Shown here: positions 1 through 32,000 of the stretch, one piece after another | Numbering within the stretch: position 1 is the first letter of the stretch | How the letters are laid out: each line of letters starts with the position of its first letter | DNA from: Ruminococcus albus 7 = DSM 20455 | GTDB lineage: Bacteria > Bacillota > Clostridia > Oscillospirales > Ruminococcaceae | NCBI RefSeq assembly: GCF_000179635.2 | Contig: NC_014833.1 | Span: 2,730,001-2,762,000 of the forward strand | Length of the DNA: 32,000 bases | Reading direction: 5' to 3' | Notes under the pieces: model-generated | The model's database searches: none | Seen by the model: the letters and a program-made list of their open reading frames with translations, nothing else | What the model was told of the DNA's origin: nothing | Made by a program: the position numbers and the translations under genes

Positions 1-1128
1 AGCTTCAAGTATATCCTGTGTGGAGGGGTTCATGGTCTGACCGCCCTTTACAACACAGTCAACACCGAGGTCCTTGAACATGGTCTCGATACCGTTGCCT
101 GCGGCTACTGCAACAAAGCCGAACTCGTTGGTCTGCTCAGCGGGAGTAAAGGCGCTCTTGGCTTTTTTCTGCTCCTTCTCATGCTGGAGCTTCATGTTCT
201 CCACCTTAGGGAAGTTTATATAACCGAATTCAAGGCCTTTTTCAATAGCCTTGCCGGGGTTGTTGGTGTGTACGTGCACCTTGATTATCTCATCATCATC
301 AACTACGACCACGCAGTCACCGATAGTCTCAAGGTATGCCCTCAGCTTGATGGGGTCATCACAATCGGGCTTTTTGGTTATGAGCATCTCGGTGCAATAG
401 GTGAAGTTTATCTCAGCATCATACTGACCTACTACCGATGAGAATGTATCCACGGTAACAGCACCCTCGGCCTCAACAGTCTTCTTTTCCACAGGCTGAG
501 CCTTCTGCTCAACTATCTCACCGCCCTCAAATACATCTCGCATAGCCTCAAATATTATCAGCAGACCCATTCCGCCTGCATCCACAACACCTGCTTTAGC
601 AAGTGCCGGCAGAAGCTTGGGTGTCTTATCAAGAGTGATCTTTGCCTGTGCGCATACATCAGCCATGACAGCCCGTGGATCATTTGTGGACTTCAGTGTT
701 TCCCTTGCCTTTTCAGCCGCTTCCCTCGCCACCGTGAGTATAGTACCCTCAGTGGGCTTCATTACCGACTTGTACGCGCCCTGAACACCAAGTTCCAGCG
801 AATTTACAAGATCTTCGGCACCCATCTCGCTCTTTCCTGCAAGACCCTTTGAGAATCCTCTGAATATAAGAGAAAGTATAACGCCCGAATTTCCTCTTGC
901 ACCCCTCAGCAGACATGATGCCGCTGTGCTTGCAACAGTACTTACAGGTACATTATCACCCAGATTCTCAAGTTCAGCCACCGAATTATTTATCGTCATG
1001 GACATATTTGATCCCGTATCACCATCAGGCACGGGAAATACATTGAGCTCGTCCACAGACTTCTTTTTATTTGTGATACTGTGCGCACCGCTGATAAAAG
1101 CACGGCGCAGCATATTTCCGTTTATCAC
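1..1128 (-). CDS. DAK2 domain-containing protein (YloV-like); C-terminus runs off the left window edge
   Basis: My translation of the reverse strand gives VINGNMLRRAFISGAHSITNKKKSVDELNVFPVPDGDTGSNMSMTI...LLRGARGNSGVILS...GVVDAGGMGL, typical of DAK2/YloV proteins. GTG start at 1128 lies 6 nt after the AGGAGGAG RBS (1135-1142). It is not in the ORF track because no stop codon lies in the window. It follows an Asp23 gene, as in many Firmicutes. Confidence 0.85.
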   Translation of the reverse strand, partial: MINGNMLRRAFISGAHSITNKKKSVDELNVFPVPDGDTGSNMSMTINNSVAELENLGDNVPVSTVASTAASCLLRGARGNSGVILSLIFRGFSKGLAGKSEMGAEDLVNSLELGVQGAYKSVMKPTEGTILTVAREAAEKARETLKSTNDPRAVMADVCAQAKITLDKTPKLLPALAKAGVVDAGGMGLLIIFEAMRDVFEGGEIVEQKAQPVEKKTVEAEGAVTVDTFSSVVGQYDAEINFTYCTEMLITKKPDCDDPIKLRAYLETIGDCVVVVDDDEIIKVHVHTNNPGKAIEKGLEFGYINFPKVENMKLQHEKEQKKAKSAFTPAEQTNEFGFVAVAAGNGIETMFKDLGVDCVVKGGQTMNPSTQDILEA

Positions 1129-1181
1129 TGCTTGCTCCTCCTAATCAAAAGATATGAACAGACCCCATAACAAAAAAATTA

Positions 1182-1529
1182 TCAATCAGTCATCTCATCA
1201 ACATAAACGTTAACAGACTTGACCGTTATACCTGCTTCATTTGTCAGAACATAATTGACCTTATGTATGATGCTGTCAACAATAGCGCCGACATTTACAC
1301 CGTAAGTAACAGTTATATGAAGGTCTACGACCAGTTCGTCGCCATCCTGCGAGATTATGACTCCCTTAGTGGTATTCTGGCGTTTCAGCATAGCATTTAC
1401 GCCCTGCTTTGCACCATATACGTTAAGTCCCGCTACACCAAAGCAGTTTTCAGCAGTGTTGGATATGAGCTGCCTCAGATATCCTGTAGATATGCCGATA
1501 GTACCAAGATGATTTTTTATTTTGATCAT
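1182..1529 (-). CDS. Asp23/Gls24 family envelope/alkaline-shock stress protein
   Basis: 115-aa ORF MIKIKNHLGTIGISTGYLRQLISNTAENCFGVAG...VNVYVDEM has the typical Asp23-family length and motifs. GGGAGG RBS lies 7 nt upstream of the ATG. It is paired with the downstream DAK2 gene. Confidence 0.85.
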   Translation of the reverse strand: MIKIKNHLGTIGISTGYLRQLISNTAENCFGVAGLNVYGAKQGVNAMLKRQNTTKGVIISQDGDELVVDLHITVTYGVNVGAIVDSIIHKVNYVLTNEAGITVKSVNVYVDEMTD

Positions 1530-1796
1530 ACAAAAGCCTCCCTCGGTCAGATAAAATCTATTTAAACTACATTATATCATATACCTTCGGATTTTTCAAG
1601 AGATTTAAAAAATATTTTATCCGTTGCTCACCTGAGTTCCATAAATGATGACCTGAGGTACATTTTAGACAGATTTTTTTGTACAGGCTGTAAACACATT
1701 TTTAAATCATATAAACATGGTAGGAAATACTGCACAAAGTCACACCACCAAATCATGGAAACATTTGTCTGAATAAGATAAATACGATAAACCCTA

Positions 1797-1825
1797 TTGA
1801 CTTAGTGGGATATATATGTTATAAT
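1797..1825 (+). promoter_or_regulatory. Sigma-A type promoter for the suf operon
   Basis: TTGACT (1797-1802), 17-nt spacer, then TGtTATAAT extended -10 (TATAAT 1820-1825), about 50 nt upstream of the sufC ATG. Confidence 0.6.
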
Positions 1826-1877
1826 ACATCATATCATACTAAACAACTCGGAAATATTCTTTGAAAGGACGTTTGTC

Positions 1878-2624
1878 ATGTCAGAATTATTAAAGATAGA
1901 AGATCTGGCTGTTTCAGCTGAAGATAAGGAGCTGCTTCACAGCGTAACGATCACAATAGGTGAAGGCGAAACTCATGTACTCATGGGACAGAACGGTGCA
2001 GGTAAATCAACACTCGGCTGTACTATAATGGGAAGCCCCGAGTACAGGGTAACAGGAGGAAAAATATACTTTGAAGGCGAAGATATCACCGGTCTTTCCG
2101 CTGACAAACGTGCAAGACTGGGATTGTTCCTGTCATTTCAGAATCCAATAGAGATACCCGGCATCACCCTTGCTGAATTTCTCAGAAACGCACTTGAACA
2201 GACCACAGGCAAGCGCATAAAGCTCTGGGATTTCAAAAAGCAGCTAAAGGCAGCCATGAAGGTGCTTGATATGGATGAGAGCTACGCAGACCGTGACCTC
2301 AATGTAGGTTTCTCGGGCGGCGAGAAGAAAAAGGCAGAGATACTCCAGCTGCTGATACTTCAGCCTAAGCTTGCTATACTTGACGAGACCGATTCCGGTC
2401 TTGATGTTGATGCAGTAAAGATAGTATCCAAGGGCATTGAGGAGTACCGTCGTTCTGTAGGCGGTTCACTCATCATAATCACCCACAATGATAAGATACT
2501 CGCTTCCCTCAACGTTGACAAGACACATATCCTCGCTGACGGAAGGGTAGCAAAAGAGGGTGACGGTCATCTGGCATTCGAGGTGCTGGAAAACGGTTTT
2601 GAGAAATATATCGGTGAGGTGTGA
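1878..2624 (+). CDS. sufC: Fe-S cluster assembly ATPase SufC
   Basis: Walker A GQNGAGKST, ABC signature FSGGEKKK and Walker B LAILDETDSGLD. 248 aa. It sits immediately upstream of sufB/sufD. Confidence 0.95.
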   Translation: MSELLKIEDLAVSAEDKELLHSVTITIGEGETHVLMGQNGAGKSTLGCTIMGSPEYRVTGGKIYFEGEDITGLSADKRARLGLFLSFQNPIEIPGITLAEFLRNALEQTTGKRIKLWDFKKQLKAAMKVLDMDESYADRDLNVGFSGGEKKKAEILQLLILQPKLAILDETDSGLDVDAVKIVSKGIEEYRRSVGGSLIIITHNDKILASLNVDKTHILADGRVAKEGDGHLAFEVLENGFEKYIGEV

Positions 2625-2626
2625 AA

Positions 2627-4036
2627 ATGAGCAGCAAGACACAAGTTACGGATATCGACCGTTCGCTGTATGATTTCCGCTATGAAGAAGATGAGCGGGA
2701 TTTCTTTGACAGCGGCATCACACCCGATATCATAAAAGAGATATCCGAAGAAAAGAACGACCCCGAATGGATGAAGGATTTCCGCCTGAGATCATTGGAT
2801 ATATACAGCAGGACCCCTATGGTGAAATGGGGAGCTTCAATAGAAGGGCTGGATGTTGACAATATAGTAACATATATACGTCCCAAGAGCCGTATGAACA
2901 CGGATTGGAACGATGTTCCCGATGATATAAAGAACACCTTTGAAAAACTGGGCATCCCTCAGGCTGAGCGTGAATCCCTGGCAGGTGTCGGTGCACAGTA
3001 CGACAGCGAACTGGTATACCACAATGTTCGTGAAGAAGTTGCACAGTCAGGGGTAGTATACACCGATCTTGAAAGCGCTATGCATGATCCCAAATATGCT
3101 GAGATCATCAAAAGCCATTTCATGAAGCTGGTACCACCCACAGATCATAAGTTTGCTGCGCTCCACGGCGCGGTATGGTCAGGCGGTTCATTCGTATATG
3201 TACCAAAAAATGTACGATTGGAGATACCGCTCCAGTCATATTTCAGGCTTAATGCAAAAGGCGCCGGTCAGTTTGAGCATACACTTATAATACTGGAAGA
3301 AGGCGCTTATCTGCATTTCATCGAAGGCTGCTCTGCCCCGAAATACTACGAGGCAGGTCTGCACGCAGGCTGCGTTGAGCTGTATGTTGGCAAAAACGCA
3401 ACACTGCGTTATTCAACAATTGAAAACTGGTCCAAAAATATGTACAATCTCAACACCAAGCGTGCGATAGTCGATGAAGGCGGCAGGATCGAATGGGTAT
3501 CGGGAAGCTTTGGTTCTCATGTAAGCTATCTGTACCCCATGAGCATACTGAACGGCAGAGGCGCAAGTGCTGAGTTCACAGGCATAACCTTTGCAGGCGA
3601 AGGTCAGGATCTTGATACAGGTGCTAAGATAGTCCATAATGCTCCTGATACTTCTTCGTATATGAATACTAAATCCATAAGCAAATCAGGCGGCAAAAGC
3701 ACTTTCAGGAGTGCGGTAGTCGTTAACGAAAAGGCAGAGGGCAGCAAGTCCTCCGTCAACTGTGAATCCCTCATGCTGGATCGAATATCACGTTCTGATA
3801 CCGTACCCGTTATTGATGTAAAGACCGATAAATGTGATGTGGGTCATGAGGCAAAGATCGGCAGGATAAGCGATGAAGCTATCTTCTACCTGACCTCCAG
3901 AGGTCTTTCGGAGGAAGATGCAAGGGCTATGATAGTACGTGGTTTTGCTGACAACGTATCAAAAGAACTGCCCCTTGAATACGCAGTGGAGATGAACAAT
4001 CTTATCGGACTTGAAATGCATGGCAGCGTCGGCTGA
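2627..4036 (+). CDS. sufB: Fe-S cluster assembly scaffold SufB
   Basis: About 470 aa with SufB hallmarks (FIEGCSAP, HNAPDTSS, FYLTSRGLSEEDARAMIVRGF). ATG 2627 lies 5 nt after the GGTGAGGTG RBS. An alternative GTG at 2621 overlaps the sufC stop. Confidence 0.95.
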   Translation: MSSKTQVTDIDRSLYDFRYEEDERDFFDSGITPDIIKEISEEKNDPEWMKDFRLRSLDIYSRTPMVKWGASIEGLDVDNIVTYIRPKSRMNTDWNDVPDDIKNTFEKLGIPQAERESLAGVGAQYDSELVYHNVREEVAQSGVVYTDLESAMHDPKYAEIIKSHFMKLVPPTDHKFAALHGAVWSGGSFVYVPKNVRLEIPLQSYFRLNAKGAGQFEHTLIILEEGAYLHFIEGCSAPKYYEAGLHAGCVELYVGKNATLRYSTIENWSKNMYNLNTKRAIVDEGGRIEWVSGSFGSHVSYLYPMSILNGRGASAEFTGITFAGEGQDLDTGAKIVHNAPDTSSYMNTKSISKSGGKSTFRSAVVVNEKAEGSKSSVNCESLMLDRISRSDTVPVIDVKTDKCDVGHEAKIGRISDEAIFYLTSRGLSEEDARAMIVRGFADNVSKELPLEYAVEMNNLIGLEMHGSVG

Positions 4037-4048
4037 GGAGGATAGAAA

Positions 4049-4858
4049 ATGGCAGAAACAAAACTGAATATACTCCCTGTACCGACCTTCGGAAGTCTGG
4101 GTGTAAACTATGTCACACGGGATATCTCAGGATATGAGACCAAGGATATAGTCATCAGCAGCGGCAGCAGTGAGTCGGTGGTGCAGTATATAGATTCCGA
4201 TACTGAAACTAATGTAGATATCAAAAGCAATGCAAAGCTTAAACTTATACAGCTTTTCGACAGCAAGAAGAAATGCATATCAAAGCTGGGCATATCCCTT
4301 GAAGATAATGCGGATATCGAGCTTATACAGCTTTATCTTGGCGGCGATACCGTAAGCGAGATAGCAGCACGCCTTGACGGAGCAAAGAGCGTATTCAACG
4401 CAAAGATCGGTTATCAGCTGAACGGCGAGGACAAGCTTGATATCAACCTGATAGCTGAACATACAGGCAGAAAGAGCAGTTCGGAGATAATGGTCAACGG
4501 TGTTCTCAATGACAATGCCGCAAAGACCTTCAAGGGCACCATTGATTTCAAAAACGGTGCAGTCGGTGCACAGGGCAGCGAAAAAGAGGACGTTATTATG
4601 ATGAGCGAAAAGGTACGCAACAAAACTGTACCTGTTATTCTCTGCGCTGAGGAAGATGTTGTCGGTAATCACGGTGCGACTATCGGCAGGATAGATGATA
4701 AACACGTATTTTATATGAAGTCGAGAGGTATTCCCGAAGAAAAGATATATGAGCTTATGGCAAGGTCAAAGCTCGCACAGATCATCGCGCCTATAGATGA
4801 TGGATCTGCAAAGAAACGTATATATACTGCGCTCGGATGGGGTGAAGATATTGAGTGA
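4049..4858 (+). CDS. sufD: Fe-S cluster assembly protein SufD (short form)
   Basis: 269 aa with the SufB/D beta-helix C-terminal signature (GATIGRIDDKHVFYMKSRGIPEEKIYELM). GAGGAGG RBS. Position between sufB and sufS. Confidence 0.85.
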   Translation: MAETKLNILPVPTFGSLGVNYVTRDISGYETKDIVISSGSSESVVQYIDSDTETNVDIKSNAKLKLIQLFDSKKKCISKLGISLEDNADIELIQLYLGGDTVSEIAARLDGAKSVFNAKIGYQLNGEDKLDINLIAEHTGRKSSSEIMVNGVLNDNAAKTFKGTIDFKNGAVGAQGSEKEDVIMMSEKVRNKTVPVILCAEEDVVGNHGATIGRIDDKHVFYMKSRGIPEEKIYELMARSKLAQIIAPIDDGSAKKRIYTALGWGEDIE

Positions 4859-6071
4859 ATATAATTACAAGCAGGATATCCCGGTATTTGATGTATACAA
4901 GGATCTTGTTTATTTAGATAACGCAGCTACAACACAGAAGCCCCGAAAGGTACTGGAAGCTGCAGAGAAATATTACCGCGAAGAAAATGCCAATCCACTG
5001 AGAGGGCTTTATGAGCTCAGCGTAAAGGCTACTGATGCTTATGAAAATGCCCGTGAGGCTGTTCGCGGATTCATAGGTGCTGCAAGCACTAAAGAGATAG
5101 TATTTACGCGCAACGCAACTGAGAGCCTTAATCTTATAGCATACAGCTGGGGCCGCACAAATATCCGCAAGGGCGATGAGATACTTGTTGCTGTATCAGA
5201 GCATCACTCCGACCTGCTGCCATGGCAAAGACTCGCAGCTGATACCGGTGCCGTACTTAAATTTCTTGAATGCACAAAGCAAGGAGAATATTCAGCAGAT
5301 GATCTTAAAGCTGCACTTACAGCAGACACTAAATTATTCGCCATAGCACAGGTATCCAATGTGTTCGGCAGGATAAATCCGATAAAGACATTTGCTGAGA
5401 TATGCCATAATAACGGCACGCTGATAGTTTGCGACGGTGCACAGAGCGTTCCTCACATGGCTGTGGATGTAAGGGATCTTGATGTTGACTTCCTTGCATT
5501 TTCGGGTCATAAGATGTTCGCACCTATGGGTATAGGTGTACTTTATGCACGCGAGGAGCTTCTTCAGAATATGCCTCCCTTCCTGTATGGCGGAGAGATG
5601 ATAGAGTATGTTACCAGAGAAAGCGCAACATTCGCAGAACTGCCGCACAAGTTTGAGGCAGGCACTGTAAATGTAGGCGGTGCAGTTGGTCTGCACGCAG
5701 CAATAGACTATATAAATAGTATAGGTATGGAAAATATAGTCAGACGTGAAAACGAACTTACCGCACTGGCATTCAATGAGATGAAGCGCATCGGTAATAT
5801 AAACATAATAGGCTCTGATAAAGCGGAGGAACACCACGGAATAATCTCATTCACAATTGAGGGTGTACACCCCCACGATATCGCAGCCATATTCGACAGC
5901 GAAAATGTAGCTATAAGGGCAGGTCATCACTGTGCCCAGCCGCTGCACCAGCACTTAGGTGTACAATCTTCTGTACGCATGAGCCTGGCATTCTACAATG
6001 ACGAACACGACATCGCGAGGTTCATCGAGACCCTTGGCAGCGTAAGGAGGCGCATGGGATATGTCGGATAA
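4842..6071 (+). CDS. sufS: Cysteine desulfurase SufS (class V aminotransferase)
   Basis: LVYLDNAATTQKP N-terminal motif, PLP-lysine motif FSGHKM and active-site RAGHHCAQP. Start is uncertain. The ORF-track ATG at 4797 has no RBS and overlaps sufD by 62 nt. GTG 4842 or TTG 4851 give a normal N-terminus. Confidence 0.9.
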   Translation: MKILSEYNYKQDIPVFDVYKDLVYLDNAATTQKPRKVLEAAEKYYREENANPLRGLYELSVKATDAYENAREAVRGFIGAASTKEIVFTRNATESLNLIAYSWGRTNIRKGDEILVAVSEHHSDLLPWQRLAADTGAVLKFLECTKQGEYSADDLKAALTADTKLFAIAQVSNVFGRINPIKTFAEICHNNGTLIVCDGAQSVPHMAVDVRDLDVDFLAFSGHKMFAPMGIGVLYAREELLQNMPPFLYGGEMIEYVTRESATFAELPHKFEAGTVNVGGAVGLHAAIDYINSIGMENIVRRENELTALAFNEMKRIGNINIIGSDKAEEHHGIISFTIEGVHPHDIAAIFDSENVAIRAGHHCAQPLHQHLGVQSSVRMSLAFYNDEHDIARFIETLGSVRRRMGYVG

Positions 6072-6486
6072 TTTTTACAATGAAGTACTCATAGATCATA
6101 ATCTTCATCCTCAGCATCTTCATGAACTTCCCTGCGCTACCTGTTCAAATGCAGGGCTCAACCCTACCTGCGGAGATTCGCTTACCCTTCATCTTTCAAT
6201 AGAATCAGGCATAATAAAGGACGGTTCCTTTACAGGTGTTGGATGTGCGATATCTCAGGCTTCCACCGATATCATGCTTGATCTCATCATAGGCAGAACA
6301 CCCGATGAAGCAAGACATCTGAGCGACCTTTTCGGCAGAATGATAAACGGAACCATATCCGATGAGGAACTGGAAGAACTTGAAGAAGCAGGTGCGTTAC
6401 AGAATATCTCTAAAATGCCTGCAAGAGTCAAGTGTGCTACTCTCGGCTGGAAAACACTTGAAAAACTTCTGGACGAGAATATCTGA
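6061..6486 (+). CDS. sufU: SUF-system zinc-dependent sulfurtransferase/scaffold SufU (IscU/NifU N-terminal-like)
   Basis: 141 aa with NPTCGD, GVGCAISQAS and PARVKCATL cysteine motifs. It overlaps the sufS stop by 11 nt. AGGAGG RBS. Confidence 0.9.
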   Translation: MSDNFYNEVLIDHNLHPQHLHELPCATCSNAGLNPTCGDSLTLHLSIESGIIKDGSFTGVGCAISQASTDIMLDLIIGRTPDEARHLSDLFGRMINGTISDEELEELEEAGALQNISKMPARVKCATLGWKTLEKLLDENI

Positions 6487-6534
6487 TGACCCGTACTGAT
6501 GCATATATCAATATATCTATTATGAGGAGCATTC

Positions 6535-7680
6535 ATGGAAAACGAACTTTTTTTCAAAGGAAAATTCGGTATTGAACGAGAAACACTTCGCGTGGACAAG
6601 GATCTCAGGCTGTCGCAGACACCTCATCCTTTTACTGATACCGCCAACATCACCCGTGATTTCTGCGAAAATCAGATAGAACTGATAACCTCGGTCTGTT
6701 CAAGTGTACAGGAAACTATTTCTGAACTTGAAAAGCTGGACAGGACAGTCAGAGATACACTTGACAAATCCGGCGAGATCATCTGGATGTATTCAAATCC
6801 GCCCCATATCGCAAGCGAGGACGATATCCCCGTGGCTAATTTCACAGGCAGGCATTCCGAGAAGCGCCGCTACCGCGAACAGCTTGAAAAACGCTACGGA
6901 AAACGGCTCATGCTGTTTTCGGGGATACACTTCAACTTCTCCTTCGATGACGGGTATCTGCATACCCTGTATAAGGGCGATGACTTTTCTGCATGGCGGG
7001 ACAGCTTTTATCTCAGGCTTTATAAGCAGGTAAGCTTTCACAGCTGGCTGCCTCTTCTGCTGACGGCTGCAAGTCCCATATATGATCGTTCACTTGACGA
7101 AGACGGTGCAGCAGGTGCAGTGCTTGGTAAATATTCATCCGTCAGAAGCAGTGAACGCGGTTACTGGAACAGCTTTGTACCTATACTCAGATTCGGCAGT
7201 CTGGCAGACTTTGTGGAAAGCGTAAAGGAATACGTTGACAACGGAAGCCTGTTTTCCGCAAGTGAGCTTTATCTTCCCGTAAGGCTGAAACCCAAAGGCG
7301 TAAATCATATAGATAATTTTGCAGGCGGGGTCAGCCATATAGAACTGAGAATGTTTGACCTCAACCCTACAGAAGATCTGGGAATCGATGCAAATGATCT
7401 TGAGTTTGCTCATCTGCTTATAATGTATCTTTCATGTCAGCCCGATCTCGATTTCACACCCGAACGTCAGGTACAGGCTGTGAAAAACCACCAGAACGCC
7501 GCACTTTACAATCTTGACGGCGTAACGATAGACGGCGTACCGATACTTGAAAAAGCTTCTGAGATACTTGATAGTATGGAAGAATTTTTCAGGAGTAATA
7601 CTGATGCTGTCGGTATAATAAGATATGAAAAAGACAAACTGAAAAACAGACTCTGTGAAAGAATAAAAGTCTGCGGATAG
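6535..7680 (+). CDS. gshA: Glutamate-cysteine ligase (GshA-type gamma-glutamylcysteine synthetase)
   Basis: N-terminus FGIERETLRV...ENQIELIT...RYREQLEKRYGKRLMLFSGIHFNFS closely parallels E. coli GshA (GLERETLRV...YGALMQTISGVHYNFS). 381 aa, shorter than the 518-aa E. coli enzyme. GAGGAG RBS. Confidence 0.8.
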   Translation: MENELFFKGKFGIERETLRVDKDLRLSQTPHPFTDTANITRDFCENQIELITSVCSSVQETISELEKLDRTVRDTLDKSGEIIWMYSNPPHIASEDDIPVANFTGRHSEKRRYREQLEKRYGKRLMLFSGIHFNFSFDDGYLHTLYKGDDFSAWRDSFYLRLYKQVSFHSWLPLLLTAASPIYDRSLDEDGAAGAVLGKYSSVRSSERGYWNSFVPILRFGSLADFVESVKEYVDNGSLFSASELYLPVRLKPKGVNHIDNFAGGVSHIELRMFDLNPTEDLGIDANDLEFAHLLIMYLSCQPDLDFTPERQVQAVKNHQNAALYNLDGVTIDGVPILEKASEILDSMEEFFRSNTDAVGIIRYEKDKLKNRLCERIKVCG

Positions 7681-7690
7681 AGGTGATGAT

Positions 7691-8446
7691 ATGTGCGAGC
7701 TGTTAGGTTTTTCAGCAGCCCGGAAAGAAGATCTTTCTGATCTTCTTCGTGAGTTTTTTTCTCACAGCGAAAAAAATCCCCACGGGTGGGGCATGATGTA
7801 CGATCCCGATCGCAGGATCATCAAAGGCGCCGGAAAAGCCTATGACAGCAGCGAGCTTTACGAACTGCTGGAGAATATTTCTCCTCAGGATACACTTCTC
7901 GCACATATACGCTATGCAACGGTCGGCAAGATAAGGATAGAGAACTGCCATCCTTTTTCCGGGAGAGATATTTCAGGACGCGAATGGACACTGATCCACA
8001 ACGGTACCATATATTCTGGAAAGGATTCGTATAAATATCTGAATAAACAGATCGGCGATACCGACTCCGAAAGATTGTTCCTGTCATTCATGGATACGAT
8101 GAATGATGCGATCTCAAAGGGAAAGCTCACCGAGCGCGAACGTTTTGCTGTTGTTGACCGTTTCATTACAGACAACGCCCCGAGGAACAAGCTCAATCTC
8201 ATCATTTACGACGGTGATCTGATGTATGCACATAAAAATCTGAAAAATACCCTTTGCATCAAAAGATACGGCAAAGGTACACTGATAGCGACCGTTCCCC
8301 TTGATGACAGCAAGTGGGCACCGTTCCCCATGGCTCAGGTCATAGCTTTCAGACAAGGCAAAGTGGTCTATAAAGGGGAACGCCACAAAGGGATATTTGT
8401 CCCCACACTGGAATATATCACAGCGCTTGATGCTATGAATATATGA
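7691..8446 (+). CDS. Class II (Ntn) glutamine amidotransferase-like protein, YafJ/EgtC-like
   Basis: Starts MCELLGFS, so Cys2 is the N-terminal nucleophile as in YafJ (MCELLGMS). Also NPHGWG, HIRYATVG, NCHPF, LIHNG and TDSE motifs. GAGGTGATG RBS, 10 nt after the gshA stop. Confidence 0.8.
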   Translation: MCELLGFSAARKEDLSDLLREFFSHSEKNPHGWGMMYDPDRRIIKGAGKAYDSSELYELLENISPQDTLLAHIRYATVGKIRIENCHPFSGRDISGREWTLIHNGTIYSGKDSYKYLNKQIGDTDSERLFLSFMDTMNDAISKGKLTERERFAVVDRFITDNAPRNKLNLIIYDGDLMYAHKNLKNTLCIKRYGKGTLIATVPLDDSKWAPFPMAQVIAFRQGKVVYKGERHKGIFVPTLEYITALDAMNI

Positions 8447-8488
8447 TATCGGTACAGACAATATCTCAAAACGGAAGGAGCATAGTAA

Positions 8489-8938
8489 ATGAAGATCTCA
8501 ACAAGAGTTGAATACGGGATCATAGCACTTGCAGACATAGCGATAAACGGTGCCAACGGCAAGACCGTTTCATCATCGGATATATCCGAAAGACAGGATA
8601 TATCTCAGAAATATCTGGAGCAGATTATCATAAGCCTGCGTCAGGGCGGATTTGTAAAAGGTCAGAAAGGCTCGCGCGGCGGATATATGCTTTCTCGTCC
8701 TGCCGAGAAAATATATCTTTCTGAGATTCTCAACGCACTCGACAACAGCATCCTTGCCGATGCTTATGAGGAAAGCGAAGAGAATACAGCAGGGATGCGT
8801 AACTCGGTAAACTGTTGTCTTTGGGACAAAATAAACAGCTATATGCGCAGCTTCACCGAACAGATGACCCTTGCCGACCTGATAGCGGGACACAAAGAAA
8901 ACACTGAGGATCCCGAGATCAATATGTACTATATATAA
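8489..8938 (+). CDS. Rrf2 family transcriptional regulator (CymR/IscR-like)
   Basis: MKISTRVEYGIIALADIA N-terminus and the winged-helix segment ISQKYLEQIIISLRQGGFVKGQKGSRGGYMLSR are canonical Rrf2. The IscR-type 3-Cys cluster-ligand pattern is not obvious. Confidence 0.9.
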   Translation: MKISTRVEYGIIALADIAINGANGKTVSSSDISERQDISQKYLEQIIISLRQGGFVKGQKGSRGGYMLSRPAEKIYLSEILNALDNSILADAYEESEENTAGMRNSVNCCLWDKINSYMRSFTEQMTLADLIAGHKENTEDPEINMYYI

Positions 8939-8983
8939 TATAAACCAAATATATGAAGATAAATATGACAGGAGGAATACATT

Positions 8984-9886
8984 ATGCCATTAAGACTTAA
9001 AGAATCTCTTCCCGTCATCGAAAAGCTCAAAAAGGAAAACATTTTTGCGATGACGGAAGAACGTGCAAGCCATCAGGACATCAGAGAGCTGAAAATAGCT
9101 ATACTCAATCTCATGCCCGATAAGGAGAACACTGAACAGCAGCTTCTTCGTCTGTTGTCAAATTCGCCTTTGCAGATCGACGTAACTTTTGTAAGACTCG
9201 TATCACACAAGTACAAAAATACTCCGCTCTCATATCTTCTGAAGAACTACTGCCCTTTCTACGAGATAGAGAACAAGTACTTCGACGGTCTGATAATCAC
9301 AGGAGCTCCCGTGGAAAAGCTGGAGTATGAGGATGTGGACTACTGGGGCGAACTGACCTCAATAATGGAGTGGGCAAGGCTCCACGTTACATCTACGCTG
9401 TATCTTTGCTGGGCAGCTCAGGCAGGTCTTTATTATCACTATGGAGTTAATAAATTCGATTACGATAAAAAGCTGTCGGGTATATACGAACATACTGTGA
9501 CTGATCCTACAGATGAGCTGGTAAGAGGCTTTGATAAGAACTTCTATGCTCCCCATTCAAGGTATACAGGAATATCCAGGGATGATATAGAAAAGAATCC
9601 CGAACTTACCATACTGGCAGGCTCAGAAATCACAGGTCCTTATATCATATCCGACGGCGGAAGCAATATATTCGTCAACGGCCATCCCGAGTACGATCTC
9701 TATCGTCTGGCTGAGGAATACATACGCGATACCGATGCTGGTCTTGATCCCGATATCCCCGTGAACTATTTCCCCGATGATGACCCCGACAACGAACCCG
9801 TCAGCCGCTGGATCTCAGCATCCAGTCTGCTGTTCTCAAACTGGCTCAACTATTTCGTATATCAGATAACTCCATACAAATTCTGA
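8984..9886 (+). CDS. metA: Homoserine O-acyltransferase MetA (acetyl- or succinyl-transferase)
   Basis: 300 aa with IAILNLMPDKENTEQQLLRLL, GLIITGAPVE, HSRYT and NGHPEYD motifs typical of MetA/MetAA. AGGAGG RBS. Confidence 0.93.
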   Translation: MPLRLKESLPVIEKLKKENIFAMTEERASHQDIRELKIAILNLMPDKENTEQQLLRLLSNSPLQIDVTFVRLVSHKYKNTPLSYLLKNYCPFYEIENKYFDGLIITGAPVEKLEYEDVDYWGELTSIMEWARLHVTSTLYLCWAAQAGLYYHYGVNKFDYDKKLSGIYEHTVTDPTDELVRGFDKNFYAPHSRYTGISRDDIEKNPELTILAGSEITGPYIISDGGSNIFVNGHPEYDLYRLAEEYIRDTDAGLDPDIPVNYFPDDDPDNEPVSRWISASSLLFSNWLNYFVYQITPYKF

Positions 9887-9913
9887 TCACACCTGAGATC
9901 CAATAATATATAC

Positions 9914-9948
9914 AACTCCCGGAAACGCATAGTTTCCGGGAGTTTTTT
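9914..9948 (+). terminator. Rho-independent terminator after metA
   Basis: 13-bp perfect stem AACTCCCGGAAAC / GTTTCCGGGAGTT with loop GCATA, followed by TTTTTT. Confidence 0.85.
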
Positions 9949-10237
9949 GTTATTACTTCCTGCCATTCCATATTTTCTATCATTAGCCGATCGTCTTTTG
10001 ACCAAGATCTTAGACTCTTTCGCCATCACCTCACCCTTCGTCAAATTCATTGGCTCGGGAACACTAGCAGCATACTCTATCCGCTTAGCCTTTGCCTGTT
10101 CATTCATCCAATGCTTTGTATGAACGTTCTGCCTACCTTTCTCCGAAGCGTATGACACATCGCAGGTGCAATCATCATGCCGCCTGCACACATCTTCGAG
10201 GGACTTCATCAGGGCATCAGTATCTATTTCCTTTCAG

Positions 10238-10272
10238 AAAAAAAGCGGCGGGAAGCTATCGAACTTCCCGCC
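10238..10272 (-). terminator. Rho-independent terminator ending the nitrogenase-like operon
   Basis: Stem GGCGGGAAG / CTTCCCGCC (10247-10255 / 10264-10272). On the minus strand it is followed by a T7 run (plus-strand A-run 10238-10244). It lies 10 nt after the stop of the last gene. Confidence 0.8.
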
Positions 10273-10281
10273 ATGCTATTT

Positions 10282-10614
10282 CTATACCAGCTTATCCTCA
10301 ATAAATCTGTTTAGTACCGCGTCAATAGGTCCGCTTACCTCAAACACTCTCACTCCCCTGCCTATGAGGTATGCTGCTGCACCCTCACCTATCTTCTGGA
10401 CCAGTACTGCGTCACAGTCCGCGAGAAGTTCGATGATCTTGTCAAAGCGTGTAGTGTCATGCCCAAGTGTCTGTTGTGTAACTGCTACTGCATCACGCAC
10501 ATCACTGAATGTGTATCCGTCTTCGCCAAGATCATAAACCCTGAAAAACTTTGCGTGCCCGAAGTGTTCGTTGACGGTGAATCCGTCAGAAGTTGCTATT
10601 GCCAGTCTTGACAT
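10282..10614 (-). CDS. NifX/NifB-C-terminal-like FeMo-cofactor-binding domain protein (copy 2)
   Basis: 110 aa. MSRLAIATSDGFTVNEHFGHAKFFRVYDL...CDAVLVQKIGEGAAAYL matches the dinitrogenase FeMo-cofactor-binding (NifX/NafY/NifB C-terminal) domain pattern. Confidence 0.8.
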   Translation of the reverse strand: MSRLAIATSDGFTVNEHFGHAKFFRVYDLGEDGYTFSDVRDAVAVTQQTLGHDTTRFDKIIELLADCDAVLVQKIGEGAAAYLIGRGVRVFEVSGPIDAVLNRFIEDKLV

Positions 10615-10628
10615 AGTATCATTCCTTT

Positions 10629-10661
10629 CAAAAATATCTCCTGCCGGGTGACAGGAGATAT
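10629..10661 (-). terminator. Intra-operon hairpin with T-run (partial terminator/attenuator or RNA-processing site)
   Basis: Perfect 10-bp stem ATATCTCCTG / CAGGAGATAT (10634-10643 / 10652-10661) with an 8-nt loop. It is followed on the minus strand by TTTTT and sits in the 52-nt gap between the NifK-like and NifX-like genes. Confidence 0.5.
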
Positions 10662-10666
10662 TTTCT

Positions 10667-12007
10667 TTATTTATATGTTGCCAATGAGGTATTGTAGATG
10701 TCCTCTATTACTCTCAGACCGCCTGTATAACCAACGTAATTTGTAGTCAGCACTATGCGGTAAGGTGTGGGGCAGGCTATCGAAAGAAAGTCTGCGTCTA
10801 TTTCTCCTGCAAGTTCCTTGTCCCAGCCGCTGCCGAGTATAAGTCCTCTTCCCTTGTGTTCAAGACCTCTGATAACGTCCTGCATTGCACCTGCATCTGG
10901 ATCAAAGTATACAGGTATATCACGCTTGTCAGATACCGACTTTATCTCAGCTTCTATCTCGTCCTGATACTTCTTGGGAACATTGTCCACAATGAACTGC
11001 TCCTTGGGAACTACACCTGTTTCATGAAGCAGGAATTTGGTAAGACCAACTACATATCCCGAATCATGCAGAATATGTGCATAGGAAGGCAGACCGTAAC
11101 GGAATTCCAGCAGGAATGTTGCCAGATTGTCAAGCTCCTCGTAGTAAGCCTTTTCTTCCTCCTCAATGAACTTCTTAGCTTTCTTCTCGTCTATCTCTGC
11201 GCCCTGTTCAAGTGCGAATGCAAGCACGCCGTTCAGGAACTTTGTAGTCTCGTTTGCACCGATAGGCAGATAGCCGAACTTGAAGTAAGGCTGACCGTAT
11301 CTTCTCTGAAGATTCTTTACTATGGGCTCACCGTACCAGGGAGATACGAACACATTGAAGTTCGCCTTGGGTATGGTCTGCCATTCCTTTACACCGCCCG
11401 AGTGGGGTCCGAAAAGGATATTGACTTTCAAGCCCAGACCTTCAAGCAGACGCTTGTACTCTTTAAGGTTGCCCTTCCAGAACTGATCCTGATAGGGTAT
11501 GGAAGCTATAACGTTAACAAGATTTTTCTCAGAACGAGAAGGATTATCATCTTCAAAACGGCTTACGTACTGATCGATGATAGCATTTACCACAGCCGAA
11601 TGTGATACATAGTTGTTGGATTTGAAACCCGAAGTTTCAACGTGAACTATGGGTCTGTCCTCCTCAAAAAGGAACTCATCCGTTACGCTTGCAACGTCAT
11701 CACCTACGATACCTGCGGTACATCCCGTGACTACTACCTGCAGGTCTGTATCAAGCACCTTGTAGGTGTTCTTTATAATATTGCGAAGTCTGTCGGTACC
11801 ACCGAATACTACTTCCTTTTCGCTGAAATTAGTACAGGGTGCGGTTTCACCGCCTGCATAGCCTGCCGAACGCTCAAAAAAGCCCTTTATCATAACTCCG
11901 CAGCCCGGTCCTGAATGAAGTATCGGTACAGCGCGGGGGATAGCTACTACAGTCTGCAGTGCTCCGATGGCACAAGTGTAGCGCTCCTGTTCAATAAGTC
12001 CTGCCAT
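10667..12007 (-). CDS. Nitrogenase component-1 family protein, NifK/NifN-like (beta-type subunit)
   Basis: 446 aa. Cys motifs YTCAIGALQ, HSGPGCG and VTGCTAGIVGDD align by eye with P-cluster ligands Cys70/95/153 of NifK. AAAGGAG RBS, 14 nt after the NifD-like stop. Confidence 0.85.
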   Translation of the reverse strand: MAGLIEQERYTCAIGALQTVVAIPRAVPILHSGPGCGVMIKGFFERSAGYAGGETAPCTNFSEKEVVFGGTDRLRNIIKNTYKVLDTDLQVVVTGCTAGIVGDDVASVTDEFLFEEDRPIVHVETSGFKSNNYVSHSAVVNAIIDQYVSRFEDDNPSRSEKNLVNVIASIPYQDQFWKGNLKEYKRLLEGLGLKVNILFGPHSGGVKEWQTIPKANFNVFVSPWYGEPIVKNLQRRYGQPYFKFGYLPIGANETTKFLNGVLAFALEQGAEIDEKKAKKFIEEEEKAYYEELDNLATFLLEFRYGLPSYAHILHDSGYVVGLTKFLLHETGVVPKEQFIVDNVPKKYQDEIEAEIKSVSDKRDIPVYFDPDAGAMQDVIRGLEHKGRGLILGSGWDKELAGEIDADFLSIACPTPYRIVLTTNYVGYTGGLRVIEDIYNTSLATYK

Positions 12008-12021
12008 ATATTATTTCTCCT

Positions 12022-13491
12022 TTACTTTCCCAAGAATGTATAAGGCTCCTGCTCAAGCCACCATTTGGTATAAGGGTTTGTTGAATGCTTAGCCAAATTC
12101 TTTACGAACTCATCGTTCTCGATGGTTTCGAGTATTCTCTCACCGTAGTTTACAAGACCCTCATAACCCATACCGAAATGCTCATCGCCTACCAGCAGCG
12201 AGGGTATACCAAGCTTAGCGCCCCAAAGGGTCATGCCGCCGTGACGTGCCAGAAGTATATCGGGCTTGATGCGGTTGAGTACGTTCACAAGTTCAAATTC
12301 CTGCTTGTTGCAGACATTGTAGTTTGGCACATCGCCGTAATCTGCAACAGTATGGCTGAGTGTATCTGCACGCTCGTCCTCGTTATCGTACTGAGGATCA
12401 TGGTGGAATATTGCAGCGCCCTGAGGTTCCATACCCAGTTCTTTCAGCAGTGCCAGCAGAGAATGTCCGTGGGAAGCACCTGCTGTAACGTAAGCGGTCT
12501 TGCCCTTCAGCTTCTCACGCAGAGCTTCTATCTTTGGCATATATTCAGCCTTCTTGCGTGCAAGGAATTCTTCAACTTCCTTTTCCTTGCCGATTATCTG
12601 ACCAAGCTCCCTGAACCAGCGGTCTGTCTGTGCAATACCGTAAGGAGGTGAATTACGTATCTCAGGTACACCGAAGCCCTGCTCCAGCGCAGCACCAAGA
12701 TATGAACCAAGTGTTGAGCAAGCCTGTACAGTAAGTGCAGCTTCACTTGAATAGCTGAGCGAATCAACAGTCGCAAAAGGAGTAATATAGTTTGGCTCAT
12801 ATCCGAACTCAGCAAACCACTCACGGAAAATATCACTGCCCCAGAAGTTGATAACATTGATGATATTTCTCTTCTGTCTTGCAGGCTTGATTATCTTTCT
12901 GGCGATGCCGTGGTATCCCGCATCGAAGCCCGATGTCCACATCTTTGAACGGAAGCCCTCGCAGAATACTGCAACAACCGGTATACCAAGCTCTTTCTGA
13001 GCCGCATTTGTTACGCTCTCAACATCATCACCGATGATACCTGCAGCACAGGTAGTTATAACGAATATCGCACTTGGCTTAGCACGCTTGTGTACCTCGC
13101 GTATAGCGGCTTCAAGCTTCTTGCCGCCGCCGTAAATGGTATCCTTTTCTTCCAGATTGGTAGAGTAAATCTTTCTCTGTGTGGGATGTTCAAGCTGTCT
13201 GAGGTATGCATTAACACGGTAGGTGAATGCAAACTCATGCAGGCAGGTCGAGCATCCGACAGGACCGTGGGAGATTATCGCAGCGTCCTGGATAAGGGTC
13301 AGTGTACAGGCTGCATTTGATGTTCCGCAGCCAAGGCACTGGCTGAAAGAACGATTCTTGTCCTTCATCTTGCCGCCGCAGGCAGCGCAGGCATCAACGA
13401 GTTCTTTAGCTGTTCCCTGAAATCCCGTGATCGAGTTAAGACGTATCTCACGGATCTCGACTTCGGGTATATTCAAATTGACTTTACTCAT
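12022..13491 (-). CDS. Nitrogenase component-1 family protein, NifD-like (alpha-type subunit)
   Basis: 489 aa. LGCG, ISHGPVGC and TTCAAGIIGDD match the P-cluster ligand positions. QACSTLGSY aligns by eye with NifD HCYRSMNY (Cys275), and GDEH with REMH (His442). AAGGAG RBS, 16 nt after the NifH-like stop. Confidence 0.85.
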   Translation of the reverse strand: MSKVNLNIPEVEIREIRLNSITGFQGTAKELVDACAACGGKMKDKNRSFSQCLGCGTSNAACTLTLIQDAAIISHGPVGCSTCLHEFAFTYRVNAYLRQLEHPTQRKIYSTNLEEKDTIYGGGKKLEAAIREVHKRAKPSAIFVITTCAAGIIGDDVESVTNAAQKELGIPVVAVFCEGFRSKMWTSGFDAGYHGIARKIIKPARQKRNIINVINFWGSDIFREWFAEFGYEPNYITPFATVDSLSYSSEAALTVQACSTLGSYLGAALEQGFGVPEIRNSPPYGIAQTDRWFRELGQIIGKEKEVEEFLARKKAEYMPKIEALREKLKGKTAYVTAGASHGHSLLALLKELGMEPQGAAIFHHDPQYDNEDERADTLSHTVADYGDVPNYNVCNKQEFELVNVLNRIKPDILLARHGGMTLWGAKLGIPSLLVGDEHFGMGYEGLVNYGERILETIENDEFVKNLAKHSTNPYTKWWLEQEPYTFLGK

Positions 13492-13507
13492 CTTTATATC
13501 TCCTTCA

Positions 13508-14371
<864 letters not shown>

Positions 14372-14452
14372 TTACCTCATTTCATATAATTGATATATCG
14401 TATACCTTTGTGGTACTGTGATATATTCTTTTTTAACAACATATTAATTTTT

Positions 14453-15334
14453 CTACCCGTGTGAGAATGTATCCTTACGGGATAACCTCTTTAAGTTTGT
14501 GTATATCTTGCTTCCCAGATCTTCACCGCCGGGAATGCCTACCGCATCTGCGCGGCATCTCTGACAATGCCTGAAAACATCGATATACTTTGAAGCTTTC
14601 AGTACCGCTCTCTCGAACTCCATGCAGTCGGGTTCGCGGCAATCCTTCAGCTTTGCGTTCGGTATAAGCGGGATAATATTGTATATATCCGCACCTGCTT
14701 CCGCAACGGTCTTTGCCACTTCTTCGATATGATCACCGTTTATCTCGGGAACGAACACGGTGTTCACCTTTACTGTTATTCCTGCCTCGCTTATTATGCG
14801 TATACCCTTCAGCTGCTGCTCGATGAGTATCTCAGCGGCTTCAACACCGGTGTAGTGCTTGCCATGCCATACGATACCATCATTGAGCTGAGCTTCTATC
14901 TCAGGATCTACAGCGTTTACAGTCACCGTAAGTGAATCCACACCCACGTCAATTATCTCCTGAGCCTTTTCAGCCAGCAGCAGACCATTAGTGCTCATAC
15001 ACTTCACAAGCTGCGGAAACTCCTTCTTTACCAGCCTGAATGTTTCCAGCGCGTATGGACTTGCAAGTGTATCACCCGGACCTGCTATACCTGCTACGTG
15101 TATGGCAGGACATAGTTCAAGTGCCTTGCCGATAGCCTCTATGGCTTCCTCAGGTGAAATGACCGTCGAGGTAACACCCGGACGTTTCTCGTATGTATTT
15201 ACGCTGCGCTCACAGAATCTGCACTGGATATTGCAGGTCGGGCTGACAGGCAGATGCATACGACCGTTGCCGCTGTTTGGTCCCTTTGCAAAGCATGGAT
15301 GCTTTGTTGTCAGTTCTTCGTATGAGACCGCCAT
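14453..15334 (-). CDS. nifB: NifB-like radical SAM protein (stand-alone SAM domain, no fused NifX domain)
   Basis: HPCF...GRMHLPVSPTCNIQCRFCERS...RPGV is the NifB N-terminal/radical-SAM signature. I prefer ATG 15334, which lies 6 nt after the GGAGGT RBS. The ORF-track start at 15373 lacks an RBS. Confidence 0.85.
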   Translation of the reverse strand: MAVSYEELTTKHPCFAKGPNSGNGRMHLPVSPTCNIQCRFCERSVNTYEKRPGVTSTVISPEEAIEAIGKALELCPAIHVAGIAGPGDTLASPYALETFRLVKKEFPQLVKCMSTNGLLLAEKAQEIIDVGVDSLTVTVNAVDPEIEAQLNDGIVWHGKHYTGVEAAEILIEQQLKGIRIISEAGITVKVNTVFVPEINGDHIEEVAKTVAEAGADIYNIIPLIPNAKLKDCREPDCMEFERAVLKASKYIDVFRHCQRCRADAVGIPGGEDLGSKIYTNLKRLSRKDTFSHG

Positions 15335-15681
15335 TTGTCCACCTCCCATTGTTTTTCTTCCATCAGCAGACATAGTGCCTGCTCTATACTCAGAGGGATC
15401 TGGTATACTCTTATACCCTGCTCCTCTATATACTTCTTAGCTCCCGGACCTGCTCTCTGAGCTACCACTGCGCTGACATCGCCAAGCGCATCCAGGGCTG
15501 CTGCAAATCCCGATACCTCATGTTGTCCGCCGTTACATGACGGTTTCACATCAACGTGACCGCCAATATCATAGTCGTCCTTCTCAGTATCGATCTCTGC
15601 GATATAAAACTTTTTTGCCGCACCGAAATGCTCGTTAATGTTTTCGCCGTCGCTGCTTGCAAATGCGATCTTATAAATCAT
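15310..15681 (-). CDS. NifX/NifB-C-terminal-like FeMo-cofactor-binding domain protein (copy 1)
   Basis: 123 aa. MIYKIAFASSDGENINEHFGAAKKFYIAEI...VSAVVAQRAGPGAKKYIEEQGIRVY. It has the same domain family as 10282-10614. Its 3' end overlaps the NifB-like start by 25 nt. Confidence 0.8.
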   Translation of the reverse strand: MIYKIAFASSDGENINEHFGAAKKFYIAEIDTEKDDYDIGGHVDVKPSCNGGQHEVSGFAAALDALGDVSAVVAQRAGPGAKKYIEEQGIRVYQIPLSIEQALCLLMEEKQWEVDKWRSHTKN

Positions 15682-15700
15682 CTAAACCATCTTTTCTCCA

Positions 15701-16609
15701 TCAGCCGAATAATCCCGTGCTGAAATATCTGTCACCTCTGTCCGGCAGGACTGCAACGATAACGCCCTTTTCGATCCTCTTTGCCAGCTTCAATGCCGCA
15801 GCGGCCGCAGCACCTGAGGATGAACCTGCTATGATTCCCTCATTACGTGCAAGCTGTCCTACTGTCCTGAAAGCATCATCGTCATTCACCTTGATGACTT
15901 CGTCTACCAGACCTATGTCCATCGTTTCAGGTATAAAATCATTACCGATACCCTCAATATTATAATCGAAGTGTTCGCCGCCTCCTATGGTCGAGCCTTC
16001 GGGGTCTGCAAGCACGCCAACGATATTCGGGTCATGCTCCTTGAGGTATCTTGCTATACCTGTGTAAGTTCCGCCGCTGCCTGCGCCTGCGACGAAATGT
16101 GTGACCTTTCCGCCGATATCCTCCCATATCTCTCTGCCCGTATTCTCATAATGTGCCAGAGGATTGTTGGGATTCTTGAATTGCTCCAGTGATATCGAAT
16201 CGGGTATCTGTGCTTTAAGCTCCTCAGCCTTGCGCACAGCTCCCAGCATTCCCTCAGCGCGGGGTGTATTTATCACCTCAGCCCCCAGCGCCCTCATAAG
16301 AGCTTGTTTTTCAGCGGAAAACTTAGTCGGGACTGTGAATATTACTCTGTAGCCTTTTCCAAGTGCTGCGAATGCTATACCGAGTCCCGTATTGCCTGCG
16401 GTAGCTTCTATAATAGTACTGCCCGGCTTTAAGCGTCCCTCTTTTTCAGCAGCAGCTATCATGTATTCGCCTATGCGATCCTTAACACTGCCCGAGGGAT
16501 TATACATCTCCAGTTTACCATATATCTGTACATCGGGGGAGACCCCCATATTATTCAGCCTCACAAGCGGTGTGTGACCTATGAGGTCATGCATATTCTC
16601 ATATATCAT
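15701..16609 (-). CDS. cysK: Cysteine synthase family PLP enzyme (CysK / MccA-type O-acetylserine-dependent sulfhydrylase or cystathionine beta-synthase)
   Basis: 302 aa. HTPLVRL, PLP-lysine motif PSGSVKDR, TAGNTG loop and GAGSGGT. The start is separated by 1 nt from the upstream stop (TGAtATG), which suggests translational coupling. Confidence 0.88.
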   Translation of the reverse strand: MIYENMHDLIGHTPLVRLNNMGVSPDVQIYGKLEMYNPSGSVKDRIGEYMIAAAEKEGRLKPGSTIIEATAGNTGLGIAFAALGKGYRVIFTVPTKFSAEKQALMRALGAEVINTPRAEGMLGAVRKAEELKAQIPDSISLEQFKNPNNPLAHYENTGREIWEDIGGKVTHFVAGAGSGGTYTGIARYLKEHDPNIVGVLADPEGSTIGGGEHFDYNIEGIGNDFIPETMDIGLVDEVIKVNDDDAFRTVGQLARNEGIIAGSSSGAAAAAALKLAKRIEKGVIVAVLPDRGDRYFSTGLFG

Positions 16610-16610
16610 A

Positions 16611-17768
16611 TCACTTTACCTCGCTTGCTTTTATTGCATTGTCAAGATCTTCCAGTATATCGTCTATATTCTCGATACCTATGGAAAGTCTTATCAGACC
16701 ATCTGTTATGCCTACCTTTTTACGTATATCCTCAGGGATAGATGCGTGTGTCATGCTTGAAGGATGGCATACCAGTGATTCAACACCACCAAGACTTTCT
16801 GCAAGTGTGATAAGCTGCAGACTTTCAAAGAACACTCTGATATCGTAGTTGTCCTTCAGCTCGAAGGATATCATCACGCCGCCGTTCTTAGCCTGTTTCC
16901 TGTTCACCTCATAACCCTTGTCAGATTCAAGTCCCGGATAATGAACGCTCTTAACAGCTTCATGTCCGGTAAGGAATTTTGCAGCAGCCTCAGCATTAGC
17001 TACGTGCCTGTCAAGTCTTACTCCCAGTGTCTTGATACCTCTTATCAGCAGGAAACTGTCAAACGGAGGAAGTACTCCGCCTGTGGAATTCTGTATGAAA
17101 GCTATCTTTTCAGCAAGCTCCTTGGTCTTTACAACTGCAAGACCTGCAACTACATCACTGTGTCCTCCGAGATACTTGGTAGCTGAATGTACTACTATAT
17201 CAGCACCCAGTTCAAGGGGTCTTTGCAGATAGGGGGTCATGAATGTATTATCAACTATCACCAGAAGATTATGCTTGTGAGCTATCTCAGCGATCGCCCT
17301 TATATCTGTTATTGTCATCAGAGGGTTTGCAGGACTTTCGATCAGTACTGCCTTTACATCCTCTGTGATATCCTTCTCAAAAGCAGCAGGATCATCAGTT
17401 TCTGATATCGTATAGTTTATACCGAAGTGATCAAATACCTGATTCAGCAGCCTGAAAGTACCGCCGTATACATTTGAGGATATCAGCACCCTGTCACCCG
17501 TATGCAGAAGACTGAGTACAGCAGTTTCAGCAGCAAGACCGCTCGCAAATGCAAATCCTGCATATCCTCCTTCCAGTTCTGCGATAAGTGCTTCAAGTGC
17601 TTCCCTTGTGGGATTGCCTGTACGGGAATATTCATATCCTCTCATCTTGCCAAGACCATCCTGCTTGAATGTTGAGGTCTGATATATAGGTACATTCACA
17701 GCACCCGTTCTTTCGTCAGTGGATATACCGCCGTGTATCAAAGCTGTTTCTATTTTTTTGTAACTCAT
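16611..17768 (-). CDS. Cys/Met-metabolism PLP-dependent enzyme (cystathionine gamma-synthase/lyase, MetB/MetC/MccB class)
   Basis: IHGG...PIYQTSTF...YSRTGNPT...SATKYLGGHSDVVAG (PLP Lys). About 385 aa from ATG 17768 (MSYKKIETALIHGG). The ORF-track start at 17843 adds a non-homologous 25-aa extension that covers the predicted promoter. Confidence 0.88.
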   Translation of the reverse strand: MSYKKIETALIHGGISTDERTGAVNVPIYQTSTFKQDGLGKMRGYEYSRTGNPTREALEALIAELEGGYAGFAFASGLAAETAVLSLLHTGDRVLISSNVYGGTFRLLNQVFDHFGINYTISETDDPAAFEKDITEDVKAVLIESPANPLMTITDIRAIAEIAHKHNLLVIVDNTFMTPYLQRPLELGADIVVHSATKYLGGHSDVVAGLAVVKTKELAEKIAFIQNSTGGVLPPFDSFLLIRGIKTLGVRLDRHVANAEAAAKFLTGHEAVKSVHYPGLESDKGYEVNRKQAKNGGVMISFELKDNYDIRVFFESLQLITLAESLGGVESLVCHPSSMTHASIPEDIRKKVGITDGLIRLSIGIENIDDILEDLDNAIKASEVK

Positions 17769-17814
17769 ATCTTTCATTCCTTTCATATTTTTCCTATGTG
17801 CTTGGTATGAATTA

Positions 17815-17843
17815 ATGATACACGATAAATCCGATTTAGTCAA
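17815..17843 (-). promoter_or_regulatory. Putative sigma-A promoter of the PLP-enzyme/nitrogenase-like operon
   Basis: On the minus strand: TTGACT (17838-17843), 17-nt spacer, TATCAT (17815-17820), about 45 nt upstream of ATG 17768. A weaker alternative (TTGATC-16-TAACAT) lies at 17919-17946. Confidence 0.45.
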
Positions 17844-17851
17844 CAGCGAAG

Positions 17852-17869
17852 CGTGATAACGTTATCACG
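17852..17869. promoter_or_regulatory. Operator O1: perfect 18-bp palindrome CGTGATAACGTTATCACG (LacI/GalR-type site)
   Basis: The sequence is perfectly self-complementary around a central CG. It lies 8 bp upstream of the predicted -35 and matches the general LacI-family consensus TGnnAnCGnTnnCA. Confidence 0.7.
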
Positions 17870-17965
17870 TCTATGTTCCCCATGTCATGATTTCTATATC
17901 CCGGCGGGTGATTTCAGGATGTTAGAGTAAATAATTTTTTGATCAATTATTAATCTCGCCGTTAC

Positions 17966-17983
17966 GGAGATAACGTTGTCACG
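17966..17983. promoter_or_regulatory. Operator O2: GGAGATAACGTTGTCACG (15/18 match to O1)
   Basis: It shares the core GATAACGTTGTCAC. The central CG is 114 bp from that of O1. Confidence 0.55.
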
Positions 17984-18053
17984 CTGTATCCCCCTGAATA
18001 CTTGCTTGTCTTCTCGCATCCGTCAGCACTTTTATATGTATTTGCCCAAATCC

Positions 18054-18071
18054 AGTGATAACGTTATCGTT
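18054..18071. promoter_or_regulatory. Operator O3: AGTGATAACGTTATCGTT (core GTGATAACGTTATC identical to O1)
   Basis: 14-nt core identity with O1. The central CG is 88 bp from that of O2. It lies just downstream of the LacI-family gene. Confidence 0.6.
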
Positions 18072-18085
18072 TTATTGCAAGCATT

Positions 18086-18109
18086 ATGCCGACGATCTGT
18101 CATCGGCAT
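18086..18109 (-). terminator. Hairpin after the LacI-family gene (weak terminator, no T-run)
   Basis: Stem ATGCCGACGA / TCATCGGCAT (9 of 10 pairs) with loop TCTG, 12 nt after the stop. No U-tract follows on the minus strand, so read-through into the operon is possible. Confidence 0.35.
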
Positions 18110-18120
18110 TAAACTTATAT

Positions 18121-19194
18121 TTATATATAGTACTCAGGTTCGTTGAGCTCTCTGTAAGGCTGGCAGCTCTCACGTATGACCAGCGTACCTTCCACCTCCA
18201 GCCGCGATACTATTTTATGACCGCCTTTTATGCGGTCAAGCAGCAGCATCAGTGCGAACCTTACCATTTCGTTTTTCGGAAGTGATATGGTCGTCAGCAT
18301 CGGCTTGGTATACTGTGCCGCCTCAATATCATCACTGGATATCACTGACGGTGCATACCCGCGTCCTCTTCGCCTGTTTAGAGCTTTCAGCATACCCACA
18401 GCCAGGATATCATTTGCACAGTATATACCCGTAGGCGGATCATCCAGATTGCTGAAATATTCCATAGCCGCGATACCGTTAGCCTCATTGGGCAGCGTAT
18501 CGAAGATATGATCAATATCAGGTGAAAGACGGTTGTTTGTCAGCGCCGCCTGATATCCCGCAAAACGCGATTCATTATGGCAATCACCAACGTATCCTAT
18601 TTTTGTGTGTCCCAGCTTTGCCAGATACCCAACAGCCGTCTGTGCTATCCTGCTGCCGTCACACAAGACCTCGTCCGCCTCGTAATTAGTTGAATTACGG
18701 TTTATGGAAACTATATTCTTTTCCTTGGTTTTAAGCAGCTTCAGCGCTCTGGCTGTAACCTTGCCTATCACAATCAGCCCGTCGGAATGCTGTCCCGATG
18801 AAGGATAAAGCTCATCTGTCAATATTTTTAGCCTGTCAGTCTTACTCAGCTTTTCATCAGAGAACTCAGCGTTATGCCATATATTACCTATTATACAGCT
18901 GCTGTTGCGAAGTTCCTTTTCCAGGGTCATCAGCATTTCTTCATAAAACGGATCTGTAGTTTCATGAGCAAATCTGGTCAGCAGTATATTCACGTGGTAT
19001 ATCTTGTCCTCATTCCTGCTGCCCGATCTAAGGGAACGTGCGCTCGCATTCGGTATATAGTTGATCTCACGTGCTGCTTCCAGCACTCGCTTTCTCACAT
19101 CTTCGCTGGAGCATTTGTGGTTGGGATCACTAAGTATCCTGCCGACCGTCGAGACTGATACACCCGTCATTTCGGAGATCTTTTTCAGAGACAC
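18121..19194 (-). CDS. LacI/GalR family transcriptional regulator
   Basis: The N-terminal HTH (V)SLKKISEMTGVSVSTVGRILSD...YIPNASARSLRSG is followed by a periplasmic-binding-protein-like effector domain. GTG start lies 7 nt after the GGAGGG RBS. 357 aa. Confidence 0.9.
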   Translation of the reverse strand: MSLKKISEMTGVSVSTVGRILSDPNHKCSSEDVRKRVLEAAREINYIPNASARSLRSGSRNEDKIYHVNILLTRFAHETTDPFYEEMLMTLEKELRNSSCIIGNIWHNAEFSDEKLSKTDRLKILTDELYPSSGQHSDGLIVIGKVTARALKLLKTKEKNIVSINRNSTNYEADEVLCDGSRIAQTAVGYLAKLGHTKIGYVGDCHNESRFAGYQAALTNNRLSPDIDHIFDTLPNEANGIAAMEYFSNLDDPPTGIYCANDILAVGMLKALNRRRGRGYAPSVISSDDIEAAQYTKPMLTTISLPKNEMVRFALMLLLDRIKGGHKIVSRLEVEGTLVIRESCQPYRELNEPEYYI

Positions 19195-19237
19195 CCAAAC
19201 ACCCTCCTTTCCGCTATTTCATATCGGGATAATATGA

Positions 19238-19266
19238 ATTATACCAAATATCTGGAAATTTGTCAA
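19238..19266 (-). promoter_or_regulatory. Consensus sigma-A promoter for the LacI-family regulator
   Basis: On the minus strand: TTGACA (19261-19266), 17-nt spacer, TATAAT (19238-19243), about 40 nt upstream of the GTG start. Confidence 0.6.
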
Positions 19267-19409
19267 CAGGATAAATGTTAACTTTTTTTAACTTTGCAGC
19301 ATTGGATCCCTCAACTTCATTTCTTTATTATATATACATTTATAATAATAATTTATACCTCAGCTATTGGTATAGTTTAAAGCTATATCTATCTATGCAT
19401 AATAAGTAT

Positions 19410-19438
19410 TTTACTTTCACCTAATGATGTGATATAAT
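19410..19438 (+). promoter_or_regulatory. Putative original metE promoter, now separated from metE by the IS
   Basis: TTTACT (19410-19415), 17-nt spacer, then extended -10 TGaTATAAT (19430-19438). With the IS removed it would lie about 55 nt upstream of the metE ATG. Confidence 0.4.
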
Positions 19439-19471
19439 ATTTTATAGAAAATCATATAGGTTTAATATGAT

Positions 19472-19480
19472 ATTAAAAAT
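19472..19480. repeat. Target-site duplication, left copy (ATTAAAAAT)
   Basis: Identical 9-mer at 20503-20511, immediately outside the inverted repeats. The true duplication could be 8 or 9 bp depending on the exact element end. Confidence 0.75.
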
Positions 19481-19481
19481 C

Positions 19482-19506
19482 ATGGTTATCCCTTTAACAC
19501 ACCACA
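19482..19506. repeat. IS left terminal inverted repeat
   Basis: ATGGTTATCCCTTTAACACACCACA. The reverse complement of 20478-20502 differs at one position. Confidence 0.8.
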
Positions 19507-19594
19507 GATAATTTACAATGCTGTCCAAATAAACAGACCTCAAAAACCGGAAAATATAGTATAATAGTGACAGGAAACGAAAGGAGCTGTCGCT

Positions 19595-20470
19595 ATGTCA
19601 AAAAGATTTCCGAAACCTGAGATCACACTTGATGGGATATATTCAAAGTTCGCAGATGAAAGCTTTTGCAAGGATTTTCTGCTTGATATCCGCTTTGAAA
19701 AGGGCTTTGCCTGCCCGTTTTGCGGTGGCTCTGAGTACCGCAGGATAAGGTCACGCCATCTGCTGCGCTGCAAGTTCTGTAAAGCAGATATATCCGCCAC
19801 AAACGGAACTTTTATGCACAGAACACATATTCCGCTCAGACTGTGGATAGTCACCGCATTCCTCATTATGAGCAACAAATGCAGTGTTTCTGCTGTTACG
19901 CTGATGAGGTCTTTGGGGGTGACCTACAAGACTGCATGGTACATCCTTCACCGCATCAGAAAAGCTATGAAATGCCGTGAAGAACGCTATTTGCTCGACG
20001 GAATCGTTGAACTTGATGACACGTATCTCGGTGCTCCGACTCACGGTAAAAAGCGCGGCAGAGGTACTGAAAAAGTCAAGATGATCGTAGCTTTATCGAA
20101 GAACGCAGCAGGAAATCCCGAGTACGTTAAAATGAGAGATGTGCCGAATTTAAAGGGTATAACTGTGGGTAGATTTGCCAGGGATAATATCCGCGCTGGC
20201 TCGAAGATCGAGAGTGATAATGCTCGAAGTTACAAGAAACCGTTGGCACAGAAATACTTCCATGTTTTTGAAACATATGATCCGACAAGCGGTCAGCTGA
20301 ATTGGATGCATAAAGTTATATCAAACTTCAAAGCAATGATCATGGGAACTTACCACGGAAACGAAAAGATCCACACAGCGTTATATGCTGCCGAATACTG
20401 TTACAAATTCAACCGTCGTAAGCTGGGAAACAGTGCGTATTTAAGGCTTTTGGCTGCTTTGGTGCAGTGA
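19595..20470 (+). CDS. IS1595 family (ISXO2-like) transposase
   Basis: 291 aa with an N-terminal zinc ribbon (CPFCGGSEY...RCKFCKADIS), then a DDE region (VELDDTYLG...IESDNARSY...). This architecture matches IS1595/ISXO2-like transposases. AAAGGAG RBS. Confidence 0.85.
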   Translation: MSKRFPKPEITLDGIYSKFADESFCKDFLLDIRFEKGFACPFCGGSEYRRIRSRHLLRCKFCKADISATNGTFMHRTHIPLRLWIVTAFLIMSNKCSVSAVTLMRSLGVTYKTAWYILHRIRKAMKCREERYLLDGIVELDDTYLGAPTHGKKRGRGTEKVKMIVALSKNAAGNPEYVKMRDVPNLKGITVGRFARDNIRAGSKIESDNARSYKKPLAQKYFHVFETYDPTSGQLNWMHKVISNFKAMIMGTYHGNEKIHTALYAAEYCYKFNRRKLGNSAYLRLLAALVQ

Positions 20471-20477
20471 TCTTACT

Positions 20478-20502
20478 TGTGGTGTGTTAAGGGGATAACC
20501 AT
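20478..20502. repeat. IS right terminal inverted repeat
   Basis: TGTGGTGTGTTAAGGGGATAACCAT, the complement of the left IR with one mismatch. Confidence 0.8.
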
Positions 20503-20511
20503 ATTAAAAAT
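20503..20511. repeat. Target-site duplication, right copy (ATTAAAAAT)
   Basis: Identical to 19472-19480. It directly abuts the metE RBS (GGAGG 20513-20517). Confidence 0.75.
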
Positions 20512-20525
20512 TGGAGGAAATACAC

Positions 20526-22799
20526 ATGAATACATCTATAATCGGTTATCCCCGTATCGGCGGACTCAGAGAACTCAAATTTGCAAGTGAGAAGTATTTC
20601 AGAGGTGAGATAGATCAGGCTGAACTGGAAAAAGTTGCTAAGCAGATAAGACTTTACGATCTTGATCTTCAGAAGAAAAGCGGTCTTGACTTTATCCCTT
20701 CAAATGATTTCTCATACTATGACGGCGTACTTGATACAGCTTTCCTGCTGAATGCTGTTCCCGAGAGATATACCTCACTTGGTCTTTCTCCGCTTGATAC
20801 CTTCTTTGCAGCAGCAAGAGGCTATCAGGGCGAAAAGGGCGATGTTAAAGCACTGGCTATGAAAAAGTGGTTCAACACCAACTATCACTACATCGTACCT
20901 GAGATCGACGATGCTGCAGATATCAAGCTGGCAGGTACCAAGCCTTTTGATCTCTTCAATGAGGCACTTGAGAACGGTGTCAAGACCAAGCCTGTTATCG
21001 TTGGTGCTTACACCTTCCTGAAGCTTGCGAGATATATCGGCAAAAAGACAGCCGCTGATTTTGTTGATGCAGCAGCTGCAGCATATTCCGAGATACTGAA
21101 AAAATTTGCAGATCTTGGCGCTGAGTGGGTACAGTTCGATGAGCCATCCCTCGTAATGGATATGACAGCTGAGGACAAGAAGCTGTTTGTATCTCTCTAT
21201 GAAAAGATACTCTCTGCAAAGGGCAGTGTCAAGGTTCTCGCTCAGACATATTTCGGTGATGTAAGAGATGTCTATACCGAGCTCACTTCCCTCGCATTTG
21301 ACGGCATCGGTCTTGACTTCGTAGAGGGCAAAAAGTCCCTTGAGCTTGTAAGGGCAAACGGTTTCCCCAAGGATAAGATCCTGTTTGCAGGTCTTGTAAA
21401 CGGCAAGAATATATGGAAATGCAGCTACGAAAAGGTACTTGCAAATCTTGAGATCCTCAAAGCCAATGCAGGCGAGATCGTTATAAATACATCATGCTCA
21501 CTCCAGCACGTTCCCGTTACCCTTGCAAATGAAAGCAAGCTCCCCGAGAACGTAAAGAAGCACTTCGCTTTTGCAGAAGAAAAGCTGGCTGAGATAGCAG
21601 AACTGAAGAAGATCACAAGCGCAGATGCCCCCGAAAAGACAGAGGAATATCTTGCGAACAAGGCTCTCCACAGTGAAGTACGTTCAGGTGCTAACGACGA
21701 GGTAAGAGCAAAGGTCGCAAAGCTGACAGATAAGGATTTCACAAGACTGCCCGCATTCGCAGAGCGTGAAAAGGTACAGAAGGAGCGTTTCAAGCTGCCT
21801 CTCTTCCCTACCACTACCATCGGTTCCTTCCCTCAGACCGCTGATGTTAAGGGCGCAAGAAAGGATCTGCGTACAGGCAATATCACCAACGATGAGTATG
21901 AGACATTCATGAAGAAGAAGATTGCTGAGTGTGTAGCACTTCAGGAGGAGATCGGTCTTGACGTGCTCGTTCACGGTGAGTTCGAGAGAAATGACATGGT
22001 CGAGTATTTCGGTGAGTGCCTTGATGGTTATATTTTCACCGAAAAGGCATGGGTACAGTCCTACGGTACAAGATGCGTTAAGCCTCCCGTTGTATGGGGC
22101 GATATATCCAGAGCAAAGCCCATGACCGTTAAGTGGTCTGTATATGCACAGAGCCTTACCTCCAAGCCCATGAAGGGAATGCTCACAGGTCCTGTTACAA
22201 TACTCAACTGGTCATTCCCCCGTGAGGATATATCCCTCAAAGAAAGCGCACTGCAGATAGCACTTGCTATCCGTGAGGAAGTGCTTGACCTTGAAGCTAA
22301 CGGTATCAGCATAATCCAGGTAGATGAGGCTGCACTCCGTGAGAAGCTCCCTCTCCGCCGCGCTGACTGGAGAGAAGATTACCTTGACTGGGCTATACCC
22401 GCGTTCAGATATGTTCACAGCGGTGTCCGCCCCGAAACTCAGATCCATACTCATATGTGTTACAGTGAGTTCGCTGATATCATCAAGGATATCGACAATA
22501 TGGATGCTGACGTTATCACATTCGAGGCATCACGTTCCGATCTTACTATACTCGATGTTCTGAAAGAAAACAACTTCCGTACTGAGGTAGGTCCCGGCGT
22601 TTACGATATCCACTCGCCCAGAGTTCCCTCCAAGGAGGAGATCAAGGCAGCTGTGGCAAAGATGCTTGACCGTATCCCTGCTGAAAAGCTGTGGGTAAAC
22701 CCCGACTGCGGACTTAAAACAAGAGGCACCAAGGAAACCGTTCCCAGCCTTACAAACCTTGTTAACGCTGCAAAAGAGGCAAGAAATGAAAACAGCTGA
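20526..22799 (+). CDS. metE: Cobalamin-independent methionine synthase MetE
   Basis: About 757 aa. N-terminus [16 protein letters not shown] and C-terminal catalytic domain [10 protein letters not shown]...[10 protein letters not shown]...HMCYSEF...[11 protein letters not shown] 20526 lies 8 nt after GGAGG. The ORF-track start at 20511 is a TTG inside the RBS region. Confidence 0.95.
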
Positions 22800-23664
22800 T
22801 ATTTTTAAAAATAAGACCGTTTTTTCGCTGGAGATATTCCCTCCCCGCCCTGACACCGATGAGAGCGTCATTTATGACACTCTCGATCACCTGACTGATA
22901 TATCCCCCGATTTCATCAGTGTGACCTACGGTGCAGGCGGTGGAAAGAACGGCAGCAGAACAATAAAGATCGCATCAGATATACAAAACCGTTATGGTGT
23001 AGAGAGCGTTGCACATCTTCCCTGTATTGGTCTTACCAAAGAACAGGCACGTGTTATACTCGACAGTATGTCTGACAACGGGATCGAGAATATACTCGCA
23101 CTGCGCGGTGATCTTCCCGAAGGCAGTACACCTGCAGGAGATTTCCGCCATGCAAGCGATCTTATCAGCTTTATAAAAGAAAACTACAGCTTCAATATCC
23201 TGGCAGCCTGCTATCCTGAGATCCATCCGGAAAGCAGGAATGCTGTGGATGACCTTCACTGGCTGAAGCATAAGGTAGATTGCGGTGCTGATCACCTTAT
23301 CACACAGCTTTTCCTTGATAACAGCTATTTCTGTGATTTCAGAGAAAAAGCATTACTGGCAGGTGTTGATGTACCTATCGAGGCAGGTATCATGCCTGTG
23401 ACAAACAAACGTCAGATAGAGCGTATGGTAAAGCTTTGCGGAGTAGATCTTCCTAAGAGATTCATTCGCGTTCTTGAAAAGTATGAGCACGATCCCAACG
23501 CGCTCCGTGATGCTGGTATAGCCTATGCCATAGATCAGATCACCGATCTTATTGCGCTGGGCGTTGACGGCATACATCTTTATACCATGAACGATCCATA
23601 CGTTGCCCACAGGATATTTGATGCTGTGCATAATATGCTGGCGGTAAGATCATTAGTATCATAA
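22786..23664 (+). CDS. metF: Methylenetetrahydrofolate reductase MetF
   Basis: [40 protein letters not shown] and the HLYTMN-type C-terminus. ATG 22786 (AAGAGG RBS) overlaps the metE 3' end by 14 nt. Confidence 0.92.
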
Positions 23665-23700
23665 CATAATGCTATCTTATGTACCCCTGAATACTTAACA

Positions 23701-23743
23701 AAGAGTTCCCATTGGATGATCACACCAATGGGAACTCTTTTTA
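23701..23743. terminator. Bidirectional Rho-independent terminator between metF and the GGDEF gene
   Basis: 15-bp perfect stem AAGAGTTCCCATTGG / CCAATGGGAACTCTT. A T-run follows on the plus strand and an A-rich run precedes it. Confidence 0.85.
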
Positions 23744-23747
23744 CATA

Positions 23748-24806
23748 TCATTTTCTTACACGTCTGTCAAAGGTACTGTAATAAGCCGCCTTATCATCAA
23801 ACATTTTTGATTCTGCCAGGCGGATCAGCTCATTTATCTTCAATGATTTTCTTGTATGGTACTCATAACCTATGGCAGCATGATATCCGCGTTCTGTTAT
23901 ACTTATCCTGATATTATCTATACGTTTTTCGATCTCGTCACGATCAATATCTGCAGCAAACGCAACGAACTCGTCGCCGCCAACGCGGTAGCTGTCACGT
24001 CTTCCGAACTGCTTTTCTACACATTCTGCCACAAAGCAAAGCATCTCATCACCTGCTTTATGACCCTTTGTATTGTTAAGCTCATGCAGACCATTTGCGT
24101 CGATATATACGCAGCAGATAGCTTTTTTGAACATATTCTGATACTCAGTGATCCTCCATTCATAGCAATTGCGATTATTAAGTCCGGTCAGCTGATCAGT
24201 TTCACTCATAACCTTCAGTTTGTTCTCAAGAACATATCCCTTTATTTTGGCTCTGTATACTACAGCCTCAGATACTACCGATAACGCACCGAATATCACC
24301 GCATCAGTAACATCCACCGAAAGCACAGGATCAGTCTTGGTAATATGTGCCATTATAATGAAAGCAATTATATACGTCAGAAGGCTGCCTGCCATCCTGA
24401 TAGGTCTGTCAACAAATATCAGCGGTACAAATATAAGCATGACCATGAAAGTTACGGTCTGTTCTTCGGGTCTGGTAATAGTTGCTATGGCGATGCCATA
24501 TATAAGAAAGACAGATACTGCCATATATACCGAAACATACGAAAGGGCCAGCCATTTTTTTGCAGCAAGTGAAACCGCCACCTGTATCAGTGAGAACACC
24601 ATACCAAATATAAATACGTTGCGCGAGGAGGAGAAACATTCCTTCGTGAATGACAGCAGATACATCGCAAATATCAAAACGGAGGCAACTGATGCGAAGA
24701 AAAATGCTATCGTTCGGTTTGATTCTTCAAGCCTTCGCTTTATCGAATCATAGCTTTCAGCATCGGTATCACCATATAATGCGAATCGTTTTATACGTTC
24801 AAGCAT
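23748..24806 (-). CDS. Membrane-anchored diguanylate cyclase (GGDEF domain)
   Basis: The N-terminal ~190 aa is strongly hydrophobic, with about 5-6 predicted TM segments. The C-terminal part carries DQLTGLNNR...HKAGDEML...RVGGDEFVAF (intact GGDEF). GGAGGG RBS. Confidence 0.9.
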   Translation of the reverse strand: MLERIKRFALYGDTDAESYDSIKRRLEESNRTIAFFFASVASVLIFAMYLLSFTKECFSSSRNVFIFGMVFSLIQVAVSLAAKKWLALSYVSVYMAVSVFLIYGIAIATITRPEEQTVTFMVMLIFVPLIFVDRPIRMAGSLLTYIIAFIIMAHITKTDPVLSVDVTDAVIFGALSVVSEAVVYRAKIKGYVLENKLKVMSETDQLTGLNNRNCYEWRITEYQNMFKKAICCVYIDANGLHELNNTKGHKAGDEMLCFVAECVEKQFGRRDSYRVGGDEFVAFAADIDRDEIEKRIDNIRISITERGYHAAIGYEYHTRKSLKINELIRLAESKMFDDKAAYYSTFDRRVRK

Positions 24807-24851
24807 AATATCAACCCTCCGTATAATTTATTGACAAATCTTCATAAAAGT

Positions 24852-24880
24852 ATTATAACAATAAATTAAAATTTTGTCAA
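24852..24880 (-). promoter_or_regulatory. Consensus sigma-A promoter for the GGDEF gene
   Basis: On the minus strand: TTGACA (24875-24880), 17-nt spacer, then TGtTATAAT (TATAAT 24852-24857). Confidence 0.55.
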
Positions 24881-24931
24881 CCCCTCACAGTAATAAACAC
24901 ACAAATATACTTTCAAATATTACAAATATAT

Positions 24932-24961
24932 AAAAAATCGACAGTTTCCGAAGAAACTGCC
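24932..24961 (-). terminator. Rho-independent terminator after GH9 gene 1
   Basis: Stem CAGTTTC / GAAACTG plus a flanking G-C pair, with loop CGAA. On the minus strand it is followed by TTTTTT (plus-strand A-run 24932-24937). Confidence 0.7.
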
Positions 24962-24984
24962 GATCTTTATAAAAGGACTGATCT

Positions 24985-25268
24985 TTAATTACTTAACTGT
25001 AACAGTTATAGCGTTCTTGATAGGATCAGTTGTATTCCACTTACCGTTAACTCTTGCAGCAACAGCTACCTTGTAGGTCATGCCGGGAGTAAGGTTCTTA
25101 GGAGTTACATAGCTGTTTGTGGTGATGTTAGTTGTCTGAACTCTCCACTTACCAGCCAGATATACAGCGATGCCGTACTTGTCAGCGCCCTGTACCTTGT
25201 CCCATACGAACTGGATCTGGTGATACTGAGTGCTGTAGTTAGCCTTTACGTTTGTAGGATAATCAGTC
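24985..25268. repeat. Direct repeat, copy A of ~280 bp (3' FN3-like module of GH9 gene 1)
   Basis: By-eye alignment with 28668-28951 gives about 24 mismatches and no indels over ~280 nt, roughly 90% identity. Similarity stops abruptly at the 5' boundary of the module. Confidence 0.85.
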
Positions 25269-27991
25269 TTGATAGGAGAACCACCAGCATTATCCATCAT
25301 GAATGTTGTCATCCATACCAGAGGAGCGTTCCAGTTGATGGTTACTTCGTTTACAGACCAAGACTCTGCGCTGTCTACGTAGCACTTCTGGTTAGCCAGT
25401 GTGCCTCTCTTGTAGCCCAGACCGCCGATGTAAGGATCCTGCATACCTGCACCAGGACCACCGGACAGAACGCCGTTAGGAGCCTTCGGGAAGGTAGGAT
25501 CTACACCCTTAGACCAGAATCTGTGGTGAGGCCATTCCATAGTCTTGTCGCCGTAACCGGAAACATAGGAGAAGCCAAGACCGTTACGTCCGTAGATGTA
25601 GTCGAGAGCTTCAGCTGCACCGTTCAGGTACTTAGAGCCCTTAGAAGCATCATAAGCGTAAGCAAGTACCATTGCGTTGTTGATTACGAAGGAGTTTGAA
25701 CCCCACTCATAACCCTTAACCTTAACACCAGCACCGATGTTGATAGCATCCTCGAATTCAGCCTCTCTGTAAGGAATACCCATGCCTTCCTTAGCCATCT
25801 GACCCAGGTAAGTATCACCAGCAGATGTGATAGAAGACTTAACAGCACTCTGCTCGGAAGGAGAGAGTCTGGAGGGGTTCAGGTACAGAGAAAGGGTACC
25901 CAGACCGGAAGTACAACCCCAGTTGAAGGAGCTGAATGAACCATTGTTCTCGCCGCCGCCCAGGTTAGTTGTCAGGCTGAATGCCTTATCCTTGCGGGAG
26001 TTATCGTTAGGATTGCTGTACTTCTTCAGGAAGTTATAGTATGTAGTATCGCCTGTTGTTGCGAAGAGCTCGCAAGCTGCCCAGTAAGCATCGTCGCCTA
26101 CGTATGTATCGCCGTAAGCACCGCCACCGATAGCCTGATCCAGAGGAGCGAAGTAAGGATCGGTAGAAGAATCACCCTTCTTGATGTTCCACTTGCTCTC
26201 CTTAGCAATTATAGCCTTCCAGCTGTTCTGAGCGTTAGTCAGACACTCCTGTGCGAAGCTGTCATCAATGCCCTTCCACAGACGTGCTGCCTGTGCTGCG
26301 CAAGCGATCATGTTGAATGTAGCTGCATAGGTTGCGGGCTTAACTATACGAACTGTGCCCCAGCCCTTCTCGCCGTTCTCCATGGTCTCCTTATCATAGT
26401 CCCAAGACTTGGTAGCCAGACCTGTCCACTTGTGGTCGTGCAGCTTGTGATATACAAATCCGTCGCTGTCGATCATCTTGAACATCCACTCGAGCTCAAC
26501 TCTTGCTTCATCCAGGATATCAGGAGCCTTGTTACGATTCTCAGGGATAGCTATAGTGCCGTTTGTCCACTTAGCAGCGGTACCGTTCTTCTTGGTGAAC
26601 TCATAGTCATTCTGGAGAGTCCATACGGATATACCACCGTTAACAACGTACTTACCGTGGTCACCAGCATCGTACCAACCACCTGTACCGTCGATGGTCT
26701 TGCTCTTCTCAACGTCAGAAGCGTCACCAGCATAGGACTTAACCCACTTGCTCTGTACATAAGCTGTATCAGGGTTGTGGCCGTACTTGCTGTGAGACAG
26801 AGCGCTCTTATCACCGGAGGTGATGTACTGAGACTCTATCGGAACACCGGAACGGTTCTGATAATAGTAGTTCATGGAGTCCTTCAGCAGCTGCTCATTA
26901 TAGATGCTGTCGCTGATCTCGAACTCATGGCTCTGGTTCATTACATACTGCTTTTTGGTCTGAGGATTTGTCCACATCAGCTTGTTGCCGCTGAGCTTGG
27001 TATCATTTACGCCCTTAGAAAGCAGTACCTGTGTGCCGGATACGCCAACAGTATCCTTAACAAATATAGTATAGGTACCAGTAGTCTTGAAATCAGAGAA
27101 ATCAATGATATGTACGTAAGCGCCGCTGTCCTTCAGTCTTGTTACGCTTTCACTGCCCATCTGAACAGTAGTAGTCTTGCTTGTACCTGAATCAGGGTCA
27201 GCACCGAATACCTTTGTTGTACCGGTATACTTAACGTTGCCGCTCTTGTCTCTGATCTCATACTGCAGAGGTGAAGAAGCGTCAGTTACGTAAGAAGCCT
27301 TCTTAGCAAGGTTAGGATAGTAACCCAGCTGGTTCAGACGAACGTTGCTCTCAGGTCTTACAACACCCATCTCATTTTCTGGATTCCAAGTTCCGGGACC
27401 GATCAGAGAAAGATTATCGAACTTCAGAACTGTTCCGTTAGGGAAGCAGTCTCTGGGCTGATACTCACCCTGTCCGCCGTAGTGGAATGCCCACTCAGCA
27501 ACGTCAACATCTGCTTCAGCAGTAAATGTTGCATCAAACTCGTTGTGACCTGCCTTTATCGGTACGCAGTCCCAGCACTGATTGAATGTGCCGTCTGTGT
27601 TGTTATTGTGCCATACTTCAACAGTTCCGCCGTAGTTACCGATCTTAGTGTAGATCTCACCGGAGGTAGAAGCATCAACTTCCCAGTGCACAGTATACTT
27701 CTGACCCTTCAGGATCTTGAGACCTCTGTGACGAAGCTGGAGATCCCATCTGGACTCGGGACCATCATTGTTTACGATAGTTACGTTGTAAGTACCGCCG
27801 CTGATGTCAAATTTCTGCTTAGCGGGGTTAGTCTCACAAGTGTGCCAAGGCAGACCTACGCCTGCATTGAAATCAGTCTGACCAAGCTCCTGACCAGCGA
27901 ATACACTCATAGGAGCAATTGCTGCTGCTGTGGAAAGAGAAACTACTGTTGCCAGAAGACCGCTGGCGAATCTTTTCATTGGTTTCTGCAT
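24989..27991 (-). CDS. Secreted GH9 endoglucanase: signal peptide, CBM4/9-like module, Ig-like (CelD_N) module, GH9 catalytic domain, C-terminal FN3-like module
   Basis: The GH9 signature GGWYDAGDHGKYVVNG appears with the C-terminal catalytic region HHRFW...VNEVTINWNAP. The N-terminus MQKPMKRFASGLLATVVSLSTAAAIAPMSVFA is a signal peptide. VRLNQLGYYP marks the Ig-like module. ATG 27991 lies 9 nt after GGAGGG. The ORF-track start at 28036 is upstream of the RBS. Confidence 0.92.
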   Translation of the reverse strand: MQKPMKRFASGLLATVVSLSTAAAIAPMSVFAGQELGQTDFNAGVGLPWHTCETNPAKQKFDISGGTYNVTIVNNDGPESRWDLQLRHRGLKILKGQKYTVHWEVDASTSGEIYTKIGNYGGTVEVWHNNNTDGTFNQCWDCVPIKAGHNEFDATFTAEADVDVAEWAFHYGGQGEYQPRDCFPNGTVLKFDNLSLIGPGTWNPENEMGVVRPESNVRLNQLGYYPNLAKKASYVTDASSPLQYEIRDKSGNVKYTGTTKVFGADPDSGTSKTTTVQMGSESVTRLKDSGAYVHIIDFSDFKTTGTYTIFVKDTVGVSGTQVLLSKGVNDTKLSGNKLMWTNPQTKKQYVMNQSHEFEISDSIYNEQLLKDSMNYYYQNRSGVPIESQYITSGDKSALSHSKYGHNPDTAYVQSKWVKSYAGDASDVEKSKTIDGTGGWYDAGDHGKYVVNGGISVWTLQNDYEFTKKNGTAAKWTNGTIAIPENRNKAPDILDEARVELEWMFKMIDSDGFVYHKLHDHKWTGLATKSWDYDKETMENGEKGWGTVRIVKPATYAATFNMIACAAQAARLWKGIDDSFAQECLTNAQNSWKAIIAKESKWNIKKGDSSTDPYFAPLDQAIGGGAYGDTYVGDDAYWAACELFATTGDTTYYNFLKKYSNPNDNSRKDKAFSLTTNLGGGENNGSFSSFNWGCTSGLGTLSLYLNPSRLSPSEQSAVKSSITSAGDTYLGQMAKEGMGIPYREAEFEDAINIGAGVKVKGYEWGSNSFVINNAMVLAYAYDASKGSKYLNGAAEALDYIYGRNGLGFSYVSGYGDKTMEWPHHRFWSKGVDPTFPKAPNGVLSGGPGAGMQDPYIGGLGYKRGTLANQKCYVDSAESWSVNEVTINWNAPLVWMTTFMMDNAGGSPIKTDYPTNVKANYSTQYHQIQFVWDKVQGADKYGIAVYLAGKWRVQTTNITTNSYVTPKNLTPGMTYKVAVAARVNGKWNTTDPIKNAITVTVK

Positions 27992-28134
27992 GGTTTTTAA
28001 CCCTCCCTGAAAAAATAGATAAAATAGATCGAACACAGTTCTGCATCAGTGCAACTGCCGAAGCTGTCATTTTTAATATAAGAAATAAGGAAGTCCTCAA
28101 CGGACCTGCACTGCCCTTTTTTCCTCTTGCTATT

Positions 28135-28162
28135 ATTATAATATATTTCTCAAAAAAGTCAA
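28135..28162 (-). promoter_or_regulatory. Putative sigma-A promoter for GH9 gene 1
   Basis: On the minus strand: TTGACT (28157-28162), 16-nt spacer, TATAAT (28135-28140). This gives a leader of about 135 nt. Confidence 0.45.
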
Positions 28163-28620
28163 TTGTTTTGATTAAATTTCATTTACTTTAACGATTACGA
28201 AGGGTGTTATTTAGACAATACGTACAACTCCAAAATTGTAAAAAGCTAAGCAACAGCGTGTTTTTCGTACAGTATATTAAATCCGTGGATAATTTTTGTT
28301 AATAGGTTTGACCATCTGATTATATAACTTAAAATATTCATAATTCTCAATATTCTTTCAGCTCATCCTGTAAAGTAATATTACTATACATAACACCTCA
28401 CATTTATCATCGTTTTCCCTGATCGCCTGATAAGCCCGATTTCAAGGCATTTCACGTTCAGATCACGGATGATCTCCCCTGTGGCAAAAATATTCTCTTA
28501 GCATATCTGAGCATAGATCATCCGTTTCAGCATATCATATTTTTATACTATGCTCAGAAAACGTTTAATATCGCGATCATGCGCTGAGCCACCATATATT
28601 TAAATTTTACAGACAAAACG

Positions 28621-28654
28621 GCAGCTCCCTCGGGAACTGCCGTTATATAGATCA
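28621..28654 (-). terminator. Rho-independent terminator after GH9 gene 2
   Basis: Stem AACGGCAG.TCCC / GGGA.CTGCCGTT with one internal mismatch. On the minus strand it is followed by TTTTGTCT. Confidence 0.7.
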
Positions 28655-28667
28655 ACTGTTATATGGA

Positions 28668-28951
28668 TCAATTACTTAACAGTAACAGTTATAGCATTCT
28701 TGATAGGATCAGTTGTATTCCACTGACCATTAACTCTTGCAGCAACAGCTACCTTGTAGGTCATACCGGGAGTCAGATTCTTGGGAGTTACATAGCTGTT
28801 TGTAGTAACATTGGTAGTCTGAACTCTCCACTTACCTGCCAGGTATACAGCGATGCCGTACTTGTCAGCGCCCTGTACCTTATCCCATACTAACTGTATC
28901 TGGTGATACTGAGTATTGTAATTAGCCTTTACGTTTGTAGGATAGTCATTT
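28668..28951. repeat. Direct repeat, copy B of ~280 bp (3' FN3-like module of GH9 gene 2)
   Basis: See copy A. The encoded 91-aa modules differ at only about 5 residues. Confidence 0.85.
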
Positions 28952-31368
28952 GTCTGAGTGCTGTTCTTCTGGGTCGTAACTGTTATAGCCTTCGAGTAGT
29001 CACCGTCATATTTGCCGTTGTTGTTGGCAAGAACTGCTACCTTGTAGCTTGTACCTGCTGCCAGACCGCTGAGTGTGTAGCTGTTAGCGGTAGTCTCAGC
29101 AAGACCTGTCCACTTGCCGTTCTTGTAGATGTATACGCCGTACTTGGAAACGCCGCTTACCTTGTTCCAGCTGATCTTTGCAGAGGATGTAGTTACACTA
29201 TCGCACTTAACGGTAGGATTGCTTATTGTAGAGCCTGATTCGCCGCCGTTTCTCTTGAATACGTACTCAGAACCGCTTGCCTTAGTACCGTCGGGCTCAG
29301 TACCCCATACCAGTACGCCGTTAACATACATAGGTATATTCTGGTTGAGTGCACTATCGCTCTTGATATCGGTAGCTGTAGCTATTCCGCCCTTGTAAGA
29401 CCAGTCGTTTGTAGGATCCCAAGCGCCTGCGGTAGACTTGCCGTTTATAGCATCGGGGATAGAGATCCTGAACTGTACTTCATCTCTGTGCTCGCTCTGA
29501 CCAGTAGGCTGGATAGCTCTGCCGTCCTCGAACTTGACCTTAGCATAAAGTGTCTTGCCGGACTTATCGCCCTCGTATACATAAGGACCGCTTACAGTAC
29601 CGTAGCCCTGCTCGCCTTCCTTATACTGCTGGCTGTTGCTTATTACCTTGATGTCGTCGATAGTCAGACCTGCGTCGAATATCTCGGAAGCATCAAAGAA
29701 GTATCTGTACTCTATGTCCTTAGCAACTCTTGCAGGCCAAGCGGTATGGTTCATAGCCCATGCCTTGATCTCGGAGTAGCTGTTGCCCTTGCCGTTAAGA
29801 ACTGCTGCTACTTCCCATTCAGCCCACTTGGGAGTTTCCTTTACAGGGAAGTTATTGAGAGGCTTTCCGCCGTAATCGTCGATCATAGCACACAGACAAG
29901 CAGTGTAGCCTGCGTTATAGTCGATAGCAACCTCTGTATACTGGAAGTCAGCTACCTTGTAATCGCCGTAGTCGCCTGAACTGTCAGGACCGCCGATAAG
30001 CGCACCATAGAGAGTATGAGCATATTCTGTCTGCCAGCCTTCGTTTCCTCCGGATTCCTGACCGAGCTCGTTCCAGTGGTCGTCGTGTACGCCGGAAGCG
30101 GTTCTGTGGTGGATAGCCGTAGGAGACTTATCGCCCATACCGAGAACATAGCTGTAGCCCATTTCATTATCGCCAAAGCAGTAGTTCATCTGGAGATCGC
30201 CCCATTTGCTGAACTTATTCTCAACATCTGTACCCTTGAAGAGTGTATCAGAACCGAGCTTTGCAAGGAAAGCTGTAGTAGTTGCGTGACGCAGACAACC
30301 CCACTGGAACAGCCATGAAAGTCCCTTAGGTGTTATCTTGCCAAAGAAAGGCTTGGAATCCTCGCCCATCCAGTAAGTGAGGTGACGCTTTACGTGAGCA
30401 GTCCATTCCTTGTTGCCTGTTATCTGAGCGTAGAGGAAAGCAGCACCCTGTGAGGTATCGTCCCAGCAGAGACCCCATGTGAACTTACGAGCTGTATCCT
30501 GCTCTTCCTTGGGGAATAAGGGGATATAATCCTGTTCAACCTTGTTGAGATATGACTTATCGCCTGTTGCCTTGTAAAGCCAGAGAGCAGCAAACATACA
30601 GTCATCTACCCATGACTCGGTTTTATACATACCTGCCATACCGCCGATATCTGAACAGTCTCTTATCTGGTCAGCACCCTTGAAAAGGGACTTAGCGTGC
30701 TTGAGGTATTCGTTAGCTCTGTCGGGATCTGTATCCTTGAATACGAGATATCCTTCTGCAAGAGCAGCAGCAGAAAGTCCTGCAACAGAAGCATTTTCGA
30801 TCACATCATACGGACGCTTCCAGTCACCGTTGTTGAGGTGATGTTTACGGAGATAAACTTCTGAGCTGCACCAGATGTTATGGTCAGTAGAACCGCCTTT
30901 GAAATCACCGATAGTTCCGACCATTTTTCCGTTGCCCATATCGCAGTTCATTACATAGTCAAGTCCCCACTGGAGATTGTTTCTGTAAAGCTCGCCCATG
31001 CCTGCATTATCGACAGCATCTTTGTACTCAAGATAGCCCCATGCAAGCATTGAAGCTGAATAAGCATTTGTAAGACAGAACTTGAAGTGGTCACCTGCAT
31101 CGAACCAGCCGCCCTTTACGTAGTCAGTGTCGTTACCGTCCTCATCGACCATACAGTCGTCCTTCCACTGAACAGTGTTCCACTCGGGAAGTACACCTGA
31201 CTGCTGTACCTCATAGAAGAACATCGACTTCTGGAGTGCCTCTGCATAGTTGTATGCCGAAGCTGCGTTTGCCGTCAGTACCGGTGAACTGTTCTGAGGC
31301 AGTACAGAGACCATTCCAGCTGCCATAACAAGTGCTGATACCGCTGCAGTGATTTTTTTGATCAACAT
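28672..31368 (-). CDS. Secreted GH9 endoglucanase (processive-type architecture): signal peptide, GH9 catalytic domain, CBM3c-like module, two FN3-like modules
   Basis: Signal peptide MLIKKITAAVSALVMAAGMVSVLP...ANA. GH9 motifs YNYAEALQKSMFFYEVQQSG, GGWFDAGDHFKF, HHRTASG and YTEVAIDYNAG. The following segment WEVAAVLNGKGNSYSEIKAWAMNHTAWPARV resembles CBM3. GAGGAGAA RBS. Confidence 0.92.
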   Translation of the reverse strand: MLIKKITAAVSALVMAAGMVSVLPQNSSPVLTANAASAYNYAEALQKSMFFYEVQQSGVLPEWNTVQWKDDCMVDEDGNDTDYVKGGWFDAGDHFKFCLTNAYSASMLAWGYLEYKDAVDNAGMGELYRNNLQWGLDYVMNCDMGNGKMVGTIGDFKGGSTDHNIWCSSEVYLRKHHLNNGDWKRPYDVIENASVAGLSAAALAEGYLVFKDTDPDRANEYLKHAKSLFKGADQIRDCSDIGGMAGMYKTESWVDDCMFAALWLYKATGDKSYLNKVEQDYIPLFPKEEQDTARKFTWGLCWDDTSQGAAFLYAQITGNKEWTAHVKRHLTYWMGEDSKPFFGKITPKGLSWLFQWGCLRHATTTAFLAKLGSDTLFKGTDVENKFSKWGDLQMNYCFGDNEMGYSYVLGMGDKSPTAIHHRTASGVHDDHWNELGQESGGNEGWQTEYAHTLYGALIGGPDSSGDYGDYKVADFQYTEVAIDYNAGYTACLCAMIDDYGGKPLNNFPVKETPKWAEWEVAAVLNGKGNSYSEIKAWAMNHTAWPARVAKDIEYRYFFDASEIFDAGLTIDDIKVISNSQQYKEGEQGYGTVSGPYVYEGDKSGKTLYAKVKFEDGRAIQPTGQSEHRDEVQFRISIPDAINGKSTAGAWDPTNDWSYKGGIATATDIKSDSALNQNIPMYVNGVLVWGTEPDGTKASGSEYVFKRNGGESGSTISNPTVKCDSVTTSSAKISWNKVSGVSKYGVYIYKNGKWTGLAETTANSYTLSGLAAGTSYKVAVLANNNGKYDGDYSKAITVTTQKNSTQTNDYPTNVKANYNTQYHQIQLVWDKVQGADKYGIAVYLAGKWRVQTTNVTTNSYVTPKNLTPGMTYKVAVAARVNGQWNTTDPIKNAITVTVK

Positions 31369-31440
31369 TTTCCATTCTCCTCTCGAAAAAATAAGATTTT
31401 CCTTTTAGTCATTATGAATATAATATCCTTGTGTTTTTAA

Positions 31441-31469
31441 ATTTTACTATATTATCTGCCTTTTGTCAA
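31441..31469 (-). promoter_or_regulatory. Putative sigma-A promoter for GH9 gene 2
   Basis: On the minus strand: TTGACA (31464-31469), 17-nt spacer, TAAAAT (31441-31446). Confidence 0.45.
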
Positions 31470-31631
31470 TGGCTAAAATAATAAATTAAATATCCTAAAA
31501 AAACAAAAATACAGCACATTCACACAACTATCCCGCACAAAGTGCGTAGAATGCTATAATAGTTGTATTCTCGTCATGATTTCATATAACAGCAAATTTG
31601 AAAATAATTCATCAAAGATAAAACATTATAC

Positions 31632-31672
31632 AAAAAACAACGTCCGACGGCAAACAGCACCGTCGGACGTTT
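31632..31672 (-). terminator. Rho-independent terminator after the EAL-domain gene
   Basis: 12-bp perfect stem AACGTCCGACGG / CCGTCGGACGTT. On the minus strand it is followed by a T-run (plus-strand A6 at 31632-31637). Confidence 0.8.
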
Positions 31673-31688
31673 TGTTCATATTTCCTCA

Positions 31689-32000
31689 TTAAAGATACTT
31701 CTGTAAAAACACATCAATGACAACAGGTCTGGAGAAATAATACCCCTGATAGCTGTATATGCAGTATTGTCTTGCAAAATCTATCATCTCACGGGTCTCC
31801 ATGCCTTCAAGGCATACATGTACCTGCAATTCTCTTGCGCAGCCTGTTATAGCCTTGATTATAGCCTGATTGGCAGTATTTGTCATTATATCCTTTGTAA
31901 AGCCGCGGTCGAATTTCAGTGTCTCAACCGAAAGATCACTCAGCAGGTTGAGTGACGAGAATCCAGTACCGAAATCATCTATCGCTATGCGAATCCCCAG
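31689..32000 (-). CDS. EAL-domain c-di-GMP phosphodiesterase, C-terminal part only (5' end beyond window)
   Basis: My reverse-strand translation reads LGIRIAIDDFGTGFSSLNLLSDLSVETLKFDRGF...CLEGMETREMIDFARQYCIYSYQGYYFSRP, with EAL-domain motifs DDFGTG, K.D and QGY. The reading frame is open to the window edge. The ORF-track Met at 31886 is internal. Confidence 0.85.
   Translation of the reverse strand: MGIRIAIDDFGTGFSSLNLLSDLSVETLKFDRGFTKDIMTNTANQAIIKAITGCARELQVHVCLEGMETREMIDFARQYCIYSYQGYYFSRPVVIDVFLQKYL

Follow-up and report, generated by a model that had tools for sequence, protein, structure and literature searches.

In Ruminococcus albus 7, a cellulose degrader of the rumen, the minus-strand operon at positions 10282-17786 of the window (the whole 32,000-nt stretch of DNA analysed) encodes a Group IV-A nitrogenase-like enzyme, which would probably use ATP to cleave C-S bonds reductively and feed the resulting thiol sulfur to PLP enzymes of the same operon. 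This reading draws on the gene content of the operon, the cluster ligands and subfamily of its D and K proteins, and the sulfur genes that surround this type of D protein in other species.

Organization of the operon and its upstream region

The ORF listing of the window, together with gene calls made independently on six further contigs whose D protein is identical to that of the window, revealed eight genes in the order Cys/Met gamma-family PLP enzyme (PLP-gamma), CysK-like enzyme, first NifX-like protein, NifB-like protein, NifH, D, K and second NifX-like protein. The junctions between them measure 1, 19, −25 (an overlap), 87, 16, 14 and 52 nt, and the family labels from Pfam and NCBIfam were concordant. 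The gene set and order given in a first-pass annotation of this DNA were thus borne out, and its junction lengths were all exact. For the first gene, the alternative ATG at 17768 chosen in that annotation is as plausible as the one at 17786.

The annotation had also placed the genes between a single promoter and a single terminator. The terminator hairpin is present at the end of the operon (10246-10273, minus strand; GC-rich, 12 bp with 7 G-C, followed by the T-run CTTTTTTTCT). The promoter sequence is likewise present (17815-17843, minus strand; sigma-70-like, TTGACT-17-TATCAT, 10 of 12 consensus positions) but is treated as a candidate, because promoter-like matches in the region are as common in shuffled sequence (19 versus 17.9 expected, no excess). 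An inner 13-bp hairpin absent from the annotation lies on the minus strand at 10631-10664, past the K stop codon and ahead of the last NifX start, and may act as a partial terminator or mark a site of RNA processing.

A LacI-family transcription regulator (18121-19194, minus strand; Pfam LacI and Peripla_BP_3) is encoded 334 nt upstream of the operon and matched no NCBIfam equivalog at or above its cut-off. Its gene adjoins the operon in 11 of 80 genome loci, immediately ahead of it and in the same orientation in 10 of them, and on the opposite strand in the other (L082). Three LacI-type operators precede the PLP-gamma gene: the palindromic TGATAACGTTATCG (operator 3, 18056-18069), AGATAACGTTGTCA (operator 2, 17968-17981) and the perfect palindrome TGATAACGTTATCA (operator 1, 17854-17867), which lie 283, 195 and 81 nt upstream of its start, respectively. 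Operator 1 lies a short distance upstream of the −35 hexamer. The operator pattern search gave 9 matches against 1.5 expected, with the best three all in this one intergenic region, and the positions −283, −195 and −81 are kept in other Ruminococcus species. The regulator is a candidate repressor of the operon, whose transcription it would control from the three operators. Counting against the sulfur reading, no sulfur-sensing riboswitch or T-box was found ahead of the R. albus operon or at any of 8 related loci.

The operon sits in a 22-kb sulfur island consisting of suf genes, a gshA-like gene, Rrf2, metA, the operon itself, LacI, metE and metF. Between the LacI gene and metE lies an IS1595-family transposase gene (19595-20470) that the first-pass annotation missed. 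The search for nifE, nifN, nifV, PII and amtB found none anywhere in the window, which confirmed the absence noted earlier of nifE, nifN, nifV and nitrogen-regulation genes and supported the view that the system can dispense with NifEN and NifV.

Cluster ligands, subfamily and maturation proteins

The best solved structures for D (12022-13491, minus strand) and K (10667-12007, minus strand) were MarD (447 bits; next match 139) and MarK (386 bits; next match 65). Mapping onto MarDK showed that all 8 of 8 cluster ligands are kept: C55, C80 and C148 of D with C12, C36 and C96 of K for the P-cluster, and C258 and H417 of D for the L-cluster, the latter preceded by R416. D also keeps W185, F189, H363 and R416, corresponding to Mar W195, F199, H375 and R428 (Mar positions from PMC12552129). 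This full ligand set, as in catalytic Mar, weighs against a role in metallocluster or cofactor maturation, or in the reduction of a different small molecule, for instance methylated selenides, with the PLP genes merely co-regulated. Other Group IV members (CfbCD) do make cofactors, but CfbD holds just a [4Fe-4S] cluster. Genes for URO-D/Mlp methyltransferases, for which methyl-selenide or methyl-sulfide handling has been proposed, occur near some related loci, yet the linked mlp clusters are tied to organisms lacking selenium metabolism (PMC10418091), and we regard such a non-sulfur role as highly improbable.

The residues V70, Q191 and H195 required by nitrogenases are replaced in D by C62/T63, W185 and F189, and the scores of D (143 bits) and K (82 bits) fall far under the nifD (654) and nifK (427) cut-offs. 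By sequence, D and K are thus classified as Group IV nitrogenase-like proteins and not as Group I-III nitrogenases, as had been proposed. The system is not a MarBHDK orthologue: identity to the Rhodospirillum rubrum proteins is only 42.7% for D and 43.2% for K, both belong to a clade apart from Mar, and 0 of 200 bootstraps grouped the window proteins exclusively with Mar. The Fe protein is of the NifH type. Window D instead forms one clade with NfaD of Endomicrobium proavitum (bootstrap 99.5%; 71% identity), the type member of Group IV-A, and K is 63% identical to NfaK. The sequence comparisons thereby assign D and K to Group IV-A (Nfa type), outside the Mar clade (Group IV-C). Group IV-A and Mar-type D/K occur side by side in two genomes (L020 and L042) and are therefore paralogues. 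MarD His194, which has been proposed to help bind the substrate or transfer protons, corresponds to Met in window D and to Met, Ile or Val across its clade, so that the chemistry may differ from that of Mar; Mar Gln74 is Thr in window D. Across Ruminococcus species, H (89-100% identical to the window protein), D (89-98%) and K (80-98%) are under purifying selection; the first NifX shows 40-79% identity.

The Fe protein gene (13508-14365, minus strand) exceeded the nifH equivalog TIGR01287 (460 bits; cut-off 394), and its product scored higher with Clostridium pasteurianum NifH (1cp2, 465 bits) than with R. rubrum MarH (9fmg_D, 281 bits), with identities of 77.8% to CpNifH, 49.3% to RrMarH and 48.7% to EpNfaH. 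H is accordingly typed from its sequence as canonical NifH, not MarH. The NifB-like radical SAM enzyme (14453-15334, minus strand), which is devoid of a NifX domain, matched TIGR01290 nifB (269 bits) over model positions 7-280 of 441 and, among solved structures, was closest to the stand-alone NifB proteins 7bi7 and 7jmb (274 bits); it is a predicted synthase of the [Fe8S9C] L-cluster. The two NifX-like cluster carriers, both on the minus strand, matched Pfam Nitro_FeMo-Co with 63 bits (15310-15681, sharing 25 nt with the NifB-like gene) and 79 bits (10282-10614). Among related loci, no gene triad is better conserved than D-K-X.

Sulfur genes and the proposed function

The PLP-gamma gene (16611-17786, minus strand; PF01053, 510 bits) encodes either an MccB-type cystathionine gamma-lyase/homocysteine desulfhydrase or a cystathionine gamma-synthase, judging from its matches to PRK07671 (550 bits) and PRK06176 (542 bits), both below cut-off, and to the structures 7d7o (456 bits) and 4l0o (454 bits). 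Similarly, the product of the CysK-family gene (15701-16609, minus strand; PALP, 256 bits) could be either a cysteine synthase or an O-acetylserine-dependent cystathionine beta-synthase (MccA type): it passed the cysKM subfamily cut-off (355 bits versus 344), fell under the cysK equivalog cut-off (348.8 versus 351), and matched a mixture of cysteine synthase and cystathionine beta-synthase structures. Sulfur could thus flow in either direction, as the scores of both enzymes fit the alternatives about equally.

To place the operon in a wider context, a biased survey covered genes within 10 kb at 80 genome loci of this D type in other species, of which 47 were well flanked. At least one Cys/Met PLP, CysK-like, MetQ/I or SsuA/C gene was found at 44 of the 47, and PLP-gamma and CysK-like genes form an adjacent pair at 30 of the 80. 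Unbiased clustering of all neighbouring ORFs revealed no recurrent nitrogen gene, and none of PII, nifI, amtB, glnA, nifA, nifEN and nifV recurred across 82 loci. The gene context across 80 species is circumstantial evidence for the scavenging of sulfur from organic compounds.

These results bear on the possibility that the operon is a working NfaBHDK alternative nitrogenase fixing N2, with the sulfur genes coincidental or supplying sulfur for cluster synthesis. The clade shared with NfaD, the extra cysteines common to both (window C52, C62 and C83; Ep C50, C60 and C81) and an Fe protein 78% identical to true NifH would agree with it. Group IV-A physiology is described for E. proavitum and Heliophilum only, as 15N2 uptake, acetylene reduction and nfaH transcription confined to ammonium-free growth; E. 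proavitum, reported as a weak N2 fixer, drew 85% of cell nitrogen from 15N2 (PMC13474568). However, nitrogen genes do not recur near this D type, the nitrogenase residues are replaced, and the E. proavitum cluster itself contains metY, an ssu-type transporter, PLP-gamma and CysK-like genes. Moreover, N2 fixation is negligible in the rumen despite nifH in 23% of rumen genomes (PMC6776011), and a 2026 review doubted it as the primary Nfa role (PMC13474568). We therefore consider N2 fixation improbable. The first-pass preference for sulfur over diazotrophy stands as regards gene context, in the window and in 80 other species, and is qualified by the N2 fixation reported for Group IV-A relatives.

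A different source of sulfur, although rather unlikely, deserves attention: an imported, non-volatile compound (a sulfonate, S-methylcysteine or methionine) instead of a volatile methylthio-alkane. Methionine, for example, would yield homocysteine and methane, and an MccA/MccB-type pair would convert the homocysteine to cysteine. The importers beside this D type (MetNIQ-type at 31 of 80 loci, NMT1/Ssu-type at 24 of 80), the paralogy with Mar-type D/K coexisting in the same genomes, the substituted pocket residue His194 and the MccB-type top scores of PLP-gamma all point this way. On the other hand, the R. albus operon has no transporter of its own, and the R. rubrum marBHDK thiol cluster also includes MetNIQ genes (PMC13474568).

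In the C-S reductase reading that we favour, the NifB-like enzyme and the two NifX-like carriers would build an all-iron [Fe8S9C] L-cluster and load it straight into D at Cys258/His417, independently of NifEN, molybdenum and homocitrate. The NifH-type Fe protein would drive ATP-dependent electron transfer via the P-cluster held by the six D/K cysteines, and D2K2 would reductively cleave an organic sulfur compound into a hydrocarbon and a thiol (methanethiol, sulfide or homocysteine). The PLP pair and the neighbouring MetA may then convert the thiol into cysteine and methionine.

Comparison with known systems

MccA and MccB are the reverse transsulfuration pair of B. subtilis, and C. acetobutylicum carries the operon ubiG-mccB-mccA. 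The R. albus operon likewise has neighbouring gamma-family and CysK-family genes in mccB-mccA order, and MccB-type enzymes are the top NCBIfam and PDB matches of its first gene. However, this gene scores below the equivalog cut-offs and about equally as a cystathionine gamma-synthase, and the second is as close to true cysteine synthases.

The E. proavitum locus shares the D/K subfamily (B is 55% identical), the extra-cysteine signature and all eight gene families, including two NifX, PLP-gamma (64%) and CysK-like (61%) genes. It differs in gene order, in an extra metY and Ssu-type ABC importer, in the lack of an upstream LacI gene, in an NfaH that is 78% identical to MarH and just 49% to the window protein, and in its published role of N2 fixation with ammonium-repressed transcription.

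R. rubrum Mar resembles the R. albus system in its NifB-like maturase without a NifX domain, its Fe protein, its D2K2 core, its independence of NifEN and its surrounding methionine genes, and the two share every P-cluster and [Fe8S9C]-cluster ligand along with the Arg-His 'hallmark'. In addition to the strongly supported separation of D/K, the His194 and Gln74 replacements and the different H type, the R. albus PLP enzymes share the operon transcript, and the R. albus activity is a predicted one. The NifX-like carriers had been taken as a departure from mar loci, but NifX adjoins Mar-type genes in R. palustris Mar2 (bioRxiv 2026.08.20.746119).

The arrangement had been called uncharacterised, which holds for the R. 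albus operon itself. Nitrogenase-like genes linked to cysteine synthase or O-acetylhomoserine sulfhydrylase genes were published in 2012 (PMC3464626), and in 2023 sulfur genes were noted adjoining 'group IV-A' genes (PMC10418091). In Acetivibrio (Clostridium) thermocellus, transcriptomes show this gene set as co-regulated (Cthe_1560 with Cthe_1565), where Cthe_1559/1560 expression varies with sulfur genes (PMC3478167, PMC4236516); acetylene reduction in this species was reported to lack ammonium repression, as cited in PMC8209448. Its cluster, Cthe_1559-Cthe_1573, encodes D (74% identical), K (72%), NifH-type H (79%), PLP-gamma (69%) and CysK-like (73%) proteins and adjoins an Rrf2 regulator. 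The cluster is rearranged, with ABC transporter, acetyltransferase and metY genes interposed, H 7 kb downstream of D, one NifX gene versus two in R. albus, and no LacI gene.

Finally, Rhodobacter capsulatus IsrBHDK (isethionate reductase, Group IV-F) carries out nitrogenase-like, ATP-driven C-S cleavage for sulfur assimilation, and its genes are associated with cysK/cysE and ABC importers. The review describes IsrD as devoid of P-cluster cysteines and L-cluster ligands, whereas window D has them all.

Operon architecture and control region

The ORF listing placed eight minus-strand genes at the positions proposed by the first-pass annotation, and Pfam together with NCBIfam assigned them as a Cys/Met gamma-family PLP enzyme (PLP-gamma; 16611-17786, or with a start at 17768), a CysK-family PLP enzyme (15701-16609), a first NifX-like protein (15310-15681), a NifB-like radical SAM protein (B; 14453-15334), NifH (H; 13508-14365), which passes the nifH equivalog, the nitrogenase-like subunits D (12022-13491) and K (10667-12007), and a second NifX-like protein (10282-10614). 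The gene boundaries were reproduced by the gene calls on six other contigs with an identical D protein, and the junctions (1, 19, −25, 87, 16, 14 and 52 nt) were exactly as had been claimed, and a strong intrinsic terminator lies at the operon end (10273-10246, minus strand). As for the promoter proposed at 17843-17815, a consensus match is present, but such matches occur in this region at chance frequency. The Ruminococcus arrangement is predicted to be a single-transcript fusion of the PLP genes and the nitrogenase-like genes, which is reported here as new. Past the stop codon of K, and ahead of the last NifX gene, is a 13-bp perfect hairpin (10631-10664) that might reduce read-through into NifX or serve as an RNA-processing site.

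Three LacI-type palindromes (TGATAACGTTATCA and variants), at positions 17854, 17968 and 18056, lie in the 334-nt gap that separates the LacI gene from the operon. Nine such palindromes were observed in the window against 1.5 expected, and the best three are all located in this gap. Candidate operators recur at or near positions −283, −195 and −81 relative to the start of the PLP gene in Ruminococcus species with a LacI protein of 58-84% identity, and some Ruminococcus species keep just one or two operators, or shifted ones. The recurring operators are a phylogenetic footprint, and the conserved triple LacI operator is described here for the first time; we infer that the operon would be repressed by the adjoining LacI-family protein. 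A search of the window and of eight related loci with Rfam gathering thresholds detected neither a riboswitch nor a T-box, and permissive thresholds over 9800-20600 gave chance-level matches only, so this type of control was rejected. Neither the window annotation nor the neighbourhood survey revealed a nitrogen-regulatory gene or site in or near the operon, an observation that bears on gene context only, and nifE, nifN, nifV, PII and amtB are missing from the window.

Group IV-A subunits paired with a NifH-type Fe protein

Comparison with solved structures gave PDB 9FMG and 9D9U as the best matches of both D (447 bits; next match 139) and K (386 bits; next match 65). With the cluster ligands of the R. 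rubrum methylthio-alkane reductase MarBHDK (Mar, Group IV-C) as reference (PMC12552129), every ligand was found to be conserved, including the P-cluster ligands C55, C80 and C148 of D and C12, C36 and C96 of K, and the [Fe8S9C]-cluster ligands C258 and H417 of D, which also keeps R416, W185, F189 and H363. The Mar signature, consisting of six P-cluster cysteines, the Cys270/His429 ligands and Arg428 on Loop I, is thereby complete in D/K. In the S2B-site pocket, Mar Trp195 and His375 correspond to W185 and H363; Mar His194 is replaced by Met184 in D, and throughout the clade of this D type the position is taken by Ile, Val or Met. When tested as bona fide nitrogenase subunits, both proteins failed (D, 143 bits versus a nifD cut-off of 654; K, 82 versus a nifK cut-off of 427), and the positions of nitrogenase Gln191 and His195 are Trp and Phe in D. 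Being far under the NifD/NifK thresholds, D/K are assigned by sequence to the Group IV nitrogenase-like enzymes and not to the Group I-III nitrogenases.

D/K are not orthologues of Mar: D is 42.7% identical to R. rubrum MarD and K 43.2% to MarK. A neighbour-joining tree of D was built from 80 genome loci, 50%-identity representatives and MarD of R. rubrum. The clade of the R. albus D received 99-99.5% bootstrap support, and the Mar clade (100%), comprising R. rubrum MarD, the D protein P0125 and the second paralogues of two survey loci, L020 and L042, excluded it; the two clades were exclusive sisters in 0-0.5% of bootstrap replicates. L020 (Ruminococcus sp. UBA7013, 2405-13868) and L042 (2080-11479) each carry an IV-A-type and a true Mar (IV-C)-type D/K pair in one locus, which makes the two types paralogues, presumably with different jobs. 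In both loci, the two D/K pairs apparently have one common H and B.

On the other side, NfaD (P0327) of the Endomicrobium proavitum system NfaBHDK (Nfa, Group IV-A) is 71% identical to D and falls inside the same clade (bootstrap 99.5%), and NfaK is 63% identical to K. The cysteines listed for E. proavitum in a review (NfaD Cys50, 53, 60, 78, 81, 146 and 257; NfaK Cys13, 37 and 97; PMC13474568) are matched by D 52, 55, 62, 80, 83, 148 and 258 and K 12, 36 and 96. The extra cysteines near the P-cluster ligands (E. proavitum Cys50, Cys60 and Cys81) correspond to C52, C62 and C83 with the same spacing, and R. rubrum MarD has Gly at the first and third of these positions. D/K are thus placed by tree and cysteine pattern in Group IV-A (the 'Nfa' branch), a firm placement that is new here. 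The only studied members of Group IV-A are reported weak N2 fixers, and no enzyme of the group has been purified (PMC13474568). IV-A-type D genes (61-65% identity) were also seen in MAGs of unexpected taxa, namely a Methanosarcina sp. (L063), a Patescibacteria (L068) and an Olsenella (L052) MAG, representing either horizontal transfers or binning errors.

The Fe protein is not of the MarH type either. H is 78% identical to C. pasteurianum NifH, versus 49% to R. rubrum MarH and 49% (48.7%) to E. proavitum NfaH, and NfaH and MarH are 78% identical to each other. This D type is paired with a NifH-type H in 37 of the 80 loci and with a Mar/Nfa-type H in 18, and no locus has both; the split of IV-A loci into two Fe-protein lineages is a new observation. 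Among these clusters, the NifH-type Fe proteins resemble each other to roughly the same degree as they resemble a genuine nitrogenase Fe protein. This pattern agrees with reports of 'pseudo-nifH', mostly from Clostridia and indistinguishable from true nifH (PMC8597730), and of nifH in 23% of rumen genomes, yet with negligible rumen N2 fixation (PMC6776011).

Sulfur genes around Group IV-A loci

In R. albus 7, the operon lies in a sulfur island spanning ~1.9 kb to 23.7 kb of the window, in the order sufCBDSU, GshA-like and EgtC-like genes, Rrf2 gene, metA, the operon on the convergent strand, LacI gene, IS1595 transposase gene, and metE and metF. The score of the Rrf2 regulator lies between IscR and CymR and misses the cut-offs of both models. 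In the same orientation as the Rrf2 gene and metA are genes (6535-8446, plus strand) for a stand-alone glutamate-cysteine ligase resembling GshA and a class II amidotransferase with weak similarity to EgtC, a hint that this obligate anaerobe may have a thiol pathway of the gamma-glutamylcysteine type. The IS1595-family transposase gene (DDE_Tnp_IS1595 plus zinc ribbon; 19595-20470, plus strand), between the LacI gene and metE, is missing from six other contigs with the identical D protein, which indicates a strain-specific insertion that may separate metE-metF from its native upstream region. A bidirectional terminator hairpin (9914-9944) is located 3′ of metA, and a 115-aa ORF with no Pfam match (9862-10209, minus strand), which overlaps the 3′ end of metA and occupies the space separating the convergent units, is probably spurious, though called as a gene on some contigs. 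Beside the island are a GGDEF-domain gene (23748-24806) and two large GH9 cellulase genes (24989-28036 and 28672-31368, minus strand), one with CBM3 and fibronectin-III domains; the cellulases fit a cellulolytic Ruminococcus. An identical D protein occurs in GCA_000621285.1 and in sheep-rumen metagenomes, and that of Ruminococcus albus AR67 is 98% identical.

A survey of one genome per species yielded the 80 loci, with D proteins 59-98% identical to that of R. albus 7, from Ruminococcus, Acetivibrio, Lachnospiraceae, Christensenellaceae, Treponema, Synergistaceae, Endomicrobium, Paenibacillus and others. Label-free clustering of all ORFs within 10 kb of D showed, by number of loci, K (76), NifX (57), ABC ATPases (56), H (53), B (53), Cys/Met PLP (47), CysK-like (37), MetQ (29), MetI (28), SsuC (21), NMT1/SsuA (20), Rrf2 (18), LacI (13) and metA (9) as recurrent families, with Suf/NifU, LysR and URO-D (Mlp) among the rarer ones; no recurrent family of nitrogen metabolism or regulation was among these clustered ORFs. 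Of the 47 loci flanked by 5 kb or more on each side, 44 had one or more genes of the sulfur amino-acid or transporter type, and PLP-gamma and CysK-like genes were adjacent in 30 of the 80. In the co-occurrence survey, the exact eight-gene order was confined to Ruminococcus (11 loci), and the same parts are shuffled elsewhere, for example in A. thermocellus. Genes of the URO-D family (Mlp-type corrinoid methyltransferase) stand near IV-A D/K in locus L077 (5919-7010) and three others, in agreement with the reported mlp gene-cluster association (PMC10418091).

The E. proavitum type locus (L088; CP009498, 832008-853489) contains, in this order, metY, an NMT1/Ssu-type ABC importer, NfaD, NfaK, a MetQ fragment, NifX, PLP-gamma, CysK-like, NfaB, NifX and NfaH, gene families that match those of the R. 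albus operon, and no PII gene lies within 10 kb of the cluster. That this 'nitrogen-fixing' type locus shares its sulfur genes with the R. albus operon is reported here as new. Earlier studies had pointed to such neighbours: nitrogenase-like genes adjoin O-acetylhomoserine sulfhydrylase or cysteine synthase genes in R. rubrum, C. beijerinckii and Geobacter (Dos Santos et al., 2012; PMC3464626), and a 2023 preprint noted sulfur genes close to MarHDK-like genes of 'group IV-A' in organisms of the C. thermocellum type (PMC10418091). Reviews regard Mar-like systems as likely in Clostridia and note MarDK homologues in Bacillota, and the homologous PLP and nitrogenase-like genes co-vary in C. thermocellum transcriptomes (PMC3478167, PMC4236516).

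Proposed function and comparison with known systems

Taken as a whole, we regard it as fairly probable that the operon encodes a sulfur-salvage C-S reductase system. In the proposed mechanism, B and the two NifX carriers would build the L-cluster from Fe-S units, with SUF genes adjacent, and this cluster would be inserted directly into D, without NifEN, Mo or homocitrate. The NifH-type Fe protein would deliver electrons through the P-cluster with ATP hydrolysis, D2K2 would break the C-S bond, and the two PLP enzymes would capture the resulting thiol, using O-acylhomoserine provided by MetA. Methanethiol could be converted to methionine, and then homocysteine to cysteine via an MccA/MccB-type pair (Route A), or sulfide could be converted to cysteine by CysK, followed by forward transsulfuration (Route B); both routes would fit the PLP pair. 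PLP-gamma scored 550 bits with PRK07671 (MccB; cut-off 594) and 542 with the cystathionine gamma-synthase model PRK06176, the CysK-like protein scored 348.8 bits against a cysK cut-off of 351, and the PDB neighbours of the pair are mixed. NCBIfam and the solved-structure neighbours favour neither forward nor reverse transsulfuration.

The replacement of Mar His194 by Met, Ile or Val, together with the frequent MetNIQ- and Ssu-type importers, suggests that the substrate may differ from the volatile ones of Mar; that it would be a transported, non-volatile compound instead of a methylthio-alkane is judged unlikely. Even less credible to us is a primary role of the operon in N2 fixation. The physiology of E. 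proavitum does speak for nitrogen, since 15N2 is taken up and nfaH is transcribed only when ammonium is absent, but the review that describes it questions a primary role of Nfa in N2 fixation and notes that some of the growth could stem from contaminants in the N2 gas (PMC13474568). C. thermocellum is reported to reduce acetylene with no repression by ammonium (as cited in PMC8209448), which might fit a Mar-like enzyme because Mar itself reduces acetylene. Caldicellulosiruptor was considered as a second N2-fixing relative and rejected; its system is nifHDKEB with NifI1/NifI2, of another subfamily.

Extending sulfur salvage from the operon to the branch, we give an even chance that Group IV-A enzymes are primarily C-S-cleaving sulfur-salvage reductases, including that of the E. 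proavitum type locus with the same Cys/Met genes, and that a canonical NifH-type Fe protein was recruited in Ruminococcus, Acetivibrio and many gut Clostridia. Group IV-A is now cited as the N2-fixing branch of the nitrogenase-like proteins and figures in arguments on how nitrogen fixation arose; should the sulfur reading hold, this label needs re-examination, and the function of the group can be tested in two cultured organisms, R. albus and A. thermocellus, the latter being genetically tractable. The NifH-type recruitment would then account for the abundant 'pseudo-nifH' in guts and rumen, giving a function to the NifH genes that roughly one in four rumen genomes carries, as well as to the 'pseudo-nifH' by which nitrogen-fixer counts in gut, sediment and paddy metagenomes are inflated. 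Moreover, such fermenters could be a non-archaeal source of methane, ethane or ethylene, including in the rumen. The system would also offer a natural combination of an ordinary NifH and an L-cluster enzyme independent of molybdenum, homocitrate and NifEN, useful for asking what makes nitrogenase reduce N2 rather than C-S bonds.

Among the known systems, Mar converts DMS, ethyl methyl sulfide or methylthioethanol to methanethiol and a hydrocarbon, and is induced by sulfur limitation. IsrBHDK (Group IV-F) differs from the R. albus system in that IsrD is devoid of the nitrogenase P-cluster cysteines and the Cys/His cofactor ligands (PMC13474568), all of which are present in D. The Nfa system of E. 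proavitum possesses a Mar-like, NfaH-type Fe protein, whereas the Fe protein of the R. albus operon is of the NifH type.

Follow-up and report, generated by a model that had tools for sequence, protein, structure and literature searches.

The NifK-like and NifD-like proteins (K and D) encoded on the minus strand at positions 10667-13491 of the window, by which we mean the whole 32,000-nucleotide stretch of DNA analyzed, form a Group IV-A (Nfa) pair, as judged from their sequences, that is orthologous to NfaDK of Endomicrobium proavitum and belongs to a sister clade of MarDK, the methylthio-alkane reductase. The pair is an ordinary addition to an already known, named family, and it comes from a rumen Ruminococcus in the albus group. 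We consider it probable that this Group IV-A nitrogen-fixation-like (NFL) reductase carries a NifB-derived 8Fe cluster together with a P-cluster and functions in the cleavage of C-S bonds in organosulfur compounds.

The boundaries originally given for the two reading frames were exact (Table 1). D shared 71% identity with NfaD of E. proavitum and grouped with the NfaD clade in 100 of 100 neighbor-joining bootstrap replicates, apart from a separate Mar clade (99/100) and from the remaining Group IV clades, and we therefore place the pair in Group IV-A, as a sister to Mar. For K, identity was 63% to its E. proavitum counterpart, NfaK, and 42% to MarK of R. rubrum. The cysteine pattern published for this clade (NfaD Cys53/78/146, with additional Cys50/60/81 and Cys257; NfaK Cys13/37/97) recurred in D as C55/80/148, C52/62/83, and C258 and in K as C12/36/96. 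The best match to a solved structure was that to methylthio-alkane reductase (9FMG), with which identity was only 42%, and the matches to 9FMG and 9D9U extended over the full length (D versus 9fmg_A, E = 8.5e-133; K versus 9d9u_C, E = 2.8e-114). The fold was confirmed by comparing an AF2 model of D with 9fmg_A, which gave TM scores of 0.90/0.94. A dN/dS ratio of ∼0.02 for D relative to R. albus AR67 indicated strong purifying selection.

Table 1. Features of the nitrogenase-like gene cluster (window positions; Av, A. vinelandii NifD or NifK; Rr, R. rubrum MarD or MarK)
Feature	Position	Strand	Basis or conservation
Terminator-like hairpin and T-run, after NifX-like protein 2	10246..10273	-	Sequence
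NifX-like protein 2, directly after K	10282..10614	-	PF02579; 56/80 related loci
K (beta-like) subunit, NfaK-type, 446 aa	10667..12007	-	PF00148, E 8e-63
K Cys96, predicted P-cluster ligand (Av Cys153, Rr Cys121)	11720..11722	-	Alignment
K Cys36, predicted P-cluster ligand (Av Cys95, Rr Cys56)	11900..11902	-	Alignment
K Cys12, predicted P-cluster ligand (Rr MarK Cys32)	11972..11974	-	Kept in 72/72 orthologues
D (alpha-like) subunit, Group IV-A NFL, NfaD-type, 489 aa	12022..13491	-	PF00148, E 2e-89
D His438 (VGDEH), originally proposed His442 equivalent (Rr MarD His450)	12178..12180	-	Aligns to Av Asp445
D Arg416-His417 (LLARHGG), predicted cofactor His ligand and adjacent Arg (Rr MarD Arg428-His429, "Loop I")	12241..12246	-	Alignment
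D Cys258, predicted cofactor ligand (Av Cys275, Rr MarD Cys270)	12718..12720	-	Invariant
D Cys148 (TTCAAGIIGDD), predicted P-cluster ligand (Av Cys154, Rr Cys158)	13048..13050	-	Alignment
D Cys80 (HGPVGC), predicted P-cluster ligand (Av Cys88, Rr Cys91)	13252..13254	-	Invariant
D Cys55 (LGCG), predicted P-cluster ligand (Av Cys62, Rr Cys66)	13327..13329	-	Invariant, 120/120 homologues
H, NifH-like ATP-dependent reductase, predicted [4Fe-4S] ligands Cys99, Cys134	13508..14365	-	PF00142, E 5e-128
B, NifB-like radical SAM cofactor synthase, no NifX domain	14453..15373	-	NifB structures 7bi7, 7jmb, E 6e-81
NifX-like protein 1, candidate carrier of B product	15310..15681	-	PF02579; 41/80 related loci
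CysK/MccA-like PLP enzyme, adjoining, co-oriented	15701..16609	-	TIGR01136, 355 bits; 37/80 loci
Cys/Met-metabolism PLP enzyme (cystathionine gamma-lyase/synthase-like, MccB-like)	16611..17843	-	PF01053, E 4e-153; 56/80 loci
LacI-family regulator, first gene of putative transcription unit	18121..19194	-	Pfam
Promoter-like site, perfect -35/-10	19266-19238	-	Upstream of LacI-family gene

To establish residue equivalences for D we used a MAFFT L-INS-i alignment of 123 sequences; the A. vinelandii NifD and NifK references were 100% identical to PDB 10zm_C/D. Every motif on which the original prediction relied was present in the translations, and the six P-cluster cysteines that it had proposed by eye were upheld, C55/C80/C148 of D by MAFFT and C12/C36/C96 of K by the match to MarK combined with the literature, where MarK Cys32/56/121 are equated with NifK Cys70/95/153. 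In a three-sequence alignment, A. vinelandii Cys70 fell one column away from K C12, and the equivalence of these two residues thus rests on the MarK match and the literature. Further cysteines conserved in Group IV-A, C52 and C83 of D and C58 of K, lie beside the P-cluster ligands and are extra relative to Mar, so that the cluster at the interface may not be a canonical P-cluster. The pair shares its overall fold, the six P-cluster cysteines, and a Cys275 equivalent with A. vinelandii NifDK, from which it differs in its low identity (23-25%) and in the missing N-terminal extension of NifK.

The proposed cofactor ligands fared unequally. D C258, in the motif QACSTLGSY, aligned with A. vinelandii Cys275 as suggested, and in Mar the C270A change at the corresponding position abolishes activity. 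In contrast, the His in VGDEH, taken in the original prediction as the equivalent of His442, did not hold that position, since both MAFFT and hhalign set A. vinelandii His442 against Gly435. Its MarD counterpart, His450, sits in the same loop as His442 and can be mutated without effect on activity. The His438 column also contains Leu in one member of the Mar clade and Asn, Phe, or Tyr in neighboring clades that keep the Arg-His motif described below, and His438 is thus probably not a ligand. The cofactor His ligand is likely His417 instead, part of an Arg-His motif on another loop that forms an insertion relative to NifD. Arg416-His417 was invariant in Groups IV-A and IV-C and in neighboring clades, at a site where NifD has a gap or Gly-Ile, and MarD His429 is the cofactor-ligating His in the solved homologue. 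The anchors of the Mar [Fe8S9C] cluster were thus present in D as C258, H417, and R416, together with W185, the equivalent of the essential Trp195. W185, F189, D190, and H363, which correspond to Mar active-site residues (Trp195, Phe199, Asp200, and His375), were all invariant; the structure and mutagenesis of Mar back the roles of these ligands and active-site residues.

The broader proposal, that the pair houses a P-cluster and a NifB-co-derived 8Fe cofactor assembled without NifEN, agrees with the solved MarDK, which contains a P-cluster and [Fe8S9C] without homocitrate, although it had named the wrong His ligand. This proposal is also not new, because a 2026 review predicts the same cofactor set without NifEN for Group IV-A from sequence. 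The two clusters have been demonstrated for Mar alone, from which those of Group IV-A are predicted; as the R. capsulatus host that produced the Mar protein carried deletions of nifD and anfHDGK only, independence from NifEN is presumed even there. NifEN was indeed absent from the window, in which the only two PF00148 genes are those of this pair, and no NifV, PII, or Mod genes were found there. The accompanying view of most Group IV proteins as devoid of cofactor ligands is out of date, and the pair does not stand out as a "minimal cofactor-maturation system," since it belongs to a widespread, already named clade.

Genes for B, H, D, and K were co-located as a complete set with two NifX-like proteins, in a probable operon with the order LacI, MccB-like, CysK-like, NifX, NifB-like, NifH-like, D, K, NifX. 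The LacI-family gene was conserved upstream in 20 Ruminococcus-type loci. Rfam searches at gathering and E-value thresholds revealed no S-box, T-box, or other leaders. The start of B is likely Met14, giving 14453-15334, and gene callers report 293 aa. B retained the conserved ligands C27, H40, C47/51/54, C125, and C270/273. It lacked the loop Cys52 of NifB, and its product might therefore not be identical to NifB-co; like its R. rubrum counterpart, it has neither this cysteine nor a NifX domain. H was 49% identical to both R. rubrum MarH and E. proavitum NfaH and scored above the cut-off of the curated nifH model. By homology to Mar, B would build an 8Fe carbide-type cluster that may pass to DK directly or via the NifX-like carriers. 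There, Cys258 and His417 would ligate the cluster, which would stay free of homocitrate and of metals other than Fe, and H would deliver electrons, with ATP hydrolysis, through the P-cluster at the D/K interface.

The genomic surroundings pointed to sulfur metabolism. Sulfur genes in the window comprised sufCBDSU, a gshA-like gene, Rrf2, metA, metE, and metF as well as the CysK-like and MccB-like genes. The Ruminococcus and E. proavitum nfa loci share two NifX-like genes (there are none in the R. rubrum locus), a CysK/MccA-like enzyme (60% identical to the PALP gene of E. proavitum), and an MccB-like enzyme (64%), along with a B protein that is 55% identical. They differ in that the Ruminococcus locus belongs to a rumen Firmicute, has another gene order, encodes an H of another lineage, and shows no link to nitrogen metabolism in the window; its operon also contains neither a dedicated, SsuABC-like transporter nor an O-acetylhomoserine-sulfhydrylase (OAHS) gene. 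Across 80 related loci, the OAHS query was matched in 59 (∼45 of them at an identity of at least 50%), SsuABC-like transporters were found in ∼30, and MetQ was found in 18, while none of 83 loci contained a PII gene. The E. proavitum nfa locus has this set of sulfur genes as well. A preprint likewise ties IV-A genes to methyl-sulfur and methionine clusters; a paper on C. thermocellum sulfur metabolism does not mention nitrogenase-like genes. Since this context is one of sulfur rather than nitrogen, in E. proavitum as well, we favor an ATP-driven C-S bond reductase. Judging from the neighboring genes, its physiological job would be to split a C-S bond of some small organosulfur compound by reduction, and the sulfide or methanethiol released could be converted to homocysteine, methionine, and cysteine by the co-located PLP enzymes and MetA.

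A role in sulfur metabolism would also follow if the pair belonged to Group IV-C as a genuine methylthio-alkane reductase (MarDK) that converts dimethyl sulfide, ethyl methyl sulfide, or methylthioethanol to methanethiol. Among solved structures, Mar matches best in both sequence and fold, the critical equivalents of C270, H429, R428, and W195 are conserved, and the surrounding methionine and cysteine genes are reminiscent of the R. rubrum mar locus. We nevertheless regard this assignment as unlikely. Identity to Mar was only 42-43%, compared with 74-81% to R. rubrum MarD for genuine Firmicutes Mar orthologues and 74-100% among Mar clade members, and the Mar clade separated at 99-100% bootstrap. 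Assignment as a MarDK orthologue, our first reading of the PDB matches, was rejected when an R. rubrum MarD-seeded search had yielded these genuine orthologues and both the comparison with NfaD and the tree had placed the pair in the other clade. Near the clusters, Group IV-A differs in replacing Gln74 with Thr or Met and His194 with hydrophobic residues and in its extra C52 and C83; the pair itself has T63, M184, C52, and C83 instead of the Gln74, His194, Gly, and Gly of the Mar clade, and Ser in place of MarK Cys52. R. palustris NflDK3, which at 52-56% identity lies closer to Mar1 than the pair does to R. rubrum Mar (42%), is reported to be inactive on the Mar substrates tested. An SsuA-type transporter in many IV-A loci moreover suggests a different, nonvolatile substrate. 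A noncatalytic role as a NifEN-like scaffold or maturase appears highly improbable. The NifE model was the top NCBIfam match for D by E value, no separate NifEN gene lies nearby, and the pair resembles NifEN in superfamily and in its predicted Fe-only, 8Fe precursor-type cluster. However, the NifE score of D (178.5 bits) was far below the cut-off of 505.1 and nearly tied with that of a NifD-type subfamily model (177 bits), and the nifN model scored 38.9 bits against a cut-off of 326.8; scores against the curated nifD and nifK models were likewise low (D, 142.8 bits with a cut-off of 653.55; K, 82.4 bits with a cut-off of 427.3). K retains three interface cysteines, which makes the interface a P-cluster-type site of six cysteines rather than the four of NifEN, the closest structure is the catalytic MarDK, D groups with NfaD and MarD, and the window contains no client DK pair. 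The earlier view of the pair as catalytic thus stands, and we predict that the pair itself uses the cluster rather than passing it on.

The other function to be weighed is N2 fixation, which has been proposed as the main job of the alternative nitrogenase Nfa in E. proavitum and Heliophilum fasciatum. The close relationship of D to E. proavitum NfaD, in the same clade, speaks for it, as does the literature on that organism, the only physiology reported for the Nfa clade: besides these, E. proavitum lacks nif-like genes; it incorporates 15N2 and reduces acetylene, and its nfaH is expressed only when ammonium is absent. Yet the residues that NifD requires for N2 reduction are replaced in D (Val70 by Thr63, Gln191 by Trp185, His195 by Phe189, Arg96 by Ala, Arg359 by His, and His442 by Gly435), and nifV, nifEN, PII, nifA, and mod are absent from the window and related loci. 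The sulfur-gene context extends even to E. proavitum, the 2026 review doubts N2 fixation as the primary function and points to possible contaminant nitrogen sources, and rumen N2 fixation is reported to be negligible. N2 fixation as the main role of the Ruminococcus pair thus seems to us quite improbable, and an organosulfur C-S bond reductase remains our preferred reading.

For the annotation, our analysis means that the pair is neither a nitrogenase nor a new minimal cofactor system but a Ruminococcus Group IV-A reductase. The function of Group IV-A is disputed between N2 fixation and other roles, and the sulfur context, conserved across ∼80 loci including the E. proavitum type locus, makes a sulfur role directly testable. 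That Group IV-A Nfa as a whole, including the E. proavitum enzyme, are primarily organosulfur C-S bond reductases is a serious but more tentative possibility. If so, the Nfa substrate would in many genomes be imported by the adjacent SsuABC-like transporter, and the reported reduction of N2 and acetylene by Nfa would be a side activity or an artefact. Because the NifH-like partner scores above the nifH cut-off, surveys of "nitrogenase" genes in the rumen and gut will count such loci as diazotrophy; under the clade-wide sulfur reading, many of the genes that surveys of the rumen and the termite gut call nifH or "nitrogenase" would mark sulfur scavenging instead.

[quoted passage not shown] Similarly, the AlphaFold model (pLDDT 83, pTM 0.86) aligned to 9fmg_A with TM scores of 0.90/0.94, compared to ~0.70 for NifD. 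However, identity to MarD/MarK was only 42-43%, against the 74-81% identity to RrMarD of genuine Mar orthologues recovered in an RrMarD-seeded search (including those from heliobacteria, Pelosinus, Clostridium and Thermoanaerobacterium), and we therefore rule out that the pair is Mar proper.

In a neighbor-joining tree of D (41 sequences, 100 bootstraps), D grouped with E. proavitum NfaD and the proteins of A. thermocellus, T. primitia, Pectinatus and Syntrophobotulus in 100/100 bootstraps; the Mar clade was separate (99/100). At 50% clustering D fell into one cluster, the next clusters being 39-42% identical. E. proavitum NfaD (P0391) is 71% identical to D over its full length and NfaK 63% to K. 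The cysteines of D and K match the pattern given for E. proavitum NfaD/K in a 2026 review (NfaD Cys53/78/146, extra Cys50/60/81, and Cys257; NfaK Cys13/37/97), and Endomicrobium MAG homologues carry exactly these numbers. Since A. thermocellus-type genes have already been labelled IV-A in a preprint, sequence comparison assigns the pair to Group IV-A nitrogen-fixation-like (NFL) proteins, a known and widespread clade. Close homologues number in the hundreds and come from anaerobes of the rumen, the termite gut and elsewhere. Among named genomes, R. albus AR67 and 8 are nearest (98% amino acid and ~80-85% nucleotide identity; dN/dS of ~0.02 versus AR67), and the exact protein was found on metagenome scaffolds whose names indicate sheep rumen. 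Some genomes, for example that of Pectinatus cerevisiiphilus, carry a second or third D/K-like pair ≤10 kb from the IV-A pair (L023, L056, L060, L067 and L074).

The original prediction had identified ligands for both clusters in the pair, and for the cysteines it was right. In a MAFFT L-INS-i alignment of 123 sequences, D Cys55, Cys80, Cys148 and Cys258 corresponded to Cys62, Cys88, Cys154 and Cys275 of A. vinelandii (Av) NifD and to Cys66, Cys91, Cys158 and Cys270 of MarD. K Cys12/36/96 aligned with MarK Cys32/56/121, which the literature equates with NifK Cys70/95/153. (The Av NifD and NifK references are 100% identical to PDB 10zm_C/D.) The histidine did not hold: both MAFFT and hhalign set Av His442 against Gly435, and the residue originally chosen, His438 (VGDEH), against Av Asp445; in MarD, the counterpart of His438 is His450. 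The solved structure of Mar shows Cys270 and His429 holding the [Fe8S9C] cluster, with His429 adjoining Arg428 on a loop absent from nitrogenases, and this Arg-His motif is present in D as Arg416-His417. The motif and Cys258 are kept across IV-A, IV-C and neighbouring clades, whereas His438 occurs in IV-A and IV-C alone, one Mar-clade member having Leu instead. This conservation pattern supports His417, not His438, as the putative cofactor histidine.

Extra cysteines were observed at D Cys52 and Cys83, each in a CxxC pair with one of the predicted P-cluster ligands Cys55 and Cys80, and at K Cys58. They are kept throughout IV-A (115-120/120; K, 72/72), whereas the Mar clade has Gly or Ser at these positions. 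It is precisely around the two D cysteines that confidence in the AF2 model is low (residues 37-53 and 82-88).

By homology to Mar, the NifH-like protein (H) would carry a [4Fe-4S] cluster on Cys99 and Cys134 and, with ATP hydrolysis, deliver electrons to a P-cluster between D and K, from which they would reach an Fe-only, homocitrate-free 8Fe cluster on Cys258 and His417. The Mar cofactor surroundings (Trp195, Phe199, Asp200, His375 and Arg428, Mar numbering) are invariant in the pair, and nitrogenase Val70, Gln191, His195, Arg96 and Arg359 are each replaced in D. The NifB-like protein (B) matched NifB structures (E value of 6e-81), and its radical SAM, K1 and K2 ligands are conserved; the two NifX-like proteins are candidate carriers. 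Independence from NifEN is suggested by the reported absence of nifEN from the E. proavitum and H. fasciatum genomes; even in the Mar production host, only nifD and anfHDGK were deleted. For IV-A enzymes, the P-cluster and 8Fe cofactor are predicted. The original interpretation is partly supported: complex clusters in a catalytic protein, with NifEN missing from the neighbourhood, are plausible, but a named family already has this as its standing hypothesis.

B (Tyr61-Glu62), R. rubrum MarB (L081, Ser89-Asp90), E. proavitum NfaB and 48/48 related loci all lack Cys52 of the NifB flexible loop (M. thermoacetophila numbering), which the NifB structure paper describes as strictly conserved and needed for NifB-co synthesis. 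With a single exception among the 48 loci, the acidic residue beside this site is kept.

With 460 bits, H exceeds the NCBIfam nifH equivalog cutoff of 394, and annotation pipelines would therefore call it a nitrogenase iron protein. Surveys counting NifH in the rumen, such as that reporting it in 23% of rumen genomes (PMC6776011), probably include such non-nitrogenase loci. Two distinct H lineages serve IV-A DK pairs (L083, 17286-18161; L026, L034, L057, L066, L074 and L079): H matches R. albus H at 100% identity and many Clostridia proteins at ~80%, but E. proavitum NfaH at only 49%, and the roughly 50% type adjoins D in several loci.

Features of the window; the nine genes of the co-oriented block come first, in their order on the minus strand
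Feature	Position	Strand	Remark
LacI-family regulator	18121-19194	-	perfect -35/-10 promoter-like site 5'
Cys/Met PLP enzyme (MccB-like)	16611-17843	-	
CysK-like enzyme	15701-16609	-	
NifX-like protein (first)	15310-15681	-	
NifB-like radical SAM protein (B)	14453-15373	-	gene callers' start is Met14
NifH-like protein (H)	13508-14365	-	
D	12022-13491	-	489 aa; Pfam PF00148, E 2e-89
K	10667-12007	-	446 aa; Pfam PF00148 (nitrogenase component 1), E 8e-63
NifX-like protein (second)	10282-10614	-	ends block; strong terminator-like hairpin follows
D Cys52	13336-13338		
D Cys83	13243-13245		
K Cys58	11834-11836		
B Tyr61-Glu62	15188-15193		
Glu-Cys ligase-like gene	6535-7680	+	
GATase_4 class-II amidotransferase	7691-8446	+	
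IS1595-family transposase	19595-20470	+	between LacI and metE
metE	20511-22799		
GH9 cellulase	24989-28036	-	CBM3 and fn3 modules
GH9 cellulase	28672-31368	-	CBM3 and fn3 modules

The block is flanked by sufCBDSU, the ligase-like and amidotransferase genes, an Rrf2 regulator and metA, and further by the transposase, metE, metF and the two large cellulases, which are consistent with a cellulolytic Ruminococcus host. Elsewhere in the window there are no other PF00148 genes, PII (nitrogen-regulatory) gene, nifV or mod, and a riboswitch search of the window found none. The ligase-like/GATase_4 pair, which adjoins the suf operon and is reminiscent of EgtA/EgtC, also occurs in L001 (AR67) and L005; L019 matches the ligase-like gene only. 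In R. albus AR67 and 8 (L001 and L002), an O-acetylhomoserine-sulfhydrylase (OAHS)-like gene lies directly 5' of LacI at the IS1595 position; the window lacks that gene.

Among 80 related loci, K adjoins D wherever it is on the contig (78/80), and 56 have a NifX-like gene 3' of K. MccB-like PLP genes occur in 56/80, CysK-like genes in 37/80, OAHS-like genes in 59/80 (~45 of these at ≥50% identity), SsuABC-like transporters in ~30/80 and MetQ in 18/80; none of 83 loci yielded a PII gene. In E. proavitum, the nfa locus reads OAHS-like, SsuA/C/B-like, NfaD, NfaK, MetQ fragment, NifX, Cys/Met PLP, PALP, NfaB, NifX and NfaH, and at the mar locus of R. rubrum an analogous pair of PALP and Cys/Met PLP genes occurs together with metNIQ. 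Throughout, the gene context is that of sulfur metabolism.

The rival reading, an alternative nitrogenase, is based on whole-cell results for E. proavitum and H. fasciatum, about which the 2026 review is itself cautious. Because of the sulfur gene context of the window and related loci, we favour an ATP-driven C-S bond reductase giving sulfide or methanethiol for cysteine/methionine synthesis. The substrate of such a reductase may differ from those of Mar, given the clade-specific changes from Mar (Gln74 to Thr/Met, His194 to hydrophobic) and the additional cysteines (C52, C83 and K-C58). The wider interest lies in what Group IV-A enzymes do, a question on which the evidence from this locus and its relatives is consistently sulfur-linked.

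Follow-up and report, generated by a model that had tools for sequence, protein, structure and literature searches.

Three spaced palindromes ahead of a nitrogenase-like sulfur operon in Ruminococcus albus 7 are probable operators of the neighboring LacI-family regulator

We propose that three palindromic sites (O1, O2, and O3), which separate a LacI-family regulator gene from a nitrogenase-like sulfur operon in Ruminococcus albus 7, are operators through which that regulator controls a sulfur regulon. There are no binding data, so the interaction itself is inferred, and we place the probability of this reading at about 0.8. An earlier interpretation of the DNA alone (the sequence-only reading) had already assigned the sites to the adjacent LacI-family protein; this assignment is supported by conservation at ortholog loci and by co-variation between the operators and the recognition helix of the regulator. 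Although no expression data are available, the evidence also supports the view that the regulator belongs to a conserved subfamily controlling genes for sulfur acquisition and for cysteine and methionine synthesis, not sugar genes. This subfamily is apparently undescribed.

The window (the whole stretch of 32,000 nucleotides that was analyzed) carries on its minus strand, in this order, the regulator gene, O3, O2, O1, the promoter, and the operon. O1 (17852 to 17869; CGTGATAACGTTATCACG), the promoter-proximal and presumably primary operator, is a perfect 18-bp palindrome with a 14-mer core at 17854 to 17867. The auxiliary operator O2 (17966 to 17983; GGAGATAACGTTGTCACG) is identical to O1 at 15 of 18 positions, and the distal auxiliary operator O3 (18054 to 18071; AGTGATAACGTTATCGTT), which lies directly after the hairpin trailing the regulator gene, has the 14-nt core GTGATAACGTTATC in common with O1. 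None of the three is assigned to a strand. Their centers at 17860.5, 17974.5, and 18062.5 give spacings of 114 bp (O1 to O2) and 88 bp (O2 to O3). Direct reading of the sequence thus confirmed the positions, the palindromy of O1, the degrees of identity, and the spacings reported earlier. Scored with a position weight matrix made from orthologous sites, O1, O2, and O3 reached 28.8, 22.8, and 19.5 bits, respectively. The next-best site in the window reached only 14.6 bits, so no further gene in the window has the motif, as the sequence-only reading had also found.

Five matches to TGATAACGTTATCA with no more than 2 mismatches were found in the 32 kb, compared with 0.14 ± 0.40 expected from 100 dinucleotide-preserving shuffles, none of which reached five. 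Three of them fall in the 352 bp that separate the LacI-family gene from the operon. The remaining matches, at 22505 and 23289, are in metE and metF coding sequence, one without a central CG and the other in the metE frame, encoding D-A-D-V-I-T, and we rejected them as coincidences.

O1 had been placed just upstream of the best -35 element, and its core indeed ends 10 nt before a predicted promoter of the form TTGACT-17-TATCAT (17843 to 17815). On the minus strand, the -35 hexamer TTGACT occupies 17838 to 17843, with TTGAC kept in all aligned orthologs, and the -10 hexamer TATCAT, separated from it by 17 nt and likewise conserved in the aligned orthologs, occupies 17815 to 17820. The stretch from the O1 core to the -35 hexamer (17844 to 17853, minus strand) is invariant in length: the offset is exactly 10 nt in 59 promoters, with each other offset occurring at most 6 times. 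The position of O1 relative to the -35 element is also kept in 33 orthologous regions, and the geometry is held at the promoters of at least 10 different sulfur operons. All sites lie upstream of the -35 element, and none overlaps the -35 element, the -10 element, or the start in any of 61 target promoters. These core promoters are near consensus (TTGAC-17-TAnnAT, frequently with TG); at the sulfate-transporter promoter of Blautia, the same operator geometry precedes poor hexamers (TTTAAT / TTTAAT). From the predicted promoter, its start being unmapped, we infer that transcription begins near 17808, which puts the center of O1 at about -52.5. The inferred 5' untranslated region (5'UTR) of the operon is only about 40 nt long, and a conserved ribosome-binding site (RBS; GAAAGGAA) precedes the start codon of the first operon gene (MSYKK...; 17766 to 17768, minus strand).

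The distances between operators are constrained as well. O1 and O2 are 103 to 105 bp apart in 23 promoters and 113 to 115 bp apart in 24, two classes that account for 47 of 48 promoters, and the sequence between them is only 30 to 37% identical, near the level of unrelated sequences. The distance from O2 to O3 is 75 to 81 bp (18 promoters) or 86 to 91 bp (22 promoters), which, at 10.5 bp per turn, is out of phase with the O1-O2 distances. In several R. albus strains O1 stands alone ahead of the operon, and O2 and O3 are therefore dispensable.

Aligning 22 spacers between the regulator gene and the gene for a cystathionine gamma-synthase/lyase-type pyridoxal phosphate (PLP) enzyme (CGS) revealed conserved islands that are mainly the operators, the -35 and -10 elements, and a 5'UTR/RBS block. 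The conserved 5'UTR block TCATACCAAGCACATAGGAAAAAT (17787 to 17810, minus strand) recurs after the suf promoter at 1834 to 1857, and we infer that it is a putative site for a second, Rrf2/CymR-like regulator. The alignment also brought out a small conserved block between O2 and O1 (17925 to 17954, minus strand), with the form TTAAC-N6-TT-N10-TTACC in relatives, to which no role is assigned. This block overlaps an alternative promoter (17919 to 17946) suggested by the sequence-only reading, which did not stand: it is not conserved, and a single promoter-like match was found at the corresponding offset among target promoters. The regulator's own predicted promoter, TTGACA-17-TATAAT with a TG extension (19238 to 19266, minus strand), matches 12 of 12 consensus positions. 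The weight-matrix scan of the window found no autoregulation site near it in R. albus 7; in relatives, an operator lies 6 or 23 nt upstream of the -35 element of this promoter. Past the regulator gene is an imperfect hairpin without a T-tract (18084 to 18107, minus strand) for which no terminator was called, and at the same position relatives have a proper terminator.

The regulated operon (10282 to 17768, minus strand) contains eight genes and is syntenic with the regulator gene in about 40 loci, where the order of regulator, CGS, cysK-like, and nifB/H/D-like genes is kept. Genes 1 to 4 encode a CGS, a CysK/CBS-type PLP enzyme, a NifX-like protein, and a NifB-like radical SAM protein; genes 5 to 8 encode NifH-like (ending ...DDYKI), NifD-like, NifK-like, and NifX-like proteins. 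The operon thus joins transsulfuration-type PLP enzymes with a nitrogenase-like (NFL) system. Further targets in related loci include O-acetylhomoserine sulfhydrylase, metK, a CGS with patB, a sulfate ABC transporter, NMT1-type ABC transporters, a thioredoxin gene with an ABC transporter and an arylsulfotransferase, and cysK/cysM with JAMM and ThiF genes. The regulator subfamily occurs in Ruminococcus, other Oscillospiraceae, and Lachnospiraceae. At gathering scores, no Rfam family matched in the 32-kb window or in 14 related loci (147 kb) holding metK, metY, cysK, and CGS genes, and we therefore rejected S-box or T-box riboswitch control for these regions. A large survey of LacI regulons makes no mention of sulfur, cysteine, or methionine, and our full-text literature search found no LacI-family regulator tied to sulfur, cysteine, or methionine genes, to CysK, or to nitrogenase-like operons. 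The remark of the sequence-only reading that such control would be unusual for Firmicute sulfur genes therefore holds.

Orthologs of the regulator are present in at least 211 species-representative genomes. The motif was found in 60 of 80 ortholog-bearing loci of other species, with three or more clustered sites in 37 of the 80; the 20 loci that lack a strong site are on short contigs or belong to clades with a diverged motif. Together with the 22 aligned spacers, these counts met the concern that the sites might not be conserved in orthologous intergenic regions. Across 819 kb of loci, in which intergenic DNA makes up 18%, 167 of 177 strong sites are intergenic, and they cluster beside the regulator gene or sulfur genes. 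The operators are 16- to 18-bp palindromes with an invariant central CG and a motif content of 23 bits. A comparison of clades showed that the operator changes with the recognition helix: VSVSTVGR pairs with TGA[T/C]AACG, VSPATVSR with TGAAAACG, and VSVSTVSR with TGCAAACG. We also scanned metagenomes with the exact 16-mer GTGAYAACGTTRTCAC. Among the matches listed (120 stretches), about 116 stand alone in unrelated contigs of every G+C content and show neither clustering nor promoter geometry, which makes them a negative control for both features rather than a guide to the regulon. Three of the 120 listed share the clustering of the R. albus 7 sites and their geometry relative to a promoter; two of these were long enough to check, and both are the locus described here.

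Two other identities of the sites deserve consideration. The palindromes could be cre elements bound by CcpA, tying the operon to carbon status and leaving the neighboring regulator irrelevant; TGATAACGTTATCA is one position away from the cre consensus, TGWAANCGNTNWCA, and from about -55 CcpA acts as an activator of ackA and pta. We consider this very improbable. The sites accompany the regulator gene over two orders and co-vary with its recognition helix, they precede sulfur genes only, and they have fixed nucleotides where cre is degenerate. No strong site was found ahead of GH9 cellulase genes or sugar transporters, and no motif before sugar genes, in the window or the 819 kb of loci, no complete genome having been scanned. 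Moreover, the regulator is no CcpA ortholog, scoring 70.2 bits against the CcpA model TIGR01481, whose cut-off is 442. The model score, the distribution of sites (167 of 177 intergenic), and the helix co-variation led us to reject a generic cre/CcpA identity, which the sequence-only reading had named as a finding that would refute its proposal. It is harder still to credit that the sites serve a LacI-family paralog encoded elsewhere, or that they are structural repeats or chance occurrences, even though ruminococci have many LacI paralogs with similar CG-centered palindromes and the exact 16-mer occurs in isolation in many of the unrelated metagenome contigs listed. Those roughly 116 unrelated matches among the ones listed lack the clustering and geometry of the operators, the shuffles exclude chance, and co-localization in 60 of 80 ortholog loci and helix/operator co-variation also tell against these readings.

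The regulator gene (18121 to 19194, minus strand) has a GTG start and encodes a protein of 357 amino acids with HTH_LacI (PF00356, E = 6.6e-10) and Peripla_BP_3 (PF13377, E = 7.4e-27) domains, that is, the LacI-type helix-turn-helix and type-I periplasmic-binding-protein-like effector domain that define the family. An AlphaFold2 (AF2) model based on 136 sequences has a pLDDT of 88.6 and replaces an earlier model from 21 sequences that was unusable (pLDDT 70). The best structural matches of the new model are PurR-DNA (E = 1e-24) and CcpA complexes. The hinge, YIPNASARSLRSG, aligns with that of PurR, YSPSAVARSLKVN, and its L55, which is at least 90% conserved, matches the hinge-helix leucine of PurR (Leu54). 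According to the survey of the family, such a leucine normally inserts into the central CpG of an even palindrome. The regulator nonetheless falls far under the cut-off of every named LacI-family model; its identity with PurR is about 24%, and it scores 113 bits against the PurR model, with a cut-off of 501. The LacI-type tetramerization helix is absent: after the last core strand come only a 13-residue variable linker and EPEYYI, with no heptad leucines. In the effector domain, F83/Y84, R210, and D262 are conserved and align with positions that contact the ligand in PurR and LacI, and a GDCHNExRF loop is conserved and specific to the subfamily. We dropped the naming of a small-molecule effector from these pocket residues as too speculative; at the position of a PurR arginine that contacts hypoxanthine (Arg190), the regulator has Asn.

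How the bound regulator would act is less certain. Most likely, O1 is the primary site, from which a bound dimer would touch RNA polymerase (alpha-CTD) in a stereospecific way; we prefer such a contact to promoter occlusion because the exact 10-bp geometry is kept over at least 10 sulfur operons. O2 and O3 may serve as auxiliary sites, from which cooperative bridging (looping) would probably make the occupancy of O1 higher and sharper. The looped, multi-operator architecture put forward by the sequence-only reading has indirect support, because the O1-O2 distance falls into two narrow classes while the spacer sequence is not conserved, and looping itself remains an inference. Of the properties that mark a looping set, the locus has two or more cis operators at constrained, helically quantized distances. 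It lacks an operator overlapping or downstream of the promoter (61 promoters) and any visible means of bridging two operator-bound dimers. Without a tetramerization helix, looping would need some other bridging mechanism.

With regard to the sign of regulation, which is inferred without expression data, we lean slightly toward activation under sulfur limitation. It remains quite possible, if somewhat less probable, that the protein is a classical negative regulator that binds O1 to O3 with a corepressor (CysK or a small molecule) under sulfur sufficiency. It could then repress by blocking the alpha-CTD/UP-element interaction or trapping RNA polymerase from -52.5, by upstream looping, by a roadblock to read-through from its own strong promoter, or by any combination of these. 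Repression of strong promoters via alpha-CTD contacts has precedents in GalR at OE (-60.5) and in p4 of phage phi29. The near-consensus core promoters have no obvious need of an activator, and a roadblock would suit a regulator gene with a 12/12 consensus promoter and a trailing hairpin without a T-tract, the end of which is only about 10 nt from O1 in some relatives. In addition, most LacI-family proteins are repressors that bind DNA without ligand, according to the survey, and the CymR-CysK complex is also a repressor. On the other hand, the usual positions of a steric repressor (-35, -10, and start) are empty in 61 of 61 promoters, and an exact 10-nt offset over non-orthologous promoters is a hallmark of a positive, contact-dependent site. 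The same geometry precedes the poor hexamers of the Blautia sulfate-transporter promoter, and several targets already have a separate putative repressor box at the transcription start.

The regulator may read its sulfur signal through its C-terminal tail, EPEYYI-COOH (codons 18124 to 18141, minus strand), a putative CysK-docking motif recognized from homolog comparison and the literature. Nearly all full-length orthologs end in [E/D]-Y-[Y/C/F]-I-COOH, including the forms ...WSDYCI in Lachnospiraceae and IEYYI, and the C-terminal Ile is present in all homologs but one in one set as well as in tail-bearing representatives at about 38 to 50% identity. The tail is kept in nearly all orthologs down to about 38% identity, is absent from more distant family members, and is missing from some close relatives (41 to 48% identical). 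Set behind the variable linker, it is conserved more strongly than any other short segment outside the fold, and it is the lowest-confidence part of the AF2 model (mean pLDDT 61, residues 351 to 357). In having a C-terminal Ile with a free carboxylate, an aromatic residue at -2, acidic residues upstream, and a flexible extension, it shows the features of CysK-docking partners such as CysE/SAT, CymR, and CdiA-CT. Proven CysK-docking tails include those of Staphylococcus aureus CysE (...DDYII) and CymR (...GYMFYI), both of which compete with O-acetylserine, and of Arabidopsis SAT (...WSDYVI), and the C-terminal Ile is reported to be conserved in all CysK partners. Similar tails occur at the same loci on the NifH-like protein (...DDYKI), on transporter ATPases (...QPEYII), and on a CymR-like Rrf2 protein, whose gene in the window (8489 to 8938) encodes a product ending in ...NMYYI. 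The CysK-type protein of the operon retains the TxGNTG loop and QF motif by eye, in comparison with S. typhimurium CysK. As it rests on resemblance between motifs, with binding inferred, we regard CysK docking on the tail as an evenly balanced proposition; bridging of operator-bound dimers by CysK is conceivable, at lower confidence.

The signal could also be a small molecule (O-acetylserine, O-acetylhomoserine, homocysteine, methionine, or SAM are candidates) bound in the periplasmic-binding-protein-like pocket as in PurR and LacI, with the tail having another role or none. This reading is plausible without being probable. The effector domain is intact and well modeled, with F83/Y84, R210, D262, and the GDCHNExRF loop conserved, and a tail-less relative, the one whose context was examined, still adjoins a sulfate-type transporter preceded by two operator-like sites. 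Pocket sensing alone, however, would leave unexplained why the tail exceeds all other short segments outside the fold in conservation, why it equals proven CysK-docking tails residue for residue, and why the CymR-like, NifH-like, and transporter ATPase proteins at the same loci have the same tail. The two modes of sensing are not mutually exclusive. More tentatively, CysK docking could extend beyond the regulator, so that in these Clostridia CysK would sense sulfur status as a hub and would accept in its active site a common [D/E]-Y-x-I-COOH tail carried by proteins of four kinds: the LacI-type regulator, the CymR-like Rrf2 protein, the nitrogenase-like Fe protein, and sulfate/sulfonate ABC ATPases. 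Dimeric CysK would then act as a protein co-effector of the LacI-type regulator and might link dimers at O1, O2, and O3 into a loop, perhaps also bridging the CymR-like protein at the transcription start, and O-acetylserine would dissolve the loop under sulfide shortage.

Several known systems share parts of this arrangement. CcpA at ackA and pta of Bacillus subtilis is likewise a LacI-family dimer on a CG-centered palindrome upstream of the -35 element, acting positively from about -55. Its co-effector is a protein, HPr-Ser46-P, instead of a sugar, as we propose for the regulator, among whose best structural matches are CcpA-HPr-DNA complexes. Unlike CcpA, the regulator is not a CcpA ortholog and governs sulfur rather than carbon, uses three length-constrained sites rather than one, and would engage its partner CysK on the C-terminal tail, whereas HPr binds the core domain. 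Escherichia coli LacI (O1/O2/O3) and GalR (OE/OI) also combine several operators at loop-sized distances: gal OE and OI are about 114 bp apart and lac O1 and O3 92 bp apart, compared with 114 and 88 bp here, and GalR at OE contacts the alpha-CTD from about -60. Here, in contrast, all three sites lie upstream of the promoter, with none overlapping or downstream, and the tetramerization helix of LacI is lacking. PurR of E. coli, the source of the closest solved structures and sequences, is a LacI-family protein that has left sugar control for a biosynthetic regulon and a non-sugar signal, and its operator core, AAACGTTT, resembles the sites described here. PurR uses single operators overlapping or following promoters and a nucleobase corepressor; it is only about 24% identical to the regulator (113 versus 501 bits) and has no C-terminal docking tail. 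Inter-site distances typical of the LacI family are 13, 22, and 32 bp, unlike the 77 to 114 bp found here. CymR-CysK of Bacillus and Staphylococcus exerts similar master control of cysteine and sulfur genes, and the S. aureus tail ...GYMFYI enters the CysK active site in competition with O-acetylserine, much as ...EPEYYI might, although CymR is an Rrf2-family and not a LacI-family protein. Because a CymR-like Rrf2 gene lies in the same window, the LacI-type protein is an extra layer and not a replacement for CymR. Finally, SalR (LysR-type) and MarS (PadR-type) place the methylthio-alkane reductase operon of Rhodospirillum rubrum, also a nitrogenase-like sulfur-salvage operon, under sulfur-limitation control, but they differ in transcription-factor family, organism, and architecture; LacI-family regulators do not figure in a 2026 review of NFL systems.

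A survey of LacI-family regulons published in 2014 found about 90% of the regulators it covered to be local sugar regulators; among the groups whose effector had been assigned, 96% use carbohydrates. A subfamily devoted to sulfur acquisition and to cysteine and methionine synthesis broadens the known roles of the family. It also fills a gap in Ruminococcus, Oscillospiraceae, and Lachnospiraceae, abundant in the rumen and human gut, which, in the loci searched, show at these genes no S-box or T-box leaders of the kind that model Firmicutes use. The exact -52.5 geometry and the quantized 104/114-bp spacing offer a clean system for studying communication of a LacI-type dimer with RNA polymerase and with distant sites in the absence of a tetramerization domain. 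Docking of CysK on the tail, if real, would place transcription, uptake, and enzyme activity under the coordination of a single enzyme. Should the hub reading be true, the regulator would be the first LacI-family factor found to govern sulfur metabolism, and also the first under the control of a moonlighting enzyme that docks on a C-terminal tail. The operators likewise provide a first regulatory handle on a Firmicute nitrogenase-like sulfur operon; the known nitrogenase-like examples are under LysR- and PadR-type proteins.

The gene for the 357-aa LacI-family regulator (19194..18121) and the operon that follows it (17768 to 10282) lie on the minus strand, as do all relevant genes of the window, and are separated by a 352-bp spacer. 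The first operon gene encodes a Cys/Met-metabolism PLP enzyme (CGS) whose top NCBIfam models are cystathionine gamma-lyase/synthase, with 550 bits against a cut-off of 594 on the cystathionine gamma-lyase/homocysteine desulfhydrase model; by best model matches, the second encodes a CysK/cystathionine-beta-synthase-type PLP enzyme. These are followed, in order, by genes for NifX-like, NifB-like radical-SAM, NifH-type Fe, NifD-like, NifK-like and second NifX-like proteins. The Fe protein scores above the nifH cut-off (460 versus 394 bits), and the NifD-like and NifK-like proteins score far under nitrogenase cut-offs. The operon is a nitrogenase-like (NFL) system set among sulfur amino-acid genes, and the window also holds sufCBDSU, a gshA-like gene, an Rrf2/CymR-like regulator gene, metA and metE-metF. 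The first two operon genes (15701-17768) resemble the MccB/MccA pair of B. subtilis (methionine-to-cysteine conversion); combined with the NFL genes, such a pair suggests a pathway leading from organosulfur compounds to methanethiol and methionine and on to cysteine. Between metE-metF and the regulator gene, an IS1595-family element (19482-20502; transposase gene 19595-20470; inverted repeats of 30 nt, 19482-19511 and 20473-20502, 90% complementary) has inserted ~24 bp before the metE start, cutting metE off from whatever promoter it had. In many relatives the place upstream of the regulator gene is instead taken by an O-acetylhomoserine sulfhydrylase gene that has three operators of its own.

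The spacer contains three palindromes, O1 (17852-17869), O2 (17966-17983) and O3 (18054-18071), whose sequences, positions and spacings of 114 and 88 bp are as the sequence-only reading had reported. Allowing up to two mismatches, the 14-nt core common to O1 and O3 occurs five times in the window against 0.14 expected, and three of the five matches are in the spacer; the other two were rejected as operators, being coding-sequence coincidences. The operon promoter (TTGACT-17-TATCAT, 17843..17815) begins 10 nt after O1, and the regulator has a consensus promoter of its own (19266..19238). An imperfect hairpin after the regulator gene (18084-18107) has no T-tract, and no terminator was called there; relatives have a clean one at this place. 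In this genome, transcription from the regulator's promoter could therefore plausibly run on through O3-O1 into the operon.

The regulator has a LacI HTH, the hinge-helix leucine and a PurR/CcpA-like fold, and falls far under the cut-offs of all named family models (RbsR, 136 versus 382; PurR, 113 versus 501; CcpA, 70 versus 442); it is a LacI family member outside all named subfamilies. An identical protein is recorded for 'Ruminococcus sp.', and the ortholog in R. albus 8 is 82% identical. A search with a profile from 21 orthologs identified 211 species-representative genomes that encode relatives; of 80 loci retrieved, about 40 keep the order regulator, CGS, cysK-like, nifX, nifB, nifH, nifD. 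The palindrome, gTGA(T/C)AACGTT(A/G)TCAc (~23 bits), occurs in 60 of the 80, with at least two copies in 46 and at least three in 37. Strong sites are intergenic in 167 of 177 cases, although intergenic DNA makes up only 18% of the 819 kb scanned. The conservation that had been expected of orthologous spacers was borne out in an alignment (n = 22), where the conserved islands are O3, O2, O1, both promoter hexamers (-35 and -10), a block of the 5'UTR that includes the RBS, and a further small block of unexplained role. Moreover, the motif varies together with the recognition helix across clades: VSVSTVGR is paired with the half-site TGA[T/C]AACG in Ruminococcus, SVSTVAR with TGACAACG in the R. 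bromii group, VSPATVSR with TGAAAACG in Lachnospiraceae, and VSVSTVSR with TGCAAACG in another Oscillospiraceae group. Such co-variation is predicted for a cognate factor-operator pair and argues against CcpA or an unlinked paralog. Together with the low CcpA score and the distribution of sites in the 819 kb scanned, it makes very unlikely the possibility, raised earlier, that the motif is a generic cre (CcpA) element. We consider it likely (probability about 0.8) that O1-O3 are operators of the neighbouring regulator for a sulfur regulon.

In the fetched loci, operators precede genes for O-acetylhomoserine sulfhydrylase, thioredoxin with a CysA-like ABC transporter and an arylsulfotransferase, NMT1-type (sulfonate-like) ABC transporters, cysK-cysM with JAMM and ThiF genes, metK with a nifH-like gene, and CGS with patB, as well as the sulfate transporter sbp-cysTWA in Blautia and, in some genomes, the regulator's own promoter. 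None precedes a carbohydrate gene in these loci; the regulon is sulfur, not sugar. Such control had been called unusual for Firmicute sulfur genes, and indeed neither the window nor 147 kb of related loci yielded an S-box, T-box or other Rfam family. The main comparative study, of 1,281 LacI-family regulons, assigns sugar effectors to 96% of assigned groups and leaves sulfur, cysteine and methionine unmentioned. A 2026 review of NFL systems describes control by LysR (SalR) and PadR (MarS) proteins without a LacI-type regulator, and further full-text literature searches found no matching description.

Among 390 oriented sites, a TTGnnn-16..18-TAnnnT promoter follows the 14-nt core by exactly 10 nt in 59 cases, which span at least 10 non-orthologous operons in two orders. 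The only other recurrent offsets, 6 and 23 nt, both belong to the promoter of the regulator itself in two clades; no further offset occurs more than twice. Taking the start to be 7 nt after the -10, we infer that the proximal operator is centred at about -52.5. O2 is present for 48 of 61 promoter-proximal sites, at 103-105 bp from O1 in 23, 113-115 bp in 24 and 117 bp in one, so that the two spacing classes are one helical turn apart. Because the intervening sequence is only 30-37% identical, about that of unrelated sequence, we conclude that selection acts on length rather than sequence. O2-O3 distances also form two classes (75-81 and 86-91 bp), and the window combines 114 with 88. Across the family as a whole, the distance from one LacI-type site to the next has its peaks at 13, 22 and 32 bp, which makes this architecture atypical. 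Some R. albus strains keep O1 alone, which points to O1 as the essential site and O2 and O3 as auxiliary. A separate operator-like site, TGACAACGATATCA (~18 bits), lies inside the regulator coding sequence 181 bp upstream of O1 (6896-6915 in loci L008-L010, L016-L018 and L021, including strains with O1 alone in the spacer); it may serve as an auxiliary operator or simply reflect conserved coding sequence, and has no equivalent in the window. In spacers of the 114-bp class, a small conserved block (17925-17954) is located ~15-45 bp downstream of O2; in several relatives it reads TTAAC-N5-GTTAA and then TTACC. It could be another protein's site; it is not conserved as a promoter and was rejected as one.

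A dimer at -52.5 never overlaps the core promoter, from which we infer that it would act by touching RNA polymerase stereospecifically, with O2 and O3 supplying cooperative occupancy. LacI-family proteins act positively from this region, as CcpA does at ackA/pta (~-55) and GalR on galP2, and these precedents lead us to lean slightly towards activation of the operon under sulfur limitation. The same geometry could serve a contact-type or loop-type repressor of the kind exemplified by phage phi29 p4, which acts on strong promoters, and by GalR at galP1. Core promoters that are near consensus, and the fact that repression is usual in the family, favour this reading, and it stays a tenable if less preferred alternative, given the positive action of CcpA and GalR from this region. 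The sequence-only reading proposed looped three-operator control by the adjacent regulator. The three operators of the neighbour are supported, but looping remains an inference: the regulator lacks a tetramerisation helix, and any looping thus needs another bridge.

A candidate partner emerged from the regulator's C terminus. After a variable linker, nearly every ortholog has an invariant tail: Ruminococcus proteins end in ...EPEYYI, those of other Oscillospiraceae in ...IEYYI, and Lachnospiraceae proteins in ...WSDYCI. When 1.8 billion representatives were searched, the nearest clusters (~38-50% identity) had the tail, and no more distant LacI-family member did, these distant proteins ending directly after the last core strand. 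It matches experimentally established CysK-docking tails, namely those of S. aureus CysE (NGEIQDDYII) and CymR (EDLDGYMFYI) and an Arabidopsis SAT peptide (YLTEWSDYVI). Crystal structures place the terminal Ile carboxylate of the S. aureus tails in the O-acetylserine site, and the CymR peptide binds with a KD of 25 nM. The window's CymR-like Rrf2 protein (8489-8938) and NifH-like protein (13508-14365) end ...EINMYYI and ...LKDDYKI. From the tail match alone, docking of the regulator to CysK or to the operon's CysK paralog has perhaps an even chance of being correct. O-acetylserine, which accumulates at times of sulfide shortage, would release the regulator from CysK; more speculatively, a CysK dimer could be the missing bridge between operator-bound dimers. 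A small-molecule ligand is not excluded, as the effector pocket is intact and one tail-less relative adjoins a sulfate-type transporter. This relative (locus L201, contig CBDMFE010000015.1, 5866-5984; 48% identical) is divergent to a sulfate-type ABC transporter (SBP_bac_11) whose ATPase also lacks a Y-x-I tail, and the spacer between them contains two TGAAAACGTTTGCA sites separated by 103 bp; this one relative thus has the transporter link and the ~104-bp spacing without the tail. As a whole, the system proposed here would resemble CcpA in joining a LacI-family protein, a protein co-effector and an upstream site, lac and gal in being a multi-operator system, and, as a third known system, CymR-CysK.

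The CGS-NFL operon (17787-17810, minus strand) and the suf operon (1834-1857, plus strand) share a 24-nt block, TCATAYYAARCANNTNGGAAAWAT, immediately downstream of the -10. Two occurrences in the window compare with 0.01 expected, but the pattern was built from these very copies. Related ATAGGAA(T/A) blocks occupy the same place in orthologs, at thioredoxin-ABC promoters and at the regulator's own promoter in relatives, and in Blautia the operator is directly adjoined by a palindrome, ATTCCTATTTAATTAATGGGAAT. The block resembles the CymR box, and a second regulator acting at the promoters with such blocks may therefore be the Rrf2 protein of the window.

Ends of the form [Y/F/W]-x-Ile-COOH occur in 130 of 719 ORFs in the 80 regulator-centred loci, where a rough chance estimate is ~4, and only 2 of the 130 are unrelated ORFs. 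Apart from the LacI-type regulator itself, tails of this type are found on the NifH-like Fe protein that the regulated operon encodes (...DDYKI, ...DDYRI), on sulfate/sulfonate ABC-transporter ATPases (...QPEYII, ...EAEYMI, ...GLYYI, ...VEYVI) and on CymR-like Rrf2 regulators (...ADNYVI). This distribution suggests that CysK docks many sulfur proteins, and in doing so also controls the NFL enzyme and uptake at the post-translational level.
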